Under the pieces are notes generated by a model. That model had not been told where the DNA came from and made no database searches. It worked only from the letters and a program-made list of their open reading frames with translations. A stretch of DNA of 64,000 nt from Escherichia coli (GTDB taxonomy: Bacteria; Pseudomonadota; Gammaproteobacteria; Enterobacterales; Enterobacteriaceae). Both the position numbers and the translations under genes were made by a program. The stretch lies in the NCBI RefSeq assembly GCF_024502345.1, contig NZ_JALDNN010000001.1. One strand, written 5' to 3'. How positions within the stretch are numbered: position 1 is the first letter of the stretch; each line of letters opens with the position of its first letter. Shown one piece after another: positions 1-64,000 of this stretch.

Positions 1-61
1 GTTCAACAACGCCATTCTGGCGAGTGAAATTGCCAAAGAATACCAGCATCTCGCGGGTTAA
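1..61 (+). CDS. psuG: 3' end of pseudouridine-5'-phosphate glycosidase gene (partial, runs off window start)
   Basis: Open frame from nt 2 ending ...FNNAILASEIAKEYQHLAG then TAA at 59-61. Sits directly upstream of psuT as in the K-12 psuK-psuG-psuT operon. Only 19 codons are visible, so identity rests mostly on synteny. Confidence 0.5.
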   Translation, partial: FNNAILASEIAKEYQHLAG

Positions 62-90
62 TTTCTGACGGGCAGAAAGCCGTCGCCCGT
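61..90 (+). promoter_or_regulatory. Conserved leader block with alternative hairpins upstream of psuT
   Basis: 28-nt block atttctgacgggcagaaagccgtcgccc (61-88) recurs 27/28 upstream of nupX (3292-3319) while flanking intergenic DNA diverges. Helix ACGGGC(68-73)/GCCCGT(85-90); alternative helix GACGG(67-71)/CCGTC(80-84). Confidence 0.35.
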
Positions 91-154
91 ACTCATCAAG
101 CATACCAAAACCTGGCGCTGACGCCGGGTTTACTGGCATGAAGGGAAAATCATT

Positions 155-1405
155 ATGGATATAATGAGAAGTGTTGTGGGGATGGTGGTGTTACTGGCAA
201 TAGCATTTCTGTTGTCAGTGAATAAAAAGAGCATCAGTTTGCGCACGGTTGGAGCCGCACTGCTGCTGCAAATCGCTATTGGTGGCATCATGCTCTACTT
301 CCCACCGGGAAAGTGGGCAGTAGAACAGGCGGCATTAGGCGTTCATAAAGTGATGTCTTACAGTGATGCCGGTAGCGCCTTCATTTTTGGTTCGCTGGTT
401 GGGCCGAAAATGGATGTCCTGTTTGACGGTGCGGGTTTTATCTTCGCCTTTCGCGTACTTCCGGCGATTATTTTCGTTACTGCGCTCATCAGTCTGCTGT
501 ACTACATTGGCGTGATGGGGCTGCTGATTCGCATCCTTGGCAGCATTTTCCAGAAAGCTCTTAACATCAGCAAAATCGAATCTTTTGTCGCAGTCACAAC
601 TATTTTCCTCGGGCAAAATGAGATCCCGGCGATCGTTAAACCGTTTATCGATCGCATGAATCGCAACGAGTTGTTTACCGCAATTTGTAGCGGGATGGCG
701 TCCATTGCTGGTTCGATGATGATTGGTTATGCTGGAATGGGCGTACCAATTGACTACCTGTTAGCGGCATCGCTGATGGCGATCCCAGGTGGTATTTTGT
801 TTGCACGTATTCTTAGCCCGGCCACCGAGCCTTCGCAGGTCACATTTGAAAATCTGTCGTTCAGCGAAACGCCGCCAAAAAGCTTTATCGAAGCGGCGGC
901 GAGCGGTGCGATGACCGGGCTGAAAATCGCCGCTGGTGTAGCGACGGTGGTAATGGCGTTTGTCGCAATTATTGCGCTGATCAACGGCATTATCGGCGGA
1001 ATTGGTGGCTGGTTTGGTTTCGCCAATGCCTCTCTGGAAAGTATTTTTGGCTATGTGCTGGCACCGCTGGCGTGGATCATGGGTGTGGACTGGAGTGATG
1101 CCAATCTTGCGGGTAGCCTGATTGGGCAGAAACTGGCGATTAACGAATTCGTCGCTTACCTGAGTTTCTCCCCATACCTGCAAACGGGCGGCACGCTGGA
1201 AGTGAAAACCATTGCGATTATCTCCTTTGCGCTTTGTGGTTTTGCTAACTTTGGTTCTATCGGTGTTGTCGTTGGCGCATTTTCGGCTATTTCGCCAAAA
1301 CGTGCTCCAGAAATCGCCCAGCTTGGTTTACGGGCGCTGGCAGCAGCAACGCTTTCCAACCTGATGAGTGCGACTATTGCCGGGTTCTTTATTGGTCTGG
1401 CGTAA
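155..1405 (+). CDS. psuT: NupC/CNT-family nucleoside (putative pseudouridine) transporter
   Basis: 416-aa polytopic membrane ORF. Very similar (roughly 85-90% by eye, not computed) to the ORF at 3345-4595. Position between psuG and yeiL matches K-12 psuT (yeiM), remembered as 416 aa. Confidence 0.9.
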   Translation: MDIMRSVVGMVVLLAIAFLLSVNKKSISLRTVGAALLLQIAIGGIMLYFPPGKWAVEQAALGVHKVMSYSDAGSAFIFGSLVGPKMDVLFDGAGFIFAFRVLPAIIFVTALISLLYYIGVMGLLIRILGSIFQKALNISKIESFVAVTTIFLGQNEIPAIVKPFIDRMNRNELFTAICSGMASIAGSMMIGYAGMGVPIDYLLAASLMAIPGGILFARILSPATEPSQVTFENLSFSETPPKSFIEAAASGAMTGLKIAAGVATVVMAFVAIIALINGIIGGIGGWFGFANASLESIFGYVLAPLAWIMGVDWSDANLAGSLIGQKLAINEFVAYLSFSPYLQTGGTLEVKTIAIISFALCGFANFGSIGVVVGAFSAISPKRAPEIAQLGLRALAAATLSNLMSATIAGFFIGLA

Positions 1406-1414
1406 TGCTCGATT

Positions 1415-1454
1415 TGTAGACCGGATAAAACGTATTAAGCGTTGCATCCGGCAA
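1415..1454. repeat. REP (repetitive extragenic palindrome) element
   Basis: tgtagaccggataaaacg...gcgttgcatccggca, the typical REP dyad immediately after the psuT stop. Confidence 0.8.
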
Positions 1455-1475
1455 TCGCGCTATTGCAAATAATTT

Positions 1476-2135
1476 TTACTGCATCATCCCGGAGAATTTA
1501 TTCTCCGGGTCCATCTCCAGCGCCAGTCCTGACAACTGCTTTCTGTTTTTAATGAGATACCCTTTCTTGCTTTTAGTTAATAAACCGTCGTGAATGAATT
1601 GCGCGAGAACATATAAAAGATGTCGATAAGAAACGCCTAAATACTCTGCCGCTTGCGTATGCTTTTCGTGATAAAGATCACCTTCCTGCGAGAGTAATAT
1701 AAAAGCTGCCAGGCGATTAACTAACGGAAATGATTGATTCTGAGTTAAAGAAACAATATTACGATAATTTTTATGACTTAAGGTGACGCAGAGTTTTCGT
1801 AAAAATAGCGTGTCGTTTAATAACAGCGGGCGGTAATGTTTCATAGAGAGCGCAAGGCACCAACACTCTTCAATAGCCTGCACCGCACGCGGTTCATGGT
1901 CTTTGTCGATTAACTCAATCTCACCAATAAAACAGGGGGCGGCAAAGAAATCGATCAGCGACACGCGACCATTAGCAAGCGTGGCGTAAAGCCTGGCGCG
2001 GCCTCGCGTCAGATAAAACAGCCAGGACGGCTGTTGCCCTTCCTGCACAATGTAGTCACGCGCTAAAAAATGAAACAGCCGCGTATCGGCTGAAACATCC
2101 GTTAAAAAGCAATCCTTAAACGCGGATTCACTCAT
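1476..2135 (-). CDS. yeiL: Crp/Fnr-family transcriptional regulator YeiL
   Basis: ORF track 1476..2174. Trimmed to the internal Met [13 protein letters not shown], giving 219 aa, the K-12 YeiL length as remembered. C-terminal HTH ([16 protein letters not shown]). Confidence 0.85.
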
Positions 2136-2187
2136 CAATTGCAGCTTAAGATCATTATTGTGGATTTCTTTCACGATGTTTATCCGC

Positions 2188-2203
2188 TGTGAGATTTCTC
2201 ATA
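2188..2203. promoter_or_regulatory. CRP/FNR-like dyad in the yeiL-rihB divergent region
   Basis: TGTGA-gatttc-TCATA, 9/10 match to the TGTGA-N6-TCACA core. Lies 53 nt upstream of the yeiL start. Confidence 0.3.
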
Positions 2204-2303
2204 TTTAGCATACGTACGCTGTTGTTAAGATTCAATCATCGGCCCGGTCGAATTTTCTTTGCTGTAGAAAAAATAACGCAACTGGAAACAGAGGAAATAA
2301 ACA

Positions 2304-3245
2304 ATGGAAAAGAGAAAAATTATTCTGGATTGTGATCCGGGTCATGATGATGCTATTGCAATGATGATGGCAGCGAAACATCCGGCGATTGATTTATTAG
2401 GCATCACTATTGTAGCGGGTAATCAGACGCTTGATAAAACATTAATTAATGGCCTGAATGTTTGCCAGAAACTGGAGATTAATGTTCCGGTTTATGCGGG
2501 GATGCCGCAACCCATTATGCGTCAACAAATCGTTGCCGATAATATTCACGGTGAAACCGGACTGGATGGCCCGGTATTCGAGCCGCTGACCCGCCAGGCA
2601 GAAAGTACCCACGCGGTGAAATACATCATTGATACCCTGATGGCAAGCGATGGCGATATCACTCTGGTGCCGGTTGGTCCGCTTTCAAATATCGCGGTGG
2701 CAATGCGTATGCAACCCGCGATCCTGCCCAAAATCCGTGAAATTGTGCTAATGGGCGGCGCTTACGGTACAGGCAACTTCACGCCATCTGCCGAGTTCAA
2801 CATCTTTGCTGACCCGGAAGCCGCACGCGTGGTGTTCACCTCCGGCGTTCCATTAGTGATGATGGGCCTCGATCTTACCAACCAGACCGTTTGCACCCCG
2901 GACGTAATTGCTCGGATGGAAAGGGCAGGCGGCCCTGCCGGAGAGCTGTTCAGCGACATCATGAACTTCACTCTCAAAACGCAGTTCGAAAACTACGGCC
3001 TGGCTGGCGGCCCGGTGCACGACGCCACCTGCATCGGTTATCTGATTAACCCTGATGGCATTAAAACCCAGGAGATGTACGTCGAAGTGGACGTCAACAG
3101 TGGCCCTTGCTATGGGCGTACCGTCTGCGACGAGCTGGGCGTTCTTGGCAAGCCCGCTAATACCAAAGTCGGCATCACTATTGATACCGACTGGTTCTGG
3201 GGCTTAGTCGAAGAGTGCGTGCGCGGCTACATCAAAACCCATTAA
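2304..3245 (+). CDS. rihB: Pyrimidine-specific ribonucleoside hydrolase
   Basis: 313-aa ORF with the N-terminal DCDPGHDDA nucleoside-hydrolase aspartate motif. Synteny with K-12 rihB (yeiK). Confidence 0.92.
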
Positions 3246-3258
3246 GTGTTGATAACAA

Positions 3259-3297
3259 GCCGGGTCAGTATCGCAAGATCCAAGCCCGGCTATTTCT
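3259..3297 (+). terminator. Putative rihB terminator hairpin
   Basis: GCCGGG(3259-3264)...CCCGGC(3285-3290) followed by tatttct. Confidence 0.45.
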
Positions 3298-3321
3298 GAT
3301 GGGCAGAAAGCCGTCGCCCAA
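3292..3321 (+). promoter_or_regulatory. Second copy of the conserved leader block/hairpin, upstream of nupX
   Basis: atttctgatgggcagaaagccgtcgccc (3292-3319). The helix is kept by a paired change relative to copy 1 (C:G becomes T:A). Confidence 0.35.
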
Positions 3322-3344
3322 TATGACATGAAGAGATAATAACT

Positions 3345-4595
3345 ATGGATGTCATGAGAAGTGTTCTGGGAATGGTGGTATTGCTGACGATTGCGTTTTT
3401 ACTGTCAGTAAACAAGAAGAAGATCAGCCTGCGTACCGTTGGCGCGGCGTTAGTGTTACAGGTCGTGATTGGCGGGATTATGCTTTGGTTACCGCCAGGG
3501 TGTTGGGTCGCTGAAAAAGTCGCTTTTGGCGTGCATAAAGTGATGGCGTACAGCGACGCGGGTAGCGCATTTATCTTCGGTTCGCTGGTCGGGCCGAAAA
3601 TGGACACGCTGTTTGATGGCGCAGGATTTATCTTTGGTTTCAGAGTGTTACCGGCAATTATCTTCGTCACCGCGCTGGTGAGTATTCTCTATTACATCGG
3701 TGTGATGGGGATCTTAATTCGCATTCTCGGCGGTATATTCCAGAAAGCATTAAATATCAGCAAGATCGAGTCATTCGTCGCGGTCACTACCATTTTCCTC
3801 GGGCAAAACGAAATTCCGGCAATCGTCAAACCCTTTATCGATCGTCTGAATCGCAATGAATTATTTACAGCGATTTGTAGTGGCATGGCCTCGATTGCTG
3901 GTTCGACAATGATTGGTTACGCCGCACTGGGCGTACCTGTGGAATATTTGCTGGCGGCATCGTTAATGGCGATCCCAGGCGGAATCTTGTTTGCCCGCCT
4001 GTTAAGCCCGGCTACGGAATCTTCGCAGGTTTCTTTTAATAACCTCTCTTTCACCGAAACACCGCCAAAAAGCATTATTGAAGCCGCCGCGACAGGGGCA
4101 ATGACCGGGCTGAAAATCGCCGCAGGTGTGGCGACAGTAGTGATGGCATTTGTCGCCATCATTGCGTTAATTAACGGTATTATCGGCGGCGTTGGCGGCT
4201 GGTTTGGTTTTGAACATGCCTCGCTGGAGTCCATTTTAGGTTATCTGCTGGCCCCACTGGCGTGGGTAATGGGTGTTGACTGGAGTGATGCGAATCTTGC
4301 CGGGAGTTTGATTGGACAGAAACTGGCAATAAATGAATTTGTCGCTTATCTCAATTTCTCACCCTATCTGCAAACGGCTGGCACTCTGGATGCTAAAACC
4401 GTGGCGATTATTTCCTTCGCGTTGTGCGGTTTCGCTAACTTTGGTTCTATCGGGGTGGTGGTGGGGGCGTTTTCTGCGGTTGCACCACACCGTGCGCCGG
4501 AAATCGCCCAGCTTGGTTTACGCGCGCTGGCGGCGGCGACACTTTCTAACCTGATGAGTGCCACCATTGCCGGGTTCTTTATTGGTTTAGCGTAG
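3345..4595 (+). CDS. nupX: NupC/CNT-family nucleoside transporter
   Basis: 416-aa ORF paralogous to psuT. Position between rihB and yeiI matches K-12 nupX (yeiJ). Confidence 0.9.
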   Translation: MDVMRSVLGMVVLLTIAFLLSVNKKKISLRTVGAALVLQVVIGGIMLWLPPGCWVAEKVAFGVHKVMAYSDAGSAFIFGSLVGPKMDTLFDGAGFIFGFRVLPAIIFVTALVSILYYIGVMGILIRILGGIFQKALNISKIESFVAVTTIFLGQNEIPAIVKPFIDRLNRNELFTAICSGMASIAGSTMIGYAALGVPVEYLLAASLMAIPGGILFARLLSPATESSQVSFNNLSFTETPPKSIIEAAATGAMTGLKIAAGVATVVMAFVAIIALINGIIGGVGGWFGFEHASLESILGYLLAPLAWVMGVDWSDANLAGSLIGQKLAINEFVAYLNFSPYLQTAGTLDAKTVAIISFALCGFANFGSIGVVVGAFSAVAPHRAPEIAQLGLRALAAATLSNLMSATIAGFFIGLA

Positions 4596-4605
4596 TGTGC
4601 GATTT

Positions 4606-4645
4606 ATGAGCCGGATAAGATGCGGTCAAGCGTCGAATCCGGCAA
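4606..4645. repeat. REP element
   Basis: atgagccggataagatgcg...cgtcgaatccggca directly after the nupX stop. Equivalent to the REP after psuT. Confidence 0.75.
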
Positions 4646-4650
4646 CATTG

Positions 4651-5739
4651 TTACACCATTGGCACTAATGAAAGCGCGTTATCGGCAGACAGGGTAGGGT
4701 TGTTTAAGCTGCCGCTGGCGCGTGAAATTGCCGCGCAGGCTACCGCAAAACGGGCGCTGTCGCGGAAACTGTATCCTTCAAGAAAGCTATATACCAGGCC
4801 CGCCATAAAACCATCGTCAGCACCAAAACTGTCTACTGTCGTATGCGCTGGCGCGGTCAGCAAAAATTGTTCTCCATCCTTTTCGCTGCAATAAACTGAC
4901 TCATCGGGCAAATAAACAAACAGTTGCTGAACACCTTGCTGATGCAACGCATTCACTGCAGCATTACGGTCAGCATCGCTGGTGATCGCCTGTCCCCATA
5001 AAATTTCCAGCTCCGGTAAAGTGGGTTTCAGGGTGTGAATATGCGCCAGCCAGTGTTTGATTTTGCCCGCTTTGAATTCTGAAACGGTATCGACAAACAC
5101 CGGGATCTCATCAGCGAGGGTAAAGACCCATTCCAGCGCCTCGGCTGTCAGGTTGCAATCAGCCAGTACCACGCCCGCATGACGAAGTAAATCGCGCGAC
5201 CCGTTCAGTAGTTGCGGTGTCAACTGTTCCAGCAGATGGGTATCGTTAATCGCCAGCACGGTTTGATCGTCTCGATTGGCAATTGCCAGATACGTCGATG
5301 TGCTTTGACCATGCAAACGAACGCAGCCGGAGACATTCACGCCGGCGCGGCGCGTTTCTTCCAGGAGCATTTCGCCATAAAAGTCATCGCCAATCACTGA
5401 AAGCAAATGGACGTCACGGCCTAACAGCGCCAGATTGTGGGCGATATTGCGTCCAACGCCGCCTGCCGAGCAATGAATTGTACCGGGATGAGAAGCCGCT
5501 TGCGGGTAATGGATATCCGCCATCCCGCGAATATCCATATTGATTGTCCCCACCACTACGCAGTATTCCTGCTCGGTGAGAATGTAACCTTTGCCTTTAA
5601 TCCGGCCTTTGCGCATTAAATCCATAATATGCGCCGCAACGCGCGAACGACTGATTTGCAGCATGTTCGCAATTTCGTTCTGCTGAATCAGCGGGTTACG
5701 CCGTAAAATTGCAAGGATCTCCTTTTCCCGGTTATTCAT
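4651..5739 (-). CDS. yeiI: PfkB-family sugar/nucleoside kinase with N-terminal HTH
   Basis: 362-aa ORF. N-terminal winged-helix (EILAILRRNPLIQQNEIANMLQISRSRV) followed by a ribokinase-like core (GGVGRNIA; C-terminal DSFGADDGF). Synteny with K-12 yeiI. Confidence 0.88.
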   Translation of the reverse strand: MNNREKEILAILRRNPLIQQNEIANMLQISRSRVAAHIMDLMRKGRIKGKGYILTEQEYCVVVGTINMDIRGMADIHYPQAASHPGTIHCSAGGVGRNIAHNLALLGRDVHLLSVIGDDFYGEMLLEETRRAGVNVSGCVRLHGQSTSTYLAIANRDDQTVLAINDTHLLEQLTPQLLNGSRDLLRHAGVVLADCNLTAEALEWVFTLADEIPVFVDTVSEFKAGKIKHWLAHIHTLKPTLPELEILWGQAITSDADRNAAVNALHQQGVQQLFVYLPDESVYCSEKDGEQFLLTAPAHTTVDSFGADDGFMAGLVYSFLEGYSFRDSARFAVACAAISRASGSLNNPTLSADNALSLVPMV

Positions 5740-5741
5740 CT

Positions 5742-6599
5742 TCAGGCTACCGCTTTTTCAGTTTGTTGCGCTTTCAGCCAGGCGATCTCTTCTGCCCAGA
5801 TATCCGGGTTGATGGTTTCAAGGATCAGCGGAATGCCGTCGAAACGGTCGTCCTGCATGATCCAGCGGAACGCATCATGACCGATATTGCCTTCACCGAG
5901 GCTATGATGGCGGTCAACGCGGCTGCCAAAGGTGCTTTTCGCATCGTTAAGGTGCATCCCGCGCAGATACTTAAAGCCGACAATACGGGCAAAATCAGCG
6001 AACGTTTTCTCGCATTCGGCTGGAGTACGCAAATCATACCCGGCAGCGAAAGCATGGCAGGTATCAATGCAGACGCCGACGCGGGATTTATCTTCCACGC
6101 CGTCGATAATCGCCGCGAGATGTTCGAATTTAAACCCTAAGTTACTGCCCTGACCGGCGGTGTTTTCAATCACCGCGGTCACACCTTGAGTTTTATCCAG
6201 CGCAATGTTGATGGATTCGGCAATACGCGCAAGGCAATCCTCTTCTGAAATCTGCATCAGATGGCTGCCAGGGTGGAAGTTGAGCAAAGAAAGCCCCAGC
6301 TGTTCGCAACGCTGCATTTCATCTATAAAGGCATCGCGCGATTTTTCCAGAGCTTCAGTGACCGGATGTCCGAGGTTAATCAGATAACTGTCGTGGGGAA
6401 GAATTTGCGCCGATGTGTAGTGATATTTTTCACAGGCGGCTTTGAATTCATCGATGGTTTGCGTCGTGAGCGGTGCGGCACGCCACTGACGTTGGTTTTT
6501 GGTGAACAAGGCAAACGCGGTTGCGTCGATTTCGGCGGCGCGAATTGCGGCATTTGCCAGACCGCCAGCAGCACTAACGTGCGCTCCAATGTATTTCAT
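5742..6599 (-). CDS. nfo: Endonuclease IV
   Basis: 285-aa [42 protein letters not shown], recognised as E. coli Nfo. The stop lies 2 nt before the yeiI start. Confidence 0.97.
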
Positions 6600-6606
6600 G
6601 CGAGGA

Positions 6607-6658
6607 CTCCTGTTAAACCCGCTGGAGGAAAACGGTAATGATAGCGGGTTAACAGGAG
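6607..6658 (-). promoter_or_regulatory. 16-bp hairpin between yeiH stop and nfo start that contains the nfo Shine-Dalgarno
   Basis: Arms 6607-6623 (ctcctgttaaacccgct) and 6643-6658 (agcgggttaacaggag) pair over 16 bp with one bulged A. On the minus-strand RNA the AGGAG located 7 nt upstream of the nfo AUG is part of the 3' arm. Confidence 0.5.
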
Positions 6659-6672
6659 CAAGATGTAGTGGT

Positions 6673-7722
6673 TTATGCGATGACGCTTTGAATCACATAG
6701 TTAATCGCACCACCACCAACAATCAGCCAGGCAAACAGAACCAGTGCCATCAGCAGAGGTTTCGCCCCGGCTTTTTTCAGCGCGCTGACGTGAGTGGTCA
6801 GACCCAGCGCCGCCATCGCCATTGCCAGCAGGAAGGTATCCAGCGTTACCAGCATGTTCACCACGCTCTGCGGTAACAGGTGGAACGAGTTAAAGATGGC
6901 AACTACGATGAACAAGATGGCAAACCACGGAATAGTGATTTTGCTTTTCTCGCCGCTGTTCGCCCCAGACAGCTGTTTAACACGCGCCGCCAGCAGGATG
7001 AGGAACGGAGCCAGCATCATCACGCGCAGCATTTTGGAAATAACTGCTGCGTTTTCCGCATCCGGGCTGATGGCATGACCTGCCGCCACCACCTGCGCCA
7101 CTTCGTGCACAGTAGAACCAATGTAGATACCGAAAGTTTCCGGACTAAACCATTGAGACATCAGCGGATATATCGCCGGGTAGAGGAAAATCGCGATGGT
7201 CCCGAAGATAACAACGGTTGCAACAGCCACGGTTACTTTACTGGCTTCCGCTTTCACTACCGGCTCAGTCGCCAGTACCGCGGCAGCACCACAGATACTG
7301 CTACCGGCACCGATCAACCAGCTGGTGTGCTTATCCAGACCAAACACTTTCTGCCCCAGGAAGCAAGCCAGCAGGAAGGTACTGGACAGCGTCAACACGT
7401 CAATGATGATCCCACTGATACCGACATCGGCAATTTGCGAGAACGTCAGACGGAAGCCATAAAGAATGATACCCAGACGTAATAAATATTGCTTGGCAAA
7501 CAGCACACCACCGTCACAGCTTTTCCAGATGTGCGGATAGATGGTGTTGCCTAAAACCATCCCCAACAAGATTGCGAGGGTGAGGGCACTAAACCCGGCA
7601 CCCGCAACCGCGGGAATGGAACCACCCCACAGGGCGACCCCGGTGATAACTGCACTCAGGGCTAACCCCGGAATAAAATGCCACAGTGTACGATGTTGTT
7701 TCTGTAAGGTGATATTCGTCAT
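6673..7722 (-). CDS. yeiH: UPF0324-family inner membrane protein
   Basis: 349-aa polytopic ORF, divergent from the LysR gene yeiE as in K-12. Confidence 0.88.
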
Positions 7723-7788
7723 AACCCTCTCCTTTAACCGGGCATAAGGTTACGACTAACTGGTTTAAAAATAAAATTGATTATATAT

Positions 7789-7807
7789 TTATAATTAATC
7801 TTTATAA
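7789..7807. promoter_or_regulatory. LysR-type dyad (TTATA-N9-TATAA), candidate YeiE site
   Basis: Perfect 5-bp inverted arms spaced by 9 nt (T-N11-A type) in the yeiH-yeiE divergent region, 14 nt upstream of the yeiE ATG. Confidence 0.3.
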
Positions 7808-7820
7808 GTGGTAAGCGACT

Positions 7821-8702
7821 ATGCACATCACCCTCCGGCAGTTGGAAGTTTTTGCAGAAGTATTGAAAAGTGGATCAACCACCCAGGCGTCGGTGATGCT
7901 GGCGTTGTCGCAATCAGCAGTGAGCGCAGCCTTGACCGACCTGGAAGGGCAGCTTGGCGTGCAACTGTTTGATCGCGTGGGGAAAAGACTGGTTGTTAAT
8001 GAACACGGGCGGCTGCTCTATCCGCGTGCGTTGGCATTGCTTGAACAGGCGGTTGAAATCGAACAACTGTTTCGCGAAGACAACGGCGCGATTCGTATCT
8101 ATGCCAGTAGTACCATCGGTAACTACATTCTGCCTGCAGTTATCGCCCGTTATCGCCATGATTATCCGCAGTTGCCGATTGAACTTAGCGTTGGGAACAG
8201 CCAGGACGTGATGCAAGCGGTGCTGGATTTCCGCGTTGATATTGGCTTTATTGAAGGACCGTGCCACAGCACTGAAATCATTTCTGAACCGTGGCTGGAA
8301 GACGAGCTGGTGGTTTTCGCCGCGCCGACTTCGCCGTTGGCTCGTGGTCCGGTCACCTTAGAACAGCTGGCCGCTGCGCCGTGGATCCTGCGTGAACGCG
8401 GTTCCGGCACGCGGGAGATTGTCGATTATCTATTGCTGTCACATTTACCGAAGTTTGAGATGGCGATGGAATTAGGTAACTCCGAGGCAATCAAACATGC
8501 GGTGCGTCATGGGTTGGGAATTAGTTGCCTGTCGCGACGGGTGATTGAAGATCAATTGCAGGCAGGCACATTAAGTGAAGTTGCGGTCCCTCTGCCGCGC
8601 CTGATGCGTACGTTGTGGCGTATACATCATCGGCAAAAACACCTTTCCAACGCGCTACGGCGCTTTCTGGACTATTGCGATCCCGCGAATGTACCGCGTT
8701 AA
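7821..8702 (+). CDS. yeiE: LysR-family transcriptional regulator
   Basis: 293-aa ORF with an N-terminal LysR HTH ([38 protein letters not shown]). Confidence 0.9.
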
Positions 8703-8906
8703 GTTGCTGTACAAGAACATGCTGGTGCTGTGTCGATTTCGTGACGCAGCGCCCTCAGCATGCATTCGCCAGAAAAGAGATTGGCTGCTTTACTTATAAT
8801 CCCTGGGCGATCATGAAGGTGTCTTATAACCGTGTATTTCTGCCGGAAGGATTGCCAATCGTCTGCTACAATCGCGCCTCATTTTTAAGATGGATAGCAT
8901 TTTTGT

Positions 8907-10376
8907 ATGGTTTCCGAAACTAAAACCACAGAAGCGCCGGGCTTACGCCGTGAATTAAAGGCGCGTCACCTGACGATGATTGCCATTGGCGGTTCCATCG
9001 GTACAGGTCTTTTTGTTGCCTCTGGCGCAACGATTTCTCAGGCAGGTCCGGGCGGGGCATTGCTCTCGTATATGCTGATTGGCCTGATGGTTTACTTCCT
9101 GATGACCAGTCTCGGTGAACTGGCTGCATATATGCCGGTTTCCGGTTCGTTTGCCACTTACGGTCAGAACTATGTTGAAGAAGGCTTTGGCTTCGCGCTG
9201 GGCTGGAACTACTGGTACAACTGGGCGGTGACTATTGCCGTTGACCTGGTTGCAGCTCAGCTGGTCATGAGCTGGTGGTTCCCGGATACACCGGGCTGGA
9301 TCTGGAGTGCGTTGTTCCTCGGCGTTATCTTCCTGCTGAACTACATCTCTGTTCGCGGCTTTGGTGAAGCGGAATACTGGTTCTCACTGATCAAAGTCAC
9401 GACAGTTATTGTCTTTATCATCGTTGGCGTGCTGATGATTATCGGTATCTTCAAAGGCGCGCAGCCTGCGGGCTGGAGCAACTGGACAATCGGCGAAGCG
9501 CCGTTTGCTGGTGGTTTTGCGGCGATGATCGGCGTAGCTATGATTGTCGGCTTCTCTTTCCAGGGAACCGAGCTGATCGGTATTGCTGCAGGCGAGTCCG
9601 AAGATCCGGGGAAAAACATTCCACGCGCGGTACGTCAGGTGTTCTGGCGAATCCTGTTGTTCTATGTGTTCGCGATTCTGATTATCAGCCTGATTATTCC
9701 GTATACCGATCCGAGCCTGCTGCGTAACGATGTTAAAGACATCAGCGTCAGTCCGTTCACCCTGGTGTTCCAGCACGCGGGTCTGCTCTCTGCGGCGGCG
9801 GTGATGAACGCAGTTATTCTGACGGCGGTGCTGTCAGCAGGTAACTCCGGTATGTATGCGTCTACTCGTATGCTGTACACCCTGGCGTGTGACGGTAAAG
9901 CGCCGCGCATTTTCGCTAAATTGTCGCGTGGTGGCGTGCCGCGTAATGCGCTGTATGCGACGACGGTGATTGCCGGTTTGTGCTTCCTGACCTCCATGTT
10001 TGGCAACCAGACGGTATACCTGTGGCTGCTGAACACCTCCGGGATGACGGGTTTTATCGCCTGGCTGGGGATTGCCATTAGCCACTATCGCTTCCGTCGC
10101 GGTTACGTATTGCAGGGACACGACATTAACGATCTGCCGTACCGTTCAGGTTTCTTCCCACTGGGGCCGATCTTCGCATTCATTCTGTGTCTGATTATCA
10201 CTTTGGGCCAGAACTACGAAGCGTTCCTGAAAGATACCATTGACTGGGGCGGCGTAGCGGCAACGTATATTGGTATCCCGCTGTTCCTGATTATTTGGTT
10301 CGGCTACAAGCTGATTAAAGGAACTCACTTCGTACGCTACAGCGAAATGAAGTTCCCGCAGAACGATAAGAAATAA
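8907..10376 (+). CDS. lysP: Lysine-specific permease (APC family)
   Basis: 489-aa ORF beginning MVSETKTTEAPGLRRELKARHLTMIAIGG, recognised as LysP. Confidence 0.96.
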   Translation: MVSETKTTEAPGLRRELKARHLTMIAIGGSIGTGLFVASGATISQAGPGGALLSYMLIGLMVYFLMTSLGELAAYMPVSGSFATYGQNYVEEGFGFALGWNYWYNWAVTIAVDLVAAQLVMSWWFPDTPGWIWSALFLGVIFLLNYISVRGFGEAEYWFSLIKVTTVIVFIIVGVLMIIGIFKGAQPAGWSNWTIGEAPFAGGFAAMIGVAMIVGFSFQGTELIGIAAGESEDPGKNIPRAVRQVFWRILLFYVFAILIISLIIPYTDPSLLRNDVKDISVSPFTLVFQHAGLLSAAAVMNAVILTAVLSAGNSGMYASTRMLYTLACDGKAPRIFAKLSRGGVPRNALYATTVIAGLCFLTSMFGNQTVYLWLLNTSGMTGFIAWLGIAISHYRFRRGYVLQGHDINDLPYRSGFFPLGPIFAFILCLIITLGQNYEAFLKDTIDWGGVAATYIGIPLFLIIWFGYKLIKGTHFVRYSEMKFPQNDKK

Positions 10377-10396
10377 GTTTCCTCCCTTCCTTGCTA

Positions 10397-10422
10397 AGCC
10401 CTCTCAACCGAGAGGGCTTTTT
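10397..10422 (+). terminator. lysP rho-independent terminator
   Basis: agccctctc-aacc-gagagggct followed by a T-run (ttttt). Confidence 0.8.
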
Positions 10423-10474
10423 CAATTCCATTTCCCTGACAAATCATGCGGATATAAAATTTAACATTTGGATT

Positions 10475-10493
10475 GATAATTGTTATCGTTTGC
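10475..10493. promoter_or_regulatory. Fur box in the cirA promoter
   Basis: gataattgttatcgtttgc resembles the Fur consensus GATAATGATAATCATTATC. It lies about 180 bp upstream of the cirA start. cirA is a known Fur-regulated gene. Confidence 0.7.
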
Positions 10494-10669
10494 ATTATCG
10501 TTACGCCGCAATCAAAAAAGGCTGACAAATCAGGGGCTGTTCCGGCTTTCTGGGATGATCACCTGCATAAAAAATAAGTCCACCGCGATGCTGCCGTACG
10601 CAAGGGGACGTGAAGAAGATGTGAGCGATAACCCATTTTATTTTCGTAGTTACCTCATGGAGATATGGA

Positions 10670-12649
10670 ATGTTTAGGTTGAACCCTTTCGTACGGGTCG
10701 GGCTGTGTTTGTCCGCTATTTCTTGTGCATGGCCTGTGTTAGCGGTCGATGATGATGGCGAAACGATGGTTGTCACTGCATCTTCCGTTGAACAAAACCT
10801 TAAAGATGCACCCGCCAGTATCAGCGTCATTACCCAGGAAGACCTGCAGCGAAAACCGGTACAGAATCTGAAGGATGTCCTCAAAGAAGTGCCTGGCGTA
10901 CAACTGACGAACGAAGGGGATAACCGTAAGGGCGTTAGTATTCGTGGTCTGGACAGCAGCTACACCCTGATTCTTGTCGACGGTAAACGCGTTAACTCCC
11001 GCAATGCCGTCTTCCGCCACAATGATTTCGATCTGAACTGGATCCCGGTCGATTCCATCGAACGTATTGAAGTGGTCCGTGGCCCGATGTCGTCGCTGTA
11101 CGGTTCCGATGCGCTCGGCGGTGTAGTGAATATCATCACCAAAAAAATCGGTCAGAAATGGTCGGGTACCGTTACCGTCGATACCACCATTCAGGAACAT
11201 CGCGATCGCGGTGATACCTATAACGGTCAGTTCTTTACCAGCGGACCATTAATTGACGGTGTGCTAGGAATGAAAGCTTACGGCAGCCTGGCAAAACGTG
11301 AAAAGGATGACCCGCAAAACTCAACGACCACCGATACTGGAGAAACGCCGCGTATTGAAGGATTCTCCAGCCGCGACGGCAATGTCGAATTTGCCTGGAC
11401 ACCGAATCAAAATCACGATTTTACTGCCGGATACGGTTTCGACCGTCAGGATCGTGATTCCGACTCGCTGGACAAAAACCGCCTGGAACGCCAGAACTAC
11501 TCCGTCAGCCATAATGGGCGTTGGGATTACGGCACCAGCGAACTGAAATACTACGGTGAGAAAGTCGAGAACAAAAACCCTGGCAACAGCAGCCCGATAA
11601 CTTCCGAAAGCAATACGGTCGACGGCAAATACACGTTGCCGCTGACGGCGATTAATCAGTTTCTCACGGTTGGCGGTGAATGGCGTCACGACAAACTTAG
11701 CGATGCGGTGAACCTGACCGGGGGAACCAGCTCCAAAACGTCTGCCAGCCAGTACGCGCTGTTTGTGGAAGATGAATGGCGGATCTTCGAGCCGCTGGCG
11801 CTGACGACCGGCGTGCGTATGGACGATCACGAAACCTACGGTGAACACTGGAGTCCGCGTGCCTACCTGGTTTATAACGCCACCGACACCGTAACGGTGA
11901 AAGGGGGCTGGGCGACGGCATTTAAAGCACCTTCTCTGTTGCAACTTAGCCCTGACTGGACGAGCAATTCCTGCCGTGGCGCATGTAAGATTGTGGGTAG
12001 CCCGGATCTGAAACCAGAAACCAGCGAAAGTTGGGAGCTGGGGCTTTACTACATGGGTGAAGAAGGCTGGCTGGAAGGGGTTGAATCCAGCGTTACCGTT
12101 TTCCGTAACGATGTGAAAGATCGTATCAGCATCAGCCGTACGTCTGACGTCAATGCTGCACCGGGCTACCAAAACTTTGTTGGTTTTACAGCGAACGGTG
12201 TGCCGGTATTTAGCTACTACAACGTTAACAAAGCACGTATTCAGGGCGTGGAAACCGAGCTGAAAATTCCGTTCAACGATGAATGGAAACTGTCACTCAA
12301 CTACACCTACAACGATGGTCGTGATGTCAGCAACGGCGAAAACAAACCGCTATCCGATCTGCCGTTCCATACCGCTAACGGTACGCTGGACTGGAAACCG
12401 CTGGCGCTGGAAGACTGGTCATTCTATGTTTCTGGTCACTATACCGGGCAGAAACGAGCCGACAGCGCGACGGCTAAAACACCGGGCGGTTATACCATCT
12501 GGAATACCGGCGCGGCCTGGCAGGTGACTAAAGACGTCAAACTGCGCGCAGGCGTGCTGAACCTTGGCGACAAGGATCTCAGTCGTGACGACTACAGCTA
12601 TAACGAAGACGGACGTCGTTACTTTATGGCAGTGGATTATCGCTTCTGA
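10670..12649 (+). CDS. cirA: TonB-dependent catecholate siderophore / colicin Ia-Ib receptor
   Basis: 659-aa ORF with a signal peptide (…SCAWPVLA), TonB box (ETMVVTA) and terminal aromatic ...AVDYRF. Recognised as CirA. Confidence 0.95.
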
Positions 12650-12658
12650 TAAGAAGAT

Positions 12659-12674
12659 GCCCGGCGAACCGGGC
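12659..12674. terminator. Bidirectional hairpin between convergent cirA and yeiG
   Basis: GCCCGG-cgaa-CCGGGC between the two stop codons. Confidence 0.5.
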
Positions 12675-12680
12675 GGACTT

Positions 12681-13550
<870 letters not shown>

Positions 13551-13774
13551 TCATCATACCGTTTATTCAGTGTGCTGTGAGTAACTTTCACTTCCGTATT
13601 TGCATAACGATGTTTTAACATCTGCTGATGAAAGGCAGCGGCAATTACAATAATTATCGCTGTGAATACTGGATTATGTGCGCCGCCTCACGCACAATAA
13701 TCAGGCTGTAAATCAGCTTAATAACTTTGCCCCCACGCAGGGCGGAGGCGTCACACCTGCAGGAGAAATCATAA

Positions 13775-14443
13775 ATGCCATCACTCAGTAAAGAAGCGGC
13801 CCTGGTTCATGAAGCGTTAGTTGCGCGAGGACTGGAAACACCGCTGCGCCCGCCCGTGCATGAAATGGATAACGAAACGCGCAAAAGCCTTATTGCTGGT
13901 CATATGACCGAAATCATGCAGCTGCTGAATCTCGACCTGGCTGATGACAGTTTGATGGAAACACCGCATCGCATCGCTAAAATGTATGTCGATGAAATTT
14001 TCTCCGGTCTGGATTACGCCAACTTCCCGAAAATCACCCTCATTGAAAACAAAATGAAGGTCGATGAAATGGTCACCGTGCGCGATATCACTCTGACCAG
14101 TACCTGTGAACACCATTTTGTTACCATCGATGGCAAAGCGACGGTGGCTTATATCCCGAAAGATTCGGTGATCGGTCTGTCAAAAATTAACCGTATTGTG
14201 CAGTTCTTTGCCCAGCGTCCGCAGGTGCAGGAACGTCTGACGCAGCAAATTCTCATTGCGCTACAAACGCTGCTGGGCACCAATAACGTGGCTGTCTCTA
14301 TCGACGCGGTGCATTACTGCGTGAAGGCGCGAGGCATCCGCGATGCAACCAGTGCCACGACAACGACCTCTCTTGGTGGATTGTTCAAATCCAGTCAGAA
14401 TACGCGCCACGAGTTTCTGCGCGCTGTGCGTCATCACAACTGA
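13775..14443 (+). CDS. folE: GTP cyclohydrolase I
   Basis: 222-aa [27 protein letters not shown]..., recognised as FolE. Contains the CEHH zinc-site motif (STCEHHF). Confidence 0.97.
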
Positions 14444-14459
14444 TTAAAAGGCAGGAACC

Positions 14460-15617
14460 ATGGAGCGCAACGTCACGCTCGATTTTGTTCGCGGCGTCGC
14501 CATTCTGGGGATCCTGCTATTAAACATCAGCGCCTTTGGGCTACCAAAGGCGGCTTATCTTAATCCCGCCTGGTACGGCGCTATTACGCCGCAGGATGCA
14601 TGGACCTGGGCATTTCTCGATCTCATCGGCCAGGTGAAATTCCTCACGCTTTTTGCGCTGCTGTTTGGTGCTGGCCTGCAAATGTTGCTGCCCCGTGGCA
14701 GACGCTGGATCCAGTCGCGGTTAACGCTGTTAGTCTTGCTGGGCTTTATTCACGGTTTATTGTTCTGGGACGGCGATATTCTGCTGGCTTACGGGCTGGT
14801 GGGCTTAATCTGCTGGCGGCTGGTGCGCGATGCGCCATCGGTAAAAAGCCTGTTTAATACCGGCGTCATGCTTTATCTGGTGGGGCTTGGCGTTTTGCTG
14901 TTATTGGGGTTGATTTCCGATAGCCAGACCAGCCGCGCCTGGACGCCGGATGCATCGGCTATTTTGTATGAAAAATACTGGAAGCTTCACGGCGGCGTTG
15001 AAGCGATCAGTAATCGTGCCGATGGTGTTGGCAACAGTTTACTGGCACTGGGCGCACAGTATGGCTGGCAACTGGCAGGGATGATGCTCATTGGTGCGGC
15101 GCTGATGCGCAGCGGCTGGCTGAAAGGGCAGTTCAGCTTACGTCACTATCGTCGTACTGGTTTTGTGCTGGCGGCGATTGGGGTGACCATTAACCTTCCT
15201 GCCATCGCCCTGCAATGGCAGCTGGACTGGGCGTATCGCTGGTGTGCCTTCTTACTTCAAATGCCGCGGGAACTGAGTGCGCCGTTTCAGGCGATTGGCT
15301 ATGCGTCGCTTTTTTATGGTTTCTGGCCGCAATTGAGCCGCTTTAAGCTGGTGCTTGCGATCGCCTGCGTCGGACGGATGGCGCTGACCAACTATCTATT
15401 GCAAACGCTGATTTGTACCACGCTTTTTTACCACCTCGGTTTGTTTATGCATTTTGACCGCCTGGAGCTGCTGGCGTTTGTTATTCCGGTATGGCTGGCG
15501 AATATCCTCTTCTCTGTTATCTGGCTGCGTTACTTCCGCCAGGGGCCGGTGGAATGGCTCTGGCGTCAGTTAACTTTGCGTGCTGCCGGACCGGCAATAT
15601 CTAAAACATCAAGATAA
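14460..15617 (+). CDS. yeiB: DUF418-family inner membrane protein
   Basis: 385-aa polytopic ORF 16 nt downstream of folE, as in K-12. Confidence 0.88.
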   Translation: MERNVTLDFVRGVAILGILLLNISAFGLPKAAYLNPAWYGAITPQDAWTWAFLDLIGQVKFLTLFALLFGAGLQMLLPRGRRWIQSRLTLLVLLGFIHGLLFWDGDILLAYGLVGLICWRLVRDAPSVKSLFNTGVMLYLVGLGVLLLLGLISDSQTSRAWTPDASAILYEKYWKLHGGVEAISNRADGVGNSLLALGAQYGWQLAGMMLIGAALMRSGWLKGQFSLRHYRRTGFVLAAIGVTINLPAIALQWQLDWAYRWCAFLLQMPRELSAPFQAIGYASLFYGFWPQLSRFKLVLAIACVGRMALTNYLLQTLICTTLFYHLGLFMHFDRLELLAFVIPVWLANILFSVIWLRYFRQGPVEWLWRQLTLRAAGPAISKTSR

Positions 15618-15640
15618 CGATCTGGATCACATTCGTTAAC

Positions 15641-15682
15641 AAAACGGCTGTAACCGTTTCCATTGCTGTGACTCGATTCACG
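15641..15682. promoter_or_regulatory. galS control region: GalR/GalS-type operator-like dyad plus CRP core
   Basis: AAACGGctgtaaCCGTTT / TGTAACCGTTTCCA (15649-15662), followed by TGTGA-ctcgat-TCACG (15667-15682). Confidence 0.5.
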
Positions 15683-15758
15683 AAGTCCTGTATTCAGTGC
15701 TGACAAAATAGCCGGCAGCAAGCAGTCATTTACTGCAATCTCATAACAGGTAGTGAAT

Positions 15759-16799
15759 ATGATCACCATTCGTGATGTAGCGCGTCAGGCTGGCGTCTCT
15801 GTGGCAACGGTTTCCCGGGTGCTCAATAACAGCACGCTGGTCAGTGCCGACACGCGTGAAGCAGTAATGAAAGCCGTGAGTGAGCTGGATTATCGGCCAA
15901 ACGCCAATGCCCAGGCGCTGGCAACTCAGGTTAGCGACACCATTGGCGTGGTGGTGATGGACGTTTCTGATGCGTTTTTCGGCGCGCTGATAAAAGCGGT
16001 GGATCTGGTCGCTCAGCAGCATCAGAAATACGTGCTAATCGGCAATAGCTATCATGAAGCGGAAAAAGAGCGTCACGCCATTGAGGTGTTAATTCGCCAG
16101 CGTTGTAATGCGTTGATTGTTCACTCAAAAGCATTGAGTGACGATGAACTGGCGCAATTTATGGATAACATTCCCGGTATGGTGTTAATCAACCGCGTTG
16201 TGCCGGGGTTCGCCCATCGTTGCGTTTGCCTGGATAATCTCAGCGGTGCCCGAATGGCGACGCGCATGTTGCTGAATAACGGTCATCAACGTATTGGTTA
16301 TCTTTCTTCCAGTCACGGCATTGAAGATGACGCCATGCGTAAAGCAGGCTGGATGAGTGCGTTGAAAGAGCAGGATATTATTCCGCCGGAAAGCTGGATT
16401 GGCACTGGCACGCCGGACATGCCGGGCGGTGAGGCGGCGATGGTTGAACTGCTGGGGCGCAATCTACAACTTACCGCTGTATTTGCTTATAACGACAATA
16501 TGGCTGCTGGCGCACTGACAGCATTAAAAGATAATGGCATTGCGATTCCGTTACATCTCTCAATCATCGGTTTCGATGATATTCCCATCGCCCGTTACAC
16601 CGACCCGCAATTAACGACCGTGCGTTATCCCATTGCTTCAATGGCTAAATTAGCCACCGAACTGGCCTTGCAGGGGGCAGCAGGCAATATTGATCCTCGT
16701 GCCAGCCACTGTTTTATGCCGACGTTAGTGCGTCGCCATTCTGTCGCAACGCGCCAGAATGCGGCGGCGATCACTAACTCAACAAATCAGGCGATGTAA
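15759..16799 (+). CDS. galS: GalR/LacI-family galactose isorepressor
   Basis: ORF track starts 6 nt earlier. Trimmed to [24 protein letters not shown], giving 346 aa as remembered for GalS. Confidence 0.93.
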
Positions 16800-16827
16800 C
16801 CGCTTTCAATCTGTGAGTGATTTCACA
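16795..16827. promoter_or_regulatory. mglBAC control region: operator-like TGTAACCGCTTTCA plus perfect CRP core
   Basis: TGTAACCGCTTTCA (16795-16808) overlaps the galS stop codon. TGTGA-gtgatt-TCACA (16812-16827) matches the CRP core 10/10. Confidence 0.6.
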
Positions 16828-17078
16828 GTATCTTAACAATGTGATAGCTATGATTGCACCGTTTTAACGTTGTAACCCGTATGTAACAGTGAATAATCAC
16901 TTTCACCGAGGTAATAGCGTCATAACAACAATTAAAGCCGTTTTCTGGAGCGTTACCGGGCATGGAAGAACGAATTTTAAAAAGTGAGCTTCGGCGTTCA
17001 GTAACACTTCATTAACTCTACTGCCCCGCCGAGCATTTATCTCAAGCACTACCCTGCATAAGAAAAACCGGAGATACC

Positions 17079-18077
17079 ATGAATAAGAAGGTGTTAACCC
17101 TGTCTGCTGTGATGGCCAGCATGTTATTCGGTGCCGCTGCACACGCTGCTGATACTCGCATTGGTGTAACAATCTATAAGTACGACGATAACTTTATGTC
17201 TGTAGTGCGCAAGGCTATTGAGCAAGATGCGAAAGCCGCGCCAGATGTTCAGCTGCTGATGAATGATTCTCAGAATGACCAGTCCAAGCAGAACGATCAG
17301 ATCGACGTATTGCTGGCGAAAGGGGTGAAGGCACTGGCAATCAACCTGGTTGACCCGGCAGCTGCGGGTACGGTGATTGAGAAAGCGCGTGGGCAAAACG
17401 TGCCGGTGGTTTTCTTCAACAAAGAACCGTCTCGTAAGGCGCTGGATAGCTACGACAAAGCCTACTACGTTGGCACTGACTCCAAAGAGTCCGGCATTAT
17501 TCAGGGCGATTTGATTGCTAAACACTGGGCGGCGAATCAGGGTTGGGATCTGAACAAAGACGGTCAGATTCAGTTCGTACTGCTGAAAGGTGAACCGGGC
17601 CATCCGGATGCAGAAGCACGTACCACTTACGTGATTAAAGAATTGAACGATAAAGGCATCAAAACTGAACAGTTACAGTTAGATACCGCAATGTGGGACA
17701 CCGCTCAGGCGAAAGATAAGATGGACGCCTGGCTGTCTGGCCCGAACGCCAACAAAATCGAAGTGGTTATCGCCAACAACGATGCGATGGCAATGGGCGC
17801 GGTAGAAGCACTGAAAGCACACAACAAGTCCAGCATTCCGGTGTTTGGCGTCGATGCGCTGCCAGAAGCGCTGGCGCTGGTGAAATCCGGTGCACTGGCG
17901 GGCACAGTACTGAACGATGCTAACAACCAGGCGAAAGCGACCTTTGATCTGGCGAAAAACCTGGCCGATGGCAAAGGTGCGGCTGATGGCACCAACTGGA
18001 AAATCGACAACAAAGTGGTCCGCGTACCTTATGTTGGCGTAGATAAAGACAACCTGGCTGAATTCAGCAAGAAATAA
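17079..18077 (+). CDS. mglB: Periplasmic D-galactose/D-glucose-binding protein
   Basis: 332-aa [40 protein letters not shown], recognised as MglB. Confidence 0.97.
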
Positions 18078-18085
18078 GACTGATT

Positions 18086-18108
18086 GGGCGCAGTCGTTTA
18101 CTGCGCCC
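18086..18108 (+). terminator. Intercistronic mglB-mglA hairpin (attenuator/stabiliser)
   Basis: gggcgcagt-cgttt-actgcgccc followed by ttatt. Confidence 0.5.
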
Positions 18109-18137
18109 TTATTGTATGGCCAACAAGGTAAAATTAT

Positions 18138-19658
18138 ATGGTCAGCTCAACGACTCCGTCTTCCGGGGAATACTTGTTGGAAATGAGCGGTATCAACAAG
18201 TCCTTTCCTGGTGTTAAGGCACTTGATAACGTTAATTTAAAAGTCCGGCCACATTCTATCCATGCATTAATGGGGGAAAACGGTGCAGGAAAATCGACAT
18301 TATTAAAATGCCTGTTTGGTATTTATCAAAAAGACTCCGGCACCATTTTATTCCAGGGTAAAGAGATCGATTTCCATTCCGCCAAAGAGGCACTGGAAAA
18401 TGGTATTTCGATGGTACACCAGGAGTTAAACCTGGTATTACAACGTTCGGTGATGGATAACATGTGGCTGGGGCGATATCCCACCAAAGGCATGTTTGTC
18501 GATCAGGACAAAATGTACCGCGAAACCAAAGCGATTTTTGATGAACTGGATATTGATATCGATCCGCGTGCGCGCGTCGGCACATTATCCGTTTCGCAAA
18601 TGCAGATGATCGAAATCGCAAAAGCGTTTTCCTATAACGCGAAAATTGTGATTATGGATGAACCGACTTCTTCGTTAACCGAAAAAGAGGTCAATCATCT
18701 GTTCACTATTATTCGTAAATTAAAAGAGCGCGGCTGCGGTATTGTTTATATCTCGCATAAAATGGAAGAAATCTTCCAGTTATGTGATGAAGTTACCGTA
18801 TTGCGCGACGGTCAGTGGATCGCCACCGAACCGCTGGCAGGACTGACGATGGACAAGATCATCGCCATGATGGTTGGGCGTTCTCTTAACCAGCGTTTCC
18901 CTGACAAAGAAAACAAGCCGGGCGAAGTCATCCTCGAGGTGCGTAACCTGACGTCACTGCGCCAGCCGTCGATCCGTGATGTCTCGTTTGATCTGCATAA
19001 AGGGGAGATCCTCGGTATTGCCGGTCTGGTGGGGGCGAAACGTACCGATATTGTTGAGACGTTATTTGGTATTCGCGAGAAATCGGCTGGCACCATTACG
19101 TTGCACGGCAAAAAGATCAATAACCATAATGCCAACGAAGCCATAAACCACGGATTTGCACTGGTAACTGAGGAGCGCCGCTCAACGGGGATTTATGCCT
19201 ATCTGGATATTGGTTTTAACTCGTTAATTTCCAATATTCGCAACTACAAAAATAAAGTTGGTTTACTGGATAACTCGCGGATGAAAAGCGATACCCAGTG
19301 GGTGATTGATTCGATGCGGGTAAAAACACCGGGGCATCGGACGCAAATTGGTTCGCTCTCCGGTGGTAATCAGCAAAAGGTGATTATTGGGCGCTGGCTA
19401 CTAACGCAACCGGAAATATTAATGCTCGATGAACCGACGCGCGGTATTGATGTCGGGGCGAAGTTTGAGATCTATCAGTTAATTGCCGAACTGGCGAAGA
19501 AAGGCAAGGGGATTATTATTATCTCCTCTGAAATGCCTGAGTTGTTAGGGATAACAGACCGTATTCTGGTCATGAGCAATGGTCTCGTTTCCGGAATTGT
19601 CGATACAAAAACAACAACGCAAAACGAAATTCTGCGTCTTGCGTCTTTGCACCTTTAA
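18138..19658 (+). CDS. mglA: Galactose/methyl-galactoside ABC transporter ATP-binding protein
   Basis: 506-aa ORF with duplicated ABC domains (GENGAGKST; LSGGNQQK). Confidence 0.96.
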
Positions 19659-19673
19659 GATTAGGGGCTTCCC

Positions 19674-20684
19674 ATGAGTGCGTTAAATAAGAAAAGTTTT
19701 CTTACTTACCTGAAAGAGGGCGGTATTTACGTCGTTCTTTTAGTTTTGCTGGCGATTATTATTTTCCAGGACCCAACATTTTTAAGTCTGTTGAACTTAA
19801 GTAATATTCTCACCCAGTCATCGGTGCGTATTATTATCGCGCTCGGCGTGGCAGGGTTAATTGTCACCCAGGGGACCGACCTTTCTGCGGGGCGTCAGGT
19901 AGGGCTGGCGGCAGTGGTGGCAGCGACATTATTGCAGTCCATGGATAACGCCAACAAAGTGTTCCCGGAAATGGCGACGATGCCGATTGCGCTGGTTATT
20001 CTGATTGTCTGTGCCATTGGTGCGGTGATCGGTTTGATCAACGGTCTGATTATCGCTTATCTCAACGTGACGCCGTTCATTACCACGCTCGGCACGATGA
20101 TCATCGTCTATGGCATCAACTCGCTCTATTACGACTTTGTCGGGGCGTCGCCAATTTCTGGATTTGACAGTGGCTTCTCTACCTTTGCTCAGGGCTTTGT
20201 CGCGCTGGGGAGTTTCCGTCTCTCTTACATCACCTTCTACGCGTTGATTGCGGTGGCGTTCGTCTGGGTGTTGTGGAACAAAACCCGCTTCGGTAAGAAC
20301 ATTTTTGCTATTGGCGGTAACCCGGAAGCGGCAAAAGTATCTGGTGTCAATGTCGGCCTGAACCTGCTGATGATCTACGCGTTGTCTGGTGTGTTCTATG
20401 CCTTCGGCGGGATGTTAGAAGCCGGACGTATCGGCTCTGCCACCAACAACCTCGGCTTTATGTATGAACTGGATGCTATCGCGGCGTGCGTGGTAGGCGG
20501 TGTATCGTTCAGCGGCGGTGTGGGGACGGTGATTGGCGTGGTGACCGGGGTAATTATTTTTACCGTCATCAACTATGGCCTGACGTATATCGGCGTAAAC
20601 CCATACTGGCAGTACATCATCAAAGGGGCGATTATTATCTTCGCCGTAGCGCTGGATTCACTGAAATACGCGCGTAAGAAGTGA
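19674..20684 (+). CDS. mglC: Galactose/methyl-galactoside ABC transporter permease
   Basis: 336-aa polytopic ORF completing the mglBAC operon. Confidence 0.95.
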   Translation: MSALNKKSFLTYLKEGGIYVVLLVLLAIIIFQDPTFLSLLNLSNILTQSSVRIIIALGVAGLIVTQGTDLSAGRQVGLAAVVAATLLQSMDNANKVFPEMATMPIALVILIVCAIGAVIGLINGLIIAYLNVTPFITTLGTMIIVYGINSLYYDFVGASPISGFDSGFSTFAQGFVALGSFRLSYITFYALIAVAFVWVLWNKTRFGKNIFAIGGNPEAAKVSGVNVGLNLLMIYALSGVFYAFGGMLEAGRIGSATNNLGFMYELDAIAACVVGGVSFSGGVGTVIGVVTGVIIFTVINYGLTYIGVNPYWQYIIKGAIIIFAVALDSLKYARKK

Positions 20685-20742
20685 TGTGATTGTGGTCCGC
20701 ATTCGGTCATAAACGCACATAACATCATGATCTGTGTGGTTT

Positions 20743-20920
20743 TGTAGGCCGGATAAGGCGTTCACGCCGCATCCGGCGACAGGAGCCAAATGCCGGATGC
20801 AACGCTGGCGCGTTTTATCCGGCCTACAATGAGTTCAACATACTGATTTGTATGGTTTTGTAGGCCGGATAAGGCGTTCAAGCCGCATCCGGCGACAGGA
20901 ACTAAATGCCGGATGCGTCT
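20743..20920. repeat. BIME: cluster of about four REP units in alternating orientation
   Basis: tgtaggccggataaggcgttcacgccgcatccggcgacagg occurs twice (20743-, 20858-), with inverted partners gccggatgcaacgctggcgcgttttatccggcctaca and atgccggatgcg. The whole unit of about 115 bp is tandemly duplicated. Confidence 0.85.
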
Positions 20921-20926
20921 CTGGTT

Positions 20927-22162
20927 TTACAACGTTACCGGGTGTTCTTTCTCGCCTTTCTTAAACTTCACTTCCCCGAGCTCAATACAACCCACCGGGC
21001 AGACGTGACCACAAAGCAGACAACCCACACATTTCTCGGTATTACAATGCGGTGTGCGGGTTTTCTCGCTCCATTCCATCGCCTGGTGACCGCCGTCGTA
21101 ACAGGAAATATAACAGCGTCCACAGCCAACACATTTATCAAGATTGATACGGGGATAGACAATATAACTGCGGTCTAAATCTTCCGCCGGGACAATATTG
21201 TTATTCGCCAGACCTACCATCTCCTGCAACGAATCAAATCCCTGATCGGCGAGATAATGCGATAACCCGCTCGCCATATCTTCTACGATGCGATAGCCGT
21301 ACTGCATAATGCCGGTGGTGACCTGTAACGTTGCTGCGCCGAGCAATAAAAACTCCGCCGCATCCTCCCAGGTTTCAATGCCGCCGATACCGCTGATTGG
21401 GAAATCGCGCAGTTCTGGATGGGTGCGCATTTGCTGAATGAAGCGCAGGGCGATCGGTTTTACCGCTTTACCGGAATATCCGGAAATACTCGATTTTCCG
21501 TTAACGATCGGCATACCGATTTTCTGATTAAGATCGATATTGGTGATGGATTTAACGGTGTTAATCGCCGCAATGCCATCTGCGCCGCCGCGCTTCGCCG
21601 CCAGCGCCACTTCGCACATATCACCGATATTCGGCGTCATCTTCGCCAGCATTGGCAGCGTGGAACCCCGTTTCACTGCCCGACAATATTTTTCTACCAG
21701 CTCCGGGCTTTGCCCGACATCGCTACCCATCGCATGAGAAGTCATTTGCGGACAGGAGAAGTTACACTCGATCATATCCGCGCCAGCTTCTTGCACCAGG
21801 CGCGCCAGCTCCTCCCATTGCTGCTCATTTTCCCCCATGATCGAAGCGATCAATACTTTGTCCGGGTAATCTTCCTTCAGCCGACGCAGGGCGGCCAGAT
21901 TCTCTTCCAACGGATGTTCAGCAATCTGCTCCATATTTTTGAAGCCGATAAAACCGGTATCTTCTTTCACCAGATGATCAAAACGCGGCGAGACTTCGTT
22001 GGCGATAAAAAAGCCGATCGTTTTAAACACCACACCGCCCCAACCTGTGTCGTAGGCTTTGGCACACATCTCATAGCAGTTGCCTACCGGCGAAGAAGAG
22101 AGGCAGAACGGGTTGGGAAACTTCACGCCGCAAAAAGTAATCGAAAGATCTTTCGTTAACAT
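20927..22162 (-). CDS. preA: NAD-dependent dihydropyrimidine dehydrogenase subunit PreA
   Basis: ORF track 413 aa. Trimmed to [19 protein letters not shown], giving 411 aa. DHOD-like TIM barrel plus C-terminal 2x[4Fe-4S] ferredoxin motifs (CVGCGRC, CVGCLLC). Confidence 0.93.
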
Positions 22163-23394
22163 GAGCAAGCTCCCTCTAAATAGTGATGAATCGCCTCGGC
22201 GGCTTCTTTCCCGGTTTTCACGGCATAGACCACGGTTTTGTCACCCTCAACAATATCGCCCGCAGCAAAGACTTGCGGATCGCGGGTCTGATAATTTTGT
22301 GTATTGATAGTGTTACGCTGCGGCTCTAACTCCGCAAAGGCATCCAGTCTGGCATGCTGACCGACGGCGAGAATAATTTTATCTGCCGCCATCGTCAGTT
22401 CGCCCGGTAACCGTACATGCTTAAACGTGACTTTATTGCCTTCCACGACTACTGGCGTGAATCCATCGATGATCGAAACGCCCAGCTCTTGGGCGCTGGT
22501 AAACTCTTTTTCGCTTGCCGGAAACTCATCTAACTCTTCACGCGCTACGCAAGTTACCGCCTGACAGCCGAGAACTTTCAGCGTGCTGGCTACGTCCATC
22601 GCGACATCACCGCCGCCGATAATTAATGCGCTTTGTGGAATGCTGATATCGCCTTGCGCCTGTCGTACACGTTGCAGGCAGTCGACGGCAATCTCAACGT
22701 CACTATGCTCAAACAGCGGTAGCCCGGAACCGCTTGATAACCCCACGGTGACCAGTACCGCGCGGTTTTCTGCTTTCAGCTGCTCAAGGGTGAGTGTGTT
22801 ACCGACTTCGTTGTTGCACTTAATGGTCACGCCCATTTTTTCAATACGGGCGATCTCTGCATCCAGCACTGATTGCGGTAACCGGAATTGCGGAATACCG
22901 TTACGCAACCAGCCACCGGGGTGCGCTTCTTTCTCATAAATCGTGACGTCATAACCCTGGTTTGTCAGTGTTACACTGGCCTGCAATCCGGCAGGACCTG
23001 CGCCAATAATCGCGACTTTGCCGAGCGTTTTAGTACCGGGCTGATAAATTTCCATCCCAGTTTGTTGTTCAAAATCAGTAACAAAACGCTGTAAGCGACC
23101 GATATCAATGGGAGTATCAACACCGGCACGGGTACAACCGCTTTGACATAATTTCTCCGTCGGGCACACTCTGGCACAAACGGCACCGAGGGCATTATTT
23201 TCGCGAATTGTCTCGGCAGCGCCTTTAAAATTACGAAAGTAGATTGAGCGAATAAATTTCCCCGGATCGGTCTGTGCCGGGCAAGCCTGACTACAGGGAG
23301 CGTCATGACATAATAAACAGCGAGAGGCTTCTTTAATCGCCAGTAAAGGCGTAAAAGCCGGAGTGAGTTCATCCAGATAATTTTGTTGCGGCAT
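22156..23394 (-). CDS. preT: NAD-dependent dihydropyrimidine dehydrogenase subunit PreT
   Basis: 412-aa ORF with N-terminal Cys clusters and a GAGPAG dinucleotide fold. Overlaps the preA start. Confidence 0.93.
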
Positions 23395-23436
23395 GTGATC
23401 TTCCTTAATGCTATGAGTAATTAAGGCGAACGCTAA

Positions 23437-23564
23437 ATATACTCGTCATACTTCAAGTTGCATGTGCTGCGTCTGCGTTCGCTCACCCCAGTCACTTACT
23501 TATGTAAGCTCCTGGGGACTCACTCACTTGTCGCCTTCCTGCAACTCGAATTATTTAGAGTATA
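23437..23564. repeat. ERIC (IRU) element, full length
   Basis: 128 bp with inverted termini tatactc...gagtata. Its core contains the classic ERIC primer sequences (cgctcaccccagtcacttactt = reverse complement of ERIC2; atgtaagctcctggggactcac resembles ERIC1R). Confidence 0.9.
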
Positions 23565-23611
23565 AATATTGCGTGCTGATATTAAGGCTATGCGCGTGGG
23601 GAAATTTATAC

Positions 23612-23627
23612 TGTGAAAGGATTCACA
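23612..23627. promoter_or_regulatory. Perfect CRP core upstream of preT
   Basis: TGTGA-aaggat-TCACA, 10/10. Lies 218 bp upstream of the preT ATG, with the ERIC element in between. Confidence 0.5.
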
Positions 23628-23630
23628 AAT

Positions 23631-23661
23631 AGCTGCGGTTCAGAATGTTATATCCGCAGCT
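23631..23661 (-). terminator. Putative sanA-yeiS terminator hairpin
   Basis: agctgcgg...ccgcagct (8-bp arms), followed on the minus strand by AUUUGUG. Confidence 0.4.
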
Positions 23662-23712
23662 TATTGAGTGAAGTAATAATTATTCTCAATAATTAACAGA
23701 AAAGAGAAAATA

Positions 23713-25708
<1,996 letters not shown>

Positions 25709-25767
25709 GGCGTTGCCTCATAATCATGTAATGGGATAACAGTTTACGAACCCGTTATGGCTTTATA

Positions 25768-25783
25768 TGTGATCTGAATCTCA
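25768..25783. promoter_or_regulatory. CRP-like site in the cdd promoter region
   Basis: TGTGA-tctgaa-TCTCA (9/10), about 60-75 bp upstream of the cdd ATG. cdd is a known CRP/CytR-controlled gene. Confidence 0.5.
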
Positions 25784-25837
25784 TTAATTATGCAACACGT
25801 GAAACTTACATCAAAAATGCGCGACGTATCGCAAATT

Positions 25838-26964
<1,127 letters not shown>

Positions 26965-27069
26965 TTAATTCGTAAAACGTGCTACCGATCACATTAAGAA
27001 ATCAGCGCTTATTTTTTCGCTCCCCGGCATTACGCAATGCGCAACGAACTCAGGCATACATCAAGCATA

Positions 27070-27099
27070 GAGAGGGATTGCAGTTTGCAGCAATCCCTC
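27070..27099 (+). other. 11-bp perfect hairpin in the yohJ-dusC divergent region
   Basis: agagggattgc-agtttgca-gcaatccctct followed by tttg. Confidence 0.4.
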
Positions 27100-27126
27100 T
27101 TTGTAGACCTTTAATCCGCTGACCAT

Positions 27127-27154
27127 AGGCGCTAACATAGCGCCTCATTATTTT
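27127..27154 (+). terminator. Terminator-like hairpin plus U-run 12 nt upstream of the dusC ATG
   Basis: aggcgct-aacat-agcgcct followed by cattatttt. Confidence 0.35.
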
Positions 27155-27166
27155 GCGGGTGATGAT

Positions 27167-28117
27167 ATGCGTGTGTTACTGGCACCGATGGAGGGAGTGC
27201 TTGACTCTCTGGTGCGTGAATTGCTGACCGAAGTTAACGACTACGATCTGTGCATCACCGAGTTTGTCCGCGTGGTGGATCAACTGCTGCCGGTAAAAGT
27301 CTTTCATCGCATTTGCCCTGAGCTACAAAACGCCAGCCGGACACCATCTGGTACGCTGGTGCGCGTGCAGTTGTTAGGTCAGTTCCCACAATGGCTGGCA
27401 GAGAACGCCGCCCGTGCGGTGGAGTTAGGTTCCTGGGGCGTGGATCTCAATTGCGGCTGCCCGTCGACAACGGTTAACGGTAGCGGCGGCGGGGCGACGT
27501 TACTCAAAGATCCTGAACTCATCTACCAGGGGGCAAAAGCGATGCGTGAAGCTGTACCGGCGCATTTGCCTGTCAGCGTGAAAGTGCGTCTGGGCTGGGA
27601 CAGCGGTGAGAAGAAATTTGAAATCGCCGATGCGGTTCAACAGGCTGGCGCTACGGAGCTGGTGGTGCATGGGCGGACGAAAGAGCAGGGTTACCGCGCG
27701 GAGCATATTGACTGGCAGGCGATTGGCGAGATTCGCCAGCGGCTGAATATTCCGGTGATTGCCAACGGTGAAATCTGGGACTGGCAGAGCGCGCAACAAT
27801 GCATGGCGATCAGCGGCTGCGACGCAGTGATGATTGGTCGCGGGGCGCTCAATATTCCCAACCTGAGCCGGGTGGTAAAATATAACGAACCGCGAATGCC
27901 GTGGCCGGAGGTGGTTGCTTTGCTGCAAAAATATACCCGTCTGGAAAAGCAGGGCGATACCGGGTTATATCACGTAGCGCGGATTAAACAGTGGTTGAGT
28001 TATTTGCGTAAAGAATACGATGAAGCAACAGAATTATTTCAGCATGTTCGGGTGTTGAATAATTCCCATGATATTGCAAGGGCTATTCAGGCAATTGATA
28101 TCGATAAGCTGCGATAA
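27167..28117 (+). CDS. dusC: tRNA-dihydrouridine(16) synthase
   Basis: 316-aa [36 protein letters not shown], recognised as DusC (YohI). Confidence 0.95.
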
Positions 28118-28137
28118 TAGTGGAATCGCAGCTTATC
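28103..28137 (+). terminator. 12-bp hairpin spanning the dusC stop codon
   Basis: gataagctgcga-(11 nt)-tcgcagcttatc. No U-run follows. Confidence 0.4.
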
Positions 28138-28229
28138 AGAGACAATGAATCGCTTATTCAGCTTCATCATCTTGTTGCGCTCCTTTCATGAACTAAGCCA
28201 CATATTGCCACTGGCGCAAGGTGCGCGCA

Positions 28230-28425
28230 GAGGGAGGACAATCGCCTCCTCCCCCTGCACCCCCGGGCTCTGGCGAACAAAATCGCCGCTGCGCGGTACC
28301 TTCAGCTTATCCCCTTCGGCTACCGGGTCGGGCGCGAGGTAACGTCCTTGTAAGACGCGCCCTCAGCCCACATCCATGTGGGCTGCCCCGGCCTTCGGGG
28401 AACGCTTCAGCGATTTTGACGCCAC
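28230..28425. other. GC-rich multi-hairpin non-coding island (unassigned)
   Basis: Local hairpins at 28232-28250, 28330-28362 (GGGCGCG/CGCGCCC), 28366-28383 (GCCCACAT/ATGTGGGC) and 28386-28400 (CCCCG/CGGGG). They are enclosed by long-range pairing of 28272-28286 with 28410-28423 (4 + 9 bp). Flanking DNA is AT-rich. Confidence 0.4.
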
Positions 28426-28504
28426 CAACACCGGAGCTGTTTGCAAATCAAGTACAAAAAATATCTAGTTCCTGACCTGACAACTTATATGCCATATCTG
28501 ATTT

Positions 28505-28590
28505 TTAAAATATCATCTTAAATACGCCAGTCACCACCAGTAGCCCAATCAGGAAAATAATCAATACAGCCCAGAGTATAATTTTCATTG
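28505..28590 (-). pseudogene. yohP: yohP-like small membrane protein gene, apparently frameshifted
   Basis: ATG at 28590 reads MKIILWAVLI. After 2 extra nt (GATTTTATTTTCC here versus GATTATTTTCC needed) the downstream frame reads IFLIGLLVVTGVFKMIF-TAA (stop 28505-28507). Start to stop is 86 nt, not a multiple of 3. The 27-aa YohP sequence is quoted from memory. Confidence 0.45.
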
Positions 28591-28736
28591 GCGTTCCTTT
28601 ATTTGTGAGTGCTGAATAAGTATAGGAAAAAACGAAGCCCTTCGCTGTCATTTATAAGTGATTAAGATAAATCGGAGAATATCATTCACTTAGTCTATAT
28701 TTTTCTGGGTATGTCGTTTTATTGCTACTGATGTAT

Positions 28737-28745
28737 TGCCACGCG
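28737..28745. repeat. IS1 target-site duplication, left copy
   Basis: TGCCACGCG directly abuts the IS1 left end. An identical 9-mer sits at 29514-29522. Confidence 0.9.
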
Positions 28746-28800
28746 GGTGATGCTGCCAACTTACTGATTTAGTGTATGATGGTGTTTTTGAGGTGCTCCA

Positions 28801-29076
28801 GTGGCTTCTGTTTCTATCAGCTGTCCCTCCTGTTCAGCTACTGACGGGGTGGTGCGTAACGGCAAAAGCACCGCCGGACATCAGCGCTATCTCTGCTCTC
28901 ACTGCCGTAAAACATGGCAACTGCAGTTCACTTACACCGCTTCTCAACCCGGTACGCACCAGAAAATCATTGATATGGCCATGAATGGCGTTGGATGCCG
29001 GGCAACCGCCCGCATTATGGGCGTTGGCCTCAACACGATTTTCCGCCATTTAAAAAACTCAGGCCGCAGTCGGTAA
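28801..29076 (+). CDS. insA: IS1 InsA
   Basis: 91-aa [46 protein letters not shown], recognised as IS1 InsA. Confidence 0.95.
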
Positions 29077-29498
29077 CCTCGCGCATACAGCCGGGCAGTG
29101 ACGTCATCGTCTGCGCGGAAATGGACGAACAGTGGGGATACGTCGGGGCTAAATCGCGCCAGCGCTGGCTGTTTTACGCGTATGACAGGCTCCGGAAGAC
29201 GGTTGTTGCGCACGTATTCGGTGAACGCACTATGGCGACGCTGGGGCGTCTTATGAGCCTGCTGTCACCCTTTGACGTGGTGATATGGATGACGGATGGC
29301 TGGCCGCTGTATGAATCCCGCCTGAAGGGAAAGCTGCACGTAATCAGCAAGCGATATACGCAGCGAATTGAGCGGCATAACCTGAATCTGAGGCAGCACC
29401 TGGCACGGCTGGGACGGAAGTCGCTGTCGTTCTCAAAATCGGTGGAGCTGCATGACAAAGTCATCGGGCATTATCTGAACATAAAACACTATCAATAA
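29052..29498 (+). CDS. insB: IS1 InsB' frame (expressed as the InsAB' transposase by -1 frameshift at the A6C site)
   Basis: ORF-track frame 28995..29498 contains ...[21 protein letters not shown]...[25 protein letters not shown]. The slippery site ttaaaaaactc lies at 29050-29060. Confidence 0.9.
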
Positions 29499-29513
29499 GT
29501 TGGAGTCATTACC

Positions 29514-29522
29514 TGCCACGCG
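29514..29522. repeat. IS1 target-site duplication, right copy
   Basis: TGCCACGCG directly abuts the IS1 right end. Confidence 0.9.
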
Positions 29523-29588
29523 AAACTAAAAAATATATCGCAACACACGGTAATCTCCGCGCACCGTTTCTTACCTGATTATTCCCCC

Positions 29589-31025
29589 ATGAATCGTGAT
29601 TCCTTTTATCCAGCCATCGCCTGTTTTCCGCTGTTACTGATGCTGGCCGGGTGTGCGCCTATGCATGAAACCCGCCAGGCGTTAAGCCAGCAAACGCCCG
29701 CTGCACAAGTTGACACCGCATTACCCACGGCGCTGAAAAATGGTTGGCCAGACAGCCAATGGTGGCTGGAGTATCACGATAATCAGCTCACTTCATTAAT
29801 TAACAATGCACTACAGAACGCACCGGATATGCAGGTGGCTGAACAGCGCATTCAGCTAGCTGAAGCCCAGGCGAAGGCAGTTGCCACTCAGGATGGTCCG
29901 CAGATCGACTTTTCGGCGGATATGGAGCGGCAAAAAATGTCGGCAGAAGGGCTAATGGGGCCGTTTGCTCTGAACGATCCGGCCGCAGGTACGACCGGTC
30001 CGTGGTACACCAACGGAACTTTTGGCTTAACGGCGGGCTGGCATCTCGATATCTGGGGAAAGAATCGGGCGGAGGTTACTGCCCGCCTGGGTACGGTTAA
30101 AGCACGGGCGGCGGAACGCGAGCAAACCCGCCAATTGCTGGCTGGCAGCGTAGCCCGCCTGTACTGGGAGTGGCAAACCCAGGCGGCGTTAAACACGGTC
30201 TTGCAGCAAATAGAAAAAGAGCAGAACACCATTATCGCGACCGATCGCCAGCTATATCAGAACGGGATTACTTCTTCAGTTGACGGTGTGGAAACCGATA
30301 TTAATGCCAGCAAAACCCGGCAGCAGCTCAACGATGTCGCGGGGAAAATGAAAATTATTGAGGCACGGTTAAGCGCACTTACAAATCACCAGACAAAGTC
30401 ATTGAAGCTTAAACCGGTCGCGTTGCCGAAAGTGGCAAGCCAGCTTCCTGATGAACTGGGGTACTCCTTACTGGCCCGGCGGGCAGATTTGCAGGCGGCG
30501 CACTGGTACGTTGAGTCATCGCTAAGCACCATTGATGCGGCAAAAGCGGCATTTTATCCTGACATCAACCTGATGGCCTTCCTGCAACAGGATGCGTTGC
30601 ACTTAAGCGATCTGTTCCGTCATTCCGCGCAGCAAATGGGCGTTACGGCAGGCCTGACGCTACCTATTTTCGATAGTGGTCGTCTTAACGCCAATCTCGA
30701 TATCGCAAAAGCCGAAAGCAACTTGTCTATCGCCAGCTACAACAAAGCGGTGGTTGAAGCGGTGAATGACGTGGCGCGGGCAGCCAGTCAGGTTCAGACA
30801 CTTGCGGAGAAAAACCAGCATCAGGCGCAAATTGAGCGCGATGCCTTGCGTGTGGTAGGTCTTGCGCAGGCGCGCTTTAACGCGGGCATCATTGCTGGTT
30901 CCCGCGTCAGCGAAGCCAGAATCCCCGCGCTGCGTGAGCGGGCCAATGGCCTGTTATTGCAAGGGCAGTGGCTGGATGCTTCCATTCAACTCACTGGTGC
31001 GTTGGGCGGGGGTTACAAACGCTGA
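29589..31025 (+). CDS. mdtQ: Outer-membrane efflux lipoprotein (NodT/OMF family), apparently intact
   Basis: 478-aa uninterrupted ORF with a lipobox (LLLMLAGC). Synteny with the K-12 mdtQ (yohG/yohH) locus, which I remember as a pseudogene in K-12. Confidence 0.88.
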   Translation: MNRDSFYPAIACFPLLLMLAGCAPMHETRQALSQQTPAAQVDTALPTALKNGWPDSQWWLEYHDNQLTSLINNALQNAPDMQVAEQRIQLAEAQAKAVATQDGPQIDFSADMERQKMSAEGLMGPFALNDPAAGTTGPWYTNGTFGLTAGWHLDIWGKNRAEVTARLGTVKARAAEREQTRQLLAGSVARLYWEWQTQAALNTVLQQIEKEQNTIIATDRQLYQNGITSSVDGVETDINASKTRQQLNDVAGKMKIIEARLSALTNHQTKSLKLKPVALPKVASQLPDELGYSLLARRADLQAAHWYVESSLSTIDAAKAAFYPDINLMAFLQQDALHLSDLFRHSAQQMGVTAGLTLPIFDSGRLNANLDIAKAESNLSIASYNKAVVEAVNDVARAASQVQTLAEKNQHQAQIERDALRVVGLAQARFNAGIIAGSRVSEARIPALRERANGLLLQGQWLDASIQLTGALGGGYKR

Positions 31026-31077
31026 TGATATGCGCCTTCTATACTTAACGTTTATTCAGCGTTAAGTGGAGAACTCG

Positions 31078-31839
31078 ATGGCACAGGTTGCGATTATTAC
31101 CGCCTCCGATTCGGGGATCGGCAAAGAGTGCGCGTTATTACTGGCGCAGCAGGGGTTTGATATTGGTATTACCTGGCACTCAGATGAAGAAGGGGCAAAA
31201 GATACTGCGCGTGAGGTAGTTAGCCACGGCGTACGTGCGGAGATGGTGCAGCTGGATCTCGGTAAACTGCCAGAAGGTGCGCAGGCGCTGGAGAAACTCA
31301 TTCAACGGCTGGGGCGTATTGATGTGCTGGTGAATAATGCGGGCGCAATGACCAAAGCGCCGTTTCTTGATATGGCTTTCGATGAGTGGCGCAAGATTTT
31401 TACCGTTGATGTCGATGGTGCATTTTTATGCTCACAAATTGCGGCCCGCCAGATGGTGAAACAAGGGCAGGGCGGTCGCATCATCAACATTACGTCGGTA
31501 CATGAACATACGCCGCTGCCGGATGCCAGCGCCTACACAGCCGCTAAACATGCGTTCGGTGGGTTAACCAAAGCGATGGCGCTGGAGCTGGTCAGGCATA
31601 AGATTTTGGTGAACGCAGTCGCGCCTGGGGCGATCGCCACGCCAATGAATGGCATGGATGACAGCGACGTGAAGCCCGACGCGGAGCCTTCGATTCCTCT
31701 GCGGCGTTTTGGCGCAACGCATGAGATTGCCAGCCTGGTAGCGTGGCTGTGCTCAGAGGGCGCAAATTACACCACCGGGCAGTCGTTGATAGTGGATGGC
31801 GGCTTTATGTTGGCGAATCCGCAGTTCAACCCAGAATAG
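31078..31839 (+). CDS. yohF: Short-chain dehydrogenase/reductase
   Basis: ORF track 257 aa. Trimmed to MAQVAIITASDSGIGKE (253 aa) with ggaga 6 nt upstream. TGxxxGIG cofactor motif and YxxxK (YTAAK). Confidence 0.9.
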   Translation: MAQVAIITASDSGIGKECALLLAQQGFDIGITWHSDEEGAKDTAREVVSHGVRAEMVQLDLGKLPEGAQALEKLIQRLGRIDVLVNNAGAMTKAPFLDMAFDEWRKIFTVDVDGAFLCSQIAARQMVKQGQGGRIINITSVHEHTPLPDASAYTAAKHAFGGLTKAMALELVRHKILVNAVAPGAIATPMNGMDDSDVKPDAEPSIPLRRFGATHEIASLVAWLCSEGANYTTGQSLIVDGGFMLANPQFNPE

Positions 31840-31878
31840 CGCAGTGAGGTGCGTGGTTATTTCAATGGGTAAAATTTT

Positions 31879-31957
31879 GGTAGGCATGATAAGACGCACA
31901 AGCGTCGCATCAGGCATGGTGCACCGGATGTCGGATGCGGCGCGAACGCCTTACCCA
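31879..31957. repeat. REP pair (BIME-like)
   Basis: ggtaggcatgataagacgcacaagcgtcgcatcaggca, followed by ccggatgtcggatgcggcgcgaacgccttaccc. Confidence 0.7.
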
Positions 31958-31968
31958 GGGCAATGGTT

Positions 31969-32547
31969 TTACGCCTGATGATCCGGCTTTTTCTTCCCGC
32001 GCCGTTTCAGCCACCAGCGCACGCCCACCACCAGAACCACGACCAGAATCAACCAGACCCAGTGCTTCAAATGCTGGTCGAGATTGTGCAACCACGGCGC
32101 AATCACCTGACCACCAGCGTAACCAATAGTGGTAAAAATCAACGCCCAGGCAAATGCGCCGAGAATATTCAGCGGCAGAAAGATTTTCGGCGGCAGCTGG
32201 CTGGCACCAATCAGCGTCGGGCCAATCACCCGAAAGCCATACATAAAGCGCGTACCAATGACAAACAGATACGGATGGCGTTGGATAAGTTTCTGCGCCC
32301 GCTCAATTTTATCCTGATGTTTCGAGAAACGGCGTAACAGCTTGCCGCCAAACCGCCGCCCGCACAGATAAAGCACCTGGTCGCCAATCATGCCGCCAAG
32401 CGCCACAGAAAGTACCACCAGCGGGAACTTTAATAGCCCCTGATGTGCCGCAACGCCTCCCAGCAAAGTCACGGTTTCACCTTCCGCCAGGCTACCGATC
32501 ACCAGCGCGGCATAACCATATTGTGAGATGAGTGTATTGAGATCCAT
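31969..32547 (-). CDS. yohD: DedA-family inner membrane protein
   Basis: ORF track 204 aa. Trimmed to MDLNTLISQYGYAALVIGSLAEGE, giving 192 aa. Confidence 0.88.
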   Translation of the reverse strand: MDLNTLISQYGYAALVIGSLAEGETVTLLGGVAAHQGLLKFPLVVLSVALGGMIGDQVLYLCGRRFGGKLLRRFSKHQDKIERAQKLIQRHPYLFVIGTRFMYGFRVIGPTLIGASQLPPKIFLPLNILGAFAWALIFTTIGYAGGQVIAPWLHNLDQHLKHWVWLILVVVLVVGVRWWLKRRGKKKPDHQA

Positions 32548-32716
32548 AGGCCAGTCTGTCTCCCTTTGGTTGCCTGTAAGCATACACCCTGGAAATCATT
32601 CACGCTGAAAAAGGACATACATCAGACGGTGCAAATTACATGGATGAACAAAAAATAATCACAAGCTGACTTATACTTGAACTGTCAGGTTCATGAACTC
32701 ACAACAAGGGGGCGGT

Positions 32717-33304
32717 ATGAGCCATGTCTGGGGACTGTTTTCCCATCCCGATCGTGAAATGCAGGTGATTAATCGCGAAAACGAAACGATTTCTCACCAT
32801 TACACCCACCACGTTTTGCTGATGGCGGCGATTCCGGTGATTTGCGCCTTCATTGGCACTACACAGATTGGCTGGAATTTTGGCGATGGCACTATCCTGA
32901 AGTTATCCTGGTTTACCGGACTGGCGCTGGCTGTCCTGTTTTATGGCGTTATGCTGGCTGGGGTTGCGGTAATGGGGCGGGTCATCTGGTGGATGGCGCG
33001 TAATTATCCGCAGCGTCCGTCACTTGCGCACTGCATGGTCTTCGCGGGCTACGTTGCAACTCCGCTGTTTTTAAGCGGTCTGGTGGCGCTTTATCCGCTG
33101 GTCTGGTTGTGTGCGCTGGTCGGCACGGTGGCGCTGTTTTACACCGGCTACCTGCTTTACCTTGGTATTCCGAGCTTCCTGAATATCAACAAAGAGGAAG
33201 GCCTTAGCTTCTCTAGTTCGACGCTGGCGATTGGCGTGCTGGTACTGGAAGTGCTGCTCGCCCTAACCGTTATACTATGGGGCTACGGTTATCGTTTGTT
33301 CTAG
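32717..33304 (+). CDS. yohC: Yip1-family inner membrane protein
   Basis: ORF track 203 aa. Trimmed to MSHVWGLFSHPDREMQ, giving 195 aa. Confidence 0.88.
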   Translation: MSHVWGLFSHPDREMQVINRENETISHHYTHHVLLMAAIPVICAFIGTTQIGWNFGDGTILKLSWFTGLALAVLFYGVMLAGVAVMGRVIWWMARNYPQRPSLAHCMVFAGYVATPLFLSGLVALYPLVWLCALVGTVALFYTGYLLYLGIPSFLNINKEEGLSFSSSTLAIGVLVLEVLLALTVILWGYGYRLF

Positions 33305-33477
33305 AAAGTTCTTTGACGTTGCATTGCTGGCGTAAATGTCAGCAATGCAGCATTTCCTCACGATTCTCCTTTGACGATCGCACTTTTTGCTCGTTATGAT
33401 GGCGTCGCTAGCCTCAGTAAATCCTTACTCCGGCGGTGCGCAACCCGTGCGCGTGAACCACTATCTGAATGCTCATC

Positions 33478-34410
33478 ATGCCGAAATTTCGAGTTTCTTT
33501 ATTTAGCCTGGCCCTGATGCTGGCTGTGCCTTTGGCACCGCAGGCCGTTGCGAAAACGGCAGCCGCTACCACCGCTTCACAACCGGAAATTGCCTCCGGT
33601 AGCGCGATGATTGTTGATCTGAATACCAACAAAGTGATCTATTCGAACCACCCGGATCTGGTGCGTCCGATTGCGTCTATCAGCAAATTAATGACCGCGA
33701 TGGTTGTGCTGGATGCACGACTGCCGCTGGATGAAAAACTAAAAGTGGATATCAGCCAGACGCCGGAGATGAAAGGGGTCTATTCGCGCGTACGACTGAA
33801 TAGCGAAATCAGCCGTAAAGATATGCTGTTGCTGGCGCTGATGTCTTCAGAAAACCGCGCGGCGGCAAGCCTTGCGCACCATTATCCCGGTGGTTACAAA
33901 GCCTTTATTAAGGCAATGAATGCGAAAGCGAAATCGCTCGGAATGAACAACACGCGCTTTGTTGAACCTACCGGATTGTCGGTGCATAACGTTTCAACTG
34001 CCCGTGACTTAACCAAACTGCTCATTGCCAGCAAACAATATCCGTTGATCGGGCAGTTAAGTACTACCCGGGAAGATATGGCAACCTTCTCTAACCCGAC
34101 GTATACGCTGCCGTTCCGCAATACTAATCATCTGGTGTATCGCGATAACTGGAATATTCAGTTAACCAAAACCGGCTTTACCAATGCGGCGGGCCATTGT
34201 CTGGTGATGCGTACGGTTATCAATAATAAACCGGTGGCGCTGGTAGTGATGGACGCGTTTGGCAAATATACCCATTTTGCCGATGCCAGCCGCCTGCGTA
34301 CCTGGATTGAAACCGGTAAAGTGATGCCTGTGCCGGCAGCAGCGTTGAGCTATAAAAAACAAAAAGCCGCCCAAATGGCGGCGGCGGGGCAGACGGCACA
34401 GAACGATTAA
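33478..34410 (+). CDS. pbpG: D-alanyl-D-alanine endopeptidase PBP7
   Basis: ORF track 313 aa. Trimmed to [18 protein letters not shown], giving 310 aa. SxxK active site (SISK) and SEN motif. Confidence 0.94.
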
Positions 34411-34417
34411 GTGAATT

Positions 34418-34450
34418 CGGATGGCGATACTCTGCCATCCGTAATTTTTA
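34418..34450. terminator. Bidirectional terminator between convergent pbpG and dld
   Basis: cggatggc-gatactct-gccatccg followed by taattttta. The T-run overlaps the dld stop codon. Confidence 0.7.
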
Positions 34451-36163
34451 CTCCACTTCCTGCCAGTTTTTCCGTTTACTGGTTTTACCGATCCCCGGAT
34501 TCATGCTGTTGGTCGGATCGTTCTCGCGATAGAACTTCTGCAACGTCTCCGGTGCTTTATACAAATGACCGACGTTATGCTCGGCAGGGTACTGCGCGCC
34601 GCGCTGCTGTAGCAGTTCCAGCATCTGTTCTTTTAACGCATGCACATCCACGCCTTTTTTCACTATGTAATCCTGATGGAAGACATAGCACATAAAATGG
34701 CCGTAATAGAGCTTGTGCACCAGCTGGCTGTCGATCTCCGGCGGTAAATGCTCATACCACTCGGTGTCGTTACGCCGCAGAGCGATATCCAACGCCAGAA
34801 TGTCTTCGACTTCATCGGAATGCACCGCCTGATAACGAATTGCTGCGCCCGCAGCGGCGAAACGGTGTAAAAACGCTTTGCTGCCTTCCTCCGGCGTACA
34901 GACAAAGAAATCGCCTTCGGCCTGTTTGAAATAATCTACCAGCCACGATTTGGCTTCACCGACGCCATCGCCCGCCATTTTTAACAGCAGATGATGCTCG
35001 TATTTATCGCGCCAGTTTTTCATGCGCGGCGGTAAATGGCTGGGGAACAGGTGACCGAATTTTTGCATCGCACGGTCAGTAAAATGCGGACGGAAGAATT
35101 TCACTTTCTCCAGCATCGCATCGGTGCGTCCCTTGAGATTAAAGAAGAACGGCATCTTGTCGGTGCCTAACTTATCAATCATCAGGAAGGTGTCTTTGCC
35201 GTATTTTTCCGCAATATCGTAGATATCCCGGTGCATATATTCCCCGGCAACCGGCAGATTTTCGAAGTTAGCCAGAATATGACGGCGGATTTCGGTCAGC
35301 ACTTCCGGCTGGTTGGTGCCGATATAAAACACCTGCTGATTTTTTTCCGCCTCGAAGGTATCAAGACGTACTGCAAAGACGGCCAGCTTCCCGGCGCAAC
35401 CAGAAGATTCAAATAACCGATCCGGATCGGCGTTATAACGTGCGGGCGTGTCGGCTTCAATATCACGAACGCGGTGGACATAGTCATAATCGTGGGCGTG
35501 ACGACCATCGTGACGCACATCGTCATCTTTGATGCGATCATCATCCAGCTTGCTAAGGATCTGCTCCGGCGTTTCGCCCAGATCAATCCCCAGATGGTTC
35601 ACCAGCGTCAGTTTGCCGTCTTCATTTATACGCGCGAATAACGACATTTCGGTATACGCCGGGCCACGTTGCACCAGCGAGCCGCCGGAGTTGTTACAAA
35701 TACCACCGATGACCGATGCGCCTATACACGATGATCCAATCACTGAGTGCGGTTCGCGTCCCAGCGGTTTGAGGGCTTTTTCCAGCGAATAGAGCGTGGT
35801 GCCCGGATAGGCCAGCACCTGTTCGCCCTTGCCGAGAACGTGCAGCTTGTCGAGACGCAGGGTGCTGATGATCACGATATCGCGATCATAGTCGTTACCG
35901 TTTGGCGTCGATCCTTCGGTCAGGCCTGTATTGGCAGCCTGCATCAGAATAATTTTGTCGGCGGTGACGCAGGCTTTCAGCACCCGCCACAATTCCAGTA
36001 GTGAGCCAGGGAAAACGACAGCCAGCGCGTCGCCCTGACCAGAACGGAAGCCCTTGCGATAGCGAGCCGTTTTTGCGGGATCGGTGAGCAGGTGTGAATG
36101 ACCGACCAGACGGGCAAGTTCATTCAAAAAGGCTTTATTATCAGTTGTTGTCATGGAAGACAT
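34448..36163 (-). CDS. dld: FAD-dependent D-lactate dehydrogenase
   Basis: ORF track 582 aa. Trimmed to MSSMTTTDNKAFLNELARLVG, giving 571 aa. Recognised as Dld. Confidence 0.95.
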   Translation of the reverse strand: MSSMTTTDNKAFLNELARLVGHSHLLTDPAKTARYRKGFRSGQGDALAVVFPGSLLELWRVLKACVTADKIILMQAANTGLTEGSTPNGNDYDRDIVIISTLRLDKLHVLGKGEQVLAYPGTTLYSLEKALKPLGREPHSVIGSSCIGASVIGGICNNSGGSLVQRGPAYTEMSLFARINEDGKLTLVNHLGIDLGETPEQILSKLDDDRIKDDDVRHDGRHAHDYDYVHRVRDIEADTPARYNADPDRLFESSGCAGKLAVFAVRLDTFEAEKNQQVFYIGTNQPEVLTEIRRHILANFENLPVAGEYMHRDIYDIAEKYGKDTFLMIDKLGTDKMPFFFNLKGRTDAMLEKVKFFRPHFTDRAMQKFGHLFPSHLPPRMKNWRDKYEHHLLLKMAGDGVGEAKSWLVDYFKQAEGDFFVCTPEEGSKAFLHRFAAAGAAIRYQAVHSDEVEDILALDIALRRNDTEWYEHLPPEIDSQLVHKLYYGHFMCYVFHQDYIVKKGVDVHALKEQMLELLQQRGAQYPAEHNVGHLYKAPETLQKFYRENDPTNSMNPGIGKTSKRKNWQEVE

Positions 36164-36358
36164 TTTCCACTCCTTGTGGTGGCGAAAAAATATCACAAAC
36201 TAGAATAGCGCCTTGTATGACAATTCAGCGAGTGAATATTTTGAAAATTCAGACAATAAACTGAGCATTCTTTTTCTCTCTCCATCATGCTTATGGCAAA
36301 CTACGGTTTTTGCACCATTTTCGCTGCCTCGTCGGGCAACAGAGGAAGAAAAATCCAT

Positions 36359-38656
36359 ATGAAATGGCTATGTTCAGTAGGAATCGCGGTGAGTCTGGCC
36401 CTGCAGCCAGCACTGGCGGATGATTTATTCGGCAACCATCCATTAACGCCCGAAGCGCGGGATGCGTTCGTCACCGAACTGCTTAAGAAAATGACAGTTG
36501 ATGAGAAAATTGGTCAGCTGCGCTTAATCAGCGTCGGCCCGGATAACCCGAAAGAGGCGATCCGCGAGATGATCAAAGACGGTCAGGTTGGGGCGATTTT
36601 CAACACCGTAACCCGTCAGGATATCCGCGCCATGCAGGATCAGGTGATGGAATTAAGCCGCCTGAAAATTCCTCTTTTCTTTGCTTACGACGTGCTGCAC
36701 GGTCAGCGCACGGTGTTCCCGATTAGCCTCGGTCTGGCCTCGTCTTTTAACCTCGATGCAGTGAAAACGGTCGGACGTGTCTCTGCTTATGAAGCGGCAG
36801 ATGATGGCCTGAATATGACCTGGGCACCGATGGTCGATGTCTCGCGCGATCCGCGCTGGGGACGTGCTTCCGAAGGTTTTGGCGAAGATACGTATCTCAC
36901 CTCAACAATGGGTAAAACCATGGTGGAAGCGATGCAGGGTAAAAGCCCGGCAGATCGCTACTCGGTGATGACCAGCGTCAAACACTTTGCCGCATACGGC
37001 GCGGTAGAAGGCGGTAAAGAGTACAACACCGTCGATATGAGTCCGCAGCGCCTGTTTAATGATTATATGCCGCCGTACAAAGCGGGGCTGGACGCAGGCA
37101 GCGGCGCGGTGATGGTGGCGCTGAACTCGCTGAACGGCACGCCAGCCACCTCCGATTCCTGGCTGCTGAAAGATGTTCTGCGCGACCAGTGGGGCTTTAA
37201 AGGCATCACCGTTTCCGATCACGGTGCAATCAAAGAGCTGATTAAACATGGCACGGCGGCAGACCCGGAAGATGCGGTGCGCGTGGCGCTGAAATCCGGA
37301 ATCAACATGAGTATGAGCGACGAGTACTACTCGAAGTATCTGCCTGGGTTGATTAAATCCGGTAAAGTGACGATGGCAGAGCTGGACGATGCTGCCCGCC
37401 ATGTACTGAACGTTAAATATGATATGGGGTTGTTTAACGACCCATACAGCCATCTCGGTCCGAAAGAGTCTGACCCGGTGGATACCAATGCCGAAAGCCG
37501 CTTGCACCGCAAAGAAGCGCGTGAAGTGGCGCGTGAAAGCCTGGTGTTGCTGAAAAACCGTCTCGAAACGTTACCGCTGAAAAAATCCGCAACCATTGCG
37601 GTGGTTGGCCCGCTGGCAGACAGCAAGCGTGACGTGATGGGAAGCTGGTCGGCGGCAGGTGTTGCAGATCAATCCGTGACCGTGCTGACCGGGATTAAAA
37701 ATGCCGTCGGTGAAAACGGTAAAGTGCTGTATGCCAAAGGGGCGAACGTTACCAGTGACAAAGGCATTATCGATTTCCTGAATCAGTATGAAGAAGCGGT
37801 CAAAGTCGATCCGCGTTCGCCGCAAGAGATGATTGATGAAGCGGTGCAGACGGCGAAACAATCTGATGTGGTGGTGGCTGTAGTCGGTGAAGCACAGGGG
37901 ATGGCGCACGAGGCCTCCAGCCGTACCGATATTACTATTCCGCAAAGCCAACGTGACTTGATTGCGGCGCTGAAAGCCACCGGTAAACCGCTGGTGCTGG
38001 TGCTGATGAACGGGCGTCCGCTGGCGCTGGTGAAAGAAGATCAGCAGGCTGATGCGATTCTGGAAACCTGGTTTGCGGGGACTGAAGGCGGTAATGCAAT
38101 TGCCGATGTGTTGTTTGGCGATTACAACCCGTCCGGCAAGCTGCCGATGTCCTTCCCGCGTTCTGTCGGGCAGATCCCGGTGTACTACAGCCATCTGAAC
38201 ACCGGTCGTCCGTATAATGCCGACAAGCCGAACAAATACACTTCGCGTTATTTTGATGAAGCTAACGGGGCGCTTTATCCGTTCGGCTATGGTCTGAGCT
38301 ATACCACTTTCACCGTCTCTGATGTGAAACTTTCTGCGCCGACCATGAAGCGTGACGGCAAAGTGACGGCCAGCGTGCAGGTGACGAACACCGGTAAACG
38401 CGAAGGGGCCACGGTAGTGCAGATGTACTTGCAGGATGTGACGGCTTCCATGAGTCGTCCGGTGAAACAGCTGAAAGGCTTTGAGAAAATCACCCTGAAA
38501 CCGGGCGAAACTCAGACCGTTAGCTTCCCGATTGATATCGAGGCGCTGAAGTTCTGGAATCAACAGATGAGATATGACGCCGAGCCTGGCAAGTTCAATG
38601 TCTTTATCGGCACTGATTCCGCACGCGTTAAGAAAGGCGAGTTTGAGTTGCTGTAA
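36359..38656 (+). CDS. bglX: Periplasmic beta-glucosidase (GH3)
   Basis: ORF track 789 aa. Trimmed to MKWLCSVGIAVSLALQPALA (signal peptide), giving 765 aa. Confidence 0.95.
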   Translation: MKWLCSVGIAVSLALQPALADDLFGNHPLTPEARDAFVTELLKKMTVDEKIGQLRLISVGPDNPKEAIREMIKDGQVGAIFNTVTRQDIRAMQDQVMELSRLKIPLFFAYDVLHGQRTVFPISLGLASSFNLDAVKTVGRVSAYEAADDGLNMTWAPMVDVSRDPRWGRASEGFGEDTYLTSTMGKTMVEAMQGKSPADRYSVMTSVKHFAAYGAVEGGKEYNTVDMSPQRLFNDYMPPYKAGLDAGSGAVMVALNSLNGTPATSDSWLLKDVLRDQWGFKGITVSDHGAIKELIKHGTAADPEDAVRVALKSGINMSMSDEYYSKYLPGLIKSGKVTMAELDDAARHVLNVKYDMGLFNDPYSHLGPKESDPVDTNAESRLHRKEAREVARESLVLLKNRLETLPLKKSATIAVVGPLADSKRDVMGSWSAAGVADQSVTVLTGIKNAVGENGKVLYAKGANVTSDKGIIDFLNQYEEAVKVDPRSPQEMIDEAVQTAKQSDVVVAVVGEAQGMAHEASSRTDITIPQSQRDLIAALKATGKPLVLVLMNGRPLALVKEDQQADAILETWFAGTEGGNAIADVLFGDYNPSGKLPMSFPRSVGQIPVYYSHLNTGRPYNADKPNKYTSRYFDEANGALYPFGYGLSYTTFTVSDVKLSAPTMKRDGKVTASVQVTNTGKREGATVVQMYLQDVTASMSRPVKQLKGFEKITLKPGETQTVSFPIDIEALKFWNQQMRYDAEPGKFNVFIGTDSARVKKGEFELL

Positions 38657-38729
38657 TGCTTTAGTAAGGGCGTGACATTTGCGCCCTTTGCCTGATGTTC
38701 ATATCTTAACTTGCTGAATTTTCGCCCTT

Positions 38730-38767
38730 TGTAGGCCGGATAAGGCGCTCGCGCCGCATCCGGCAGG
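38730..38767. repeat. REP element
   Basis: tgtaggccggataaggcgctcgcgccgcatccggcagg. Confidence 0.8.
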
Positions 38768-38907
38768 AAACGCCGGACCGAATATGCCTCTTAAGTATTT
38801 ATCTGATTCTGCAACTGAATCCGTCCGCTCAGGCTAATCCCGCCATTATCAACTATGCTTTTCTCTTAATTCGCTGAAAACAACAGTAAAAGAATGAGGA
38901 AAGCATC

Positions 38908-39825
38908 ATGCCACTCTCAAAGGTCTGGGCAGGTTCACTGGTTTTGTTGGCAGCCGTGAGCCTGCCGCTGCACGCGGCTTCCCCCGTTAAAGTCGGTTCA
39001 AAAATCGATACTGAAGGCGCGCTGCTCGGCAATATCATTTTGCAGGTACTGGAAAGCCACGGCGTACCGACGGTCAATAAAGTGCAACTCGGAACGACTC
39101 CTGTGGTGCGCGGGGCGATTACTTCCGGTGAACTGGATATCTATCCGGAATATACCGGCAATGGCGCGTTTTTCTTTAAAGATGAAAACGATGCAGCGTG
39201 GAAAAACGCGCAGCAAGGTTACGAGAAAGTCAAAAAACTTGATGCAGAGCAAAACAAGTTAATCTGGCTGACGCCCGCACCTGCAAATAACACCTGGACC
39301 ATCGCCGTGCGTCAGGATGTGGCAGAGAAAAACAAACTCACTTCGCTTGCTGACCTGAGTCGTTATCTGAAAGAGGGCGGCACCTTCAAACTGGCAGCCT
39401 CGGCAGAGTTTATCGAACGCGCCGATGCCTTACCCGCGTTTGAAAAAGCCTATGGCTTTAAGCTCGGTCAGGATCAGTTGCTGTCACTGGCTGGTGGCGA
39501 CACGGCGGTGACGATTAAAGCCGCTGCCCAGCAAACTTCTGGCGTTAATGCCGCAATGGCTTACGGCACTGACGGTCCGGTCGCGGCGCTGGGGCTGCAA
39601 ACCTTAAGCGATCCGCAAGGCGTGCAACCTATCTACGCGCCTGCACCAGTGGTGCGTGAGTCAGTGCTGAAAGAGTATCCGCAAATGGCACAGTGGCTAC
39701 AGCCAGTCTTCGCCAGCCTCGATGCAAAAACATTGCAGCAACTGAATGCCAGCATTGCAGTGGAAGGACTGGATGCCAAAAAAGTGGCTGCCGACTACCT
39801 GAAACAAAAAGGGTGGGCGAAGTAA
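38908..39825 (+). CDS. osmF: Glycine betaine ABC transporter periplasmic binding protein
   Basis: 305-aa ORF with a signal peptide. First gene of osmF-yehYXW. Confidence 0.92.
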   Translation: MPLSKVWAGSLVLLAAVSLPLHAASPVKVGSKIDTEGALLGNIILQVLESHGVPTVNKVQLGTTPVVRGAITSGELDIYPEYTGNGAFFFKDENDAAWKNAQQGYEKVKKLDAEQNKLIWLTPAPANNTWTIAVRQDVAEKNKLTSLADLSRYLKEGGTFKLAASAEFIERADALPAFEKAYGFKLGQDQLLSLAGGDTAVTIKAAAQQTSGVNAAMAYGTDGPVAALGLQTLSDPQGVQPIYAPAPVVRESVLKEYPQMAQWLQPVFASLDAKTLQQLNASIAVEGLDAKKVAADYLKQKGWAK

Positions 39826-39831
39826 TTTCCC

Positions 39832-40989
39832 GTGACTTATCTACGTATTAATCCTGTTCTGGCGCTGCTGCTGTTGCTGACGGCAATCGCAGCAGCGCTG
39901 CCGTTTATCAGCTACGCGCCTAATCGTTTAGTCTCGGGTGAAGGGCGTCATCTCTGGCAACTGTGGCCGCAAACGATCTGGATGCTGGTGGGCGTTGGTT
40001 GCGCCTGGCTGACAGCCTGTTTTATTCCCGCTAAAAAAGGCAGCATTTTTGCACTCATTCTGGCGCAATTCGTCTTCGTATTGCTGGTGTGGGGAGCTGG
40101 AAAGGCGGCGACCCAACTGGCGCAAAATGGCAGTGCGCTGGCGCGTACCAGCCTCGGCAGTGGTTTCTGGCTGGCTGCGGCGCTGGCATTGCTGGCCTGT
40201 AGCGATGCCATCCGCCGAATCTCCACGCATCCGCTGTGGCGCTGGTTGTTGCATATGCAGATTGCCATTATTCCGCTGTGGTTGCTTTACTCCGGCACGC
40301 TTAACGATCTCTCGCTAATGAAAGAATACGCCAACCGTCAGGATGTGTTTGACGACGCGCTGGCTCAACATCTGACGTTGCTGTTTGGTGCGGTGCTGCC
40401 TGCGTTAGTGATTGGTGTGCCATTGGGCATCTGGTGCTACTTTTCCACCGCGCGGCAGGGGGCGATTTTTTCTCTGCTCAATGTCATTCAGACCGTGCCT
40501 TCGGTGGCGCTCTTTGGCCTGTTGATTGCGTCGCTTGCCGCGCTGGTGACGGCCTTTCCGTGGCTGGGGAAGCTCGGCATAGCAGGAACCGGAATGACAC
40601 CCGCACTGATTGCGCTGGTGCTCTATGCCTTGCTGCCGCTGGTGCGCGGCGTGGTAGTAGGCTTGAACCAGATCCCGCGCGATGTGCTGGAGAGCGCCAG
40701 AGCGATGGGGATGAGCGGGGCGCAGCGATTCCTGCATGTTCAGTTACCGCTGGCGTTACCGGTATTTCTGCGCAGCCTGCGGGTGGTGATGGTGCAAACT
40801 GTAGGCATGGCGGTGATTGCGGCGTTAATCGGCGCAGGCGGTTTTGGTGCGCTGGTTTTCCAGGGGCTGCTAAGCAGCGCCATTGATTTAGTGTTGCTGG
40901 GGGTGATCCCGGTAATTGTTCTGGCGGTGCTGATCGATGCGCTGTTCGATTTACTTATCGCACTGTTGAAGGTGAAACGTAATGATTGA
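39832..40989 (+). CDS. yehY: Glycine betaine ABC transporter permease
   Basis: 385-aa polytopic ORF with a GTG start (gtgacttat). Confidence 0.9.
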
Positions 40990-41908
40990 ATTTAGCCATG
41001 TCAGCAAACTGTTTGGCGCACAAAAAGCCGTTAACGATCTCAATCTCAATTTTCAGGAAGGGAGTTTTTCGGTGCTGATTGGCACATCTGGCTCCGGCAA
41101 ATCCACCACCCTGAAAATGATTAACCGCCTGGTGGAACATGACAGCGGAGAGATCCGCTTTGCCGGAGAAGAAATTCGCTCGCTGCCAGTACTGGAGTTG
41201 CGCCGCCGTATGGGCTATGCCATTCAATCTATTGGCCTGTTTCCCCACTGGAGCGTGGCACAAAACATTGCCACCGTGCCGCAATTACAAAAATGGTCGC
41301 GGGCGAGGATTGACGATCGTATCGACGAATTAATGGCGCTACTGGGGCTGGAGTCAAATTTACGTGAGCGTTATCCGCATCAGCTTTCCGGTGGTCAGCA
41401 GCAACGTGTGGGAGTAGCGCGCGCACTGGCTGCCGATCCGCAAGTCTTACTGATGGATGAACCTTTTGGCGCACTGGACCCGGTAACGCGCGGCGCGTTG
41501 CAACAAGAGATGACGCGCATTCACCGTTTGCTGGGGCGTACCATTGTGCTGGTCACTCATGATATTGATGAGGCGCTACGGCTGGCAGAACATCTGGTAT
41601 TGATGGATCACGGTGAAGTGGTGCAGCAGGGGAATCCGCTGACGATGCTGACTCGTCCGGCGAATGATTTTGTCCGCCAGTTTTTTGGACGTAGTGAACT
41701 GGGTGTGCGCCTGCTTTCGTTACGTAGTGTGGCGGATTACGTGCGTCGCGAAGAACGGGCAGAAGGTGAGGCACTGGCAGAAGAGATGACGCTGCGCGAT
41801 GCGCTCTCCCTGTTTGTCGCGCGGGGATGCGAGGTGCTGCCGGTGGTGAACACGCAGGGCCAGCCTAGCGGCACGCTGCATTTTCAGGATCTGCTGGAGG
41901 AGGCGTAA
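40982..41908 (+). CDS. yehX: Glycine betaine ABC transporter ATP-binding protein
   Basis: 308-aa ORF with Walker [10 protein letters not shown], signature LSGGQQQRV and a C-terminal CBS-like tail. Overlaps yehY by 8 nt. Confidence 0.93.
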
Positions 41909-41912
41909 GCGT

Positions 41913-42644
41913 ATGAAGATGTTGCGCGATCCGCTGTTCTGGCTCATTGCTTTGTTTGTGGCACTGATTTTCTGGCTGCCTTACAGCCAGCCGCTGTTTG
42001 CTGCCTTGTTCCCACAACTGCCACGACCCGTTTATCAGCAAGAAAGTTTTGCCGCTCTGGCACTGGCTCATTTCTGGCTGGTGGGAATTTCGAGTTTGTT
42101 TGCGGTGATCATTGGTACTGGTGCCGGAATTGCTGTCACTCGCCCGTGGGGCGCGGAATTTCGCCCACTGGTGGAAACTATTGCCGCCGTTGGACAGACT
42201 TTTCCGCCCGTCGCAGTGCTGGCGATCGCCGTTCCGGTGATCGGGTTTGGTCTGCAACCAGCGATTATCGCCTTGATCCTTTACGGTGTGCTGCCCGTCC
42301 TGCAGGCGACACTTGCCGGGCTGGGAGCGATTGATGCCAGCGTGACAGAAGTTGCGAAAGGTATGGGAATGAGTCGTGGTCAGCGACTGCGTAAGGTCGA
42401 GCTACCGCTGGCGGCTCCGGTGATTCTGGCGGGCGTGCGAACTTCGGTGATTATCAACATTGGTACGGCGACGATCGCCTCAACGGTAGGGGCCAGCACG
42501 CTGGGTACGCCCATCATCATCGGGCTTAGCGGATTTAATACCGCGTATGTGATCCAGGGGGCGTTACTGGTGGCACTGGCGGCGATCATCGCAGACCGCC
42601 TGTTTGAAAGGCTGGTGCAGGCGCTTAGCCAGCACGCAAAATAA
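41913..42644 (+). CDS. yehW: Glycine betaine ABC transporter permease
   Basis: 243-aa polytopic ORF. Confidence 0.9.
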
Positions 42645-42732
42645 AGGTATAACCTGCGAGCATGACGCCACCAATTCCGCCTAACGCCATAAACAGGAAC
42701 AGGGCGATGACCCCAATTTTAGCTATGCGCAT
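42625..42732 (-). CDS. yohO: Small membrane protein YohO (35 aa)
   Basis: Hand translation of the minus strand gives [38 protein letters not shown], which matches YohO as remembered (UPF0387). Below the ORF-track length cutoff. The 3' end overlaps yehW convergently by 20 nt. Confidence 0.8.
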
Positions 42733-42791
42733 AATGCACTCCTTATGTTAACGAAAGGATTGTACAGTAAAGCGCATTTGTTAACGAATCA

Positions 42792-43523
42792 TTAAATGCC
42801 GAGTGGGAAAATATCATAGCCTTGTTCTTGCCAACTGGTGAGTTGCTGTTGTTGGGCGGAGGTTCGATTTTCACCGCACCACACCAGCAATGTACGGCCT
42901 TCGAACAGTTCAGGGCGTAGTTGATTGAGCGAGTGGGCGAGGACATCAATGCGCCATCCTTGTTGACTGGCAATCCAGCCCTCCAGCCACAGACGGGTGG
43001 TATCGTGAATATTCCAGCCAACCACCAGCGCATCTTTACCCTGTTTTTTACGTGCCGAAGCCAGACAGATGGCGATGTAGTTGATCAGTACGCCGTCGAG
43101 GATCGCCAGCAGCGCCTGGAGAGTCGGTTGTTGGCACTGAAGCCGTCGACGCAGAGGAATAAACAAATGCGTGGTGAGCGTCTGGGCGGGGTAATCCTGA
43201 CCGCGCTCTTTGATCCACGTTCGCAGGCTATGCAGATTGCCGCTTTGCAAGTAAGTCAGTAATGTTTCTTGCTGATCGCGCCAGCCGTTCTGCACATCAA
43301 CATTTTCATTACTGAGCAGCATTTTAACTTTGCTGACCTGCACGCCGTTGTCGATCCAGCGTTTGATCTCGCGGATCCGGTCAATATCGGCATCGTTGAA
43401 CAGCCGATGACCGCCGTCTGTCCGTTGCGGTTTCAGCAATCCGTAACGCCTCTGCCACGCGCGTAACGTGACAGGGTTAATATCACAAAGCAACGCCACT
43501 TCACCAATTGTGTAAAGCGCCAT
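42792..43523 (-). CDS. mlrA: MerR-family regulator of csgD/curli
   Basis: 243-aa ORF MALYTIGEVALLCDINPVTLRAWQRRYGLLKPQRTDGGHRLF (MerR HTH). Confidence 0.94.
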   Translation of the reverse strand: MALYTIGEVALLCDINPVTLRAWQRRYGLLKPQRTDGGHRLFNDADIDRIREIKRWIDNGVQVSKVKMLLSNENVDVQNGWRDQQETLLTYLQSGNLHSLRTWIKERGQDYPAQTLTTHLFIPLRRRLQCQQPTLQALLAILDGVLINYIAICLASARKKQGKDALVVGWNIHDTTRLWLEGWIASQQGWRIDVLAHSLNQLRPELFEGRTLLVWCGENRTSAQQQQLTSWQEQGYDIFPLGI

Positions 43524-43744
43524 CGTCTCACCCTTGCTCGCGAGGTCCCGGTTTAACTTTAGACGCAGTTTTGCGAACCAGGTAGTTTTGCCCGTTTTTT
43601 GTGCATTTATAGGGTGATTTTATTTTTGCCAGGCGATTTTGAGTGATCGTACTCACGAATTCTCATTTTTCTGCAAGAGTTCAAAGAAAGTTAAACGCAG
43701 GCAATGTATGTTACGCGTTTTAAAGGGAAGTGTGGTTTGCGGGT

Positions 43745-45430
43745 ATGTACGATTTTAATCTAGTGTTGCTGCTGCTTCAGCAGATGTGCGTTTTTTTAGT
43801 CATTGCATGGTTAATGAGTAAAACGCCATTATTCATACCGTTAATGCAGGTCACGGTTCGTCTGCCGCATAAATTTCTCTGCTACATCGTCTTTTCCATC
43901 TTCTGCATCATGGGCACCTGGTTTGGGTTGCACATTGACGATTCTATTGCCAATACCCGTGCGATAGGCGCGGTAATGGGCGGCTTACTCGGCGGTCCGG
44001 TCGTCGGTGGGCTGGTTGGCCTGACCGGCGGGTTACATCGATATTCGATGGGGGGCATGACCGCGCTAAGTTGCATGATCTCGACCATCGTTGAAGGATT
44101 GCTCGGCGGCCTGGTACACAGCATCCTGATCCGTCGCGGGCGCACTGATAAAGTCTTTAACCCCATTACCGCCGGTGCCGTCACGTTCGTCGCTGAAATG
44201 GTGCAAATGTTGATCATCCTGGCGATCGCCCGACCTTATGAAGATGCGGTGCGTCTGGTGAGTAATATTGCTGCGCCAATGATGGTCACCAATACCGTCG
44301 GCGCGGCGCTGTTTATGCGTATATTGCTCGATAAACGCGCGATGTTTGAAAAATACACTTCGGCTTTTTCTGCCACTGCGCTGAAAGTGGCTGCCTCGAC
44401 GGAAGGCATTTTGCGCCAGGGGTTTAACGAAGTGAACAGCATGAAAGTGGCACAGGTGCTGTATCAGGAGCTGGATATTGGTGCAGTCGCGATTACCGAT
44501 CGAGAGAAATTGCTGGCCTTTACCGGAATTGGTGACGACCACCATTTACCCGGCAAACCGATATCTTCGACTTACACCTTAAAAGCGATTGAAACCGGTG
44601 AAGTGGTCTACGCTGATGGCAACGAAGTACCTTATCGTTGCTCTTTGCATCCGCAATGCAAACTGGGGTCGACGCTGGTAATTCCGTTGCGTGGTGAAAA
44701 TCAGCGGGTGATGGGCACCATCAAATTGTATGAAGCCAAAAACCGTTTATTCAGTTCAATCAACCGCACGCTGGGCGAGGGGATTGCGCAACTGCTTTCG
44801 GCGCAGATCCTCGCCGGGCAATATGAGCGGCAAAAAGCGATGCTCACCCAGTCAGAGATCAAACTGCTTCACGCCCAGGTGAACCCCCATTTTTTGTTTA
44901 ATGCGCTTAACACCATTAAAGCGGTGATCCGTCGCGACAGCGAACAGGCCAGCCAGCTGGTGCAGTATCTTTCCACTTTTTTCCGCAAAAACTTAAAGCG
45001 GCCTTCGGAGTTTGTTACTCTCGCCGACGAAATTGAACATGTGAACGCTTATCTGCAAATTGAAAAGGCGCGCTTCCAGTCGCGGTTGCAGGTCAACATT
45101 GCTATTCCGCAAGAATTATCCCAGCAGCAATTGCCCGCGTTTACCCTGCAACCGATAGTGGAAAACGCCATTAAACATGGGACATCACAACTGCTGGATA
45201 CAGGGCGAGTGGCAATCAGCGCCCGACGTGAGGGGCAACATTTGATGCTGGAGATCGAAGACAATGCCGGTTTGTATCAACCGGTAACCAATGCCAGTGG
45301 GCTGGGGATGAATCTGGTGGATAAGCGTTTACGTGAACGGTTTGGCGATGACTATGGGATAAGCGTCGCCTGTGAGCCTGATAGTTACACCCGAATAACC
45401 TTACGACTACCATGGAGGGACGAGGCATGA
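43745..45430 (+). CDS. btsS: LytS-type sensor histidine kinase (pyruvate sensing)
   Basis: ORF track 566 aa. Trimmed to [17 protein letters not shown], giving 561 aa. 5TM-LytS region, GAF and His_kinase/HATPase regions. Confidence 0.93.
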
Positions 45431-46146
45431 TTAAAGTCTTAATTGTCGATGATGAACCGTTAGCACGGGAGAACCTGCGCGTATTTTTGCAGGAGCAGAG
45501 CGATATTGAAATCGTTGGTGAGTGTTCAAACACCGTGGAAGGGATCGGCGCGGTGCATAAACTGCGCCCGGATGTGCTGTTTCTCGATATCCAGATGCCG
45601 CGCATCAGTGGTCTGGAAATGGTGGGGATGCTCGACCCGGAACATCGTCCGTATATTGTTTTTCTCACCGCGTTTGACGAATACGCCATTAAAGCCTTTG
45701 AAGAACACGCCTTTGATTATCTGCTGAAGCCAATTGATGAAGCGCGACTGGAGAAAACGCTGGCGCGTTTGCGGCAGGAACGCAGCAAGCAGGATGTTTC
45801 GCTGTTACCAGAAAATCAACAGGCGCTGAAATTTATCCCTTGTACTGGGCATAGTCGGATTTATTTGCTGCAAATGAAAGATGTGGCATTTGTCAGCAGT
45901 CGGATGAGCGGTGTCTACGTTACCAGCCACGAAGGGAAAGAGGGCTTTACCGAATTGACATTACGTACCCTGGAAAGTCGTACACCACTACTGCGCTGCC
46001 ATCGTCAGTATCTGGTTAACCTCGCGCATTTACAGGAGATTCGTCTGGAAGATAACGGCCAGGCCGAGTTGATTTTGCGTAATGGCTTAACCGTGCCGGT
46101 CAGCCGCCGTTATCTGAAAAGCTTAAAAGAGGCGATTGGCCTGTAA
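45427..46146 (+). CDS. btsR: LytTR-family response regulator
   Basis: ORF track 244 aa. Trimmed to [16 protein letters not shown], giving 239 aa. ATGA overlap with the btsS stop. Confidence 0.94.
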
Positions 46147-46192
46147 AAGACTGCTAAAATGGCTTTTTGCCTCATCAACACCTGAAGGCCTC

Positions 46193-46663
46193 ATGCTAAG
46201 TAACGATATTCTGCGCAGCGTGCGCTACATTTTGAAAGCCAATAATAATGACCTGGTGCGTATTCTGGCGCTGGGTAATGTCGAAGCCACCGCGGAACAG
46301 ATCGCCGTCTGGCTACGTAAAGAAGACGAAGAGGGTTTTCAGCGTTGTCCGGACATTGTTTTGTCGTCATTCCTCAATGGCCTGATTTATGAAAAACGCG
46401 GCAAGGATGAGTCTGCTCCGGCACTGGAGCCGGAACGTCGCATTAATAACAACATCGTGCTAAAAAAATTACGCATCGCGTTTTCGCTGAAAACCGATGA
46501 CATTCTGGCGATCCTCACCGAACAGCAGTTCCGCGTTTCGATGCCGGAAATTACGGCGATGATGCGTGCACCGGATCATAAAAACTTCCGCGAATGCGGC
46601 GATCAATTTTTACGTTATTTTCTGCGTGGACTGGCAGCGCGCCAGCATGTGAAGAAAAGCTAA
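46193..46663 (+). CDS. yehS: DUF1456-family protein
   Basis: ORF track 175 aa. Trimmed to MLSNDILRSVRYILKANNND, giving 156 aa. Confidence 0.85.
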   Translation: MLSNDILRSVRYILKANNNDLVRILALGNVEATAEQIAVWLRKEDEEGFQRCPDIVLSSFLNGLIYEKRGKDESAPALEPERRINNNIVLKKLRIAFSLKTDDILAILTEQQFRVSMPEITAMMRAPDHKNFRECGDQFLRYFLRGLAARQHVKKS

Positions 46664-46672
46664 GACGGGTAT

Positions 46673-46697
46673 GGCGGCCATGCGAAACATGGCCGCC
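46673..46697. terminator. Bidirectional hairpin between convergent yehS and yehR
   Basis: ggcggccatg-cgaaa-catggccgcc (10-bp GC-rich stem). Confidence 0.65.
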
Positions 46698-46703
46698 GAC
46701 AGA

Positions 46704-47165
46704 TTATTTCACTTCTTTAAAACCAGCGGCTTTCATCACCAGTTCCATTTGCGCCATAGTGATACCTTTTTTGGCATCTTCAGCAGAAACGTTGATTCCT
46801 GAAATACCCTGCAGGGCTTTAAAATCCACTTTTTCCATATCGATAGTCACGTTTTCCTGCGCGTAGGTATCGGTATAGGTTAATTTTTCTTCAACACCCG
46901 CGATGTTTTTGTATTTGGCGCTTAACGGCTCAAGTGTCTTGGCAGCGTCTTCTTTGGTGGTTGCACCAATAGAGGCAAATTGAATTTTGGTTTCTGAAGA
47001 TTGCTTAAGCACCTTGTCACCTTTGTAGACATAGGTAATGGCAATTTCAGTGCCGTTCAGATTGGCGCTGAATTTCTTCGATTCTTCTTTGTCACCGCAG
47101 CCAGCAAGAGAGAAAACCAGAACAGATGCAACAACAAGGGAAAACAGCTTATTGAAAGCCTTCAT
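46704..47165 (-). CDS. yehR: DUF1307-family lipoprotein
   Basis: ORF track 157 aa. Trimmed to MKAFNKLFSLVVASVLVFSLAGC (lipobox), giving 153 aa. Confidence 0.88.
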   Translation of the reverse strand: MKAFNKLFSLVVASVLVFSLAGCGDKEESKKFSANLNGTEIAITYVYKGDKVLKQSSETKIQFASIGATTKEDAAKTLEPLSAKYKNIAGVEEKLTYTDTYAQENVTIDMEKVDFKALQGISGINVSAEDAKKGITMAQMELVMKAAGFKEVK

Positions 47166-47289
47166 GTAAAACTCCATTTTATTTAATCAAGGAACTGGTG
47201 ACTCTCACCAGGGGCTATATAGGATATGCCTAATACCGTGGTGTGAGCAGTCCGGAACTGGAGTAGAACTCTTAGTAAAAAGCACTATT

Positions 47290-49293
47290 TCATCCTTGTT
47301 GCTGAAGCATGGGGAATAATTGTTCGCACAGCAAAACGCAGTTATTCATTGCTTCTACCCGTGCCTCGCTTTCTGTATTACGAAATTGTCCCAATACATG
47401 TGCCAGCCGATAAAAAACCACCGCGGTGAGGTCATTCGCCAGCAACTCTGCCTGACCAATAGCACTCTGTTCCTGATAGCGCCAGCCGTTATGGAGCAGT
47501 TGAATAAGTAATGCCTGGCAGCGCATCAGCAACTGATGAGCAGTAGACGGCACAGGCAGAACGCTGACAGAAGGTAGTGATGCCACCACAGGCGCAGTTT
47601 CTGCGTCCAGCGCCCAGGCACGAGTCTTTGTCATCATTACCTGTGGTTCCAGTGTCAATTGCCCATCAACAAAACTGACAAAGCCAGAAACCAGACACAC
47701 GGGGTCGTCTGTTTGTTGCAAAAGCGCCGCCATGCGTTCAATGGCATAAGGCGCGCTGGCTGAGGCTGGCAGTGATAACGTCAGCAGATTATCTTCACCT
47801 TCGCCGCTGATTACCTGCGCATCCAGCGTCTGGCGGCTGCTATCCCAACCGAGCGAAATACACTCAGCGACCGGCAGAATAAATAAGTTATCGACCTGAT
47901 TAAGAGGCCGTATGCAGGAGGGGGGACGCTGGCGTAAATATTCCCGCAAAGCCACAATGCCCGGCTGGCGTAACGGCGCGCTCAACATTTGCCAGGCATC
48001 AGGCGACAGCGGCACAACGCTGCTTAAGCGGTTGCGGGTAGCTAACAGCAGCTCGCCATCGGCACTGCGTTTTGCTGCTTGTGAAACAATTTGCCCACCC
48101 GCCAGTGCGCCAGCCTGAAAACTAAACAGCCGACGCGTAGCTGCCGGTGAGTTTTCCTGTTCACTTCGCGGCCAACTGCGCGAAAGGTGCAAAATACTGC
48201 CGGTGTCGGGATCGGTAAACCAGATGCGTAAACCATAATGCTCAATATCCTGCCAGCAACGCATACCTAAAGACACCAGCCGCAGATGATCAAGCTTTGC
48301 TTCTCCGGCAATGCCAGAGCCAACGACCGTGCGCCACGGCACAGGAGGAACTTCACCAACACTGTCGCGCCGCGCCATCTCTTGTGCGCAATTTAATCGA
48401 CTGTTTAATGCCGCAAGCTGACGTAAGCATTCTCCGGCATGATAGTGGCTGGCGCGGGCGTGGAAGGCATCAACGCTGGCGCGCAGTTGCCGTAGCGATT
48501 CACTCACCCATCGCCAGTTGCAGCGTTCCGCTGCTTGCTGCGCGCGGCTGAAAGCGGCCTCGTAGTGAATAAGCGGCTGGCTGATGCCGCCCAGCCATAA
48601 TGCCTGGCTTAGTTGCTGAACATATTGACGACACGTTTTGCCTTCTTCGCTGGCAAACAGATCGTCAGATGATGTGACGTGTTCGCTGCGCATCTGCCAG
48701 ATTAAATGAGTCAATTCCGGTTGCTGCGCTTTTGCCTGGACAAAGGCCTGTACTGCCAGTACGACATGTTCGCAAAGTGTGCCTTCAATACAATCACAAC
48801 GGGCGAAACGAATGCTGCTACGGGAATAAAAACGCACATCGCTCATCGGTAAGCGGGCAGAGGGAATTTCGCCCGGCGTACAGAACAACTCAATGGTGAT
48901 GCCTTTAGCGACCAGCGCCTGCGCGCGTTTGCGGGTGGCATCGGGCAGGGTAGCCAGTTCTTCCAGCCAGATTGCCGGATCCCACTCTTCTTCTTTTTCT
49001 GTGGGCTGGACGGTGGCACAAAGTCGTTGATAACTTAACACCAGCATCACGCGATGACGGCACATGCCGCTGGCCCCGCAGCTGCACTGAGCCTCTTTCA
49101 GTGCCTGGCCGTTCGCCAGCTGGGTACGGACACCGTCACTGAAGGTGGCGATTAAAGCGCCGTTCTCATGGCTGATCTCCGGGACGTTGCCATTTTCCAG
49201 TTCCTTAAGACTGCGCTTAACAAAACCGGCATTGCTTAACGCTGTCAGGGCCTGCGGTGTCAGTTCTAATAATTCCGGACGTAGTGAATTCAT
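47290..49293 (-). CDS. yehQ: SWIM zinc-finger protein of the yeh cassette
   Basis: Start set at MNSLRPELLELTP, whose ATG overlaps the yehP stop (ATGA); this gives 667 aa. Two CxCx5CxH motifs (CSCGASGMCRH; CDCIEGTLCEH). Confidence 0.8.
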   Translation of the reverse strand: MNSLRPELLELTPQALTALSNAGFVKRSLKELENGNVPEISHENGALIATFSDGVRTQLANGQALKEAQCSCGASGMCRHRVMLVLSYQRLCATVQPTEKEEEWDPAIWLEELATLPDATRKRAQALVAKGITIELFCTPGEIPSARLPMSDVRFYSRSSIRFARCDCIEGTLCEHVVLAVQAFVQAKAQQPELTHLIWQMRSEHVTSSDDLFASEEGKTCRQYVQQLSQALWLGGISQPLIHYEAAFSRAQQAAERCNWRWVSESLRQLRASVDAFHARASHYHAGECLRQLAALNSRLNCAQEMARRDSVGEVPPVPWRTVVGSGIAGEAKLDHLRLVSLGMRCWQDIEHYGLRIWFTDPDTGSILHLSRSWPRSEQENSPAATRRLFSFQAGALAGGQIVSQAAKRSADGELLLATRNRLSSVVPLSPDAWQMLSAPLRQPGIVALREYLRQRPPSCIRPLNQVDNLFILPVAECISLGWDSSRQTLDAQVISGEGEDNLLTLSLPASASAPYAIERMAALLQQTDDPVCLVSGFVSFVDGQLTLEPQVMMTKTRAWALDAETAPVVASLPSVSVLPVPSTAHQLLMRCQALLIQLLHNGWRYQEQSAIGQAELLANDLTAVVFYRLAHVLGQFRNTESEARVEAMNNCVLLCEQLFPMLQQQG

Positions 49294-50426
49294 GACTGAA
49301 GATTCTCCGCAAGCCATGATGCCAGTTCGCCCGGTGTCATGGCGGCTATTTGTGCGCCGACATTAACCAGCGCCTGGGCCGTATCGCGGTCATAGCAAGG
49401 CGTTGCTGTGCTATCGAGCGCCGCCAGTCCCAGCACTTTGATGCCGCTCTGGACACACTTTTTCACCTGATGCGTCAGCAATGATGATGAACCCCCTTCG
49501 TAAAAATCGCTCACGAGGATAATGACGCTTTTTGCTGGTTGTTCAATAAGTTGCCGACCATATTCCACGGCACTGGCGATATTGGTCCCGCCGCCCAACT
49601 GTACTTTCATTAATAACTCTACCGGATCGGCAACGTCTGCCGTGAGATCAACGACGCTTGTGTCAAACGCCACCAGATGGGTACGAATGCCGGGTAACTG
49701 CCACAAACAGGCCGCCATCACCGCAGAGTGGATCACCGAGTCCACCATCGATCCGCTTTGATCAACCAGTAAGACCAGTTGCCATTGTTCACTGTGGCGT
49801 TTAATGCGGCTGTTAAAGCGGGGGGATTCGATATACAACTTGCCGTGTTGCGGGTGCCAGTGTTGCAGGTTGGCGCGCAGAGTACTTTTGAAATCAAAGT
49901 TTCGCGCCAGTGGAATAAATGAGCGGCGACGGCGATCGCGGACACCAGAAAAAGCCTGACGAACTTCCTTTGCCAGTCGAGCCATAATTTCTTCAACAAC
50001 CTGGCGCACTATCCGGCGGGCGGCAGCCAGTACTTCGGGGTTCATCAGATGTTTGGTGTGCAAAACGGCGCGTAGCAGACTTTCAGAAGGCTGCATACGT
50101 TCCAGCACGTCGAGATTCGTCACCACATCTTCAATGCCGTAGCGCAGTACGGCATCGCTTTCCAGCCGCTCAATCACCTGTTGCGGAAACAGCGTGTGAA
50201 TACTGTTGATCCACTCAGGGGTGGTGAGATTTGAGCTACCTAATCCACCGGAACGTTCACCACGCTGGAGCCGTTCAGGATCGCGCCCATACAGCCACTC
50301 CAGCGCGTGGTCTATCTGCCGGGCGTTGTCATCCAGCCCACAAAGCGTCGTTTCTGCCGCTTCGCCAAGAATTAATCGCCAGCGTTGTAGCTCACGGGTG
50401 GTCAGAAGATCGTTCAGTTCAGACAT
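49290..50426 (-). CDS. yehP: VWA-domain protein of the yeh cassette
   Basis: ORF track extends to 50654. Trimmed to MSELNDLLTTRELQRW, giving 378 aa. MIDAS motif LLVDQSGSM. The start overlaps the yehM stop by 8 nt. Confidence 0.88.
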   Translation of the reverse strand: MSELNDLLTTRELQRWRLILGEAAETTLCGLDDNARQIDHALEWLYGRDPERLQRGERSGGLGSSNLTTPEWINSIHTLFPQQVIERLESDAVLRYGIEDVVTNLDVLERMQPSESLLRAVLHTKHLMNPEVLAAARRIVRQVVEEIMARLAKEVRQAFSGVRDRRRRSFIPLARNFDFKSTLRANLQHWHPQHGKLYIESPRFNSRIKRHSEQWQLVLLVDQSGSMVDSVIHSAVMAACLWQLPGIRTHLVAFDTSVVDLTADVADPVELLMKVQLGGGTNIASAVEYGRQLIEQPAKSVIILVSDFYEGGSSSLLTHQVKKCVQSGIKVLGLAALDSTATPCYDRDTAQALVNVGAQIAAMTPGELASWLAENLQS

Positions 50427-52698
50427 GGAAAACTCCCCAGTTTTGCAGCGATGCCAGTGCCTGCTGTTCGAGTTGTTGATGATGTGCAATGGCTTGTGGT
50501 GGACAATGCAACGGCATTTGCAGCGCCGAAACGGGAAGTTGCGCCAGTTGATAATGCTCAAGCACCTGATGCGCCAGCGTCCCGCGTTCTCGTGGTGGTA
50601 GCCAGGCCATCGCCGCGCGTAAATCGGGCAGGGCATTGATAAAATTGGCATCACTCAGTTGATTTAAATGACTGCTGAAACCGGCGATAAATGCCGGCTG
50701 ACAGGCCAGTTGATGGCGGGCCAGCGCCAGCAAACCGTGCAGCGCTTCGCCGGATTGTGCCGGGGATAACTGCGCCAGCATCGTCAGCGCCGCTTCGGCA
50801 CTAGCGTTGGGATGTTCCAGACGCATCAGTGCGCCAAGAGCCGCGCCGCGATCCAGCGCCGGGGCATGGATTGCCTGACTGCGTCGCTCCAGTAAGGCTA
50901 CCGCCGCAGAAAGAGAAACGCCGGGTAAATTAACGCCGCTATATAGATCGCGCAGGATATGGCAAAGCGCCTGCCAGCTATGCATGTGAGCGTGAAACTC
51001 CTTTTCATCTGGTCTGCCGTTAGATTCACACAGCCACAGCGTGCGATCGATAGCCGCGCATAACGTCGTTTGTAATATCTGCGCGCCTTGCATACCGCTA
51101 ATTTCATCCAGCCGCCATAAGGCATATAGCACTTCCAGCGCCTGGCCCATTTCGGCAAATTGATTTTCCTGGGCGATTAATAATGTGAGTTGCTCCAGTA
51201 ATTGTTGACTGAAGGACGCCAGACCCGCTAACGCCGCCTGGCTAAGACATGTGGTGATACTGCCGATTCCACCCGCGTCCAGCATATCGGTTTCTAATTT
51301 ATGGCGTGCGGCTTCCTGGAGTGTGGCACCAAAGCAGGCGGCCTCAATCAATGCCGCATGCTGGCTAAGCGGGCGGGTTAATTTCCAGCGTTCTTCACCG
51401 TTGCCTGCAAGTGTCAGTGTGCTTCCCTGCTGGCGTACAATCCCTGGGATCTCCAGTATTGCCAGCCGATGTAACACCTGACTTTGCGCTAGTCCATTGG
51501 GGTTAAAGCGATTTAAGGTAAGCTCCGCCGGAAGAGAGATTGCGGTACGTTCCAGTTCGCAGGTGACATCTTTTGGCAGAGGCGGTTGTGGCGTAGAAGG
51601 GGCAAGTTTACCGAATCCGTCACCCGCTAATGTGTCTATCAACGTTAGCAGAATCGGATCGGTATCGGGATGAATAACGCCGCGATAGCTCCATGGCAAC
51701 GGCGCATTCAGGGATTCTTTAATCAGCGAGCCTGCTAAGGCATCCAGCCAGTCAGTGCGTAACGGTAGTGTATGACCGCGCAACTGTGCCAGCGCCATCG
51801 CATGCAGATGAGCGGCAGCCATATCCGCGGTCGAAGCAGGCAAGTGGTGTTGGCGCAAACGGGTAAGAACCGTTTTTAGCAGTTGTTCTCCCGCCTGCTG
51901 TAAGCCCCACTGCCAGCACCAGCTTTGCCAGACCGGGGCAGGCATTCCTGAAAGGTATCCTGCCAGCACATCAAGGCGCTTTTCACTGTAGGGTGTGAGA
52001 TAACAACCTGTAACGGCATCTGCCAGCGAGGGCAATTCTGGCTTGTTAATGTCCTGCGGACATTCGCGCCACATTTTTGCCAGTGCCGGAGCGTGCCAGC
52101 CACCGCAGACGACTAACACGTCGCCATTGTTTTGCTGCATCGCCCATGCAATCCAGCGGGCCATGAAGGCTTCGCGCTGACGATTGAGAGCATCTCCGGG
52201 GGAATCGCCCCGCAGTTGTGCAAAATAGTGCGCCAGCGCAGAGGGTAATGCAGTTTGCTGGCTTTCATCTTCGAATAAGTGATCCCACAGGGTATCGCTG
52301 TTATCCATGCGGGTGGCACGCAGCAGTAAGGTCTGGCTTTCATCTTGCGTATCAGGCGAATCGTTCTCTTCTTCACTCTGCGCCCAGCAAGGCAAATCGA
52401 TGAAGTAAGTTTATGCCTGAATACGACGTGCGGCTTGTAGCGCCTGCCACTCCGGCGAAAATTCAGCAAATGGCGTCCAGGCACCACGCCCGGGGGCCGC
52501 ACCGTCCTGATACTGGCAATAACTGTAAATAGCTACCGGAAGCTGGTGGGCTAAAAACAGTTCGTCTACCCGGTCATTAAAATCAGCCGGGCCTTCAATC
52601 AACACGTATCGTGGCCGCTGGCTTTCGATTAATGATTTGACCAGCCGGGCGCAGGCCGGGCTATGATGCCGGATGCCGACAATTAACGGCTCGCTCAT
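50419..52698 (-). pseudogene. yehM: yehM interrupted by an in-frame TAA at codon 96
   Basis: A single frame runs from the ATG at 52698 (MSEPLIVGIRHHSPACARL) to the TGA at 50419, 760 codons, matching the remembered 759-aa YehM. The codon at 52411-52413 (plus tta, minus TAA) is a stop: ...AARRIQA*TYFIDLPCWAQSEEE. The ORF track splits it into 52411..52866 and 50419..52395. Confidence 0.8.
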
Positions 52699-52708
52699 GC
52701 ATCTTTCC

Positions 52709-53797
52709 TCACGGCAGGCGGTGGCGGGCTTGATAATAAGCCTGCCAGTGAGCTTCTTTATGTGTGGCGACACGCTGTTCGAAGTAACGGCGCAGACGAG
52801 CGCGATCTTCTTCGTTATCTTTGACGATGGTTCCGGCAATACAGTCCACCAGATCGGCTGGCTCACCTGCGCGATTCGCTAAAAACCAGGCGCGGACGCC
52901 CACAGCGTGGGCCACGTTCACGGCTTCAGCGGTGGACATAATCGCTGTTAGTGTATCCATTGACGTTTTCTTTTCGCCGTTGGCACGCAGATCGCGGAAG
53001 GTGCGGACCAGTAACTCCAGTACCGCGTCAGGCACTTTATGCGGAATACCGCTATGGGCCAGCAAACGCGCCGAAGCACTGGCGACAAGCTCCAGCTCCT
53101 GGGCGAAATCCATAATCGGAAAGACAGTTTCAAAATCGAAGCGACGCTTTAGCGCAGCACTCATTTCATTGACGCCGCGATCGCGGGTATTGGCAGTGGC
53201 AATAATATTAAAGCCTTCTCGCGCATAGAGCTGACTGGCTTCACCAGTGAGTTCCGGCACCGTCATCACCCTGTCAGAAAGCATACCTAACAGACAGTCT
53301 TGCACTTCCAGCGGTGTACGCGTTATCTCTTCAAAACGGACGATTTTGCCGTCGCGCATTCCCTGGTAAAGCGGGGCAGGGACCAGCGCTTCCGTTGATG
53401 GACCATGATTGATAAGCAGGGCGTAGTTCCAGCCGTACTTGATTTGATCTTCGGTAGTAGATGCGCCGCCCTGGATGGTTAACCCGGCATCGCCGCTAAT
53501 AGAGGTTGCCAGTAATTCAGACAGGAGAGATTTTGCGGTGCCAGGTTCCCCCACCAACATCAAACCGCGTCCGGTGGCAAGAGTGACTAACATACGTTCG
53601 ACAGCGGAGGGACTAATCACCACTTTACGGCTAATATTTTGCGCGCTATCGCCAAGGATAAAAGCACGGGCCGCAGGCAAACTTAACTGCCAACCGGGCG
53701 GGCAAGGTGCGTTATCATTTTGTTTTAATTTTGCCAGTTCATCGGCGTATAACACAGCAGCAGGCGGACGCTGCAGATGATTATTCTGCGGTGACAT
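52709..53797 (-). CDS. yehL: MoxR-like AAA+ ATPase of the yeh cassette
   Basis: ORF track 384 aa. Trimmed to MSPQNNHLQRPPAAVLYADEL, giving 362 aa, with aggga as SD. Walker A GEPGTAKS. IIATANTRDRGVNEMSAALKRRF is typical of MoxR/AAA_5. Confidence 0.9.
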   Translation of the reverse strand: MSPQNNHLQRPPAAVLYADELAKLKQNDNAPCPPGWQLSLPAARAFILGDSAQNISRKVVISPSAVERMLVTLATGRGLMLVGEPGTAKSLLSELLATSISGDAGLTIQGGASTTEDQIKYGWNYALLINHGPSTEALVPAPLYQGMRDGKIVRFEEITRTPLEVQDCLLGMLSDRVMTVPELTGEASQLYAREGFNIIATANTRDRGVNEMSAALKRRFDFETVFPIMDFAQELELVASASARLLAHSGIPHKVPDAVLELLVRTFRDLRANGEKKTSMDTLTAIMSTAEAVNVAHAVGVRAWFLANRAGEPADLVDCIAGTIVKDNEEDRARLRRYFEQRVATHKEAHWQAYYQARHRLP

Positions 53798-53905
53798 ATA
53801 TTCATCCCTGAAATGTATTAATGAAATAAACGATATTTTACGCGCAATAAATGTTTGGCGCATTAGTTGTTTGAGCGAAAAATATCTGGAAAGCAGATCA
53901 CAGTA

Positions 53906-53991
53906 AATAAAAAAACCTGCTGGTGAGGCAGGTTCTTTTATTTACTATTTTCAGGCCTAACACCACAGCCTGTGCAACATCGTGTTCCAAC
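53906..53991 (-). ncRNA. orzP: Orz-type antitoxin sRNA (orzP-like), predicted
   Basis: Minus-strand promoter TTGCAA(54021-54026)-17 nt-TATAAT(53998-54003). The predicted 5' end coincides with an 18-nt seed (53974-53991) complementary to the zor leader at 54140-54157. Terminator hairpin 53914-53934 followed by a U-run. Length about 86 nt. Confidence 0.6.
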
Positions 53992-53997
53992 GAACGA

Positions 53998-54048
53998 ATT
54001 ATAACCACGGCTGGACCCCGTTGCAATTAAGATAATGAGATTTATAAT
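53998..54048. promoter_or_regulatory. Divergent orz/zor promoters sharing a palindromic -35 (copy 1)
   Basis: TTGCAA (54021-54026) is its own reverse complement. TATAAT lies 16 nt to the right on the plus strand (54043-54048) and 17 nt to the left on the minus strand (53998-54003). Confidence 0.6.
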
Positions 54049-54229
54049 CCTGACTGTTGGGACGTTGCGCCGGATCGAACCTATTTCAAGTCCTGGCTAC
54101 CGGACGGGGGGTGCTGCAGGTAGTGCCCTGATCCGGAGTGCAACATCGTGGTCCAACATACGTAAACCAGTATCGACAGGCAGTGTAAGGGTAAGGTGCT
54201 GGTGTTGCGCTCCTTAATAAGGAGAGCGG

Positions 54230-54319
54230 ATGGACTCGCTGACACAAAAGTTAACCGTGCTCATTGCTGTACTGGAGCTATTAGTGGCTCTGTTACGGTT
54301 GATTGATTTGTTGAAGTAA
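54230..54319 (+). CDS. zorP: Type I toxin, ZorO/ZorP family (29 aa)
   Basis: Hand translation gives MDSLTQKLTVLIAVLELLVALLRLIDLLK-TAA, with SD aaggag 7 nt upstream. One residue differs from copy 2. Hydrophobic helix typical of type I toxins. Predicted leader about 175 nt. Confidence 0.8.
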   Translation: MDSLTQKLTVLIAVLELLVALLRLIDLLK

Positions 54320-54340
54320 CGGGCAAATTGAAACGCATCT

Positions 54341-54370
54341 AAGGGGGAAAACCGCTTCCCCCTTTAATAA
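54341..54370 (+). terminator. zor copy 1 terminator-like hairpin
   Basis: aaggggga-aaaccgct-tccccctt followed by taataaaat. Confidence 0.4.
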
Positions 54371-54515
54371 AATGATTACTGTTTTTATTAATTCATCATA
54401 TAACTCATTTTTATTTATAAATTCATCGATTTTATATTCAACGCACCATTTGACCGGGATGTGAATATTTATGTTGGGCTATTGGCAAAAAATATCTGGA
54501 AAGTAGATCGCAGAA

Positions 54516-54599
54516 AATAAAAAAACCTGCTGGTGAGGCAGGTTCTTTTATTTACTACAGTGACGCTAACTTGCTGATTGTGCAACATTTCGTACCAAC
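54516..54599 (-). ncRNA. orzO: Orz-type antitoxin sRNA (orzO-like), predicted
   Basis: Minus-strand promoter TTGCAA(54629-54634)-17 nt-TATAAT(54606-54611). 18-nt seed 54582-54599 is complementary (17 Watson-Crick pairs plus 1 G.U) to the zor leader at 54748-54765. Terminator hairpin 54524-54544 followed by a U-run. Confidence 0.6.
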
Positions 54600-54605
54600 G
54601 AATAA

Positions 54606-54656
54606 ATTATATCCATATCCACACTCCATTGCAATTCAGTGAGTGAGATTTATAAT
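54606..54656. promoter_or_regulatory. Divergent orz/zor promoters sharing a palindromic -35 (copy 2)
   Basis: TTGCAA 54629-54634. Plus-strand TATAAT at 54651-54656 (16-nt spacer). Minus-strand TATAAT at 54606-54611 (17-nt spacer). Confidence 0.6.
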
Positions 54657-54837
54657 CCTGCCCGTTGGGAGGTTGTGCCGGATCGGACCAATTTTAAGTC
54701 CTGGCTGCCGGACGGGTGGTGCCGCAGGCGGTGCCCTGATCCGGAGAGCAACGTTTCGTACCAACATACGTAAACCAGTATCAACAGGCAGTGTAAGGGT
54801 AAGGTGCTGGTGTTGCGCTCCTTAATAAGGAGAGCGG

Positions 54838-54927
54838 ATGGACACGCTGACACAAAAGTTAACCGTGCTCATTGCCGTACTGGAGTTATTAGTGGCTCTG
54901 TTACGGTTGATTGATTTGTTGAAGTAA
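54838..54927 (+). CDS. zorO: Type I toxin ZorO-like (29 aa)
   Basis: Hand translation gives MDTLTQKLTVLIAVLELLVALLRLIDLLK-TAA, with SD aaggag. Matches the ZorO peptide of E. coli O157:H7 as I remember it. Confidence 0.8.
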   Translation: MDTLTQKLTVLIAVLELLVALLRLIDLLK

Positions 54928-54948
54928 CGGGCAAATTGAAACGCATCT

Positions 54949-54975
54949 AAGGGGGAATACCGTTTCCCCCTTTAA
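54949..54975 (+). terminator. zor copy 2 terminator-like hairpin
   Basis: aaggggga-ataccgtt-tccccctt followed by taa. Confidence 0.4.
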
Positions 54976-54981
54976 GAAAGC

Positions 54982-55036
54982 TATACTCGTCATACTTCAA
55001 GTTGCATGTGCTGCGACTTTAATTATCTAGAGTATA
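54982..55036. repeat. Mini-ERIC (ERIC termini without the core)
   Basis: tatactcgtcatacttcaagttgcatgtgctgcg + actttaattatctagagtata. The left 34 nt are identical to the left end of the full ERIC at 23437. Abuts the yehK stop codon (55037). Confidence 0.75.
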
Positions 55037-55354
55037 TTATTCTATTTCTTGGTTGAATATATTCTGTAGTTCACGATTAAAAATTGCTATTACAGTTTCA
55101 GGTGATTCACCTCGTAATTTCCGCTCATCAATACACTCATCTCTTATATAAATCAACGCATCATTTATTAGCGGGTCAGCATCTTCTCGATCACGTTGAT
55201 GAAATGTTGGATGTAGCCGGAATCGCTCCAGTCGATAGACGGAACCTGTAAATAATTCAGAGCATTTATGGATCTCAAGTCTGAAGGAAAACGGATCTTC
55301 AGGTACAGGGACCTCATAATCGTAAATAGCAACTAGCTCTTTTTGCACGATCAT
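55037..55354 (-). CDS. yehK: Small uncharacterised protein of the yeh cassette
   Basis: 105-aa ORF with no motif I recognise. AT-rich (about 37-38% GC in two sampled 60-nt lines). Confidence 0.75.
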   Translation of the reverse strand: MIVQKELVAIYDYEVPVPEDPFSFRLEIHKCSELFTGSVYRLERFRLHPTFHQRDREDADPLINDALIYIRDECIDERKLRGESPETVIAIFNRELQNIFNQEIE

Positions 55355-55414
55355 CGCTTTCCCCGCTGGTAAGTCGTGTAGATAACGGGCAGTCGCATCA
55401 CTGCCCGCTGTGTT

Positions 55415-57622
55415 TTAATGGAAAATGACGTCAGGTGCGCTTAACGCCTCACTCAAATCAAACACATCAAGTTCGGCAAAAGTGACGGATTTATTGTCAC
55501 GGTACACTCGAAGAGAACGGAAGCTCATTAGCGCTTTGCTATCAACATTGTAGTGGTTAAAACCGGGTGAAAACTTAAGGACCAGCCGGTACTCGCCCAG
55601 GTCATAGACAAATGCATCCTCATAGCCTGACTCCCAGCCTTTGTATCGCATTCCCATAAGCTGCCCAACGGTAGCGGATTTACCTTCCCAGCGAGTCAGG
55701 CTGTTACTGGTTGACTCGTCAGGTGTGAGCAGCACCGTGCACCGCGCCAACTGGCGAAAAGGCGGCATAATTTCGTAATCGGCAAAAAGCTGTGCAAATT
55801 CACTGCGCATTTCTACTGTCATTTCTAACGGGTGGGCAATGCCAATCAGAGCGTCCGCAGGCAGGTCAATTGGCTCATCTTGCGCATTGCAGAACTCCCC
55901 CTCTGCGGCCACACGAAAGGCGTTGAGTAAACAACGCGGTTCATTTGCCGGATAAGCCCCCCATATTAATCGCTGGGTAACCAGACGGGTAAAGGGATGA
56001 TTAACAAACAGAGAATGAAAATCTGCCAGCGACCAGCGTCGGGTGGTACGTAGGGCCGTTTCAAGACGCGGGAGCAGGTTTTTGCTCACCTGAGTGGCAT
56101 CTTTTTTTAGCCCTTTTAGTCGGGCCAGTGCCTCGGGCGCTTTCAGTTGATCGTCATCGGCGCGCAACCGGGGAACGCTTTTCTGGCGAACGTTTTGCTG
56201 ATCAAAGATAACCGGGTTGAGGTTTTCATCGAAGCGAACGGTAAACTGCCGGGGACCAAAATCAAAACTCAACGCCTGCGGATCATCAAGGCCCAGGGTT
56301 GGGACTAATCTGTCCGCTAGCTCTTCCTGGCTTAGCCCGCGATTTTCTGCGACCACCTGAAGAAATTCCGCCGCGTTATCACGTAAGGGGCGGGATTTCG
56401 CCCGTTGCGATATATGATGCAGCTGTATCAGCGCCATATCATTATTCATCAGGGTAAGGATGTTCAGGCCACTGACAGCACGGGCAGATTTGCCTTCTTG
56501 TGGCCAGCCGAGGATCTGTGTCGTTAGATCCCGTGCCGTGCTTTCGTCACCAAAGAGACTTAACGCCAGAAATGCCCAGTTGTCTTTTACGGGGGCACCA
56601 GCTTGTTGCCACGCAGTGAAGAGATCCCAGGCAAAAGCTGCCAGCGTTTGTGGCTGGCAGAACGTTTTCAGTTGTTCCAGCCCGCTATAAAAACGTCCCC
56701 CCTGGGTAAAGCGCAGCATTTCGCCGATAATTTCCAGAGCGTCATCGGTAACAGGTTGATTATTAGTGATAAGGCGCGGCCTGGACCACATTTGCGGATG
56801 CCAGAAATCAGGGGCTTTTGGAATGCGTGCCGGGTAAATCTCTATTGGACTCTGTTTAAGTAATTGTTCCAGGGCAGGCCATAGATCTGTACGCTGCCAA
56901 CGATTGGCTACAGTTTGTAGCAATTCGCCATGCCCATGTTCGTAAAGTAAACGCAGGGCAAGTAATGCAGCTTCGCTTTTATCGCTAGATTTGGTGAAGA
57001 CAAGAGGGATAAGTGCAGTAGCCGTATGTTCCGGCCATTGTAAAATCCACTGGCGAGCCAGATTACGCTGGCCCGCAAAACGCTGCCAGCAGCTTTCCTC
57101 TGCCAGAGAGAGATGCTTACGCAGTCGGAGATCGAATTCGTTATAGGTTTCTGAGCGATAACCATAGCCATAATCCTCGTCCTGATACTGCAATGTCACT
57201 ACCAGAGGATCACTCTCATAACACCGCGCAATAAACTGGCGTGCAATCACCACCTCAGTCGCATATTCCAGCCCCTCTTGTTGGACGATTTCGTCGAGCA
57301 ACTGTTGGCTGTCATTTTGCGCGATACAGGCTAGCGCCGCCATTGTCCGGGGCGGGATTGAGGGTTTGTGTTCGCCGATCAAGTTGATGGCCTGCGTGAT
57401 GGCGGACTGCCACTCCAGTGAAAAATTTTCATAACGCCAGACAATGTTTTTTTTCTTCTCAGCTTTTTGTAGCAATTCATCACCCAGTGTCTGAATGATG
57501 CTTTCAGTGATAACAGGCACTGGTTCGCCCGGCCAATTGCGATGGCTGAGTGGTGTTTTACCATTTTTATATTTCAGTTCCAGTTGGGCGTTATCAGCCA
57601 GCCACGGTAATTCCTTGTCCAT
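55415..57622 (-). CDS. yehI: DUF4132-like protein, paralog of YehH/MolR with the central region missing
   Basis: 735-aa ORF. N-terminal 180 aa and C-terminal about 550 aa align with YehH residues about 110-295 and about 697-1264. The YehH 296-696 equivalent is absent (junction ...SLAEESCWQRFAGQRNLARQWILQWPEH). I remember K-12 YehI as 1210 aa. Confidence 0.8.
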   Translation of the reverse strand: MDKELPWLADNAQLELKYKNGKTPLSHRNWPGEPVPVITESIIQTLGDELLQKAEKKKNIVWRYENFSLEWQSAITQAINLIGEHKPSIPPRTMAALACIAQNDSQQLLDEIVQQEGLEYATEVVIARQFIARCYESDPLVVTLQYQDEDYGYGYRSETYNEFDLRLRKHLSLAEESCWQRFAGQRNLARQWILQWPEHTATALIPLVFTKSSDKSEAALLALRLLYEHGHGELLQTVANRWQRTDLWPALEQLLKQSPIEIYPARIPKAPDFWHPQMWSRPRLITNNQPVTDDALEIIGEMLRFTQGGRFYSGLEQLKTFCQPQTLAAFAWDLFTAWQQAGAPVKDNWAFLALSLFGDESTARDLTTQILGWPQEGKSARAVSGLNILTLMNNDMALIQLHHISQRAKSRPLRDNAAEFLQVVAENRGLSQEELADRLVPTLGLDDPQALSFDFGPRQFTVRFDENLNPVIFDQQNVRQKSVPRLRADDDQLKAPEALARLKGLKKDATQVSKNLLPRLETALRTTRRWSLADFHSLFVNHPFTRLVTQRLIWGAYPANEPRCLLNAFRVAAEGEFCNAQDEPIDLPADALIGIAHPLEMTVEMRSEFAQLFADYEIMPPFRQLARCTVLLTPDESTSNSLTRWEGKSATVGQLMGMRYKGWESGYEDAFVYDLGEYRLVLKFSPGFNHYNVDSKALMSFRSLRVYRDNKSVTFAELDVFDLSEALSAPDVIFH

Positions 57623-57631
57623 GCTCTTTCC

Positions 57632-60600
57632 TTATTCAAACAGGGCTTCAATATCGTTAATTAGCTCGCTGGCGGTGATGGCATCGAGTACGGAGAGCTG
57701 CGCTTCCTGTGTTGAATTACTCCCCCAGCCATAGCTTTCCGCTTTGCCTTCCCATAGCCACAGCTTGCTTAAGAGCTGCTCAGCGCTAAGTTCGGCTGGT
57801 GACATACCCACTGCAAAGCCTTCATCGATTTCCATGATTAACGACCAGCGGCCCAGAGGTTTGATCATCCAGCCGATCCAGCCTCCATCCTGTGGTTCGC
57901 CCTTTATCCAGCCTTTATTCGCCAGCCCCATTACCCGACCGCTCGGGCATTTTCTGCTTGCCCAGCGGGTCAGTTCGCTGGCATTGCGCTCGGTTTCTGT
58001 CAGGGCGTAACTGTTACGGTCGAGCTGGCGGAACGGCGGTAGCAGTTCGTAGTCGGCAAAAAGCTGCCCAAATGCGGCGGCATCCGTCGGTGATATTTCC
58101 AGAACGTGAGGAATACCAACAGAGATATCGCCTTCCGGCAGGGTGAAAAGATCATCGTCAGCGGTGCTGTAGCTGTTATCTTCCGCTACGCGAAAGCAAG
58201 CCAGTAGCTGGTTTTCGGCGCTATAAACACCCCAAATCAGACGGCGGGTTAAGTGGCGAACCAACGGATGCTCAACCAGGAAGAGCTGGAAGTTTTCCGG
58301 CGACCAGCGGCGGCGCAGGCACATGGCGGATTCCAGCCTTGCTACCTGCTGGGCGGCGACGGTACGCGCATCTTTTTTCAGCAATTTGTAGCGGTTAACC
58401 GCATCGTTCGCCTGTGATTCATCATCGCTTTTATTGGGTTTAGGTAAGTCTTTCAGGCGGCTGCCGGAAACATCACGCACAAACGGTTTTAAGGTTTCAT
58501 CAAAGCTGACGGTGAACTGGCGTGGGCCAAAATCCAGCAGCAACGAACCGTTATCATCCAGACCGAGATCCGGTGCTAACCGATCTTCAAGCTCCGCCAC
58601 TGTCAGTTCGCGACTTTCGGCAATGTCGGCAATTTTCTCTTTCGCCCGCTCCTGTAATGCTTTGAATTTCAGTTTCTGGGCAATGCCGTTAAGCTGCATC
58701 AGGGCGATATCACTACCGATAGCGGCGAGAATATCCAACCCAACGGTGGCGCGTTTATGCTGAGATTCGCCAGGCCAGGCGCGGATTAATGGCGTCAGTT
58801 TGCGGGCGGTGTCATCGTTGCCGAGAACACCTAACGCAATGAACGCCCAGCTTTCTTTCGATGGCGCGCCCGCAGTCAGCCAGGCGGTAAACAGATCCCA
58901 GGCAAATTCAGCCAGTGAGTCGGCGGTACAGGCATCTTTCACCTGCAATAATCCCGGATACAGAGCCTCTTCCTGAGGGAAGCGGAGCATTTCACCGAGG
59001 TGCTGGAGTGCGCTATCGGGCAGTGATTGGGCGTTTGCTTTTAATACCGGGCGCGTCCAGAGCGATGGCTGATAAAAGGCCGGAAGAGTGGGGATTTTTG
59101 TCGGGTGATTATCTAAGGGATCGAGCGCAAGCAGAGCGTTCACCGCGTCTGTTACTTCCGGCTGGTTATAACGCCGGGCGATTTCTTGCAGTAATGGCTG
59201 ATGACCATTTTCGGTAAGCATACGCAAGGCAGCGCGGGCGTTATCCTGTGCTTCACCGGCTTTGCCGAGCGCCGCAGGCAGCAGGCCGGTAAGGGCATGT
59301 TCCGGGTATTTCAGCAGCCAGGTGCGGGCGTCTTGTCGTAGGGTTTTGAGTTTGTTGAAGGCGCGGGCGACGGCAGGAGCTAGCTCACTCGCTGCGAAGT
59401 AATTCGTGATGGGCAAGGCTTCCTGCGGATAGCGTGTAATTGAGTTAACTAAACCAGGTAAACCTTTGAGTCCAAAATGTAACATGGCGTATTCGGTATC
59501 GGTATGTGGAGATAGAGTAAGGGCATTCCATGCTTTTACTGCTTTCTCCAGCGGCAATGTTGTCAAAATCCCCAAATGCCAATAATGCCCGGTAGGTGAA
59601 TGAAACACCTTAAATTCACTTATTAAGGTTGAATAATCTTCATTTAGCCATGCCTCAACTACCGCTTCGGGAGCTTTAATATATGTACCAGCGATCCGTC
59701 GTTGAAAACCCATCCTTGCCAACAGGTTGGTAGTACTTTCTTCATGGCTAACCGTGATGTGTTGTGAATACCAGATATATTTCGCCAAAAGTTGATTACT
59801 GATTTCTTCTGTCATATAACAGATTGGCTCAATGCCTAATGGCGCTAAATCCAGCACCGGAATCGGCGATTTTTTCTTTTTCGAAAGCCATGGTGGGGAG
59901 ACTACTATGGCAGGCAGTAGATCGGCGCAGGCATGGTTTGAGGGCTGTGTCAGTTGTTGCTGGCATGATTTCAGTACGGCAACTGCGGGTGTCGAGAGCC
60001 AGGGAAGGACCTGTTCTGCCAGTGCTGGTTGTGAGATAAGCATTGTCATTAGCATAATGCGCCAACTGTTCTCTTCTTTTTGCCCAAGAAGTTCCGTCAG
60101 TGCCGCCATTGCTGCATGTGGGAACGCAGCAATGGCTTTCGTCATCCGATCGTGACAGCGTTTAGTTTGCCCGGCTACACGTATAAGCAGTGTCAATGCG
60201 ACCGGATGATTGATATGACGCAACACATCGGCGCAGTAGTCACTTGCGGCATAGGGAGCAAATCGGGGCAGGGCTGCAACACCTTGCTCCTGTAATACGG
60301 TGGCTGACCATATCGCACCACAATAGTAATCATCAAAAATGGCATATGGCTCGTGATATTTTTCTAATGAGGCAAGAATGTGCTCATCAGTCGCCACTAT
60401 TTTTAACCACTCAAGCGAGGGTAATTTTTTTTGCCCCAGTAGACGCTGGGCAATTTCATGTGCAATTTCTGGTTTTTCGGGTAATAACAAAGCAATTAAT
60501 GGTTGCCGCCATTCTGGAATATGTGGAATTGCGGCAATAAGTTTTTGTGCACATTTTTGCCAGAGAGACTCTTCCGCCAGTGATAAATGTTTACGTAGGC

Positions 60601-61426
60601 GTAATTCAAATCTGGAATATTGCTCCAAGTAGTTAGGTGCAATGCCAGACGGCAGAATAATAATGACATTATTCGCATAATCCCATTCAATATCAATCTG
60701 TTGAAGGTGTATTATTACATCAGTAGCATATGCCAGACCGCCTTCCTGGACGATCTGATCCATAACATCCTCACGCACTTTATATCTTGTGCATTTCATT
60801 TCAAGTGCCGTGAGTACAGCCATTACTGGTGATGGTAACTGTGTTGTTTTCAGGCCGTCGATCTGACTGATCGCCTGGGCGACGGTGTTTTGCCATTCTA
60901 AAGAACAGGCGCTGAAGTCAAATGTGGCTGTTTTATTATCCCGTTGCGACACACTACAGGCTAAGCGACGTAAGTGGGTCAATTTGTCTGCTTGCTGAAC
61001 AGGAACTTCGGGAAAGCGGCGATGGCTTAACGTGGTGTGTACAACTTCGGGCGGAAAAACGACAGCAATATCTTTCGCCAGCCACGGTAAAACAGCATCT
61101 GTATTTTTGTCAGCCGCACGGGTTTCTGCTACGAAAGAGGGTTGTTCCTGAATAATGGTGGATAAGTCCGCTACCTTGAGAGAGCCCGTTACCGTTTGGG
61201 AAGGTTGCAAAGAATTATCCTTCGCTTGCTCCATATATCCCTTCTTCACCTTCTCCGCAATCAGCTTCAGTTCCGCTTTTGCCGCCGCTGCAGCATCTGC
61301 AAAGCTTTTTACCTGACTTTGCCCGTTAGTGCCGACTTTACCCCAGTTGATATGCAGCTCGTTGTCTTGCTGCTCCACCGCCCAGAATTTATGTGATTTT
61401 TCGTCCTGATAGATATAACTCTTCAT
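57632..61426 (-). CDS. molR: WGR-domain + DUF4132-like giant protein (MolR), apparently intact
   Basis: 1264-aa uninterrupted ORF. N-terminal WGR-like module MKSYIYQDEKSHKFWAVEQQDNELHINWGKVGTNGQSQVKSF...KVKKGY. Synteny with K-12 yehH/molR, which I remember as a fragmented pseudogene in K-12. Confidence 0.85.
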   Translation of the reverse strand: MKSYIYQDEKSHKFWAVEQQDNELHINWGKVGTNGQSQVKSFADAAAAAKAELKLIAEKVKKGYMEQAKDNSLQPSQTVTGSLKVADLSTIIQEQPSFVAETRAADKNTDAVLPWLAKDIAVVFPPEVVHTTLSHRRFPEVPVQQADKLTHLRRLACSVSQRDNKTATFDFSACSLEWQNTVAQAISQIDGLKTTQLPSPVMAVLTALEMKCTRYKVREDVMDQIVQEGGLAYATDVIIHLQQIDIEWDYANNVIIILPSGIAPNYLEQYSRFELRLRKHLSLAEESLWQKCAQKLIAAIPHIPEWRQPLIALLLPEKPEIAHEIAQRLLGQKKLPSLEWLKIVATDEHILASLEKYHEPYAIFDDYYCGAIWSATVLQEQGVAALPRFAPYAASDYCADVLRHINHPVALTLLIRVAGQTKRCHDRMTKAIAAFPHAAMAALTELLGQKEENSWRIMLMTMLISQPALAEQVLPWLSTPAVAVLKSCQQQLTQPSNHACADLLPAIVVSPPWLSKKKKSPIPVLDLAPLGIEPICYMTEEISNQLLAKYIWYSQHITVSHEESTTNLLARMGFQRRIAGTYIKAPEAVVEAWLNEDYSTLISEFKVFHSPTGHYWHLGILTTLPLEKAVKAWNALTLSPHTDTEYAMLHFGLKGLPGLVNSITRYPQEALPITNYFAASELAPAVARAFNKLKTLRQDARTWLLKYPEHALTGLLPAALGKAGEAQDNARAALRMLTENGHQPLLQEIARRYNQPEVTDAVNALLALDPLDNHPTKIPTLPAFYQPSLWTRPVLKANAQSLPDSALQHLGEMLRFPQEEALYPGLLQVKDACTADSLAEFAWDLFTAWLTAGAPSKESWAFIALGVLGNDDTARKLTPLIRAWPGESQHKRATVGLDILAAIGSDIALMQLNGIAQKLKFKALQERAKEKIADIAESRELTVAELEDRLAPDLGLDDNGSLLLDFGPRQFTVSFDETLKPFVRDVSGSRLKDLPKPNKSDDESQANDAVNRYKLLKKDARTVAAQQVARLESAMCLRRRWSPENFQLFLVEHPLVRHLTRRLIWGVYSAENQLLACFRVAEDNSYSTADDDLFTLPEGDISVGIPHVLEISPTDAAAFGQLFADYELLPPFRQLDRNSYALTETERNASELTRWASRKCPSGRVMGLANKGWIKGEPQDGGWIGWMIKPLGRWSLIMEIDEGFAVGMSPAELSAEQLLSKLWLWEGKAESYGWGSNSTQEAQLSVLDAITASELINDIEALFE

Positions 61427-61521
61427 CCGCGTTTCCTGTATTTATATCCAGTTATAAGCGGATGCTAGCAGTTAATGAAAAAAATTAAGAGCGTTGAACA
61501 AACAAGAAAACAACTTTAGGA

Positions 61522-61557
61522 ATTTATAAAGAAAAGGCGCTGTCGATGCAGCGCCTT
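61522..61557 (-). terminator. metG rho-independent terminator
   Basis: On the minus strand: AAGGCGCTG-catcga-CAGCGCCTT followed by TTCTTTAT. Confidence 0.8.
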
Positions 61558-61566
61558 GAAGGGGGA

Positions 61567-63600
61567 TTATTTCACCTGATGACCCGGTTTAGCACCAGCA
61601 TCCGGGCTTAGCAGGAAAATATCTTTCCCGCCAGGACCGGCAGCCATCACCATGCCTTCGGAGATACCGAAGCGCATTTTACGTGGTGCCAGGTTAGCCA
61701 CCATAATGGTGTGACGACCAATCAGTGCCTGCGGATCCGGGTAAGCAGAACGAATGCCGGAGAAGACATTACGCTTTTCGCCGCCGAGATCCAGCGTCAG
61801 GCGTAGCAGTTTGTCAGAACCTTCAACAAACTCTGCGTTTTCAATCAGCGCCACGCGCAGGTCAACTTTGGCGAAGTCGTCAAAGGTGATGGTTTCCTGA
61901 ATCGGATCATCTGCCAGCGGGCCAGTTACCGGCGCGGCAGCTGCTTTCACTTCTTCTTTAGACGCTTCCACCAGTGCTTCAACCTGCTTCATATCTATGC
62001 GGTTATACAGCGCCTTGAACGGATTCACTTTATGGCCCAGCAGCGGTTGCTGGATACCATCCCAGGTCAGTTCCGTATTAAGGAATGCTTCTGCGCGCTC
62101 GGTCAGTTTCGGCAGTACCGGCTTCAGGTAAGTCATCAGCACGCGGAACAGGTTTATGCCCATTGAGCAAATTGCCTGCAGGTCGGCATCGCGGCCTTCC
62201 TGTTTCGCTACCACCCACGGAGCCTGTTCATCGACATAGCGGTTAGCCAGATCAGCCAGCGCCATGATTTCGCGCACTGCTTTACCAAATTCGCGGCTTT
62301 CCCACGCTTCACCAATCACTTCAGCGGCATCAGTGAAGGTTCTGTACAACTGCGGGTCAGCCAGTTCGCTTGCCAGCACGCCGTCAAAACGCTTGTTGAT
62401 AAAGCCCGCGTTGCGGGAGGCCAGGTTAACCACTTTGTTCACGATATCGGCATTCACGCGCTGAACGAAATCTTCCAGGTTGAGATCGATATCATCAATG
62501 CGCGAAGAGAGTTTCGCAGTGTAGTAGTAACGCAGGCTGTCGGCGTCAAAATGATTCAGCCAGGTGCTGGCTTTAATAAAGGTACCGCGAGACTTAGACA
62601 TCTTCGCGCCGTTCACCGTCACATAGCCATGAACAAACAGGTTGGTCGGCTTGCGGAAGTTGCTGCCTTCCAGCATTGCTGGCCAGAACAGACTGTGGAA
62701 GTAAACAATATCTTTACCGATGAAGTGGTACAGCTCGGCGGTGGAGTCTTTCTTCCAGTATTCATCGAAGCTTACGCTGTCGCCGCGCTTGTCGCACAGA
62801 TTCTTGAAAGAACCCATATAGCCAATCGGCGCATCTAGCCAGACGTAGAAATATTTACCCGGCGCGTTCGGAATTTCAAAACCGAAGTACGGCGCGTCGC
62901 GGGAGATATCCCACTGTTGCAGGCCAGATTCAAACCACTCCTGCATTTTATTTGCCACCTGCTCCTGCAACGCACCGCTGCGGGTCCATGCCTGCAACAT
63001 TTCGCTGAAAGAGGGCAGATCAAAGAAGAAGTGTTCAGAATCACGCATTACCGGCGTAGCGCCAGAAACCACCGATTTCGGCTCGATCAATTCAGTCGGG
63101 CTGTAGGTCGCGCCGCAGACTTCGCAGTTATCGCCGTATTGATCCGGGGATTTACATTTCGGGCAGGTGCCTTTTACAAAACGGTCCGGCAGGAACATGC
63201 CTTTTTCCGGATCGTACAGCTGAGAGATGGTGCGGTTTTTAATAAAACCGTTTTCTTTCAGGCGAGAGTAGATAAGTTCTGACAACTGGCGGTTCTCTTC
63301 GCTGTGCGTCGAGTGATAGTTGTCATAGCTGATGTTAAAGCCTGCGAAATCAGTCTGATGCTCCTGACTCATTTCGCCAATCATCTGCTCCGGGGTGATA
63401 CCAAGCTGCTGAGCTTTCAGCATGATCGGTGTACCGTGGGCATCGTCGGCGCAGATGAAGTTGACCTCGTGGCCGCGCATTCGCTGGTAACGGACCCAGA
63501 CATCAGCCTGGATGTGCTCCAGCATATGGCCGAGGTGGATTGAGCCGTTAGCGTACGGCAGTGCGCACGTCACCAGAATTTTCTTCGCGACTTGAGTCAT
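61567..63600 (-). CDS. metG: Methionyl-tRNA synthetase
   Basis: ORF track 680 aa. Trimmed to [29 protein letters not shown] (HIGH motif), giving 677 aa. KMSKS present. Confidence 0.97.
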
Positions 63601-63731
63601 AGTAGGCATTACTTCTTAATAGTGAAAAGGGGTTAGATAGTACCAAATGGGAAAATGTTAAGTAAGTACTTCTCTATATTCTTCAGGTAAACTATCAGCT
63701 GATGGTTTATCTATACAAAAAAGGAGTCGGG

Positions 63732-64000
63732 ATGAACGAACAATCCCAGGCCAAATCACCAGAAGCCTTGCGCGCAATGGTCGCCGGGACACTGGCCAAT
63801 TTTCAGCACCCAACCCTGAAGCATAACCTCACCACGCTGAAAGCGTTGCACCATGTCGCCTGGATGGACGACACGTTGCATGTGGAACTGGTTATGCCAT
63901 TCGTCTGGCATAGCGCGTTTGAAGAGTTAAAAGAGCAATGTAGCGCCGAACTGCTGCGTATCACCGGGGCGAAAGCTATCGACTGGAAACTGTCGCACAA
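63732..64000 (+). CDS. apbC: Fe-S cluster carrier ATPase Mrp/ApbC, 5' part (runs off window end)
   Basis: Hand translation from the ATG at 63732 (SD aaggag) gives MNEQSQAKSPEALRAMVAGTLANFQHPTLKHNLTTLKALHHVAWMDDTLHVELVMPF..., recognised as the Mrp N-terminus, divergent from metG. Confidence 0.9.
   Translation, partial: MNEQSQAKSPEALRAMVAGTLANFQHPTLKHNLTTLKALHHVAWMDDTLHVELVMPFVWHSAFEELKEQCSAELLRITGAKAIDWKLSH

Follow-up and report, generated by a model that had tools for sequence, protein, structure and literature searches.

What is the GC-rich, hairpin-dense block that lies between the genes dusC and yohP of Escherichia coli? The window, i.e. the whole stretch of 64,000 nucleotides that was analysed (contig NZ_JALDNN010000001.1), holds it in the 387-bp spacer in which the two genes converge. 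A first-pass annotation had marked the block as unassigned and had offered as candidates a structured RNA or 3' UTR element, a MITE-like repeat or the relic of a decayed gene. The island is a known element. It is TRIP1c, the dusC copy of the TRIP1 repeat, which is the same as RRS-dusC. The label 'unassigned' has to be dropped: the element has a name in the literature and a DNA-level role with experimental support. It was so labelled because RefSeq carries no annotation at the repeat among the matches listed. As a discovery the island was already known, and it has been under intensive study since 2023; a natural inverted haplotype at dusC and the homology to the TwoAYGGAY motif are our modest additions to the searchable literature.

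The composition and folding of the block are as they had been described. GC content is 0.66 across 28200-28400 compared with 0.34-0.42 on either side. As RNA the minus strand folds at -128.6 kcal/mol (z = -5.63) and the plus strand at -107.2 kcal/mol (z = -3.71); the corresponding z-scores for single-stranded DNA are -5.27 (minus) and -4.78 (plus). The controls were 200 dinucleotide shuffles per test, and in none of the four tests was a single shuffle as stable (0/200). In each test the block thus folds much more stably than its shuffled versions. An inverted-repeat scan recovered all listed hairpins and the long-range helix. GGGCGCG (28330-28336) pairs with CGCGCCC (28356-28362), the hairpin placed at 28366-28383 is formed by CAGCCCACAT (28364-28373) and ATGTGGGCTG (28376-28385), and the long-range helix joins 28272-28293 with 28403-28423. 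The GGAGG/CCTCC hairpin exists with a longer arm than given, 12 nt at 92% (GCAGAGGGAGGA with TCCTCCCCCTGC). Similarly, CCCCG (28386-28390) and CGGGG (28396-28400) are complementary, but comparison of copies does not support their local pairing: in alignment A4, introduced below, these bases belong to a longer-range helix (columns 43-47 with 132-136) that shows a compensatory UA<->CG change in four copies.

Table 1. Features of the element and its flanks, in positions of the window.
Feature	Position	Strand	Evidence or remark
TRIP1c / RRS-dusC element	28163..28446	- (G4-bearing 'sense' strand)	blastn, alignments A2 and A4
Best-conserved core	terminal motif 28174 to ~28440	-	alignments of copies
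G4-forming tract GGGGGTGCAGGGGGAGGAGG	28245..28264	-	only GGGGGTGCAGGGGG match in the 64-kb window
G-tract hairpin, GCAGAGGGAGGA 28227-28238 / TCCTCCCCCTGC 28247-28258	28227..28258	.	inverted-repeat scan
Closing long-range helix (equals P1 of TwoAYGGAY) and enclosed multi-branch core	28272..28423	-	fold, Rfam alignment
Hairpin 1, minus-strand loop AUGGAU (AYGGAY)	28364..28385	-	inverted-repeat scan, Rfam alignment
Hairpin 2, GGGCGCG/CGCGCCC, minus-strand interior UUACAAGGACGUUA	28330..28362	-	inverted-repeat scan, Rfam alignment
Invariant 3'-terminal motif GGAGCGCAAC of the G4 strand	28174..28183	-	alignments of copies
13-bp perfect hairpin across the dusC stop codon (flank, outside the repeat)	28103..28137	+	inverted-repeat scan
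dusC, flanking gene	27167..28117	+	
yohP, small-protein gene, flank	28505..28588	-	G4 strand downstream of yohP in sense

The identity of the island follows from its copies. A 261-bp block matches 5425 of the 5426 complete E. coli genomes at a median of three places (range 1-10), which answers the question of copy number. Paralogous copies sit in the aqpZ-lysO (ybjE) and putP-efeU spacers. These are exactly the loci of TRIP1a and TRIP1b, and the family therefore is TRIP1, catalogued by Rudd (1999) as TRIP1a (aqpZ-ybjE), TRIP1b (putP-ycdN) and TRIP1c (yohI, now dusC, to yohG) and later surveyed over 6725 genomes (Li et al., 2024; PMC10888264). By blastn the window copy is 91.5% identical to K-12 TRIP1a over 284 bp and 87.9% identical to K-12 TRIP1c over 272 bp (28157-28428), the latter being inverted with respect to the neighbouring genes. 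The homology over about 265-273 bp with TRIP1a and TRIP1c of K-12 that is expected of a TRIP1/RRS member is thus present. The locus is that of TRIP1c: dusC (yohI) and yohP flank the element, ahead of mdtQ (yohG). A lone G4-forming tract (GGGGGTGCAGGGGGCGGCGG) lies on one strand with all G runs kept; the search used the G4 motif of Pham et al. (2024). The K-12 tract contains GGGGGCGGCGG, and the two C>A changes of the window copy lie between the G runs. Between loci, the similarity of copies ends at GGAGCGCAAC. The 64-kb window holds no further TRIP1 copy. A clear hit to a known repeat family had been named as grounds for giving up the original claim, and the TRIP1 match is such a hit because the family occurs in virtually every E. 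coli genome and is named in the literature. In sum, the window copy shares with TRIP1/RRS of K-12 the locus (dusC/yohI - yohP/mdtQ), 88-92% identity, a G4 tract with hairpins and a GC content of 62-66%. It differs in that it is inverted with the G4 on the leading-strand template, in the two C>A changes of the G4 tract, which are compensated in the hairpin, and in its flanking spacers, which are unrelated to those of K-12.

A scan of a genome collection with hairpin 1 as the probe gave at least 120 matches; the lack of Salmonella, Citrobacter and Klebsiella among them is uninformative. Because hairpin 1 was the probe, its invariance among these loci is by construction. The informative copy for its conservation is TRIP1d, which was found independently of this probe. 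The exact 18-nt hairpin GCCCACATCCATGTGGGC is present on many contigs of Sedimenticola metagenome-assembled genomes and of Edaphovirga cremea, which otherwise lack similarity to TRIP1; these may be other repeat families that share the hairpin. Plasmid matches to the element were all typed as non-mobilizable and several are on Mb-sized records; probably they are misfiled chromosomes or fragments. One of them, PLSDB CP125156.1 (K. pneumoniae, 5.37 Mb), is a Klebsiella chromosome filed as a plasmid. It has 12 places, in which about 79% of the element is matched at about 84% identity, a copy number much above that of E. coli.

Identity, copy number, orientation and conserved structure of the island come from the present analysis; gap formation by it is presumed from the literature, in which it was established for K-12. 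Two full-length TRIP1 copies were described by the Cox and Goodman laboratories as RRS-lysO and RRS-dusC (Pham et al., 2023; 2024; Kusi-Appauh et al., 2026; PMC10287960, PMC11194060, PMC13308219). RRS stands for "replication risk sequence", i.e. a sequence which folds upon DNA unwinding so that the replication machinery leaves a short single-stranded gap. The dusC element measures 222 bp, lies some 650 kb from dif and has its G4 strand on the template of the lagging strand (Pham et al., 2023; 2024); in K-12 this placement of the G4 strand holds for both RRS loci. In vitro, Pol I, II and IV are blocked by the G4 strand, and in vivo it slows down Pol III. RecA/SSB peaks are at the lysO and dusC repeats (PMC10287960), and both proteins build up on 1.4-2.5 kb of single-stranded DNA adjoining the RRS. 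Deletion of both copies succeeds only alongside a large amplification or with a replacement, and deletion or inversion of an RRS alters supercoiling genome-wide. According to this model, the fork unwinds the element and the single strand of the lagging-strand template folds into a G-quadruplex and a dense multi-hairpin structure. The lagging-strand polymerase is unable to copy the folded strand and the Okazaki fragment is abandoned. A gap of about 0.3-2 kb of single-stranded DNA is left, on which SSB and RecA load, and which, as the RRS authors propose, may relieve topological stress along the border of the Ter macrodomain. We consider it the best overall explanation that the island is TRIP1c/RRS-dusC and works by this published G4/multi-hairpin mechanism, with a probability of about 0.65. 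A placement of the window copy at 650 kb from dif and at the Ter macrodomain is deduced by synteny only, from the K-12 position of 2.229 Mb. The one other example cited by the RRS authors is the pilE-associated G4 of Neisseria gonorrhoeae, likewise a G-quadruplex that triggers gap formation in replication. In contrast to the TRIP1/RRS element it is a short single G4 for pilin antigenic variation that lacks a multi-hairpin core, and the two are unrelated in sequence.

Which strand does the lagging-strand machinery meet in the window? GC skew of the plus strand is positive throughout the eight 8-kb bins, and the genes follow one another in the opposite order to the left replichore of K-12. Therefore, the fork passes dusC before yohP, with the plus strand serving as lagging-strand template. 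Since the G4 is on the minus strand, the copy is in the 'reverse' orientation with the G4 on the leading-strand template. The window copy thus departs from the RRS rule of a G4 on the lagging-strand template, which concerns activity and not membership in the TRIP1/RRS family. Here, the lagging-strand machinery would encounter the weaker C-rich strand. In single-molecule experiments a G4 on the lagging template produced a gap of about 650 nt at essentially every encounter, and the C strand in that position gaps of about 325 nt in about 66% of encounters (PMC13308219). When an RRS was inverted by engineering, neither RecA nor SSB formed a peak at it in vivo. We infer that the inverted window copy still acts, though more weakly.

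The window orientation is common. Searched for their junctions, 2001 of the 5426 complete E. coli genomes (37%) have the window type and 3413 the K-12 type; one or the other dusC haplotype was present in 5414 (99.8%). Li et al. (2024; PMC10888264) had listed TRIP1c in both directions, in 2952 and 2789 genomes. We found no discussion in the RRS literature searched of what the two directions mean for the RRS model. E. whittamii has the window-type and E. ruysiae the K-12-type haplotype. A simple inversion at dusC-yohP was considered and rejected, for the two haplotypes have unrelated spacers on either side of the element and the element copies are 12% divergent, with identity to K-12 returning to 100% from position 28503 onward. 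The difference reaches into dusC: the last codons are part of the swapped haplotype (DusC ends in ...IDKLR in the window and in ...IEKL in K-12), and the 13-bp hairpin over the stop codon belongs to the window haplotype and is absent from that of K-12. Because of the spacers, the dusC end and the 12% divergence, a recent clean flip did not occur. Thus, at dusC an 'inverted RRS' occurs in nature, in more than one third of complete E. coli genomes and in E. whittamii. Evolution has, so to say, already made the inversion that was made in the laboratory, and such strains can test how much weight orientation has.

This weighs against the mechanism. The published model makes the window orientation weak or inactive, yet it is found at dusC in 37% of complete E. 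coli genomes; a strict dependence on orientation does not sit easily with strong selection. Further, the G4 model leaves the two GGA-loop hairpins, the most conserved features, unexplained, and copy numbers of 1-10 in E. coli and 12 in one Klebsiella do not fit a simple design of 'two symmetric valves'. Selection as such is supported by the occupancy of dusC and by covariation across 23 copies.

Would the distribution not rather suggest a repeat that is selfish or spreads passively, in the way of a MITE or through recombination, without a selected role at dusC and with a structure that reflects its mode of spread? Copy number varies and both orientations occur at one locus. Entire intergenic haplotypes are swapped, not mutated, at dusC-yohP and alx-sstT, and the window copy is nearer to copies at other loci (91-96%) than to the K-12 copy at the same locus (88%). 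TRIP1a has short imperfect inverted ends, TTGCGCT...AGCGCAA. However, neither a target-site duplication nor a clean empty site nor an associated transposase was found, the inverted end is a weak one of 7 nt which is degenerate in the window copy, and between the haplotypes at dusC-yohP and at alx-sstT the spacer is exchanged in full. The MITE-like candidate in its classical form thus did not hold up, although a dispersed repeat and a structured element, as proposed, are each partly true. The 50,697 phage records contained no copy, and the plasmid matches, as mentioned, are of non-mobilizable types. Nearly constant occupancy of the dusC locus, a mean column identity of 88-89% across genera with 12 covarying pairs and the conditional essentiality reported in K-12 also speak against it. 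A purely selfish repeat is unlikely, at about one chance in ten in our estimation.

In the alx-sstT spacer, examined as an empty site for transposition, the filled haplotype swaps about 190 bp for about 430 bp, so that neither a boundary nor a duplication can be read there. Three haplotypes of this spacer exist in E. coli. That of K-12 has an additional repeat of about 75 bp, another is short, and the third bears TRIP1d between unrelated flanks, which suggests that recombination replaced the spacer as a whole. At copA-ybaP, K-12 has ybaQ, implying another haplotype swap.

Structural conservation was examined in alignment A4, which comprises the G4 strand of 23 copies from E. coli, E. albertii, E. 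ruysiae, E. whittamii, Escherichia isolate E1V33, Kluyvera, Pseudocitrobacter and further Enterobacteriaceae. Mean column identity in A4 is 88%, and 99.4% of cells are paired on the RNAalifold structure. Both sides changed at 12 pairs, compared with 3.1 +/- 1.2 in shuffles (0/500) and 0-2 with slid partners. In the closing helix (P1) compensatory changes are at pairs 35/145 and 38/142. The C>A pair in the G tract is offset by G>T on the opposite arm (pairs 198/213 and 201/210, CG in 20-21 copies and AU in two). As both C>A are matched by G>T, it is the hairpin that is kept and not the G runs alone. The hairpin 1 stem of TRIP1d differs at three compensatory pairs with the loop AUGGAU unchanged. 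Variant pair positions on the G4 strand are G-U rather than A-C, 15 versus 1 in the RNAalifold structure, a ratio which is inflated because the structure was predicted on the G4 strand itself. In a strand-symmetric fold the numbers are 17 versus 7, with p about 0.06 in an unbiased version. The bias is suggestive only. Near the 3' end of the G4 strand, AAGGAGCGC can pair with the internal GCGCUCCUU.

The same data bear on coding capacity. The two open reading frames that had been reported (28145-28342 and 28221-28475; 65 and 84 amino acids) exist, cross the element and are Pro/Arg/Gly-rich. This could hint at the relic of a decayed gene, but such a composition is expected from GC-rich palindromes, none of four frames has a Pfam match, and the copies are separated by 1-nt indels and by paired compensatory changes in stems. 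The relic has no support and practically no probability; coding is excluded for practical purposes, in line with the non-coding character assumed at first. At its 3' end the G4 strand has a conserved Shine-Dalgarno-like AAGGAG followed by ATG (28087-28190, minus). The ensuing frame of 27 amino acids (28087-28170) extends into the flank and is unconserved between copies.

Does the element also have relatives outside of this family? An Rfam search of 27500-29200 at E <= 10 aligned the full TwoAYGGAY model (RF01731) with the minus strand of the window at 28.4 bits (E = 0.079), below the gathering threshold of 43 bits; model positions 1-168 correspond to 28280-28419. snoRNA and miRNA matches in this region (E 0.6-10) were discarded as noise. 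E. coli TRIP1a, TRIP1c and TRIP1d and the Pseudocitrobacter copy scored 30.6-33.1 bits on the G4 strand, again with the full model. Copies from Kluyvera reached 54.2 (genomosp. 3), 54.8 and 53.5 (CHPC) and 44.6 bits (K. sichuanensis), all of them above the threshold. The long-range helix is P1 of RF01731 and hairpins 1 and 2 are its two GGA-loop hairpins, so the window copy has P1 and both hairpins of the TwoAYGGAY architecture. Loop 1 (AUGGAU) fits AYGGAY. Loop 2 of the window copy, AAGGAC, deviates at the Y position; in most E. coli copies loop 2 is AGGGAU. What is alike is that, on the G4 strand, a long P1 closes two adjacent GGA-loop hairpins and the model aligns at full length. What differs is that the model covers neither the additional G4 hairpin nor the 3' tail of the enterobacterial element. 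A Thiotrichaceae member of TwoAYGGAY (57.4 bits) lacks these parts and has no G tract after it. In Kluyvera, Pseudocitrobacter and relatives the repeat is a composite of about 640 bp (e.g. positions 6181-6808 of locus L059 from Kluyvera genomosp. 3; the same type at L045, L082, L119, L013, L040, L080 and L012). It consists of a TRIP1-like unit and a sequence-distinct second TwoAYGGAY unit on the opposite strand (37-52 bits), and one Kluyvera genome has at least three copies.

TwoAYGGAY was presented as a probable RNA in human gut samples, gamma-proteobacteria and Clostridiales (Weinberg et al., 2010) and later proposed as a CsrA-binding RNA (Gardner and Eldai, 2015). Among the searched papers that mention TwoAYGGAY none deals with RRS or TRIP1, and a link between the two names was not found. 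Tentatively, the RRS/TRIP1 core may be a true member of TwoAYGGAY, in which the GGA-loop hairpins and P1, not only the G4, were anciently selected. A partner that recognises the sequence, either CsrA bound to RNA or a protein bound to single-stranded DNA, might then act on the core, and the G4 hairpin would be an enterobacterial addition. Seen from the other side, the supposed TwoAYGGAY RNAs of Psychromonas, Thiotrichaceae and gut Clostridia could instead work at the DNA level, as elements that cause replication gaps. The link would tie an orphan RNA motif, known for 16 years, to the one element of its shape for which an experimental phenotype exists, and it marks the GGA loops as obvious targets for mutagenesis.

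Possibly, then, the element acts as RNA, i.e. as a structured RNA of the TwoAYGGAY class which is transcribed from the G4 strand and whose GGA-loop hairpins bind a protein such as CsrA. The transcript would be the 3' UTR of the stationary-phase gene yohP in the window and of dusC in K-12; because dusC and yohP converge, either orientation puts the G4 strand into a 3' UTR. RF01731 matches the G4 strand with the full model in every copy tested (28-33 bits in E. coli), AUGGAU is kept while the TRIP1d stem around it changes at three pairs, variant pairs are mostly G-U on this strand, and CsrA binding has been proposed for the class. Against this, no promoter and no terminator consensus was found in or beside the element, and in the K-12 aqpZ-lysO copy the G4 strand is antisense to both genes. 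The gene table of an E. coli CsrA CLIP study has no peak for dusC or ybjE. The G-U excess is partly an ascertainment effect and cannot separate RNA from DNA because G-T wobbles stabilise single-stranded DNA too. Finally, the reported RRS phenotypes came from DNA-level assays. CsrB/CsrC-type sRNAs similarly have GGA motifs in hairpin loops, and Rfam clan CL00106 contains both RF01731 and McaS. The island differs from these sRNAs in having two GGA sites in loops and one in the 3' tail rather than 9-22, and in that neither an own promoter or terminator nor a CLIP peak for dusC/ybjE was found. We regard an RNA function as unlikely, if the least unlikely of the alternatives to the replication-gap mechanism.

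A simpler role at the 3' ends was also considered, a transcription barrier or mRNA stabiliser between convergent genes in the manner of REP/BIME. The dusC-yohP spacer has no intrinsic-terminator consensus that we could find, the fold is very stable on both strands, and all five known loci are directly after a stop codon (Li et al., 2024; PMC10888264). Yet a conserved multi-branch structure of 285 bp with invariant loops far exceeds what a stabiliser needs, and elsewhere the element sits upstream of the next gene in the same direction. This role is quite improbable. The element resembles REP/BIME and ERIC (IRU) in being extragenic, palindromic, GC-rich (REP) and located after stop codons; its sequence has no similarity to REP and probably none to ERIC. 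REP units are about 35 bp long with hundreds of copies, and ERIC is about 127 bp. That the island is not a REP sequence was rightly noted from the start: naRNA4, the REP-derived Rfam family, did not match over it and did match REP-type elements elsewhere in the fetched loci.

Beyond yohP the window has further differences from K-12. Between yohP and mdtQ, an IS1 with insA and insB is present in full (768 bp, 28746-29513) and is bordered by a 9-bp target duplication, TGCCACGCG (28737-28745 and 29514-29522); in K-12 there is no IS1 at this site. mdtQ (yohG, 29589-31025) is an intact open reading frame of 478 amino acids in the window and is annotated as a pseudogene in K-12 MG1655.

Follow-up and report, generated by a model that had tools for sequence, protein, structure and literature searches.

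The yeh locus of Escherichia coli as part of a predicted five-family MoxR-VWA system conserved across phyla and linked to DNA-damage control in two lineages

Genes and features of the locus

We analysed a 64-kb stretch of DNA (the window) whose closest genome, NZ_CM136169.1, matches it at 99.9% identity, identifying it as E. coli. The region of interest is the long-annotated, uncharacterised yehH(molR)-yehI-yehK / yehL-M-P-Q locus of this species, on the minus strand. One block of genes comprises yehH (molR; 57632-61426), which is intact in the window and whose 1264-aa product joins a WGR domain to a HEAT-like solenoid and DUF4132; yehI (55415-57622), which encodes a DUF4132 protein of 735 aa in the window compared with 1210 aa at full length; and yehK (55037-55354), which encodes a 105-aa protein without a family. 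The other comprises yehL (52709-53797; a MoxR-type AAA+ ATPase of the YehL subfamily, 362 aa), yehM (50419-52698; a DUF5682 gene that is a pseudogene in the window), yehP (49290-50426; a CoxE-type VWA protein, 378 aa) and yehQ (47290-49293; a SWIM zinc-finger protein, 667 aa). The intrinsic terminator of metG (61534-61557, minus strand) lies between metG and the yehH promoter region. Spacing within the blocks is tight, with a 9-nt gap at yehH/yehI, a 10-nt gap at yehL/yehM, an 8-nt overlap at yehM/yehP (ATGTCTGA) and an ATGA overlap at yehP/yehQ, an arrangement compatible with co-translation. The two co-directional blocks and these junctions are as described in a first-pass annotation of the same DNA.

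The two blocks are separated by 1.2 kb between yehK and yehL, an interval that holds two tandem zorO/orzO-type type I toxin-antitoxin copies (53909-54927) and their terminators. Their Orz RNAs are on the minus strand at 53909-53984 and 54519-54592 (Rfam OrzO-P, 99.9 and 88.8 bits), their 29-aa toxin ORFs are on the plus strand at 54230-54319 and 54838-54927, and the copies are 88% identical to each other. The insertion had been recognised earlier, but as one pair rather than two copies; it is not part of the machine considered below. The stretch after yehK is a dispersed repeat, found at a median of 5 places per genome, and is thus compatible with the ERIC remnant previously placed at this flank. 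The mosaic GC content reported for the locus is real, at ~0.44-0.47 in the 5' half of yehH and the intergenic region versus 0.51-0.59 elsewhere. YehK had no matches in Pfam, NCBIfam, PADLOC or the PDB and, among the loci compared, is confined to Escherichia/Shigella, which places it outside the conserved set.

Two lesions mark the locus in this strain, both of them already noted in the first-pass annotation. A premature TAA stop at yehM codon 96 (52411-52413, minus strand), where the nearest genome has CAA, splits the gene into ORFs at 52411-52866 and 50419-52395. In yehI, 1425 bp (475 codons) are missing with the frame kept, and the deletion junction (57079-57089, minus strand) coincides with imperfect 11-nt direct repeats. 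This junction was found in none of 5426 complete E. coli genomes and the nearest genome has neither lesion, so at least the deletion is private rather than a trait of the locus. Because yehM stops at codon 96 and YehI is short of 475 residues, the machine is probably non-functional in this strain, and a restart at the next in-frame start of yehM (52395) would lose most of the conserved N-terminal pocket residues described below. Other damaged copies include a Shigella locus, transposon insertions in ST131 and molR of K-12. Such frequent damage speaks against strong selection for a repair role in E. coli. Expression of the locus is also restrained, with yehL and yehM repressed by H-NS.

Domain composition of the Yeh proteins

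Counting only Pfam matches above curated cut-offs, we recovered each of the domains proposed at first pass (MoxR AAA+, VWA, SWIM, WGR and DUF4132); YehM matched DUF5682 and YehK fell into no family. YehL matches AAA_5 (E=1e-33), has the MoxR-type P-loop GEPGTAKS as its Walker A motif, and finds its closest solved sequences in the AAA domains of Midasin and in MoxR 2r44. YehP matches VWA_CoxE (E=7e-72), with an intact MIDAS motif, DQSGS (DxSxS), at residue 222, and has a weak NCBIfam match to a putative cobaltochelatase. YehQ matches SWIM (E=7e-8) and carries two CxCx5CxH motifs, at residues 70-80 and 166-176. YehL represents one of seven recognised MoxR subfamilies (PMC3893208).

In YehH, the WGR domain occupies residues 8-69 (61220-61405, minus strand; Pfam WGR E=8e-18) and the DUF4132 domain residues 988-1173 (57908-58465, minus strand; Pfam DUF4132 E=7e-51). 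WGR domains are common to PARP family proteins, but YehH has no PARP catalytic domain and reads WGK at the signature motif, and its nucleic-acid binding is putative. YehI also matches Pfam DUF4132 and aligns with YehH at 37% identity across YehH residues 110-1204, by which it is a WGR-less paralogue; the homology, first described as a shared C-terminal module, does include that part but spans almost the whole length. Within yehH, a dimorphic cassette with sharp bounds (about residues 530-675; 59400-59840, minus strand) shows ~50% amino acid identity to the other major E. coli allele compared with 90-98% in its flanks. Of 5426 genomes, 3397 carry the version seen in the window; the remainder gave no match in blastn 'distant' mode. 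No informative solved structure matched the C-terminal part of DUF4132.

A five-family module across phyla

We examined conservation in 76 non-Escherichia loci, retrieved solely by YehM similarity. They come from at least six phyla (Pseudomonadota, Myxococcota, Actinomycetota, Acidobacteriota, Bacillota and others) and share a co-directional order in which one to three DUF4132 genes are followed by AAA_5, DUF5682, VWA_CoxE and SWIM. A YehL homologue adjoins the YehM homologue in 73 of 73 loci and a YehP homologue is adjacent in 72 of 72; the SWIM gene (yehQ) is adjacent in 64 of 67, next to the VWA gene, and DUF4132 proteins of 600 aa or longer are found in 62 of 73. All five families stand together in 55 of the 63 loci with room for them, and natural DUF5682-VWA_CoxE fusion proteins occur. 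The DUF4132 paralogues, one to three per locus, are HEAT-like proteins of ~1,200 residues each. A survey of neighbours at about 80 loci revealed no further conserved family.

These patterns support the view that an AAA+ ATPase, DUF5682, a CoxE-type VWA protein, a SWIM protein and DUF4132 make up one system. The first-pass annotation had proposed a single multi-component machine of seven genes. Synteny across phyla, with the families co-occurring outside Enterobacteriaceae, bears out the joining of ATPase, VWA, SWIM and DUF4132, but the unit is one of five families rather than seven genes, as YehK is restricted to Escherichia/Shigella and YehH and YehI are paralogues of one family. Thus, genes that were already known belong to a five-part system conserved over many phyla, of which this strain has a broken copy.

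YehM, which had been left unclassified, has a predicted hydrolase-type fold. In an AF2 model (pLDDT 84.8, pTM 0.80), its N-terminal domain adopts the TIKI/TraB/EreA/ChaN hydrolase fold, followed by a helical arm, an assignment that is new here. YehM gave no significant sequence matches to members of the TIKI/TraB/PrgY/EreA/ChaN superfamily, and it differs from them in carrying a helical arm of ~500 residues joined to this domain. Across 121 representatives from a library clustered at 50% identity, R10, H11, H12, E35, H51, E83, D101, D139, E143, R163, R175, E176 and H202 are 90-100% conserved, giving the domain a nearly invariant polar pocket, also reported here for the first time; only 64% of these representatives keep the initial glycine of the first GxxH motif. 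ChaN, in the same fold superfamily, binds haem and is not an enzyme, which speaks against assuming catalysis by YehM. The fold is also present in the toxin domains of HopBA1, PMT and RRSP.

Relation to other MoxR-VWA systems

Other systems pair similar ATPases with VWA proteins. RavA-ViaA, like YehL-YehP, unites an AAA+ ATPase of the MoxR family with a VWA cofactor encoded next to it; the RavA P-loop is of the GxPGxAKS type, as in YehL. However, RavA belongs to another MoxR subfamily, and the pair forms a two-gene operon without a DUF5682, SWIM or DUF4132 partner, acts on subunits of respiratory complexes and is controlled by RpoS. YehP shares the CoxE VWA family with the CoxD-CoxE, NorQ-NorD and CbbQ-CbbO group, in which a client held at the MIDAS site is remodelled by the AAA+ ring; the same logic would be expected for the yeh proteins by analogy. 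The genes of that group adjoin those of their client enzymes, whereas yeh-type clusters have no conserved client gene. Midasin/Rea1, a remodeller in eukaryotic ribosome assembly, contains the AAA_5 modules that are the closest solved sequence relatives of YehL (E=5e-10), and these operate jointly with a MIDAS domain. In Midasin all six AAA modules and the MIDAS domain belong to a single giant polypeptide, whereas the yeh ATPase and VWA are separate proteins with extra partners. The combination of AAA+ and VWA proteins with a giant partner of ~140 kDa also recalls chelatases, a likeness that we counted in favour of a role in cofactor insertion (see below).

Links to DNA damage in E. coli and Deinococcus

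A LexA (SOS) box, AACTGGATATAAATACAGGA, lies at 61434-61453 on the minus strand and ends 8 nt before the yehH ATG. Scored with a position weight matrix built from remembered SOS boxes, it reaches 23.3 bits, the best in the 64-kb window, where the second-best site scores 13.1 bits. The published set of LexA-regulated genes includes molR, with a known SOS box (PMC6590174), and a Klebsiella locus has a LexA-like box at the same place. In the window the box stands in front of yehH alone: upstream of yehL there is no LexA-like site of at least 12 bits, and the 1.2 kb with the two toxin-antitoxin copies and their terminators part yehL from yehK, observations that count against the damage-induced machine proposed below. 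Homologous clusters in Serratia and Betaproteobacteria yielded no LexA box, and none was convincingly placed at those of Actinomycetota, so that damage control is documented in only two lineages, the second being Deinococcus. Neither link figured in the first-pass annotation, although molR/yehH is a published member of the LexA regulon and its box is present in the window.

In Deinococcus, the same core forms the radiation-induced ddrTUVWX operon, which encodes a SWIM protein, a conserved protein, a MoxR protein, a second conserved protein and a CoxE-like VWA protein; its induction depends on IrrE/DdrO, and it carries an RDRM site in several Deinococcus species (PMC4007540, PMC5552922). The D. 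taeanensis copy reads SWIM-DUF5691-AAA_5-DUF5682-VWA_CoxE and has an exact RDRM core 20 nt upstream of the operon. Its counterparts of YehL, YehM and YehP show 41%, 28% and 33% identity, respectively, and on this basis the three E. coli proteins are clear homologues of ddrTUVWX products, a relationship new here. DdrTUVWX (Deide_18730-18690, in the radiation/desiccation response regulon) thus resembles the yeh system in joining a MoxR AAA_5, DUF5682, a CoxE-type VWA and SWIM in one co-directional operon, and in its induction by DNA damage. It differs in that the SWIM gene comes first and that control is by DdrO/IrrE and RDRM rather than LexA. YehQ and DdrT are similar at the level of the SWIM domain only, and DUF5691, which stands in the place of DUF4132, has no detectable similarity to the E. 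coli DUF4132. In D. radiodurans the WGR and DUF4132 genes are at other loci; these genes, DR2173 (WGR) and DRA0166 (DUF4132), are DdrO targets induced by mitomycin C (PMC8533742).

Proposed function and alternatives

We propose, at a probability of roughly 40%, that the yeh system is a DNA-damage-induced, ATP-driven remodelling or processing machine. The proposal builds on the domain identities, conserved synteny, YehM fold, SOS box and ddrTUVWX homology described above, and we infer every mechanistic step. Damage would lift LexA repression in E. coli, or lead to cleavage of DdrO in Deinococcus, and so raise the supply of the machine's parts. The WGR-DUF4132 scaffold and the SWIM protein would bind damaged DNA or damage-associated nucleoprotein, and the MIDAS site of YehP would link this client to the hexamer of YehL in the manner of other MoxR-VWA pairs. 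ATP hydrolysis would then remodel or extract the client, and YehM would supply a hydrolytic activity, probably that of a peptidase or esterase. No yeh gene is known to have a DNA-repair phenotype, and the part of the literature that we sampled reports no biochemical role for these genes.

The first-pass annotation favoured an NTP-dependent conflict (anti-phage or anti-invader) system, which we consider unlikely but deserving of serious attention. Here, a diversifying DUF4132 protein would sense the invader, MoxR-VWA would act as a switch and the TIKI-like domain of YehM as the effector, and the response to damage would stem from the sensing of phage attack or of prophages being induced. Predicted conflict systems (Kaur et al. 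2020) have MoxR-vWA pairs at their core, as does a pathway for threat sensing that has been studied in Actinomycetota (PMC13622651). The vWA-MoxR-VMAP ternary conflict systems (Kaur, Burroughs, Iyer, Aravind 2020) likewise add large, variable third components to this core, and the yeh-type loci have a variable DUF4132 'front end', in both the one to three paralogues per locus and the sharply bounded YehH cassette. The frequent lesions and transposon insertions, the H-NS repression of yehL and yehM and the occurrence of the YehM fold in bacterial toxins and effectors (HopBA1, PMT and RRSP) point the same way.

Several observations nevertheless speak against a conflict system. The seven yeh proteins matched none of 5027 PADLOC models; no VMAP, effector-associated domain (EAD), TIR, caspase or nuclease domain was found in them, and a bpMoxR match fell under the cut-off (18.5 vs 27 bits). 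The four papers in which a full-text search found DUF4132 do not deal with vWA-MoxR-VMAP systems, and 'SWIM' is absent from the Kaur paper. The locus occupies one chromosomal site in 5425 of 5426 E. coli genomes, homologues of YehM occur in 43 of 72,556 plasmid records (several of them chromosome-sized in length), phages yielded one weak YehM match, on a 14-kb phage contig, and no defence genes recur as conserved neighbours. The earlier description of the locus as accessory or conflict DNA is weak in the light of this core distribution and near-absence from plasmids and phages.

It is more doubtful that the system is a general stress chaperone or remodeller with a non-DNA client, its E. coli copy drifting toward loss and its SOS box a lineage-specific accident. 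The finding of damage-type operators only in Enterobacteriaceae and Deinococcus would fit such a role, as would the common inactivating lesions, the H-NS silencing and the work of RavA-ViaA, the other E. coli MoxR pair, on respiratory complexes. Against this, two unrelated repressors, LexA and DdrO, place parts of the system under DNA-damage control, at three separate loci in the case of Deinococcus; conservation of the core proteins across phyla is good and includes an invariant pocket, and the WGR domain is one that PARP family proteins share.

The alternative raised in the first-pass annotation, a chaperone dedicated to maturing a metallo-enzyme or cofactor (for example molybdenum, in line with the name molR), is highly improbable: all characterised MoxR-VWA pairs activate a specific enzyme complex, YehP is a CoxE-family protein with its weak cobaltochelatase match and haem is bound by ChaN, to which the YehM domain is structurally related, but no client enzyme or cofactor-biosynthesis gene is conserved beside the cluster at about 80 loci, molybdenum genes of D. 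radiodurans were unchanged alongside the WGR and DUF4132 genes (PMC8533742), and WGR, SWIM and LexA/DdrO control are ill-suited to a metabolic maturation role.

A five-family gene system conserved across phyla

The yeh locus itself is not new: annotations for its genes and domains exist already, and the YehL subfamily of ATPases was named in 2006. Positions 47000-61600 of the window are 99.9% identical to the closest genome, NZ_CM136169.1, and were matched at the same chromosomal site in 5425 of 5426 complete E. coli genomes. In RefSeq, NZ_CM136169.1 is annotated with the order btsSR-yehS-yehR / yehQ-yehP-yehM-yehL / yehK-yehI-yehH / metG. All seven genes of interest lie on the minus strand: yehQ (47290-49293; Pfam SWIM domain and two CxCx5CxH motifs), yehP (49290-50426; Pfam VWA_CoxE, 242 bits, with the MIDAS motif DQSGS at residue 222), yehM (50419-52698; Pfam DUF5682), yehL (52709-53797; Pfam AAA_5, 116.6 bits against a cut-off of 22, with GEPGTAKS at residues 82-89), yehK (55037-55354), yehI (55415-57622; Pfam DUF4132) and yehH (57632-61426; Pfam WGR and DUF4132). 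The AAA_5, VWA, SWIM, WGR and DUF4132 domains proposed in a first-pass annotation all scored above Pfam curated thresholds, the motifs that it read in YehL, YehP and YehQ are present in the translations, and the four tight gene junctions that it described match exactly. It had left YehM and YehK to be classified; the former could be placed in DUF5682, but the latter belongs to no family and had no match in Pfam, NCBIfam, PADLOC or PDB. An NCBIfam scan of the seven proteins returned only matches far below cut-off, and PDB sequence searches gave nothing significant for YehM (searched as a profile), YehK or YehQ.

To our knowledge, E. coli encodes only two MoxR ATPases. YehL has the hallmarks of the MoxR/VWA class, namely a single AAA_5-type module, a MoxR-like P-loop and a neighbouring VWA protein with a DxSxS MIDAS site, and its nearest solved relatives by sequence are Midasin AAA modules and a MoxR protein. 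It gives its name to one of the seven recognised MoxR subfamilies (PMC3893208). YehI corresponds to YehH minus the WGR domain, with 37% identity across YehH residues 110-1204.

To define the conserved unit, we gathered homologous loci by YehM, the most specific marker, taking one genome per species, and searched six-frame open reading frames (ORFs) with the proteins of the window. Counts refer to 76 non-Escherichia loci, with denominators restricted to loci whose flank leaves room for the gene in question. A YehL homologue adjoins in 73 of 73 loci and a YehP homologue in 72 of 72; a YehQ homologue is present in 64 of 67 and a DUF4132 protein of at least 600 residues in 62 of 73, and all five families occur together in 55 of 63. 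The typical arrangement, one to three DUF4132 genes followed by AAA, DUF5682, VWA and SWIM genes in the same direction, was seen in Gamma- and Betaproteobacteria, Myxococcota, Actinomycetota and Acidobacteriota. Independent annotations revealed the same set in a deltaproteobacterium (precomputed Pfam labels), Bacillus mycoides and Streptomyces. The association of MoxR, VWA, SWIM and DUF4132 proteins is thus kept across phyla and outside Enterobacteriaceae, as anticipated. At 50% identity, YehM relatives fall into about 1,500-2,300 clusters from many phyla, and DUF4132 proteins also stand alone elsewhere in genomes.

As judged from gene content, the conserved unit is five families rather than seven genes, because YehK is restricted to Escherichia and Shigella loci and YehI is a YehH without WGR. 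The synteny counts bear out the earlier idea of a single machine comprising the ATPase, VWA, SWIM and DUF4132 proteins, but its seven-gene extent does not hold, given the narrow distribution of YehK. Three representatives of a 50%-identity library (P0349, P0379 and P0292, of ~1,120-1,180 residues) are putative DUF5682-VWA_CoxE fusions, which argue for YehM and YehP working in contact. Together with the gene overlap in the window, they lend indirect support to a predicted binding of the VWA protein to a hexameric ATPase that it would stimulate. Clustering of flanking ORFs in 81 loci detected no further recurring gene family, only lineage-specific synteny. Judged by the literature searched, defining the system as five families shared across phyla is new.

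Variant arrangements were found on plasmids. On a conjugative Sinorhizobium plasmid the order is AAA-DUF5682-DUF4132-VWA-SWIM, with the DUF4132 gene moved between those for DUF5682 and VWA. A Hymenobacter plasmid encodes, in order, a 1009-residue DUF5691 protein, an AAA protein, a hypothetical protein, DUF5682 and VWA, with no separately annotated SWIM gene; this cluster adjoins a PDDEXK nuclease and a recombinase.

Links to DNA damage in two phyla

A LexA-type box, AACTGGATATAAATACAGGA, lies at 61434-61453 and ends 8 nt before the yehH start codon. It scored 23.3 bits with a position weight matrix derived from E. coli SOS boxes, the second-best site of the 64-kb window reaching 13.1, and places a box of the CTGT-N8-ACAG type, as expected for the LexA regulon, at the 5' end of yehH. 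Only two sites reached at least 15 bits in 1.64 Mb of fetched loci, and both are located just upstream of yehH homologues, in E. coli and Klebsiella. A published list of LexA-regulated E. coli genes includes molR (yehH) among those whose SOS box is known (PMC6590174). In E. coli the box precedes yehH alone, and the scan of the window found no LexA site upstream of yehL; yehL and yehM have been reported to be H-NS-repressed. A simple sigma-70 scan detected no promoter-like site for yehL or yehH, only promoters of the zor/orz genes that lie between the two blocks. Outside Enterobacteriaceae, no LexA box of at least 15 bits was found in fetched loci, in many of which the cluster start lies beyond the fetched flank. 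Boxes of the actinobacterial type (TCGAAC-N4-GTTCGA, with at most two mismatches) occurred in coding regions only and were treated as chance matches.

The Klebsiella box (AACTGGATAAAAACGCAGGA, 17.3 bits) is at 2282-2301 of a locus from a metagenome-assembled genome (L007), between metG and the yehH homologue. A 71-residue ORF begins immediately after the box, with the start of the main ORF 339 nt downstream.

A second link comes from Deinococcus, in which the ddrTUVWX operon is among the most radiation-induced loci, depends on IrrE/DdrO and carries an RDRM operator, and homologues with RDRM sites are present in other Deinococcus species (PMC4007540, PMC5552922). Through its DUF5682 gene we found a copy on a D. 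taeanensis plasmid (locus L084) in the order SWIM-DUF5691-AAA_5-small ORF-DUF5682-VWA_CoxE; its genes were assigned to ddrTUVWX from the published operon description, with Pfam used for the domains. BLASTP matched its ATPase to YehL (41% identical, E=2e-77), its DUF5682 protein to YehM (28%, E=6e-36) and its VWA protein to YehP (33%, E=9e-67), pairing the MoxR protein with DdrV, the DUF5682 protein with DdrW and the CoxE-type VWA protein with DdrX as homologues. Both systems also include a SWIM domain, although YehQ has no full-length BLAST match. The Deinococcus-type operon differs in having DUF5691 where yeh has DUF4132, and hhalign detected no relationship between these two families (probability 0.4%). 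The SWIM gene is preceded, at a distance of 20 nt, by an exact RDRM core, TTATGTTTCTGGCGTAA (TTATG-N7-CGTAA; 4723-4739 of L084), which occurs nowhere else in the 19.5-kb locus and was recovered in none of 200 shuffles. In D. radiodurans, the WGR protein DR2173 and the DUF4132 protein DRA0166 are mitomycin C-induced DdrO targets (PMC8533742). Thus, two unrelated repressors in distant phyla tie parts of the system to DNA damage, through the LexA box and regulon membership at yehH and DdrO control in Deinococcus. This bridge between the yeh locus and ddrTUVWX is, as far as the searched literature shows, new.

The small ORF of L084, between the AAA and DUF5682 genes, encodes 78 residues and belongs to no known family.

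A predicted hydrolase-type fold in YehM

The N-terminal ~240 residues of YehM are predicted by an AF2 model to adopt the characteristic alpha/beta fold of the TIKI/TraB/EreA/ChaN superfamily, and the remainder a helical arm similar to MIF4G or HEAT repeats; the fold was not apparent from sequence alone. The superfamily is defined by paired GX2H motifs and a conserved Glu. Among 121 full-length YehM representatives, each from a separate 50%-identity cluster, the residues R10, H11, H12, E35, H51, E83, D101, D139, E143, R163, R175, E176 and H202 are 90-100% conserved. Of the motif positions, G199 and H202 are invariant (100%), H11 and E35 reach 93% and 95%, and G8 only 64%. The pattern looks like that of a predicted active site or specific binding pocket, and candidates include a peptidase (as TIKI and RRSP), an esterase (as EreA) and a ligand-binding protein (as ChaN), among which sequence does not discriminate. 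We found no earlier assignment of DUF5682 to this fold in the literature searched.

A damage-induced machine as the favoured reading

We consider the yeh locus most likely to encode a damage-induced MoxR-VWA remodelling or processing machine, with a probability of roughly 0.4. In such a machine, target recognition would fall to the WGR-DUF4132 and SWIM proteins and a hydrolytic step to YehM, and the MIDAS site of YehP would link the target to a YehL ring. The papers examined on the yeh gene names, DUF4132, DUF5682 and ddrTUVWX included no functional study. The tie to ddrTUVWX, the SOS box of yehH/molR and the hydrolase-type fold of YehM with its conserved pocket combine into a concrete hypothesis testable in two model organisms, and the misleading 'molybdate regulator' label of molR is corrected here. 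Should its targets prove to be damaged DNA or trapped proteins, the machine would represent a new arm of the SOS and radiation responses.

A more specific version, which we regard as unlikely, would make yeh- and ddrTUVWX-type clusters two forms of one ancient and widespread bacterial DNA-damage machine that clears trapped proteins. WGR and SWIM nucleic-acid readers would direct to lesions a complex in which a VWA-MIDAS adaptor links a MoxR AAA+ unfoldase to a TIKI-fold peptidase (YehM/DdrW). There the complex would remove or cut trapped proteins from damaged DNA, as a bacterial functional analogue of eukaryotic p97/Cdc48-SPRTN/Wss1 DNA-protein crosslink repair. Which trapped proteins are recognised would depend on the dimorphic YehH cassette and on the variable paralogue count.

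Variability of the DUF4132 end and a possible conflict role

The main rival to the damage-induced machine is a role in biological conflict, and the strikingly variable DUF4132 end of the locus, with one to three paralogues per locus, speaks in its favour. So does a sharply bounded cassette in yehH (59400-59840, residues ~530-675), in which the two main E. coli alleles share ~50% amino-acid identity, compared with 90-98% in the flanks. These two allele classes emerged from a YehH homologue search that otherwise returned near-identical E. coli entries without diversity. The cassette version of the window is present in 3397 of 5426 genomes at a DNA identity of at least 95%, the remainder being unmatched in blastn 'distant' mode. 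Truncated forms are common in sequence collections, bacterial toxins share the YehM fold, and in one ST131 sublineage a blaCTX-M-15 transposon, TnMB1860, is inserted in the yeh region (PMC9334617).

Against a conflict role, none of the seven proteins matched PADLOC-DB v2 at E<=0.01. The vWA-MoxR-VMAP ternary conflict systems have VMAP and effector-associated domains, whereas Pfam detected neither VMAP nor EAD in the seven proteins, and bpMoxR reached only 18.5 bits against a cut-off of 27. In all but one of the complete E. coli genomes, the locus is fixed at its single site. Among 72,556 plasmid records, only 43 contain a YehM homologue, several of these records being chromosome-sized, and there was one weak match to a phage contig. 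The earlier view of the locus as accessory or conflict DNA thus sits poorly with a core locus that is rare on plasmids and phages, and a conflict role is unproven and rather disfavoured; were it nonetheless to act in defence, its core status and fixed place in the chromosome would be unusual for such a system. A cofactor-insertion system of the CoxDE, NorQD or CbbQO kind, raised earlier for Mo, has only family resemblance in its favour, as no conserved client enzyme gene was found beside the cluster among the flanking ORFs of 81 loci. Overall, the observations of the first-pass annotation were confirmed with minor corrections and its interpretation is partly supported: the single-machine idea holds, and the favoured reading remains one induced by damage.

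Other features of yehH variation were also observed. The cassette shares only 26% identity with YehI, and an origin by gene conversion from yehI was rejected. A third yehH allele (protein P0123) diverges in residues 1-300 instead. GC content is 0.44-0.47 in the 5' half of yehH (59500-61500) versus 0.51-0.59 in its 3' half and in yehL-Q, and the shift within yehH falls close to the variable cassette. Some ST131 lineages (hits H54 and H55) carry three DUF4132 genes in a locus of ~19.2 kb, compared with 16 kb.

Lesions and insertions in this strain

Base-by-base comparison with the closest genome confirmed both lesions proposed for this copy. In yehM, codon 96 (52411-52413) is TAA through a C-to-T change, and the nonsense codon is absent from the nearest genome. 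In yehI, a 1425-bp in-frame deletion has its junction at 57079-57089 and is flanked by imperfect 11-nt direct repeats, AACG[C/G]TGCCAG. The deletion is a private accident, because its junction was found in none of 5426 complete E. coli genomes. Neither lesion can be taken as a sign of the nature of the locus, as had been proposed, since the deletion is private and the nonsense codon is missing in the nearest genome. Translation of yehM resumed at 52395, where the next start codon in frame lies, would still lose R10, H11, H12, E35, H51 and E83 of the conserved pocket, and the yeh copy of this strain is probably non-functional. The otherwise 99.9% identical NZ_CM136169.1 has a 1-bp frameshift in yehI instead, and in K-12 it is molR that is decayed.

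The 1.2 kb between yehL and yehK contain a type I toxin-antitoxin insert, as previously noted, but in two tandem zorO/orzO-type copies (53909-54927) rather than one. Two Rfam OrzO-P matches above the gathering score mark the Orz antisense RNAs (53909-53984 and 54519-54592), and divergent to them are ORFs for hydrophobic 29-residue Zor toxins (54230-54319 and 54838-54927; MD[ST]LTQKLTVLIAVLELLVALLRLIDLLK), the combination that characterises the zor-orz type I family. The two copies are ~88% identical to one another. Immediately downstream of yehK, an 82-nt segment (54955-55036) is a dispersed repeat found at a median of 5 and up to 10 places per E. coli genome. Its distribution fits an ERIC/IRU remnant, in line with the ERIC remnant suggested earlier, although the duplicated zor unit may account for some of the segment.

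Follow-up and report, generated by a model that had tools for sequence, protein, structure and literature searches.

The 64,000-nucleotide stretch of Escherichia coli DNA analysed here (contig NZ_JALDNN010000001.1 of assembly GCF_024502345.1; hereafter the window) carries the yeh cluster, with genes and repeats in the order WGR plus DUF4132 protein (57632-61426), YehI (DUF4132), YehK, two tandem zor/orz repeats, YehL, YehM, YehP and YehQ. The first gene of yehLMPQ is yehL (52709-53797, minus strand), which is intact and encodes a MoxR-type AAA+ ATPase (AAA_5, E 1e-33). It is followed by yehM (50419-52698) and by two further intact genes on the same strand: yehP (49290-50426), which encodes a CoxE-like VWA protein (VWA_CoxE, E 4e-72), and yehQ (47290-49293), which encodes a SWIM zinc-finger protein of 667 amino acids. 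The tight packing of these four genes, recognised in a preliminary description of the sequence, is evident at every junction. Specifically, the TGA of yehL lies 10 nt before the ATG of yehM, whose Shine-Dalgarno sequence GAGGAAAG spans the yehL stop; the TGA of yehM and the start of yehP overlap by 8 nt at ATGTCTGA (ccATGTCTGA); and yehP and yehQ share the 4-nt overlap ATGA. At the same time, yehP has a Shine-Dalgarno sequence of its own, GGGGAG, 6 nt upstream of its start.

The adjacent MoxR-type ATPase and VWA genes that mark MoxR-VWA partner systems are present here as yehL and yehP. In placing the two in one tightly packed unit, yehLMPQ resembles the known MoxR AAA+/VWA systems (Pfam AAA_5 and VWA_CoxE; bpMoxR "MoxR-vWA ternary systems"), but it differs from them in additionally containing a DUF5682 protein and a SWIM protein. 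None of the seven cluster proteins matched an anti-phage defence profile of PADLOC-DB 2.0. The literature searched contained only incidental mentions of yehM, yehL, yehP and yehQ, and searches on MoxR/vWA/SWIM/WGR returned nothing specific. As for the repeats between yehK and yehL, they are two tandem copies of about 500 bp (53871-54371 and 54482-54979) that are about 87% identical, and each contains a minus-strand Rfam match to the OrzO-P antitoxin RNAs (53909-53984 and 54519-54592, with 99.9 and 88.8 bits, respectively). They constitute the zorO-orzO / zorP-orzP type I toxin-antitoxin pair and sit directly upstream of the yehL promoter region.

Within this otherwise orderly unit, the reading frame of yehM is interrupted. 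Translated on the minus strand from its ATG (52698), yehM starts MSEPLIVGIRHHSPAC and proceeds through ...QALQAARRIQA*TYFIDLPCWAQ..., the break being a TAA at codon 96 (52413-52411). After this ochre codon the frame stays open for 663 sense codons until the TGA at 50421-50419, so that codons 96 and 760 are the only in-frame stops, and the frame contains no other lesion. The preliminary description had reported the stop within RRIQA*TYFIDLPCWAQ, the further 663 open codons up to a TGA overlapping the start of yehP, and a total of 760 codons corresponding to an intact protein of 759 amino acids; re-translation from the ATG and inspection of the gene junctions reproduced all of this, and the 760-codon frame (2,280 nt) is as long as its intact counterpart in E. 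coli MLI023K1, where yehM spans 2,280 nt and is annotated as "DUF5682 family protein". The program-made list of open reading frames, in contrast to this single interrupted frame, splits the gene into an upstream-extended N-terminal fragment (52411-52866) and, as had also been noted at the outset, an open reading frame of 658 amino acids beginning at the TTG at 52395 (50419-52395). Since the yehM stop is one specific base, chance is not at issue, and its significance rests on comparison with other genomes.

That comparison places the origin of the stop in a single substitution. The 451 nt around codon 96 are matched in 5,217 of 5,426 complete E. coli genomes, and the top matches, with a single mismatch (99.8% identity), are three genomes, MLI023K1 and MLI023K2 among them. 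The mismatched position is the first base of codon 96, which reads CAA in MLI023K1 and TAA in the window; moreover, it is the only difference between the window and MLI023K1, the nearest complete E. coli genome, across all 2,280 nt of yehM (nt 286 of the gene). Hence the early suggestion that a single change from CAA to TAA would suffice describes the event exactly: a glutamine codon was altered by a C-to-T change on the minus strand at window position 52413. A Dcm hot spot was considered as the cause of this transition and rejected, as the context TTCAGGCACAA has no CCWGG site.

The same comparison speaks to the age and frequency of the allele. A 41-mer centred on the T, for which megablast cannot seed a match unless the T is present, was found in none of the 5,426 complete E. 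coli genomes; the version with C has matches in 4,788. Likewise, a 36-mer with the T was absent from the metagenome collection, where the same 36-mer with an N at the variable site matched 101 contigs, all 101 of which have C. An exact-pattern scan of a collection of species-representative genomes matched neither the T allele nor the N version; these representatives evidently differ elsewhere in the 36-mer, which makes scans of that collection uninformative on the allele. The absence of the T 41-mer, the 4,788 genomes with C and the uniform C of the metagenome contigs indicate that CAA is ancestral and that the TAA is derived, very recent and rare. We found no mention of the Q96* allele in the literature searched, and complete RefSeq genomes of E. 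coli lack the allele, yet it does occur in public draft assemblies.

These draft assemblies are important because a gene that differs from its closest complete relative by one base only is also what a sequencing or assembly error in a gene that is really intact would look like. The same TAA is present in three further assemblies, each 99.98% identical to the window, which come from different projects and differ from the window and from one another elsewhere. Specifically, GCA_050022275.1 (contig JBAOKM010000034.1) contains the true stop together with the rest of yehM and differs from the window at 54526 and 48462; Logan SRR24000611 likewise contains the true stop and the rest of yehM and differs at 49343; and GCA_001484085.1 (LLYC01000096.1, a contig found in four samples), which was identified through the shortened YehI (735 aa) of the window, reads TAA at codon 96 and differs from the window at two positions. 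Furthermore, the two of these three assemblies that cover yehI also share a private deletion in that gene, described below, and the site lies outside any homopolymer run. Given that the stop recurs in at least three other non-identical assemblies, it is inherited rather than an artefact of one assembly; this disposes of the sequencing or assembly error that the preliminary description had named as a possible refutation, and an explanation of that kind now has next to no chance of being correct. These assemblies identify the TAA as an allele that is fixed in a small clone of E. coli. The exact 735-aa YehI and the exact YehQ carry the NCBI name Escherichia coli and are present also on a contig of 4.74 Mb. 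It is worth adding that most contigs recovered by an exact look-up of the 95-aa N-terminal fragment were rejected as carriers of the stop: contigs L004-L011 are about 97% identical to the window and end at codon 95, and such ends are a selection artefact of looking up an exact sequence.

A stop shared by inheritance could nonetheless mark a genuine boundary between two genes, and it is informative to examine the site in light of YehM homologues. Those from Escherichia marmotae, Klebsiella, Erwinia, Serratia, Massilia, Variovorax, Burkholderia and others are single proteins of about 760-830 amino acids that cover 99-100% of the YehM query. In an alignment of 30 homologues, position 96 is a sense residue in all 30 (Q in 16, E in 7, H in 2, R in 2, and others in the remainder), and it is flanked by the invariant residues A95, F99, D101 and P103. 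No split or stop at position 96 was seen among the homologues examined in many genera, so the other outcome that might have overturned the initial interpretation, orthologues that generally consist of two separately initiated genes, does not occur among them.

The nature of the protein adds to this picture. Intact YehM matches Pfam DUF5682 (PF18934; E 7e-99, 332.6 bits against a cut-off of 26), which is its only Pfam match; NCBIfam has no model for it, no solved structure related to it by sequence was found, and the literature searched contained no mention of DUF5682. We modelled intact E. coli YehM with AlphaFold2 from the 30-homologue alignment, and the resulting confident model (mean pLDDT 84, pTM 0.78) has a highly conserved N-terminal alpha/beta domain spanning approximately residues 1-240 (window 51980-52698), with strands at 5-9, 31-37, 55-63, 71-77, 96-101, 194-199 and 228-236, followed by long HEAT-like helical repeats. 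Codon 96 corresponds to the first residue of the core strand 96-101 in this model. The translatable N-terminal fragment (52411-52698, minus strand; 95 codons and the stop) comprises strands 1-4 and contains 32 of the 157 invariant residues of YehM, including G8-x-R10-H11 and E35-G-P, while the invariant C198-G-G-x-H202 lies downstream of the stop. Presumably, neither piece could form the N-terminal domain alone.

This modelled domain also permits a tentative comparison with known folds. Proteins of the TIKI superfamily, among them ChaN, HopBA1, PMT and the erythromycin-esterase-family protein Bcr135, are described as having a core of parallel sheet and a catalytic 2His/2Glu motif (PMC6254334). 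The predicted N-terminal domain of YehM has a parallel beta-sheet core flanked by helices that is similar to known TIKI/TraB/ChaN/erythromycin-esterase members, and H11, E35, E143, E176 and H202, candidates for the His/Glu positions of such a motif, are invariant in the YehM alignment. The sequence-profile support for a TIKI/ChaN assignment is faint (ChaN Pfam, E 0.074), and for this reason we read the predicted TIKI/TraB/ChaN-like fold as a resemblance in structure rather than as proof of membership. A mildly useful by-product of the analysis is nonetheless a predicted TIKI/TraB/ChaN-like domain at the N terminus of DUF5682 proteins.

With the domain in view, it can be asked whether the two pieces might still make an active YehM, the 95-aa fragment acting together with a C-terminal protein restarted at the TTG at 52395 or later. 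The downstream frame is wholly intact, the TTG lies 15 nt past the stop, gene callers report the 658-aa open reading frame there, in public assemblies as well, and translational restarts near nonsense codons are known in E. coli. However, no Shine-Dalgarno sequence precedes either this TTG (codon 102) or the ATG at codon 131 (52308); the calculated duplex energies with the anti-Shine-Dalgarno sequence are +1.6 and +0.6 kcal/mol, respectively, compared with -6.2 kcal/mol at the true yehM start. Moreover, the break lies where a core strand begins within a single predicted alpha/beta domain and not at a domain boundary; neither piece would contain residues 96-101, among them the invariant F99 and D101; a product begun at TTG102 would miss 34 invariant residues; and a split here is found in no homologue of any genus examined. 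That the frame downstream is still intact follows from how young the mutation is, as nothing else separates the gene from that of the nearest relative. With no Shine-Dalgarno sequence at the TTG at 52395, restart is unlikely to yield a functional product, and the lack of complementarity at the downstream starts points to the 658-aa frame being a mechanical left-over; the same TTG frame is called downstream of an unrelated stop at codon 74 in other lineages, discussed below. Overall, we assign the proposal of a functional split gene only a very slim probability.

A related proposal is that the stop is leaky or suppressed, by ochre readthrough or by a suppressor tRNA, such that some full-length YehM is made and the operon remains partly functional. 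Stop codons are read through at a low level in E. coli, and suppressor alleles are known in nature, but UAA is the stop at which termination is most efficient in this species. In addition, there is no tRNA gene that could bear on suppression within the 64-kb window, and a stop at codon 96 is not conserved across relatives, hence there is no hint of programmed recoding or readthrough. We regard a leaky stop as highly unlikely, and nothing that we observed supports recoding, a functional split or an artefact at this codon. Instead, there is very good reason to consider yehM of this clone a recent pseudogene that arose through one C-to-T transition, CAA (Gln96) to TAA.

The consequences of such a lesion for the protein can be outlined from the sequence and the model. 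Ribosomes starting at the ATG at 52698 would terminate after 95 residues and release a fragment with the first four of the seven strands of the N-terminal alpha/beta domain, including the first G-x-R-H and E-G-P motifs. Synthesis would stop short of the other strands, of G-G-x-H as the second such motif and of the entire C-terminal region of helical repeats, and YehM function has probably been lost.

It is also worth considering what the stop might do to the genes that follow. Past the stop, 1,992 nt of yehM would be left free of ribosomes, and this part of the gene contains C-rich, G-poor windows of 78 nt with C/G ratios of up to 2.4. Rho-dependent polarity is known from the classical polar nonsense mutations in translationally coupled operons such as lac and trp, and the situation in yehM is similar to these in having an early stop, about 2 kb of untranslated mRNA and gene starts that overlap the preceding stop. 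Polarity on yehP and yehQ is accordingly plausible: their expression could be lowered through the loss of translational coupling at the 8-nt overlap and through Rho-dependent termination on the naked C-rich RNA. The parallel with lac and trp differs in that the polarity of yehM is deduced from sequence, in that yehP has its own strong Shine-Dalgarno sequence, and in that the yehLMPQ operon has been reported to be silenced by H-NS in K-12. Given the Shine-Dalgarno sequence GGGGAG, polarity could be partial, and given the reported silencing in addition, it may matter little in practice.

The yehM stop is not the only lesion in the cluster. In the window, yehI (55415-57622, minus strand) has an in-frame deletion of 1,425 bp, with a junction at approximately 57079-57089, that removes 475 codons and leaves a protein of 735 rather than 1,210 amino acids. 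Where the gene is intact, an imperfect 11-bp repeat, CTGGCAGCGTT / CTGGCACCGTT, borders this region on either side, and none of 3,220 matching complete E. coli genomes spans the deletion junction. The deletion and the yehM stop occur together in every assembly that covers both, and the small clone in which the stop is fixed carries this deletion as a private lesion. In the closest relative, MLI023K1, yehI is instead frameshifted, which is an independent lesion.

Other lineages have lost parts of the same cluster in different ways. A stop at codon 74 of yehM (W74*, TGG to TAG) is present in ERR9845865 and GCA_002244475.1 (region 3001-3222; contigs up to 1.8 Mb), and a frameshift at the same codon is present in GCA_018048765.1 (region 3001-3222). 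The 73-aa fragment of W74* yehM carries the NCBI name Shigella flexneri and is indexed in 158 collection blocks. The W74* allele, on contigs with proteins named Shigella flexneri, resembles Q96* in being a single-base early stop that leaves the rest of the frame intact and the same 658-aa TTG frame called, but the two differ in codon (74 versus 96) and in base change (TGG to TAG versus CAA to TAA), and the clone with Q96* is a different and much rarer one. In Shigella sonnei lineages 2 and 3, a deletion of about 7 kb removes yehM, yehL and zorO (PMC12795559). Here too the same locus has been lost in a host-restricted Escherichia lineage; however, that is a multi-gene loss as opposed to a point mutation, and the window retains yehL, yehP, yehQ and the zor/orz repeats.

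The independent W74* stop, frameshift and S. sonnei deletion show that loss of the yeh cluster is recurrent, and such repeated losses suggest that the cluster is dispensable in the gut and in lineages restricted to a host. The Q96* stop fits this wider pattern, in which an H-NS-silenced, dispensable cluster is lost independently in E. coli and Shigella. One can also imagine that the yehM stop and the yehI deletion are two selected hits, rather than neutral decay, which disabled a costly or self-harmful H-NS-silenced module consisting of a MoxR ATPase, a VWA protein, a TIKI-like protein, a SWIM protein and WGR/DUF4132 proteins. We consider this idea quite improbable; if it were true, the losses in Shigella flexneri, in S. 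sonnei and in MLI023K1 with its frameshifted yehI would mark the module as an antagonistic or conflict-type system that is advantageous to lose in some hosts. Taken by itself, Q96* is an ordinary, recent, clone-specific nonsense pseudogene and a fully familiar kind of event. As one more strain-specific pseudogene it has little importance alone, and its use is mainly as a clonal marker. It does carry a caution for annotation, in that the called "genes" of 95 and 658 amino acids are fragments of one dead gene, and, as a natural yehM knock-out with intact neighbours, it may have modest value for assigning a function to the uncharacterised yehLMPQ cluster.

Several features elsewhere in the window also merit mention. 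The relatedness of the window to MLI023K1 is mosaic: the btsSR-yeh region (43250-60274) is 99.87% identical, compared with 98.0-99.2% for the psuT-mglC and mdtQ-mlrA regions (within 1-43000), and for positions 1-24000 the best identity to any complete E. coli genome is 98.8%. The pattern suggests that a segment is recombinant or that the lineage has been sparsely sampled. Between yohP and mdtQ lies an IS1 insertion of 768 bp (approximately 28747-29514) that is absent from MLI023K1; its left inverted repeat, GGTGATGCTGCCAACTTACTG, begins at 28747, and an InsB-like open reading frame (28995-29498) matches NCBIfam transpos_IS1 with an E of 6e-42. Between dusC and yohP, a segment of about 270 bp (28157-28428) matches MLI023K1 in inverted orientation only, with 88% identity, and looks like a repeat-rich intergenic element. 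Finally, two Rfam matches lie on the plus strand: naRNA4, a REP-derived nucleoid-associated RNA, downstream of mglC (20747-20824, 85.8 bits), and the Peptidase-S11 leader motif upstream of pbpG (33393-33473, 72.8 bits).

Follow-up and report, generated by a model that had tools for sequence, protein, structure and literature searches.

In the 64-kb stretch of Escherichia coli DNA that was analysed in this study (the window), the interval between yehL (52709-53797, minus strand) and yehK (55037-55354, minus strand), the latter being followed by yehI (55415-57622, minus strand), contains two related units at positions 53877-54367 and 54486-54975. Judged by their sequences, unit 1 is zorP/orzP and unit 2 zorO/orzO, the reading order on the plus strand being orzP (leftward), zorP (rightward), a spacer, orzO (leftward) and zorO (rightward), flanked by yehL and by yehK/yehI. 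Alignment of the two units, in a register of 608-610 bp, revealed 86.8% identity (427 of 492 columns), the best-conserved segment being the ORF (87 of 90 nt), and the AT-rich spacer at 54368-54485 (GC 0.33-0.38) is present once and was not duplicated. A preliminary description of this DNA had proposed that two units of approximately 490 bp each carry the same set of five parts, namely a hydrophobic ORF, a promoter on either strand, a short minus-strand RNA and a stretch of complementarity between this RNA and the toxin leader; all five were located in both units at the positions given there.

Each unit encodes a peptide of 29 aa on the plus strand. The zorP ORF (54230-54319), taken from the ORF list as was that of zorO, specifies MDSLTQKLTVLIAVLELLVALLRLIDLLK, which corresponds to the T3S variant of ZorO published as ZorP (PMC11264685) and is identical to the peptide of an O157:H7 strain. 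The zorO ORF (54838-54927) specifies MDTLTQKLTVLIAVLELLVALLRLIDLLK (MDTLTQK...), which is identical to the synthesized ZorO peptide (PMC6669753), and both peptides possess the hydrophobic core LTVLIAVLELLVALLRLIDLL. The sequence AAGGAG is placed 5 nt ahead of the ATG in both ORFs, in agreement with the good Shine-Dalgarno sequence previously ascribed to them. Scans against Pfam and NCBIfam matched neither peptide to a family, which is expected at a length of 29 aa and constitutes no argument against their identity as Zor, and RefSeq/PGAP leaves the interval unannotated in every genome sampled.

A promoter scan of 53700-55200 returned four sites, each agreeing with the consensus at 10 of 12 positions, and these are the very four that had been predicted. 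In unit 1, the palindromic -35 hexamer TTGCAA (54021-54026) is common to the divergent orzP and zorP promoters, with TATAAT -10 hexamers at 53998-54003 (minus strand, spacer 17) and 54043-54048 (plus strand, spacer 16), respectively. In unit 2, the palindromic TTGCAA (54629-54634), which sits inside a 14-nt palindrome (54622-54641), is likewise common to orzO (TATAAT at 54606-54611, minus strand, spacer 17) and zorO (TATAAT at 54651-54656, plus strand, spacer 16). The number of promoter-like sites is at chance level (4 versus 3.6 ± 1.9 in shuffled sequences), and what is non-random is their back-to-back arrangement, which recurs in both units. Table 3 of a 2024 survey (PMC11264685) lists TTGCAA as the -35 hexamer for zor as well as for orz, TATAAT as the -10 and AAGGAG as the ribosome-binding site.

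The predicted -10 positions set the +1 at 174 nt 5' of each zor ATG. The zorP 5' untranslated region (UTR; 54056-54229, plus strand), whose length follows by homology from the published 174-nt zorO UTR, carries GGAGTG (54135-54140) and, as its ribosome-binding site, AAGGAG (54219-54224). In the zorO 5' UTR (54664-54837, plus strand, 174 nt; UTR and EAP coordinates from PMC5397157), the EAP region (+73 to +102) corresponds to 54736-54765, with GGAGAG at 54743-54748 and AAGGAG at 54827-54832. Minimum-free-energy folding predicts for both leaders that nt 1-13 pair with the flanks of the Orz target and that the ribosome-binding site lies in a hairpin: in zorP the 5' GUUGG would pair with CCAAC of the target and the ribosome-binding site is sequestered, and in full-length zorO the ribosome-binding site is held in a stem, with GUACCAACAUA predicted to be unpaired upon removal of the first 28 nt. 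Structure probing has been published for the EDL933 zorO mRNA. Downstream of the ORFs, folding and an inverted-repeat search identified terminator-like hairpins, AAGGGGGAAAACCGCTTCCCCCTT followed by TTAATAAAA with a weak T-run in zorP (54341-54364, plus strand) and AAGGGGGAATACCGTTTCCCCCTT in zorO (54949-54972, plus strand); a terminator scan flagged neither, a good U-run being absent from both.

On the minus strand, Rfam model RF02083 (OrzO-P; gathering score 60 bits) matched at 53909-53984 with 99.9 bits and at 54519-54592 with 88.8 bits, both matches being full-length (model positions 1-76) with E-values of 1e-16 and 2e-14. Transcription start sites in this genome were inferred from published positions, which places the +1 of orzP at G 53991 and that of orzO at G 54599, the resulting sRNA genes being 83 nt (53909-53991) and 81 nt (54519-54599) long; minus-strand RNAs of about 85 nt ending in a hairpin and U-run had been foreseen for both units. 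The orzP terminator consists of a stem-loop core at 53914-53934 and a U7 run ending at 53909, and that of orzO of a core at 54524-54544 followed by U7, the 3' stem of both RNAs comprising 16 predicted pairs when pairing of the flanking A-run and U-run is counted. The predicted OrzP fold has a free energy of -29.1 kcal/mol, and both RNAs have a folding z-score of -3.5. The 3-nt V1 region (+9 to +11), published as locus-specific, reads ACG in orzP and GAA in orzO, in each case matching the published RNA.

The first 18 nt of each Orz RNA are complementary to its own zor leader, 73-90 nt before the ATG, as had been claimed, with 17 of 18 positions forming Watson-Crick pairs in each cognate combination. 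[quoted passage not shown] According to the published pairing rules, 17 discontinuous pairs are sufficient (PMC11264685). Non-cognate combinations contain five mismatches compared to the single non-Watson-Crick position of cognate ones. Since the two sites form a direct repeat in the DNA, with a distance of 166 nt between them, this complementarity was not among the repeats listed by the inverted-repeat search, and it was therefore examined by mismatch-tolerant pattern searches, in which each Orz 18-mer had exactly one other match in the window at up to three mismatches, namely its cognate leader (chance expectation 0.04-0.07). The same pair of OrzP and zorP sequences is also present in O157:H7, in E. 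whittamii and in Escherichia sp. MOD1-EC7003, and E. whittamii and two other Escherichia species have conserved the zor/orz elements.

We conclude that 53877-54975 is almost certainly the published two-copy chromosomal zor-orz type I toxin-antitoxin locus of E. coli, as the preliminary description had recognised, since the RF02083 matches, peptides, V1 regions, promoters and site all agree with the published family and no feature of the sequence counts against this identity. As in type I systems generally, a hydrophobic peptide of fewer than 60 aa is accompanied by a linked sRNA gene with specific complementarity to the toxin mRNA. [quoted passage not shown] The comparison with O157:H7 that had been recommended returned 99.4% nucleotide identity: across 53800-55040 (1,241 nt), strain 8368 exhibits seven single-base differences, at 53890, 54122, 54286 (synonymous in zorP), 54474, 54486 (a 1-nt indel), 54612 (immediately upstream of the orzO -10) and 54783 (+120 of the zorO UTR), none of which alters a pairing site, promoter hexamer, protein sequence or other defined functional element. 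The locus, its site, promoters, both RNAs, pairing rules and toxicity have thus all been described between 2010 and 2024, including its location and shared -35, which had been singled out as the distinctive points (Fozo 2010; PMC11264685). The Northern blots, primer extension, toxicity and rescue assays proposed as checks are also available for the family: sRNAs of approximately 85 nt, mapped transcription start sites and toxicity were reported by Fozo 2010, and OrzO rescue, RNase III dependence, translation inhibition and structure probing have been published for EDL933 zorO.

The family had been thought absent from K-12, which is correct for both zor toxins only, as K-12 retains orzP, both promoters and approximately 34 nt of zor leader. 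This orz-only locus of MG1655, OrzPmg (mSystems 2024, PMC11264685), lies at the same site and is expressed; it shows no difference from unit 1 between the yehL-proximal end and the zor -10, a stretch that covers orzP and both divergent promoters, and its leftover zor leader has diverged. Compared to the present sequence, MG1655 lacks 54090-55017, a segment that takes in the spacer, orzO and zorO together with the greater part of zorP and a portion of a dispersed repeat, and the junction lies in a TTTCAA/TTTAA microhomology. Among 5,426 complete E. coli genomes, orz and its promoters were present in 5,231 and the zor toxin region in 3,399, corresponding to approximately 63% with the zor toxin, 34% with orz only and 4% with neither; this larger sample bears out the published frequencies. 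No second zor-like locus was found in E. coli, the toxin-region query being without match in K-12-type genomes. Additional matching places per genome are probably due to the short dispersed repeat at 54980-55036.

Fozo 2010 placed the locus between yehI and yehL, with an intergenic length of 0.3 kb versus 1.2 kb, and reported that E. fergusonii carries it; neither E. fergusonii nor E. albertii was represented among the loci recovered by our YehL-based outgroup search. In outgroup genera only 65-350 nt separate the end of a yehI-like gene from yehL, and neither yehK nor zor/orz is present. As yehI adjoins yehL in these genera, the Escherichia-specific AT-rich filling comprises yehK and zor/orz together, and the notion of an insertion between yehK and yehL is accurate as to where the units lie and too narrow as to the extent of the lineage-specific segment. 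Pfam scanning of the Yeh neighbours yielded AAA_5, VWA_CoxE, SWIM and DUF4132 and nothing else, and a recognised defence system at the site was discounted, PADLOC returning no matches for YehL, YehP, YehQ, YehI or YehK. In this genome yehM contains a premature TAA at codon 96 and yehI has lost approximately 475 codons in frame. A phage origin was rejected on the basis that viral contigs contained no exact match to a 28-mer that covers the hairpin of the ribosome-binding site together with the start codon; a plasmid origin was likewise rejected, full-length matches being mostly to Mb-sized records resembling mislabelled chromosomes and in a few cases to genuine plasmids (180-390 kb), and the remaining plasmid matches being to the dispersed repeat only.

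Alternative explanations of the locus differ in how much function they grant it. That non-coding DNA was duplicated in tandem by chance, leaving short ORFs and promoter-like hexamers without function, would accommodate a number of promoter-like sites within shuffled expectation, the lack of a Pfam or NCBIfam match and the empty RefSeq annotation, but it is hardly conceivable in view of the covariance-model E-values (1e-16 and 2e-14), the fact that the ORF is the segment most conserved between the units (87 of 90 nt) and the retention of the elements in E. whittamii and two other Escherichia species, and experiments published on near-identical sequence (Northern blots, primer extension, toxicity and rescue) already refute it. 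It is very improbable, if somewhat less so, that the locus was once functional and has decayed here into a relic as have its mutated yeh neighbours: the premature stop of yehM and the codon loss of yehI do indicate that the neighbourhood is gathering lesions, but neither ORF is disrupted and the encoded peptides are those published as ZorO and ZorP, all four pairs of promoter hexamers are preserved, as is each copy of the ribosome-binding site, the pairing site and the Orz terminator, and the seven substitutions or indels separating it from O157:H7 touch no functional element.

A further proposal concerns the Orz genes, which might have a second or mainly different task, either as a bidirectional terminator or insulator between yehI-yehK and yehLMPQ or in trans regulation, to which the toxin-antitoxin role would be secondary. 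The Orz terminator hairpin indeed also scores as a plus-strand terminator, approximately 110 nt upstream of the yehL start with respect to the direction of yeh transcription; orz is far more common than the zor region (5,231 versus 3,399 of the 5,426 genomes, with approximately 34% orz-only), OrzPmg is expressed in MG1655, and in K-12 the residual zor leader has diverged while orzP and both promoters show no change from unit 1. Such a role nevertheless seems unlikely, given that OrzO antitoxin activity has been directly demonstrated, that no alternative Orz target has been demonstrated according to the 2024 authors (PMC11264685) and that orz-only conservation could stem from one recent spreading deletion rather than from selection; it would in any case supplement the toxin-antitoxin explanation and not replace it. 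A similarly low probability is accorded to the evolutionary scenario in which the yehK and zor/orz block split an ancestrally contiguous yehI-yehL pair (a DUF4132 gene and, after it, the gene of a MoxR-type ATPase) and the Orz genes may have gained a second role. Were it true, insulation or tuning of yehLMPQ, or action in trans, would explain why roughly one third of E. coli genomes retain an expressed and perfectly conserved orzP despite the loss of both toxins.

Under the favoured toxin-antitoxin explanation, a single palindromic -35 in each unit serves two back-to-back sigma-70 promoters and the plus-strand transcript comprises a 174-nt leader, the ORF of the hydrophobic 29-aa toxin and a hairpin of the terminator type, both points being read directly from the present sequence. 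The full-length zor mRNA would be translated poorly, as its ribosome-binding site is presumed to lie in a stem and its first 28 or so nt (GUUGG...GUUG) to pair with the EAP region (+73 to +102), and loss of the first 28 nt would open this region, a probable ribosome standby site with GGAG(U/A)G, and permit translation. The divergent Orz RNA of approximately 81-83 nt may then pair through its first 18 nt with +85 to +102 of its own leader, resulting in a translation block and RNase III-dependent decay, and four positions that, as the sequence itself shows, co-vary on both sides between O and P (the 3-nt V1 and one more) prevent cross-talk. Zor, once made, would enter the inner membrane and cause growth arrest. 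Poor translation, 5' processing, Orz repression and membrane toxicity have been published for the near-identical EDL933 sequence and we infer that they hold here; by the same sequence identity, toxicity of Zor and its rescue by the cognate Orz (partly RNase III-dependent), published for EDL933 zorO-orzO and z3290, may be expected of this locus.

In the absence of RefSeq/PGAP annotation and of a Pfam or NCBIfam model for Zor, automatic pipelines will continue to flag this region anew. The outgroup synteny represents a small addition to the question of how divergent type I systems originated. Among these, tisB-istR1 and shoB-ohsC of E. coli resemble zor-orz, according to the literature, in the divergent transcription of toxin gene and antitoxin sRNA, their inactive primary transcript, the need for 5' processing and the proposed standby-site logic, but their toxin and RNA sequences are unrelated to those of zor-orz; tisB is moreover SOS-regulated and single-copy, whereas zor-orz uses one palindromic -35 for both promoters and usually occurs as a tandem duplicate. 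The hok/sok, ldr/rdl and ibs/sib systems similarly combine a small hydrophobic membrane toxin with an sRNA that represses it by pairing with the toxin mRNA, the antitoxin in these cases overlapping the toxin gene with perfect complementarity of at least 60 nt (literature), while Orz does not overlap zor and pairs through 18 nt that repeat the target sequence in the same DNA strand, 166 nt upstream of it.

The two units, at 53877-54367 and 54486-54975, align with 427 identical columns out of 492 (86.8% identity) at a register of 608-610 bp, in keeping with the period of about 609 bp noted in the preliminary description. By segment, identity amounts to 87/90 in the ORF, 46/48 at the 3' end, 156/174 in the leader, 63/83 in the Orz gene and 47/64 in the promoter interval. 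Each unit carries on the plus strand a 29-aa ORF (MDSLTQKLTVLIAVLELLVALLRLIDLLK at 54230-54319 in unit 1; MDTLTQK... at 54838-54927 in unit 2) with AAGGAG located 5 nt 5' of the ATG, in line with the good Shine-Dalgarno sequences proposed. Unit 2 encodes exactly the ZorO peptide that Otsuka et al. synthesized (PMC6669753), and unit 1 encodes the T3S variant, the ZorP of the Fozo laboratory (PMC11264685). The V1 specificity region of Orz, positions +9 to +11 of the sRNA, reads GAA in OrzO and ACG in OrzP (Wen et al. 2014); with Orz +1 set at the G that lies 7 nt 3' of the minus-strand TATAAT (53991 in unit 1, 54599 in unit 2), the sRNA 5' ends read GUUGGAAC-ACG and GUUGGUAC-GAA, respectively. 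Because of the peptide match and the V1 reading, unit 1 is, by sequence, assigned as zorP/orzP and unit 2 as zorO/orzO. In EDL933 the order is yehI - z3289 (zorO) - z3290 (zorP) - yehL, and here too zorO is on the yehK/yehI side, in agreement with that numbering.

Both minus-strand RNAs match the OrzO-P antitoxin family of Rfam (RF02083, gathering score 60) over the whole model, orzP at 53909-53984 with 99.9 bits and orzO at 54519-54592 with 88.8 bits, which together with the peptides and V1 bears out the initial attribution to the ZorO-OrzO/ZorP-OrzP family. Pfam and NCBIfam scans of the two Zor peptides matched no model. Over 53800-55040 (1,241 nt), identity is 99.8% to bovine strain E2865 and 99.4% to O157:H7 strain 8368; none of the seven differences from the latter touches a pairing site or a promoter hexamer or alters a peptide. 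No sampled complete E. coli genome has a RefSeq/PGAP annotation (CDS or ncRNA) for zorO, zorP, orzO or orzP, although an Rfam model of Orz exists.

A promoter scan of 53700-55200, with shuffled sequence as control, returned exactly the four sites predicted, two divergent promoters on each of two palindromic -35 hexamers. TTGCAA at 54021-54026 (orzP/zorP) and at 54629-54634 (orzO/zorO) is used on both strands, with a plus-strand TATAAT at spacer 16 and a minus-strand TATAAT at spacer 17. Shuffled sequence yields 3.6 ± 1.9 such sites, so that a count of 4 is no more than chance would give and the hexamers by themselves are no proof; the promoter evidence is the mirrored layout in both units and its agreement with published mapping. 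The toxin +1 positions, 54056 for zorP and 54664 for zorO, give both toxins a 174-nt leader, equal in length to the published zorO UTR (174 nt).

The proposed RNA of about 85 nt with a strong hairpin and U-run was recovered in both units as a long terminator stem of 16 predicted pairs, including pairing of the flanking A-run and U-run, followed by U7, with a folding z-score of -3.5 in each case. When the first 18 nt of each Orz were searched as DNA against the 64-kb window with up to 3 mismatches (chance expectation 0.04-0.07), the one other match was the respective own leader, 166 nt downstream and with one mismatch. OrzO:zorO would form 17 Watson-Crick pairs and one G:U, and OrzP:zorP 17 pairs and one A.G mismatch at OrzP +7, so that the complementarity described for the Orz 5' end holds at 17/18 in each cognate pair; either non-cognate combination has five mismatches. 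The published rule requires 15 continuous or 17 discontinuous pairs (PMC11264685). Both sequence pairs, the G:U and A.G included, are unchanged in O157:H7, E. whittamii and two other Escherichia sp.; O and P differ at four positions (V1 and one more) on the Orz side and the zor side alike, a co-variation that supports the predicted pairing.

A single -35 per unit serves divergent synthesis of toxin mRNA and antitoxin RNA. In both zor mRNAs the ribosome-binding site lies inside a CUCCUU/AAGGAG hairpin; the EAP region of the zorO leader (+73 to +102) maps by its published coordinates to 54736-54765 (plus strand), and the conserved standby-like motif GGAG(T/A)G (PMC11264685) is present on the plus strand at 54135-54140 (zorP) and 54743-54748 (zorO). 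Minimum free energy folding of either full-length mRNA joins the 5' GUUGG to the CCAAC end of the target, and the GUUG(C/U) that follows to the target's GCAAC end, so that the mRNA 5' end would cover the Orz-site flanks in cis. In the predicted fold without the first 28 nt, GUACCAACAUA is unpaired. For the EDL933 sequence, full-length zorO mRNA is poorly translated, and a transcript shortened by its first 28 nt has an open EAP region and is translated more strongly; OrzO, once bound, inhibits in vitro translation and furthers RNase III-dependent decay, while OrzP is no substitute for OrzO unless V1 is swapped. Induced ZorO and Z3290 are toxic, with rescue by OrzO, and sRNAs of about 85 nt and transcription start sites were mapped by Northern blot and primer extension, respectively. 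Since the relevant sequences are the same, we infer that these results on translation, pairing, toxicity, rescue and transcripts would apply to the present locus.

Both zor mRNAs (5' segments 54056-54073 and 54664-54681) and both Orz RNAs (5' segments 53974-53991 and 54582-54599) begin with GUUGG. In the mRNA this 5' end is predicted to base-pair with the CCAAC/GCAAC flanks bound by Orz; the cis-inhibitory segment therefore seems to imitate the antitoxin in part, a hint that local duplication of the zor 5' end or of its target may have given rise to orz.

The locus lies in the order metG-yehH-yehI-yehK-[zor/orz]-yehLMPQ-yehR-yehS-btsRS, flanked by the minus-strand genes yehL (52709-53797), yehK (55037-55354) and yehI (55415-57622). 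Fozo 2010 placed the repeat family "between yehI and yehL", with an intergenic region of 0.3 kb in MG1655 versus 1.2 kb in EDL933. Counted from yehL, the K-12 yehL-yehK interval (306 bp) matches unit 1 without a difference as far as the zor -10, orzP and the shared -35 included; about 34 nt of diverged leader and a jump to yehK-proximal sequence follow. Relative to the window, K-12 lacks 54090-55017, between TTTCAA and TTTAA. The K-12 site is therefore not empty but in the published orz-only state, its OrzPmg having been seen on a Northern blot (PMC11264685), and the belief that the family is absent from K-12 holds for the toxins alone. A YehL-based search with one genome per species returned 48 loci, among which zor/orz-like DNA and Rfam Orz matches occurred only in Escherichia/Shigella: K-12-like E. 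coli carry orz only, Escherichia sp. E1V33 and MOD1-EC7003 one copy each and E. whittamii two. Among the loci of this search, detection of yehK, which has no Pfam family, was likewise confined to Escherichia/Shigella. Before yehL in the Klebsiella oxytoca group, Intestinirhabdus, Erwinia, Serratia, Stenotrophomonas, Acidovorax and others, yehK and zor/orz are absent, and in outgroup loci (L009-L037, about 3650-4000 in each) the interval from the end of a yehI-like DUF4132 gene to the MoxR-type yehL is about 65-350 nt. GC content is 0.43 for 53798-55036, 0.38 for yehK, 0.54 for yehL and 0.51 for yehI. K-12 and the outgroups supply the comparison proposed at the outset: "inserted" is reasonable for a lineage-specific, AT-rich filling, but the block is yehK plus zor/orz rather than zor/orz alone between yehK and yehL.

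Terminators in both directions had also been proposed. Each Orz hairpin has an A-run on one side and a T-run on the other and a terminator score on the plus strand too, and could consequently end transcription in both directions. For the zor hairpins, the minus strand offers no T-run; an insulator role for the Orz hairpins we only infer.

Zor/orz-like DNA was also present in three E. coli/Shigella flexneri "species representative" chromosomes (ECMA0423, SFBU0723 and SFBU1023; loci L046, L047 and L050) of 75-90% identity. As their YehL, YehK and YehI alignments are fragmented, the low identity fits, as expected, error-rich assemblies and not real divergence. A 264-bp contig of an Alkalicoccobacillus porphyridii assembly (L051, NZ_VLXZ01000257.1, 0.79x coverage) shares 98.7% identity with the yehL-orzP junction of E. 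coli and almost certainly reflects contamination by that species.

Several further features of the neighbouring DNA were recorded. YehI is 735 aa here versus 1,210 aa in K-12 and E2865, about 1,425 bp (475 codons) being gone in frame from the middle; at the junction, near 57075-57089, the two BLAST segments overlap by 15 nt, and the DUF4132 domain (residues 479-663) is kept. The minus-strand yehM (50419-52698) is probably a pseudogene in this genome given a premature TAA at codon 96 (52411-52413; CAA in E2865 and O157:H7 strain 8368), and in the O157:H7 record it is flagged as a pseudogene with another internal stop. Between the zorO terminator and yehK, a dispersed-repeat fragment of about 55 nt (54980-55036) has 90-100% identity to many E. 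coli, Shigella and Salmonella plasmids and a weak, sub-threshold Rfam isrH match; it may resemble an end of the ERIC/IRU element, and probably accounts for several extra "places" per genome in the first BLAST. A 16-nt inverted repeat (53832-53847/53871-53886; 88% complementary, 23-nt gap) between the yehL start codon and the orzP terminator, whose right arm is the start of the duplicated unit, could be a yehL leader hairpin or operator. The zorP-orzO spacer, unduplicated and very AT-rich (GC about 0.33), holds the direct repeat TTTAT(T/A)AATTCATC at 54384-54397 and 54414-54427 (30-nt spacing). Elsewhere in the window, naRNA4 (RF02564, 85.8 bits, 20747-20824) and Peptidase-S11 RNA (RF03039, 72.8 bits, 33393-33473), both on the plus strand, match above their Rfam gathering scores.

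Of 5,426 complete E. coli genomes, 3,399 have the toxin region (54700-54975), at a median of 2 places per genome, and 5,231 have orz with its promoters (53900-54055), giving approximately 63% toxin-bearing, 34% orz-only and 4% with neither; in a 2024 survey the corresponding shares of 2,212 assemblies were 67%, 30% and 3% (PMC11264685). That orz is kept where the toxin is absent, and lies a short way upstream of yehL, raises the idea of a second function for Orz, the only reading with novelty left and one that we consider improbable. The original observation is confirmed and its interpretation supported with minor corrections, and the locus is a known one: the features and tests that the preliminary description singled out as distinctive are all already in print.

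Follow-up and report, generated by a model that had tools for sequence, protein, structure and literature searches.

Tandem zorP/orzP and zorO/orzO modules in Escherichia coli: class-specific seed-target pairing and a probably tolerated mismatch in the left copy

RESULTS

Two modules of the zor-orz type I toxin-antitoxin locus

The window, by which we mean the whole 64,000-nt stretch of Escherichia coli DNA that was analyzed, contains a 1.1-kb tandem repeat at positions 53880–54970, in which a 300-nt block is repeated with 86% identity and a 68-nt block with 96% identity. Each repeat is a module composed of a minus-strand small RNA (sRNA) gene, a divergent promoter pair, and a plus-strand open reading frame (ORF) of 29 amino acids (aa) for a hydrophobic toxin. 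This is the zor-orz type I toxin-antitoxin locus of E. coli, with zorP/orzP as the left copy and zorO/orzO as the right copy. It has the same gene order, promoters, sRNA sequence, 29-aa toxins, and yehL-yehK position as zorO-orzO/zorP-orzP of E. coli O157:H7 EDL933. The ORFs that flank the locus in the window correspond to yehL and yehK beside the matching locus in E. coli records, which places it between yehL and yehK/yehI on the chromosome. Rfam family RF02083 (OrzO-P, gathering score 60) matches both sRNAs, at 99.9 bits for orzP and 88.8 bits for orzO. The modules were classed by the V1 triplet at sRNA positions +9 to +11, which reads ACG in the left sRNA (OrzP) and GAA in the right sRNA (OrzO). 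The small zor and orz genes are unannotated by RefSeq. No complete E. coli genome is identical to the window over the 1.1-kb locus, and the best full-length match listed reaches 98.5%.

In the left module, orzP occupies about 83 nt of the minus strand (53909..53991), from its 5' end at G 53991 to the U-run past the terminator, the stem of which lies at 53914–53934; the RF02083 match covers 53909–53984 on the same strand. OrzP +1 was set so that +9 to +11 reads ACG, as published for OrzP (PMC3919570). The seed at +1 to +18, 5'-GUUGGAACACGAUGUUGC, accordingly lies at 53974..53991 on the minus strand, where the plus-strand letters are GCAACATCGTGTTCCAAC. The orzP promoter (53998..54026, minus strand) has the −35 box TTGCAA, a 17-nt spacer, and the −10 box TATAAT, and the zorP promoter (54021..54048, plus strand) has the −35 TTGCAA in common with it on the opposite strand. 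The start of the 174-nt zorP 5' untranslated region (UTR; 54056..54229, plus strand) was placed in register with the mapped zorO start, because the zorO UTR is 174 nt long (PMC5397157) and the spacing from the −10 box is identical. The OrzP target in this leader, GCAACATCGTGGTCCAAC, is found at +85 to +102 (54140..54157, plus strand), where G 54151 stands opposite A7 of the seed and gives an A·G mismatch. The zorP ORF of 29 aa (MDSLTQKLTVLIAVLELLVALLRLIDLLK, beginning MDSLTQKL) follows at 54230..54319 on the plus strand, and ZorP is ZorO with T3S (PMC11264685).

In the right module, orzO occupies about 81 nt of the minus strand (54519..54599) and reads GAA at +9 to +11, as published for OrzO (PMC3919570); its terminator lies at 54524–54544 and the RF02083 match at 54519–54592 on the minus strand. 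The OrzO seed at +1 to +18, 5'-GUUGGUACGAAAUGUUGC, corresponds to 54582..54599 on the minus strand (plus-strand letters GCAACATTTCGTACCAAC). The orzO promoter (54606..54634, minus strand) and the zorO promoter (54629..54656, plus strand) have the palindromic −35 box in common. The zorO 5' UTR (54664..54837, plus strand) was located by counting the published length of 174 nt (PMC5397157) back from the ATG at 54838, and the start at 54664 obtained in this way is 8 nt past the −10 box. The OrzO target, GCAACGTTTCGTACCAAC, is at +85 to +102 of the leader (54748..54765, plus strand), where it forms the 3' end of the published EAP region at +73 to +102, and G 54753 gives a G·U pair with U13 of the seed. 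The zorO ORF of 29 aa (MDTLTQKLTVLIAVLELLVALLRLIDLLK, beginning MDTLTQKL) is at 54838..54927 on the plus strand.

Weak Rfam matches to STnc370, the Thr and Trp leaders, isrH, and BTnc005 were rejected, since all are far under their gathering scores. Those shown aligned, as well as the Trp leader and BTnc005 by position, rest on or overlap the Orz terminator hairpin. Adjoining yehK, an ORF at 55415–57622 on the minus strand has a YehI-like start but encodes 735 aa, whereas the yehI annotation spans 3,633 nt (1,210 aa) in the E. coli records examined and in the divergent metagenome contig L048 described below; the shorter ORF may reflect an internal deletion or a different allele.

Promoters and predicted leader folding

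Four promoter-like sites (TTGCAA/TATAAT) are present at the locus, each with 10 of 12 consensus positions, and the same −35 and −10 hexamers have been reported as conserved (PMC11264685, Table 3). The −35 TTGCAA at 54021–54026 and at 54629–54634 is its own reverse complement and serves both divergent promoters of each module.

[quoted passage not shown] The first 13–14 nt at the 5' end of the zor mRNA (GUUGGGACGUUGCG in zorP and GUUGGGAGGUUGU in zorO, with zorO and zorQ each two positions off zorP) are predicted to pair in cis with the constant target arms GCAAC and CCAAC, the same arms that the Orz seed uses in trans. The predicted cis pairing involves 54056–54069 with 54138–54157 in zorP and 54664–54676 with 54748–54765 in zorO, and in this predicted fold the variable core sits in an internal loop. 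Such pairing would fit the published closed state of the full-length leader.

The Rfam OrzO-P model begins at sRNA +8 and leaves out the first 7 nt of the functional seed, so an annotation made from Rfam alone would truncate the Orz seed. We also asked whether an inverted duplication of the zor promoter and 5' end could have given rise to orz. Both RNAs begin GUUGG...GUUGC and have the palindromic −35 box in common, but their 16–17-nt promoter spacers show no relationship, one being G+C-rich and the other A+T-rich, and pairing of both strands with the same target arms accounts for the motif common to the RNAs. The idea was therefore not supported.

Seed-target pairing and duplex energies

A direct reading of the sequence found the four 18-mers in the places and with the letters given by the original prediction. 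Aligned in register, the right pair (OrzO × zorO) forms 17 Watson-Crick pairs and one G·U pair at seed position 13, and the left pair (OrzP × zorP) forms 17 Watson-Crick pairs with an A·G mismatch at seed position 7, leaving 6 + 11 bp, both as had been described. All four 18-mers, including the A·G mismatch and the G·U pair, are identical in an O157 genome. When up to two mismatches were allowed, each 18-mer had exactly one other match in the 64-kb window, which was its own partner, and the 18-mers had 0 matches in 100 dinucleotide-preserving shuffles. Both repeats are already published toxin/antisense-RNA pairs, and the pairing seen in them is correct, ordinary, and far above chance.

The two copies differ in the center of both seed and target, as had been claimed, but the seeds do so at only four positions (+6 and +9 to +11) and not at the proposed 6–7; the targets differ at six. 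The changes on the two sides compensate each other, so the claimed co-variation of seed and target between the copies stands. Non-cognate duplexes had been expected to carry about five central mismatches. They do have five positions that are not Watson-Crick, but not five true mismatches, because OrzP × zorO has three mismatches and two G·U pairs and OrzO × zorP has four mismatches and one G·U pair.

Duplex energies were calculated with RNAduplex on the 18-mers of classes P, O, and Q, the last being the third published type of module, and the opening costs of seed and target were then added. The cognate 18-mer duplexes have energies of −26.5 (P), −28.1 (O), and −25.7 (Q) kcal/mol, and the six non-cognate duplexes range from −12.5 to −16.9 kcal/mol; for P and O, the cognate preference is about 10–13 kcal/mol. 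With opening energies, the totals on full-length and processed mRNA are −13.75 and −18.70 for P and −13.17 and −18.24 for O. The cognate Q total on processed mRNA is −13.5, and the non-cognate totals are −2.1 to −8.4. Whole-molecule cofolding left the ranking unchanged, and the cognate combinations are clearly preferred over the non-cognate ones. According to these energy models, P pairs no less strongly than O, owing to the higher G-C content of its core and a seed that is predicted to be more accessible. The models are approximate and leave out binding kinetics and RNase III geometry, and helix propagation might be slowed by a purine-purine mismatch.

Variation of seeds and targets among genomes

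We queried 5,426 complete E. coli genomes with short exact sequences. These genomes are phylogenetically non-independent, so that the counts overstate fixation as evidence of selection. The zorP target with the mismatch-making G was present in 2,863 genomes and the orzP seed in 4,682. The zorP target with the compensating T was found in 0 of these 5,426 complete E. coli genomes, and an intact compensated orzP seed likewise in 0 of the 5,426, its two partial matches being deletion fusions. The zorO target with the G that gives the G·U pair was present in 1,254 genomes, the all-Watson-Crick zorO target in none of the 5,426 complete E. coli genomes, and the Q target in 1,098. Relatives were sought by the exact DNA pattern of the RBS hairpin, and the same P and/or O seeds and targets were found with different flanks in E. 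whittamii, Escherichia sp. E1V33, and Escherichia sp. MOD1-EC7003.

From 111 sources, we parsed 130 modules in which seed and target are both present. These include 60 canonical P modules and four P modules with a single A-to-G transition in the target that retains a G·U pair, 27 canonical O modules and one O variant, and, for Q, 22 Q1 and 12 Q2 modules. The only point variants of the target in the 130 modules are A-to-G transitions that keep a G·U pair. The comparison of per-column polymorphism inside and outside the 36 nt is biased, as the modules were classed by exact seed, and it was used for the targets only. In a count over the seven distinct natural combinations of seed and target, pairing occurs in 95.2% of cells versus 85.1% in shuffles, and 0 of 500 shuffles reach the observed value; in slid registers, 29–49% of cells are paired. 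Changes on both sides occur at five pairs (+5, +6, +9, +10, and +11).

Position +7 has A·G in P, A·A in Q1, and G·A in Q2, and is paired in O only. The 17 pairs of classes P, Q1, and Q2 are laid out as 6(1)11, and O has 18 pairs including the G·U pair, so that all four classes are at or just over the experimentally defined pairing minimum.

Two different sRNA seeds accompany the Q target, GUUGAGAUGCCAUGUUGC in 856 genomes and GUUGGGGCGCCAUGUUGC in 238 genomes, the latter being the Q2 seed, which faces the same Q target as Q1; a purine-purine mismatch is present at +7 with both. This was observed in loci L015, L025, and L030, in nine other metagenome loci, and in the E. coli type strain DSM 30083 (NZ_CP033092.2). 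A target with T instead of G opposite seed position 7, GCAATATCGTGTTCCAAC, is found at 72–89 of L048 (metagenome contig Ga0209547_100093). This contig belongs to a more divergent Escherichia-like lineage and is 88% identical to the P module, with its sRNA gene outside the stored stretch.

Natural swaps, deletions, and decay

Natural target swaps were observed, in which about 30 nt spanning the 18-nt target have taken on the class of a neighboring module by conversion. E. coli JNE23-001 (L113, NZ_AP045064.1) has a Q target behind orzP, and E. coli SL112 (L112, NZ_CP043486.1) has a P target behind orzQ1; L046 and L042, two cut metagenome contigs, also contain swaps. The local sRNA is orphaned in the two complete genomes, where the adjacent module still encodes the cognate sRNA, as would be expected of trans-acting repression that is specific to each class.

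At a distance of 166 nt, the orzP seed gene and the zorP target form direct repeats. A deletion between them joins the 3' portion of orzP to the zorP leader, with loss of both P promoters. This deletion is present in two of the 5,426 genomes, E. coli strain 122 (L007, NZ_CP028654.1, around 1173–1250) and NZ_CM167685.1. Together with the target swaps, it shows that recombination between modules also uses the 18-mers as substrates.

Shigella flexneri CP182557.1 (L008, about 4775–5750) carries two modules that are decayed or altered. The zor ORF of one is frameshifted, and the other has an intact ORF with a shortened seed (16 nt) and target (17 nt), which form only 6 + 9 pairs with an asymmetric loop at +7.

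DISCUSSION

Published evidence and the proposed mechanism

Both sRNAs were found by Fozo et al. in 2010, who used primer extension to map the four transcription starts and recognized the complementarity (PMC2887945), and toxicity on overproduction has been published for both ZorO and ZorP (PMC2887945, PMC3919570). Wen, Won, and Fozo (2014) showed that OrzO rescue from ZorO needs RNase III but not Hfq, that the first 18 nt of OrzO are sufficient when grafted on other sRNAs, that OrzP at expression equal to OrzO leaves zorO unrepressed, that the V1 triplet sets specificity and can be swapped in both directions, and that compensatory zorO changes bring repression back (PMC3919570). The same study defined the pairing needed as 15 continuous or 17 discontinuous pairs; a 6(1)11 version of OrzO fully represses, and 16-pair versions fail (PMC3919570). 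Wen et al. (2017) located the target at the 3' end of +73 to +102, a region that opens once the first 28 nt are removed and at which OrzO blocks translation (PMC5397157). Shore et al. (2024) surveyed 2,439 loci, named the third type zorQ/orzQ, found the 15/17 rule satisfied by 99.8% of loci, and suggested that the variable pairing region may prevent crosstalk (PMC11264685). The idea of insulation is thus already published.

Pairing, specificity, RNase III dependence, and the translation block of the O pair have been shown by others, and by analogy the P pair is presumed to behave in the same way. Each module consists of a 29-aa membrane toxin gene with a 174-nt leader and an sRNA of about 80 nt that is transcribed divergently and whose first 18 nt would pair in trans with +85 to +102 of the leader. 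This segment is the 3' end of the region that opens on 5' processing, for which a role as a ribosome standby site has been proposed, and the pairing would lead to a translation block and RNase III-dependent decay. The outer arms of the 18-mer (GUUG.../...AUGUUGC) are constant, and the core at +5 to +11 differs between module classes. Because the core differs with compensating changes in the target, each sRNA would recognize only its own toxin mRNA class. We consider it very likely that the locus as a whole is explained in this way, by published zor-orz pairs with class-specific core recognition and a tolerated P mismatch at +7.

Insulation of the modules and meaning of the +7 mismatch

The original prediction of two insulated modules agrees with the energies, which favor cognate pairs, and with the published rescue experiments, in which the sRNAs are not interchangeable when OrzP is tried on zorO (PMC3919570). 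The 5' end mapped for OrzO also agrees with it, since the seed is included and 18 nt from that end are enough for repression. It might be argued that both sRNAs act on both toxin mRNAs via the constant arms and that the core differences are neutral, given that 13 of 18 positions are still Watson-Crick in the non-cognate combinations and that the full-length cofold of OrzO × zorP is about −12 kcal/mol. This is very improbable and is already contradicted in the OrzP-to-zorO direction, where OrzP does not rescue at OrzO-equal levels and V1 swaps switch specificity (PMC3919570). The compensatory covariation at five positions also argues against it, as do the two natural target swaps in complete genomes, both of which keep the cognate sRNA in the neighboring module.

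The mismatch in the left module had been taken to predict weaker repression there, with the A·G opposition making P leakier than O. The mismatch is real and breaks the helix into 6 + 11, and as at least 17 discontinuous pairs are needed (PMC3919570), P is at the threshold without reserve. Nevertheless, the P 18-mer duplex is only 1.6 kcal/mol weaker than that of O (−26.5 versus −28.1), P is equal or slightly better once accessibility is counted, an engineered OrzO of the same 6(1)11 geometry represses zorO fully (PMC3919570), and the mismatch is fixed in thousands of genomes, with the compensated allele in 0 of 5,426. Weaker repression of the left module is therefore unlikely. The modeled energies make it most likely that the A·G mismatch does not appreciably weaken the left module, since it would be offset by the more G+C-rich core and the more accessible seed. 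We regard the mismatch at P +7 as probably old, fixed, and tolerated, leaving 17 discontinuous pairs, a number shown to be sufficient. The simplest account of this tolerance is that pairing drifted to the functional threshold and that purifying selection then holds the remaining 17 pairs, which agrees with the invariant 36 nt and with the retention of a wobble pair in the only variants observed.

The purine-purine mismatch at +7 could instead be a selected feature that is actively maintained in most zor-orz classes, although we find this doubtful. If selected, it might position or limit RNase III cleavage or make binding more reversible, or it might break a perfect 18-bp direct repeat and so lower promoter-deleting recombination. 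It is present in three of the four natural classes, while neighboring positions show compensatory double changes, and the compensated form is absent in thousands of genomes. Seed gene and target do not form a perfect 18-bp DNA repeat in any class, as even O differs by the base of the G·U pair, and deletions between the repeats do happen, as in strain 122. However, class O is paired at +7 and works, a P-like target in the divergent contig L048 has T facing +7, the mismatch in P and Q may just be inherited from an ancestor, and the strain 122 deletion occurred despite the mismatch. Drift to the 17-pair minimum explains the pattern without selection, and a tolerated mismatch remains the reading that we prefer.

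The zor-orz locus offers a textbook-scale case of how tandem paralogous RNA toxin-antitoxin pairs avoid crosstalk via a few co-varying bases, and both the principle and this locus were worked out experimentally between 2010 and 2024.

Comparison with other type I systems

The closest comparison is zorQ-orzQ (Shore et al. 2024), which has the same architecture and the same constant arms and adjoins P or O modules in other strains (L001, L004–L006). It is absent from the window and differs in its core (target GCAACAUGGCGACUCAAC) and in having two different sRNA seeds for one target in the sampled modules. The tisB/istR-1 and shoB/ohsC systems resemble zor-orz in that a divergent sRNA pairs in trans far upstream of a sequestered ribosome binding site, and in the long processed 5' UTR, the standby-site logic, and RNase III cleavage (PMC5397157, PMC2887945). 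Their sequences are unrelated, and they are single-copy loci, so that they face no problem of discrimination between paralogous pairs.

The ibs-sib system of E. coli is similar to zor-orz in that several paralogous type I pairs are present per genome, as mentioned in PMC3919570. In both systems, each sRNA tells its own toxin mRNA from the others via short variable recognition sequences. The Orz RNAs, unlike the Sib RNAs, are trans-encoded and have a single 18-nt domain. The Sib RNAs are true cis-antisense RNAs that show full complementarity and carry two recognition domains.
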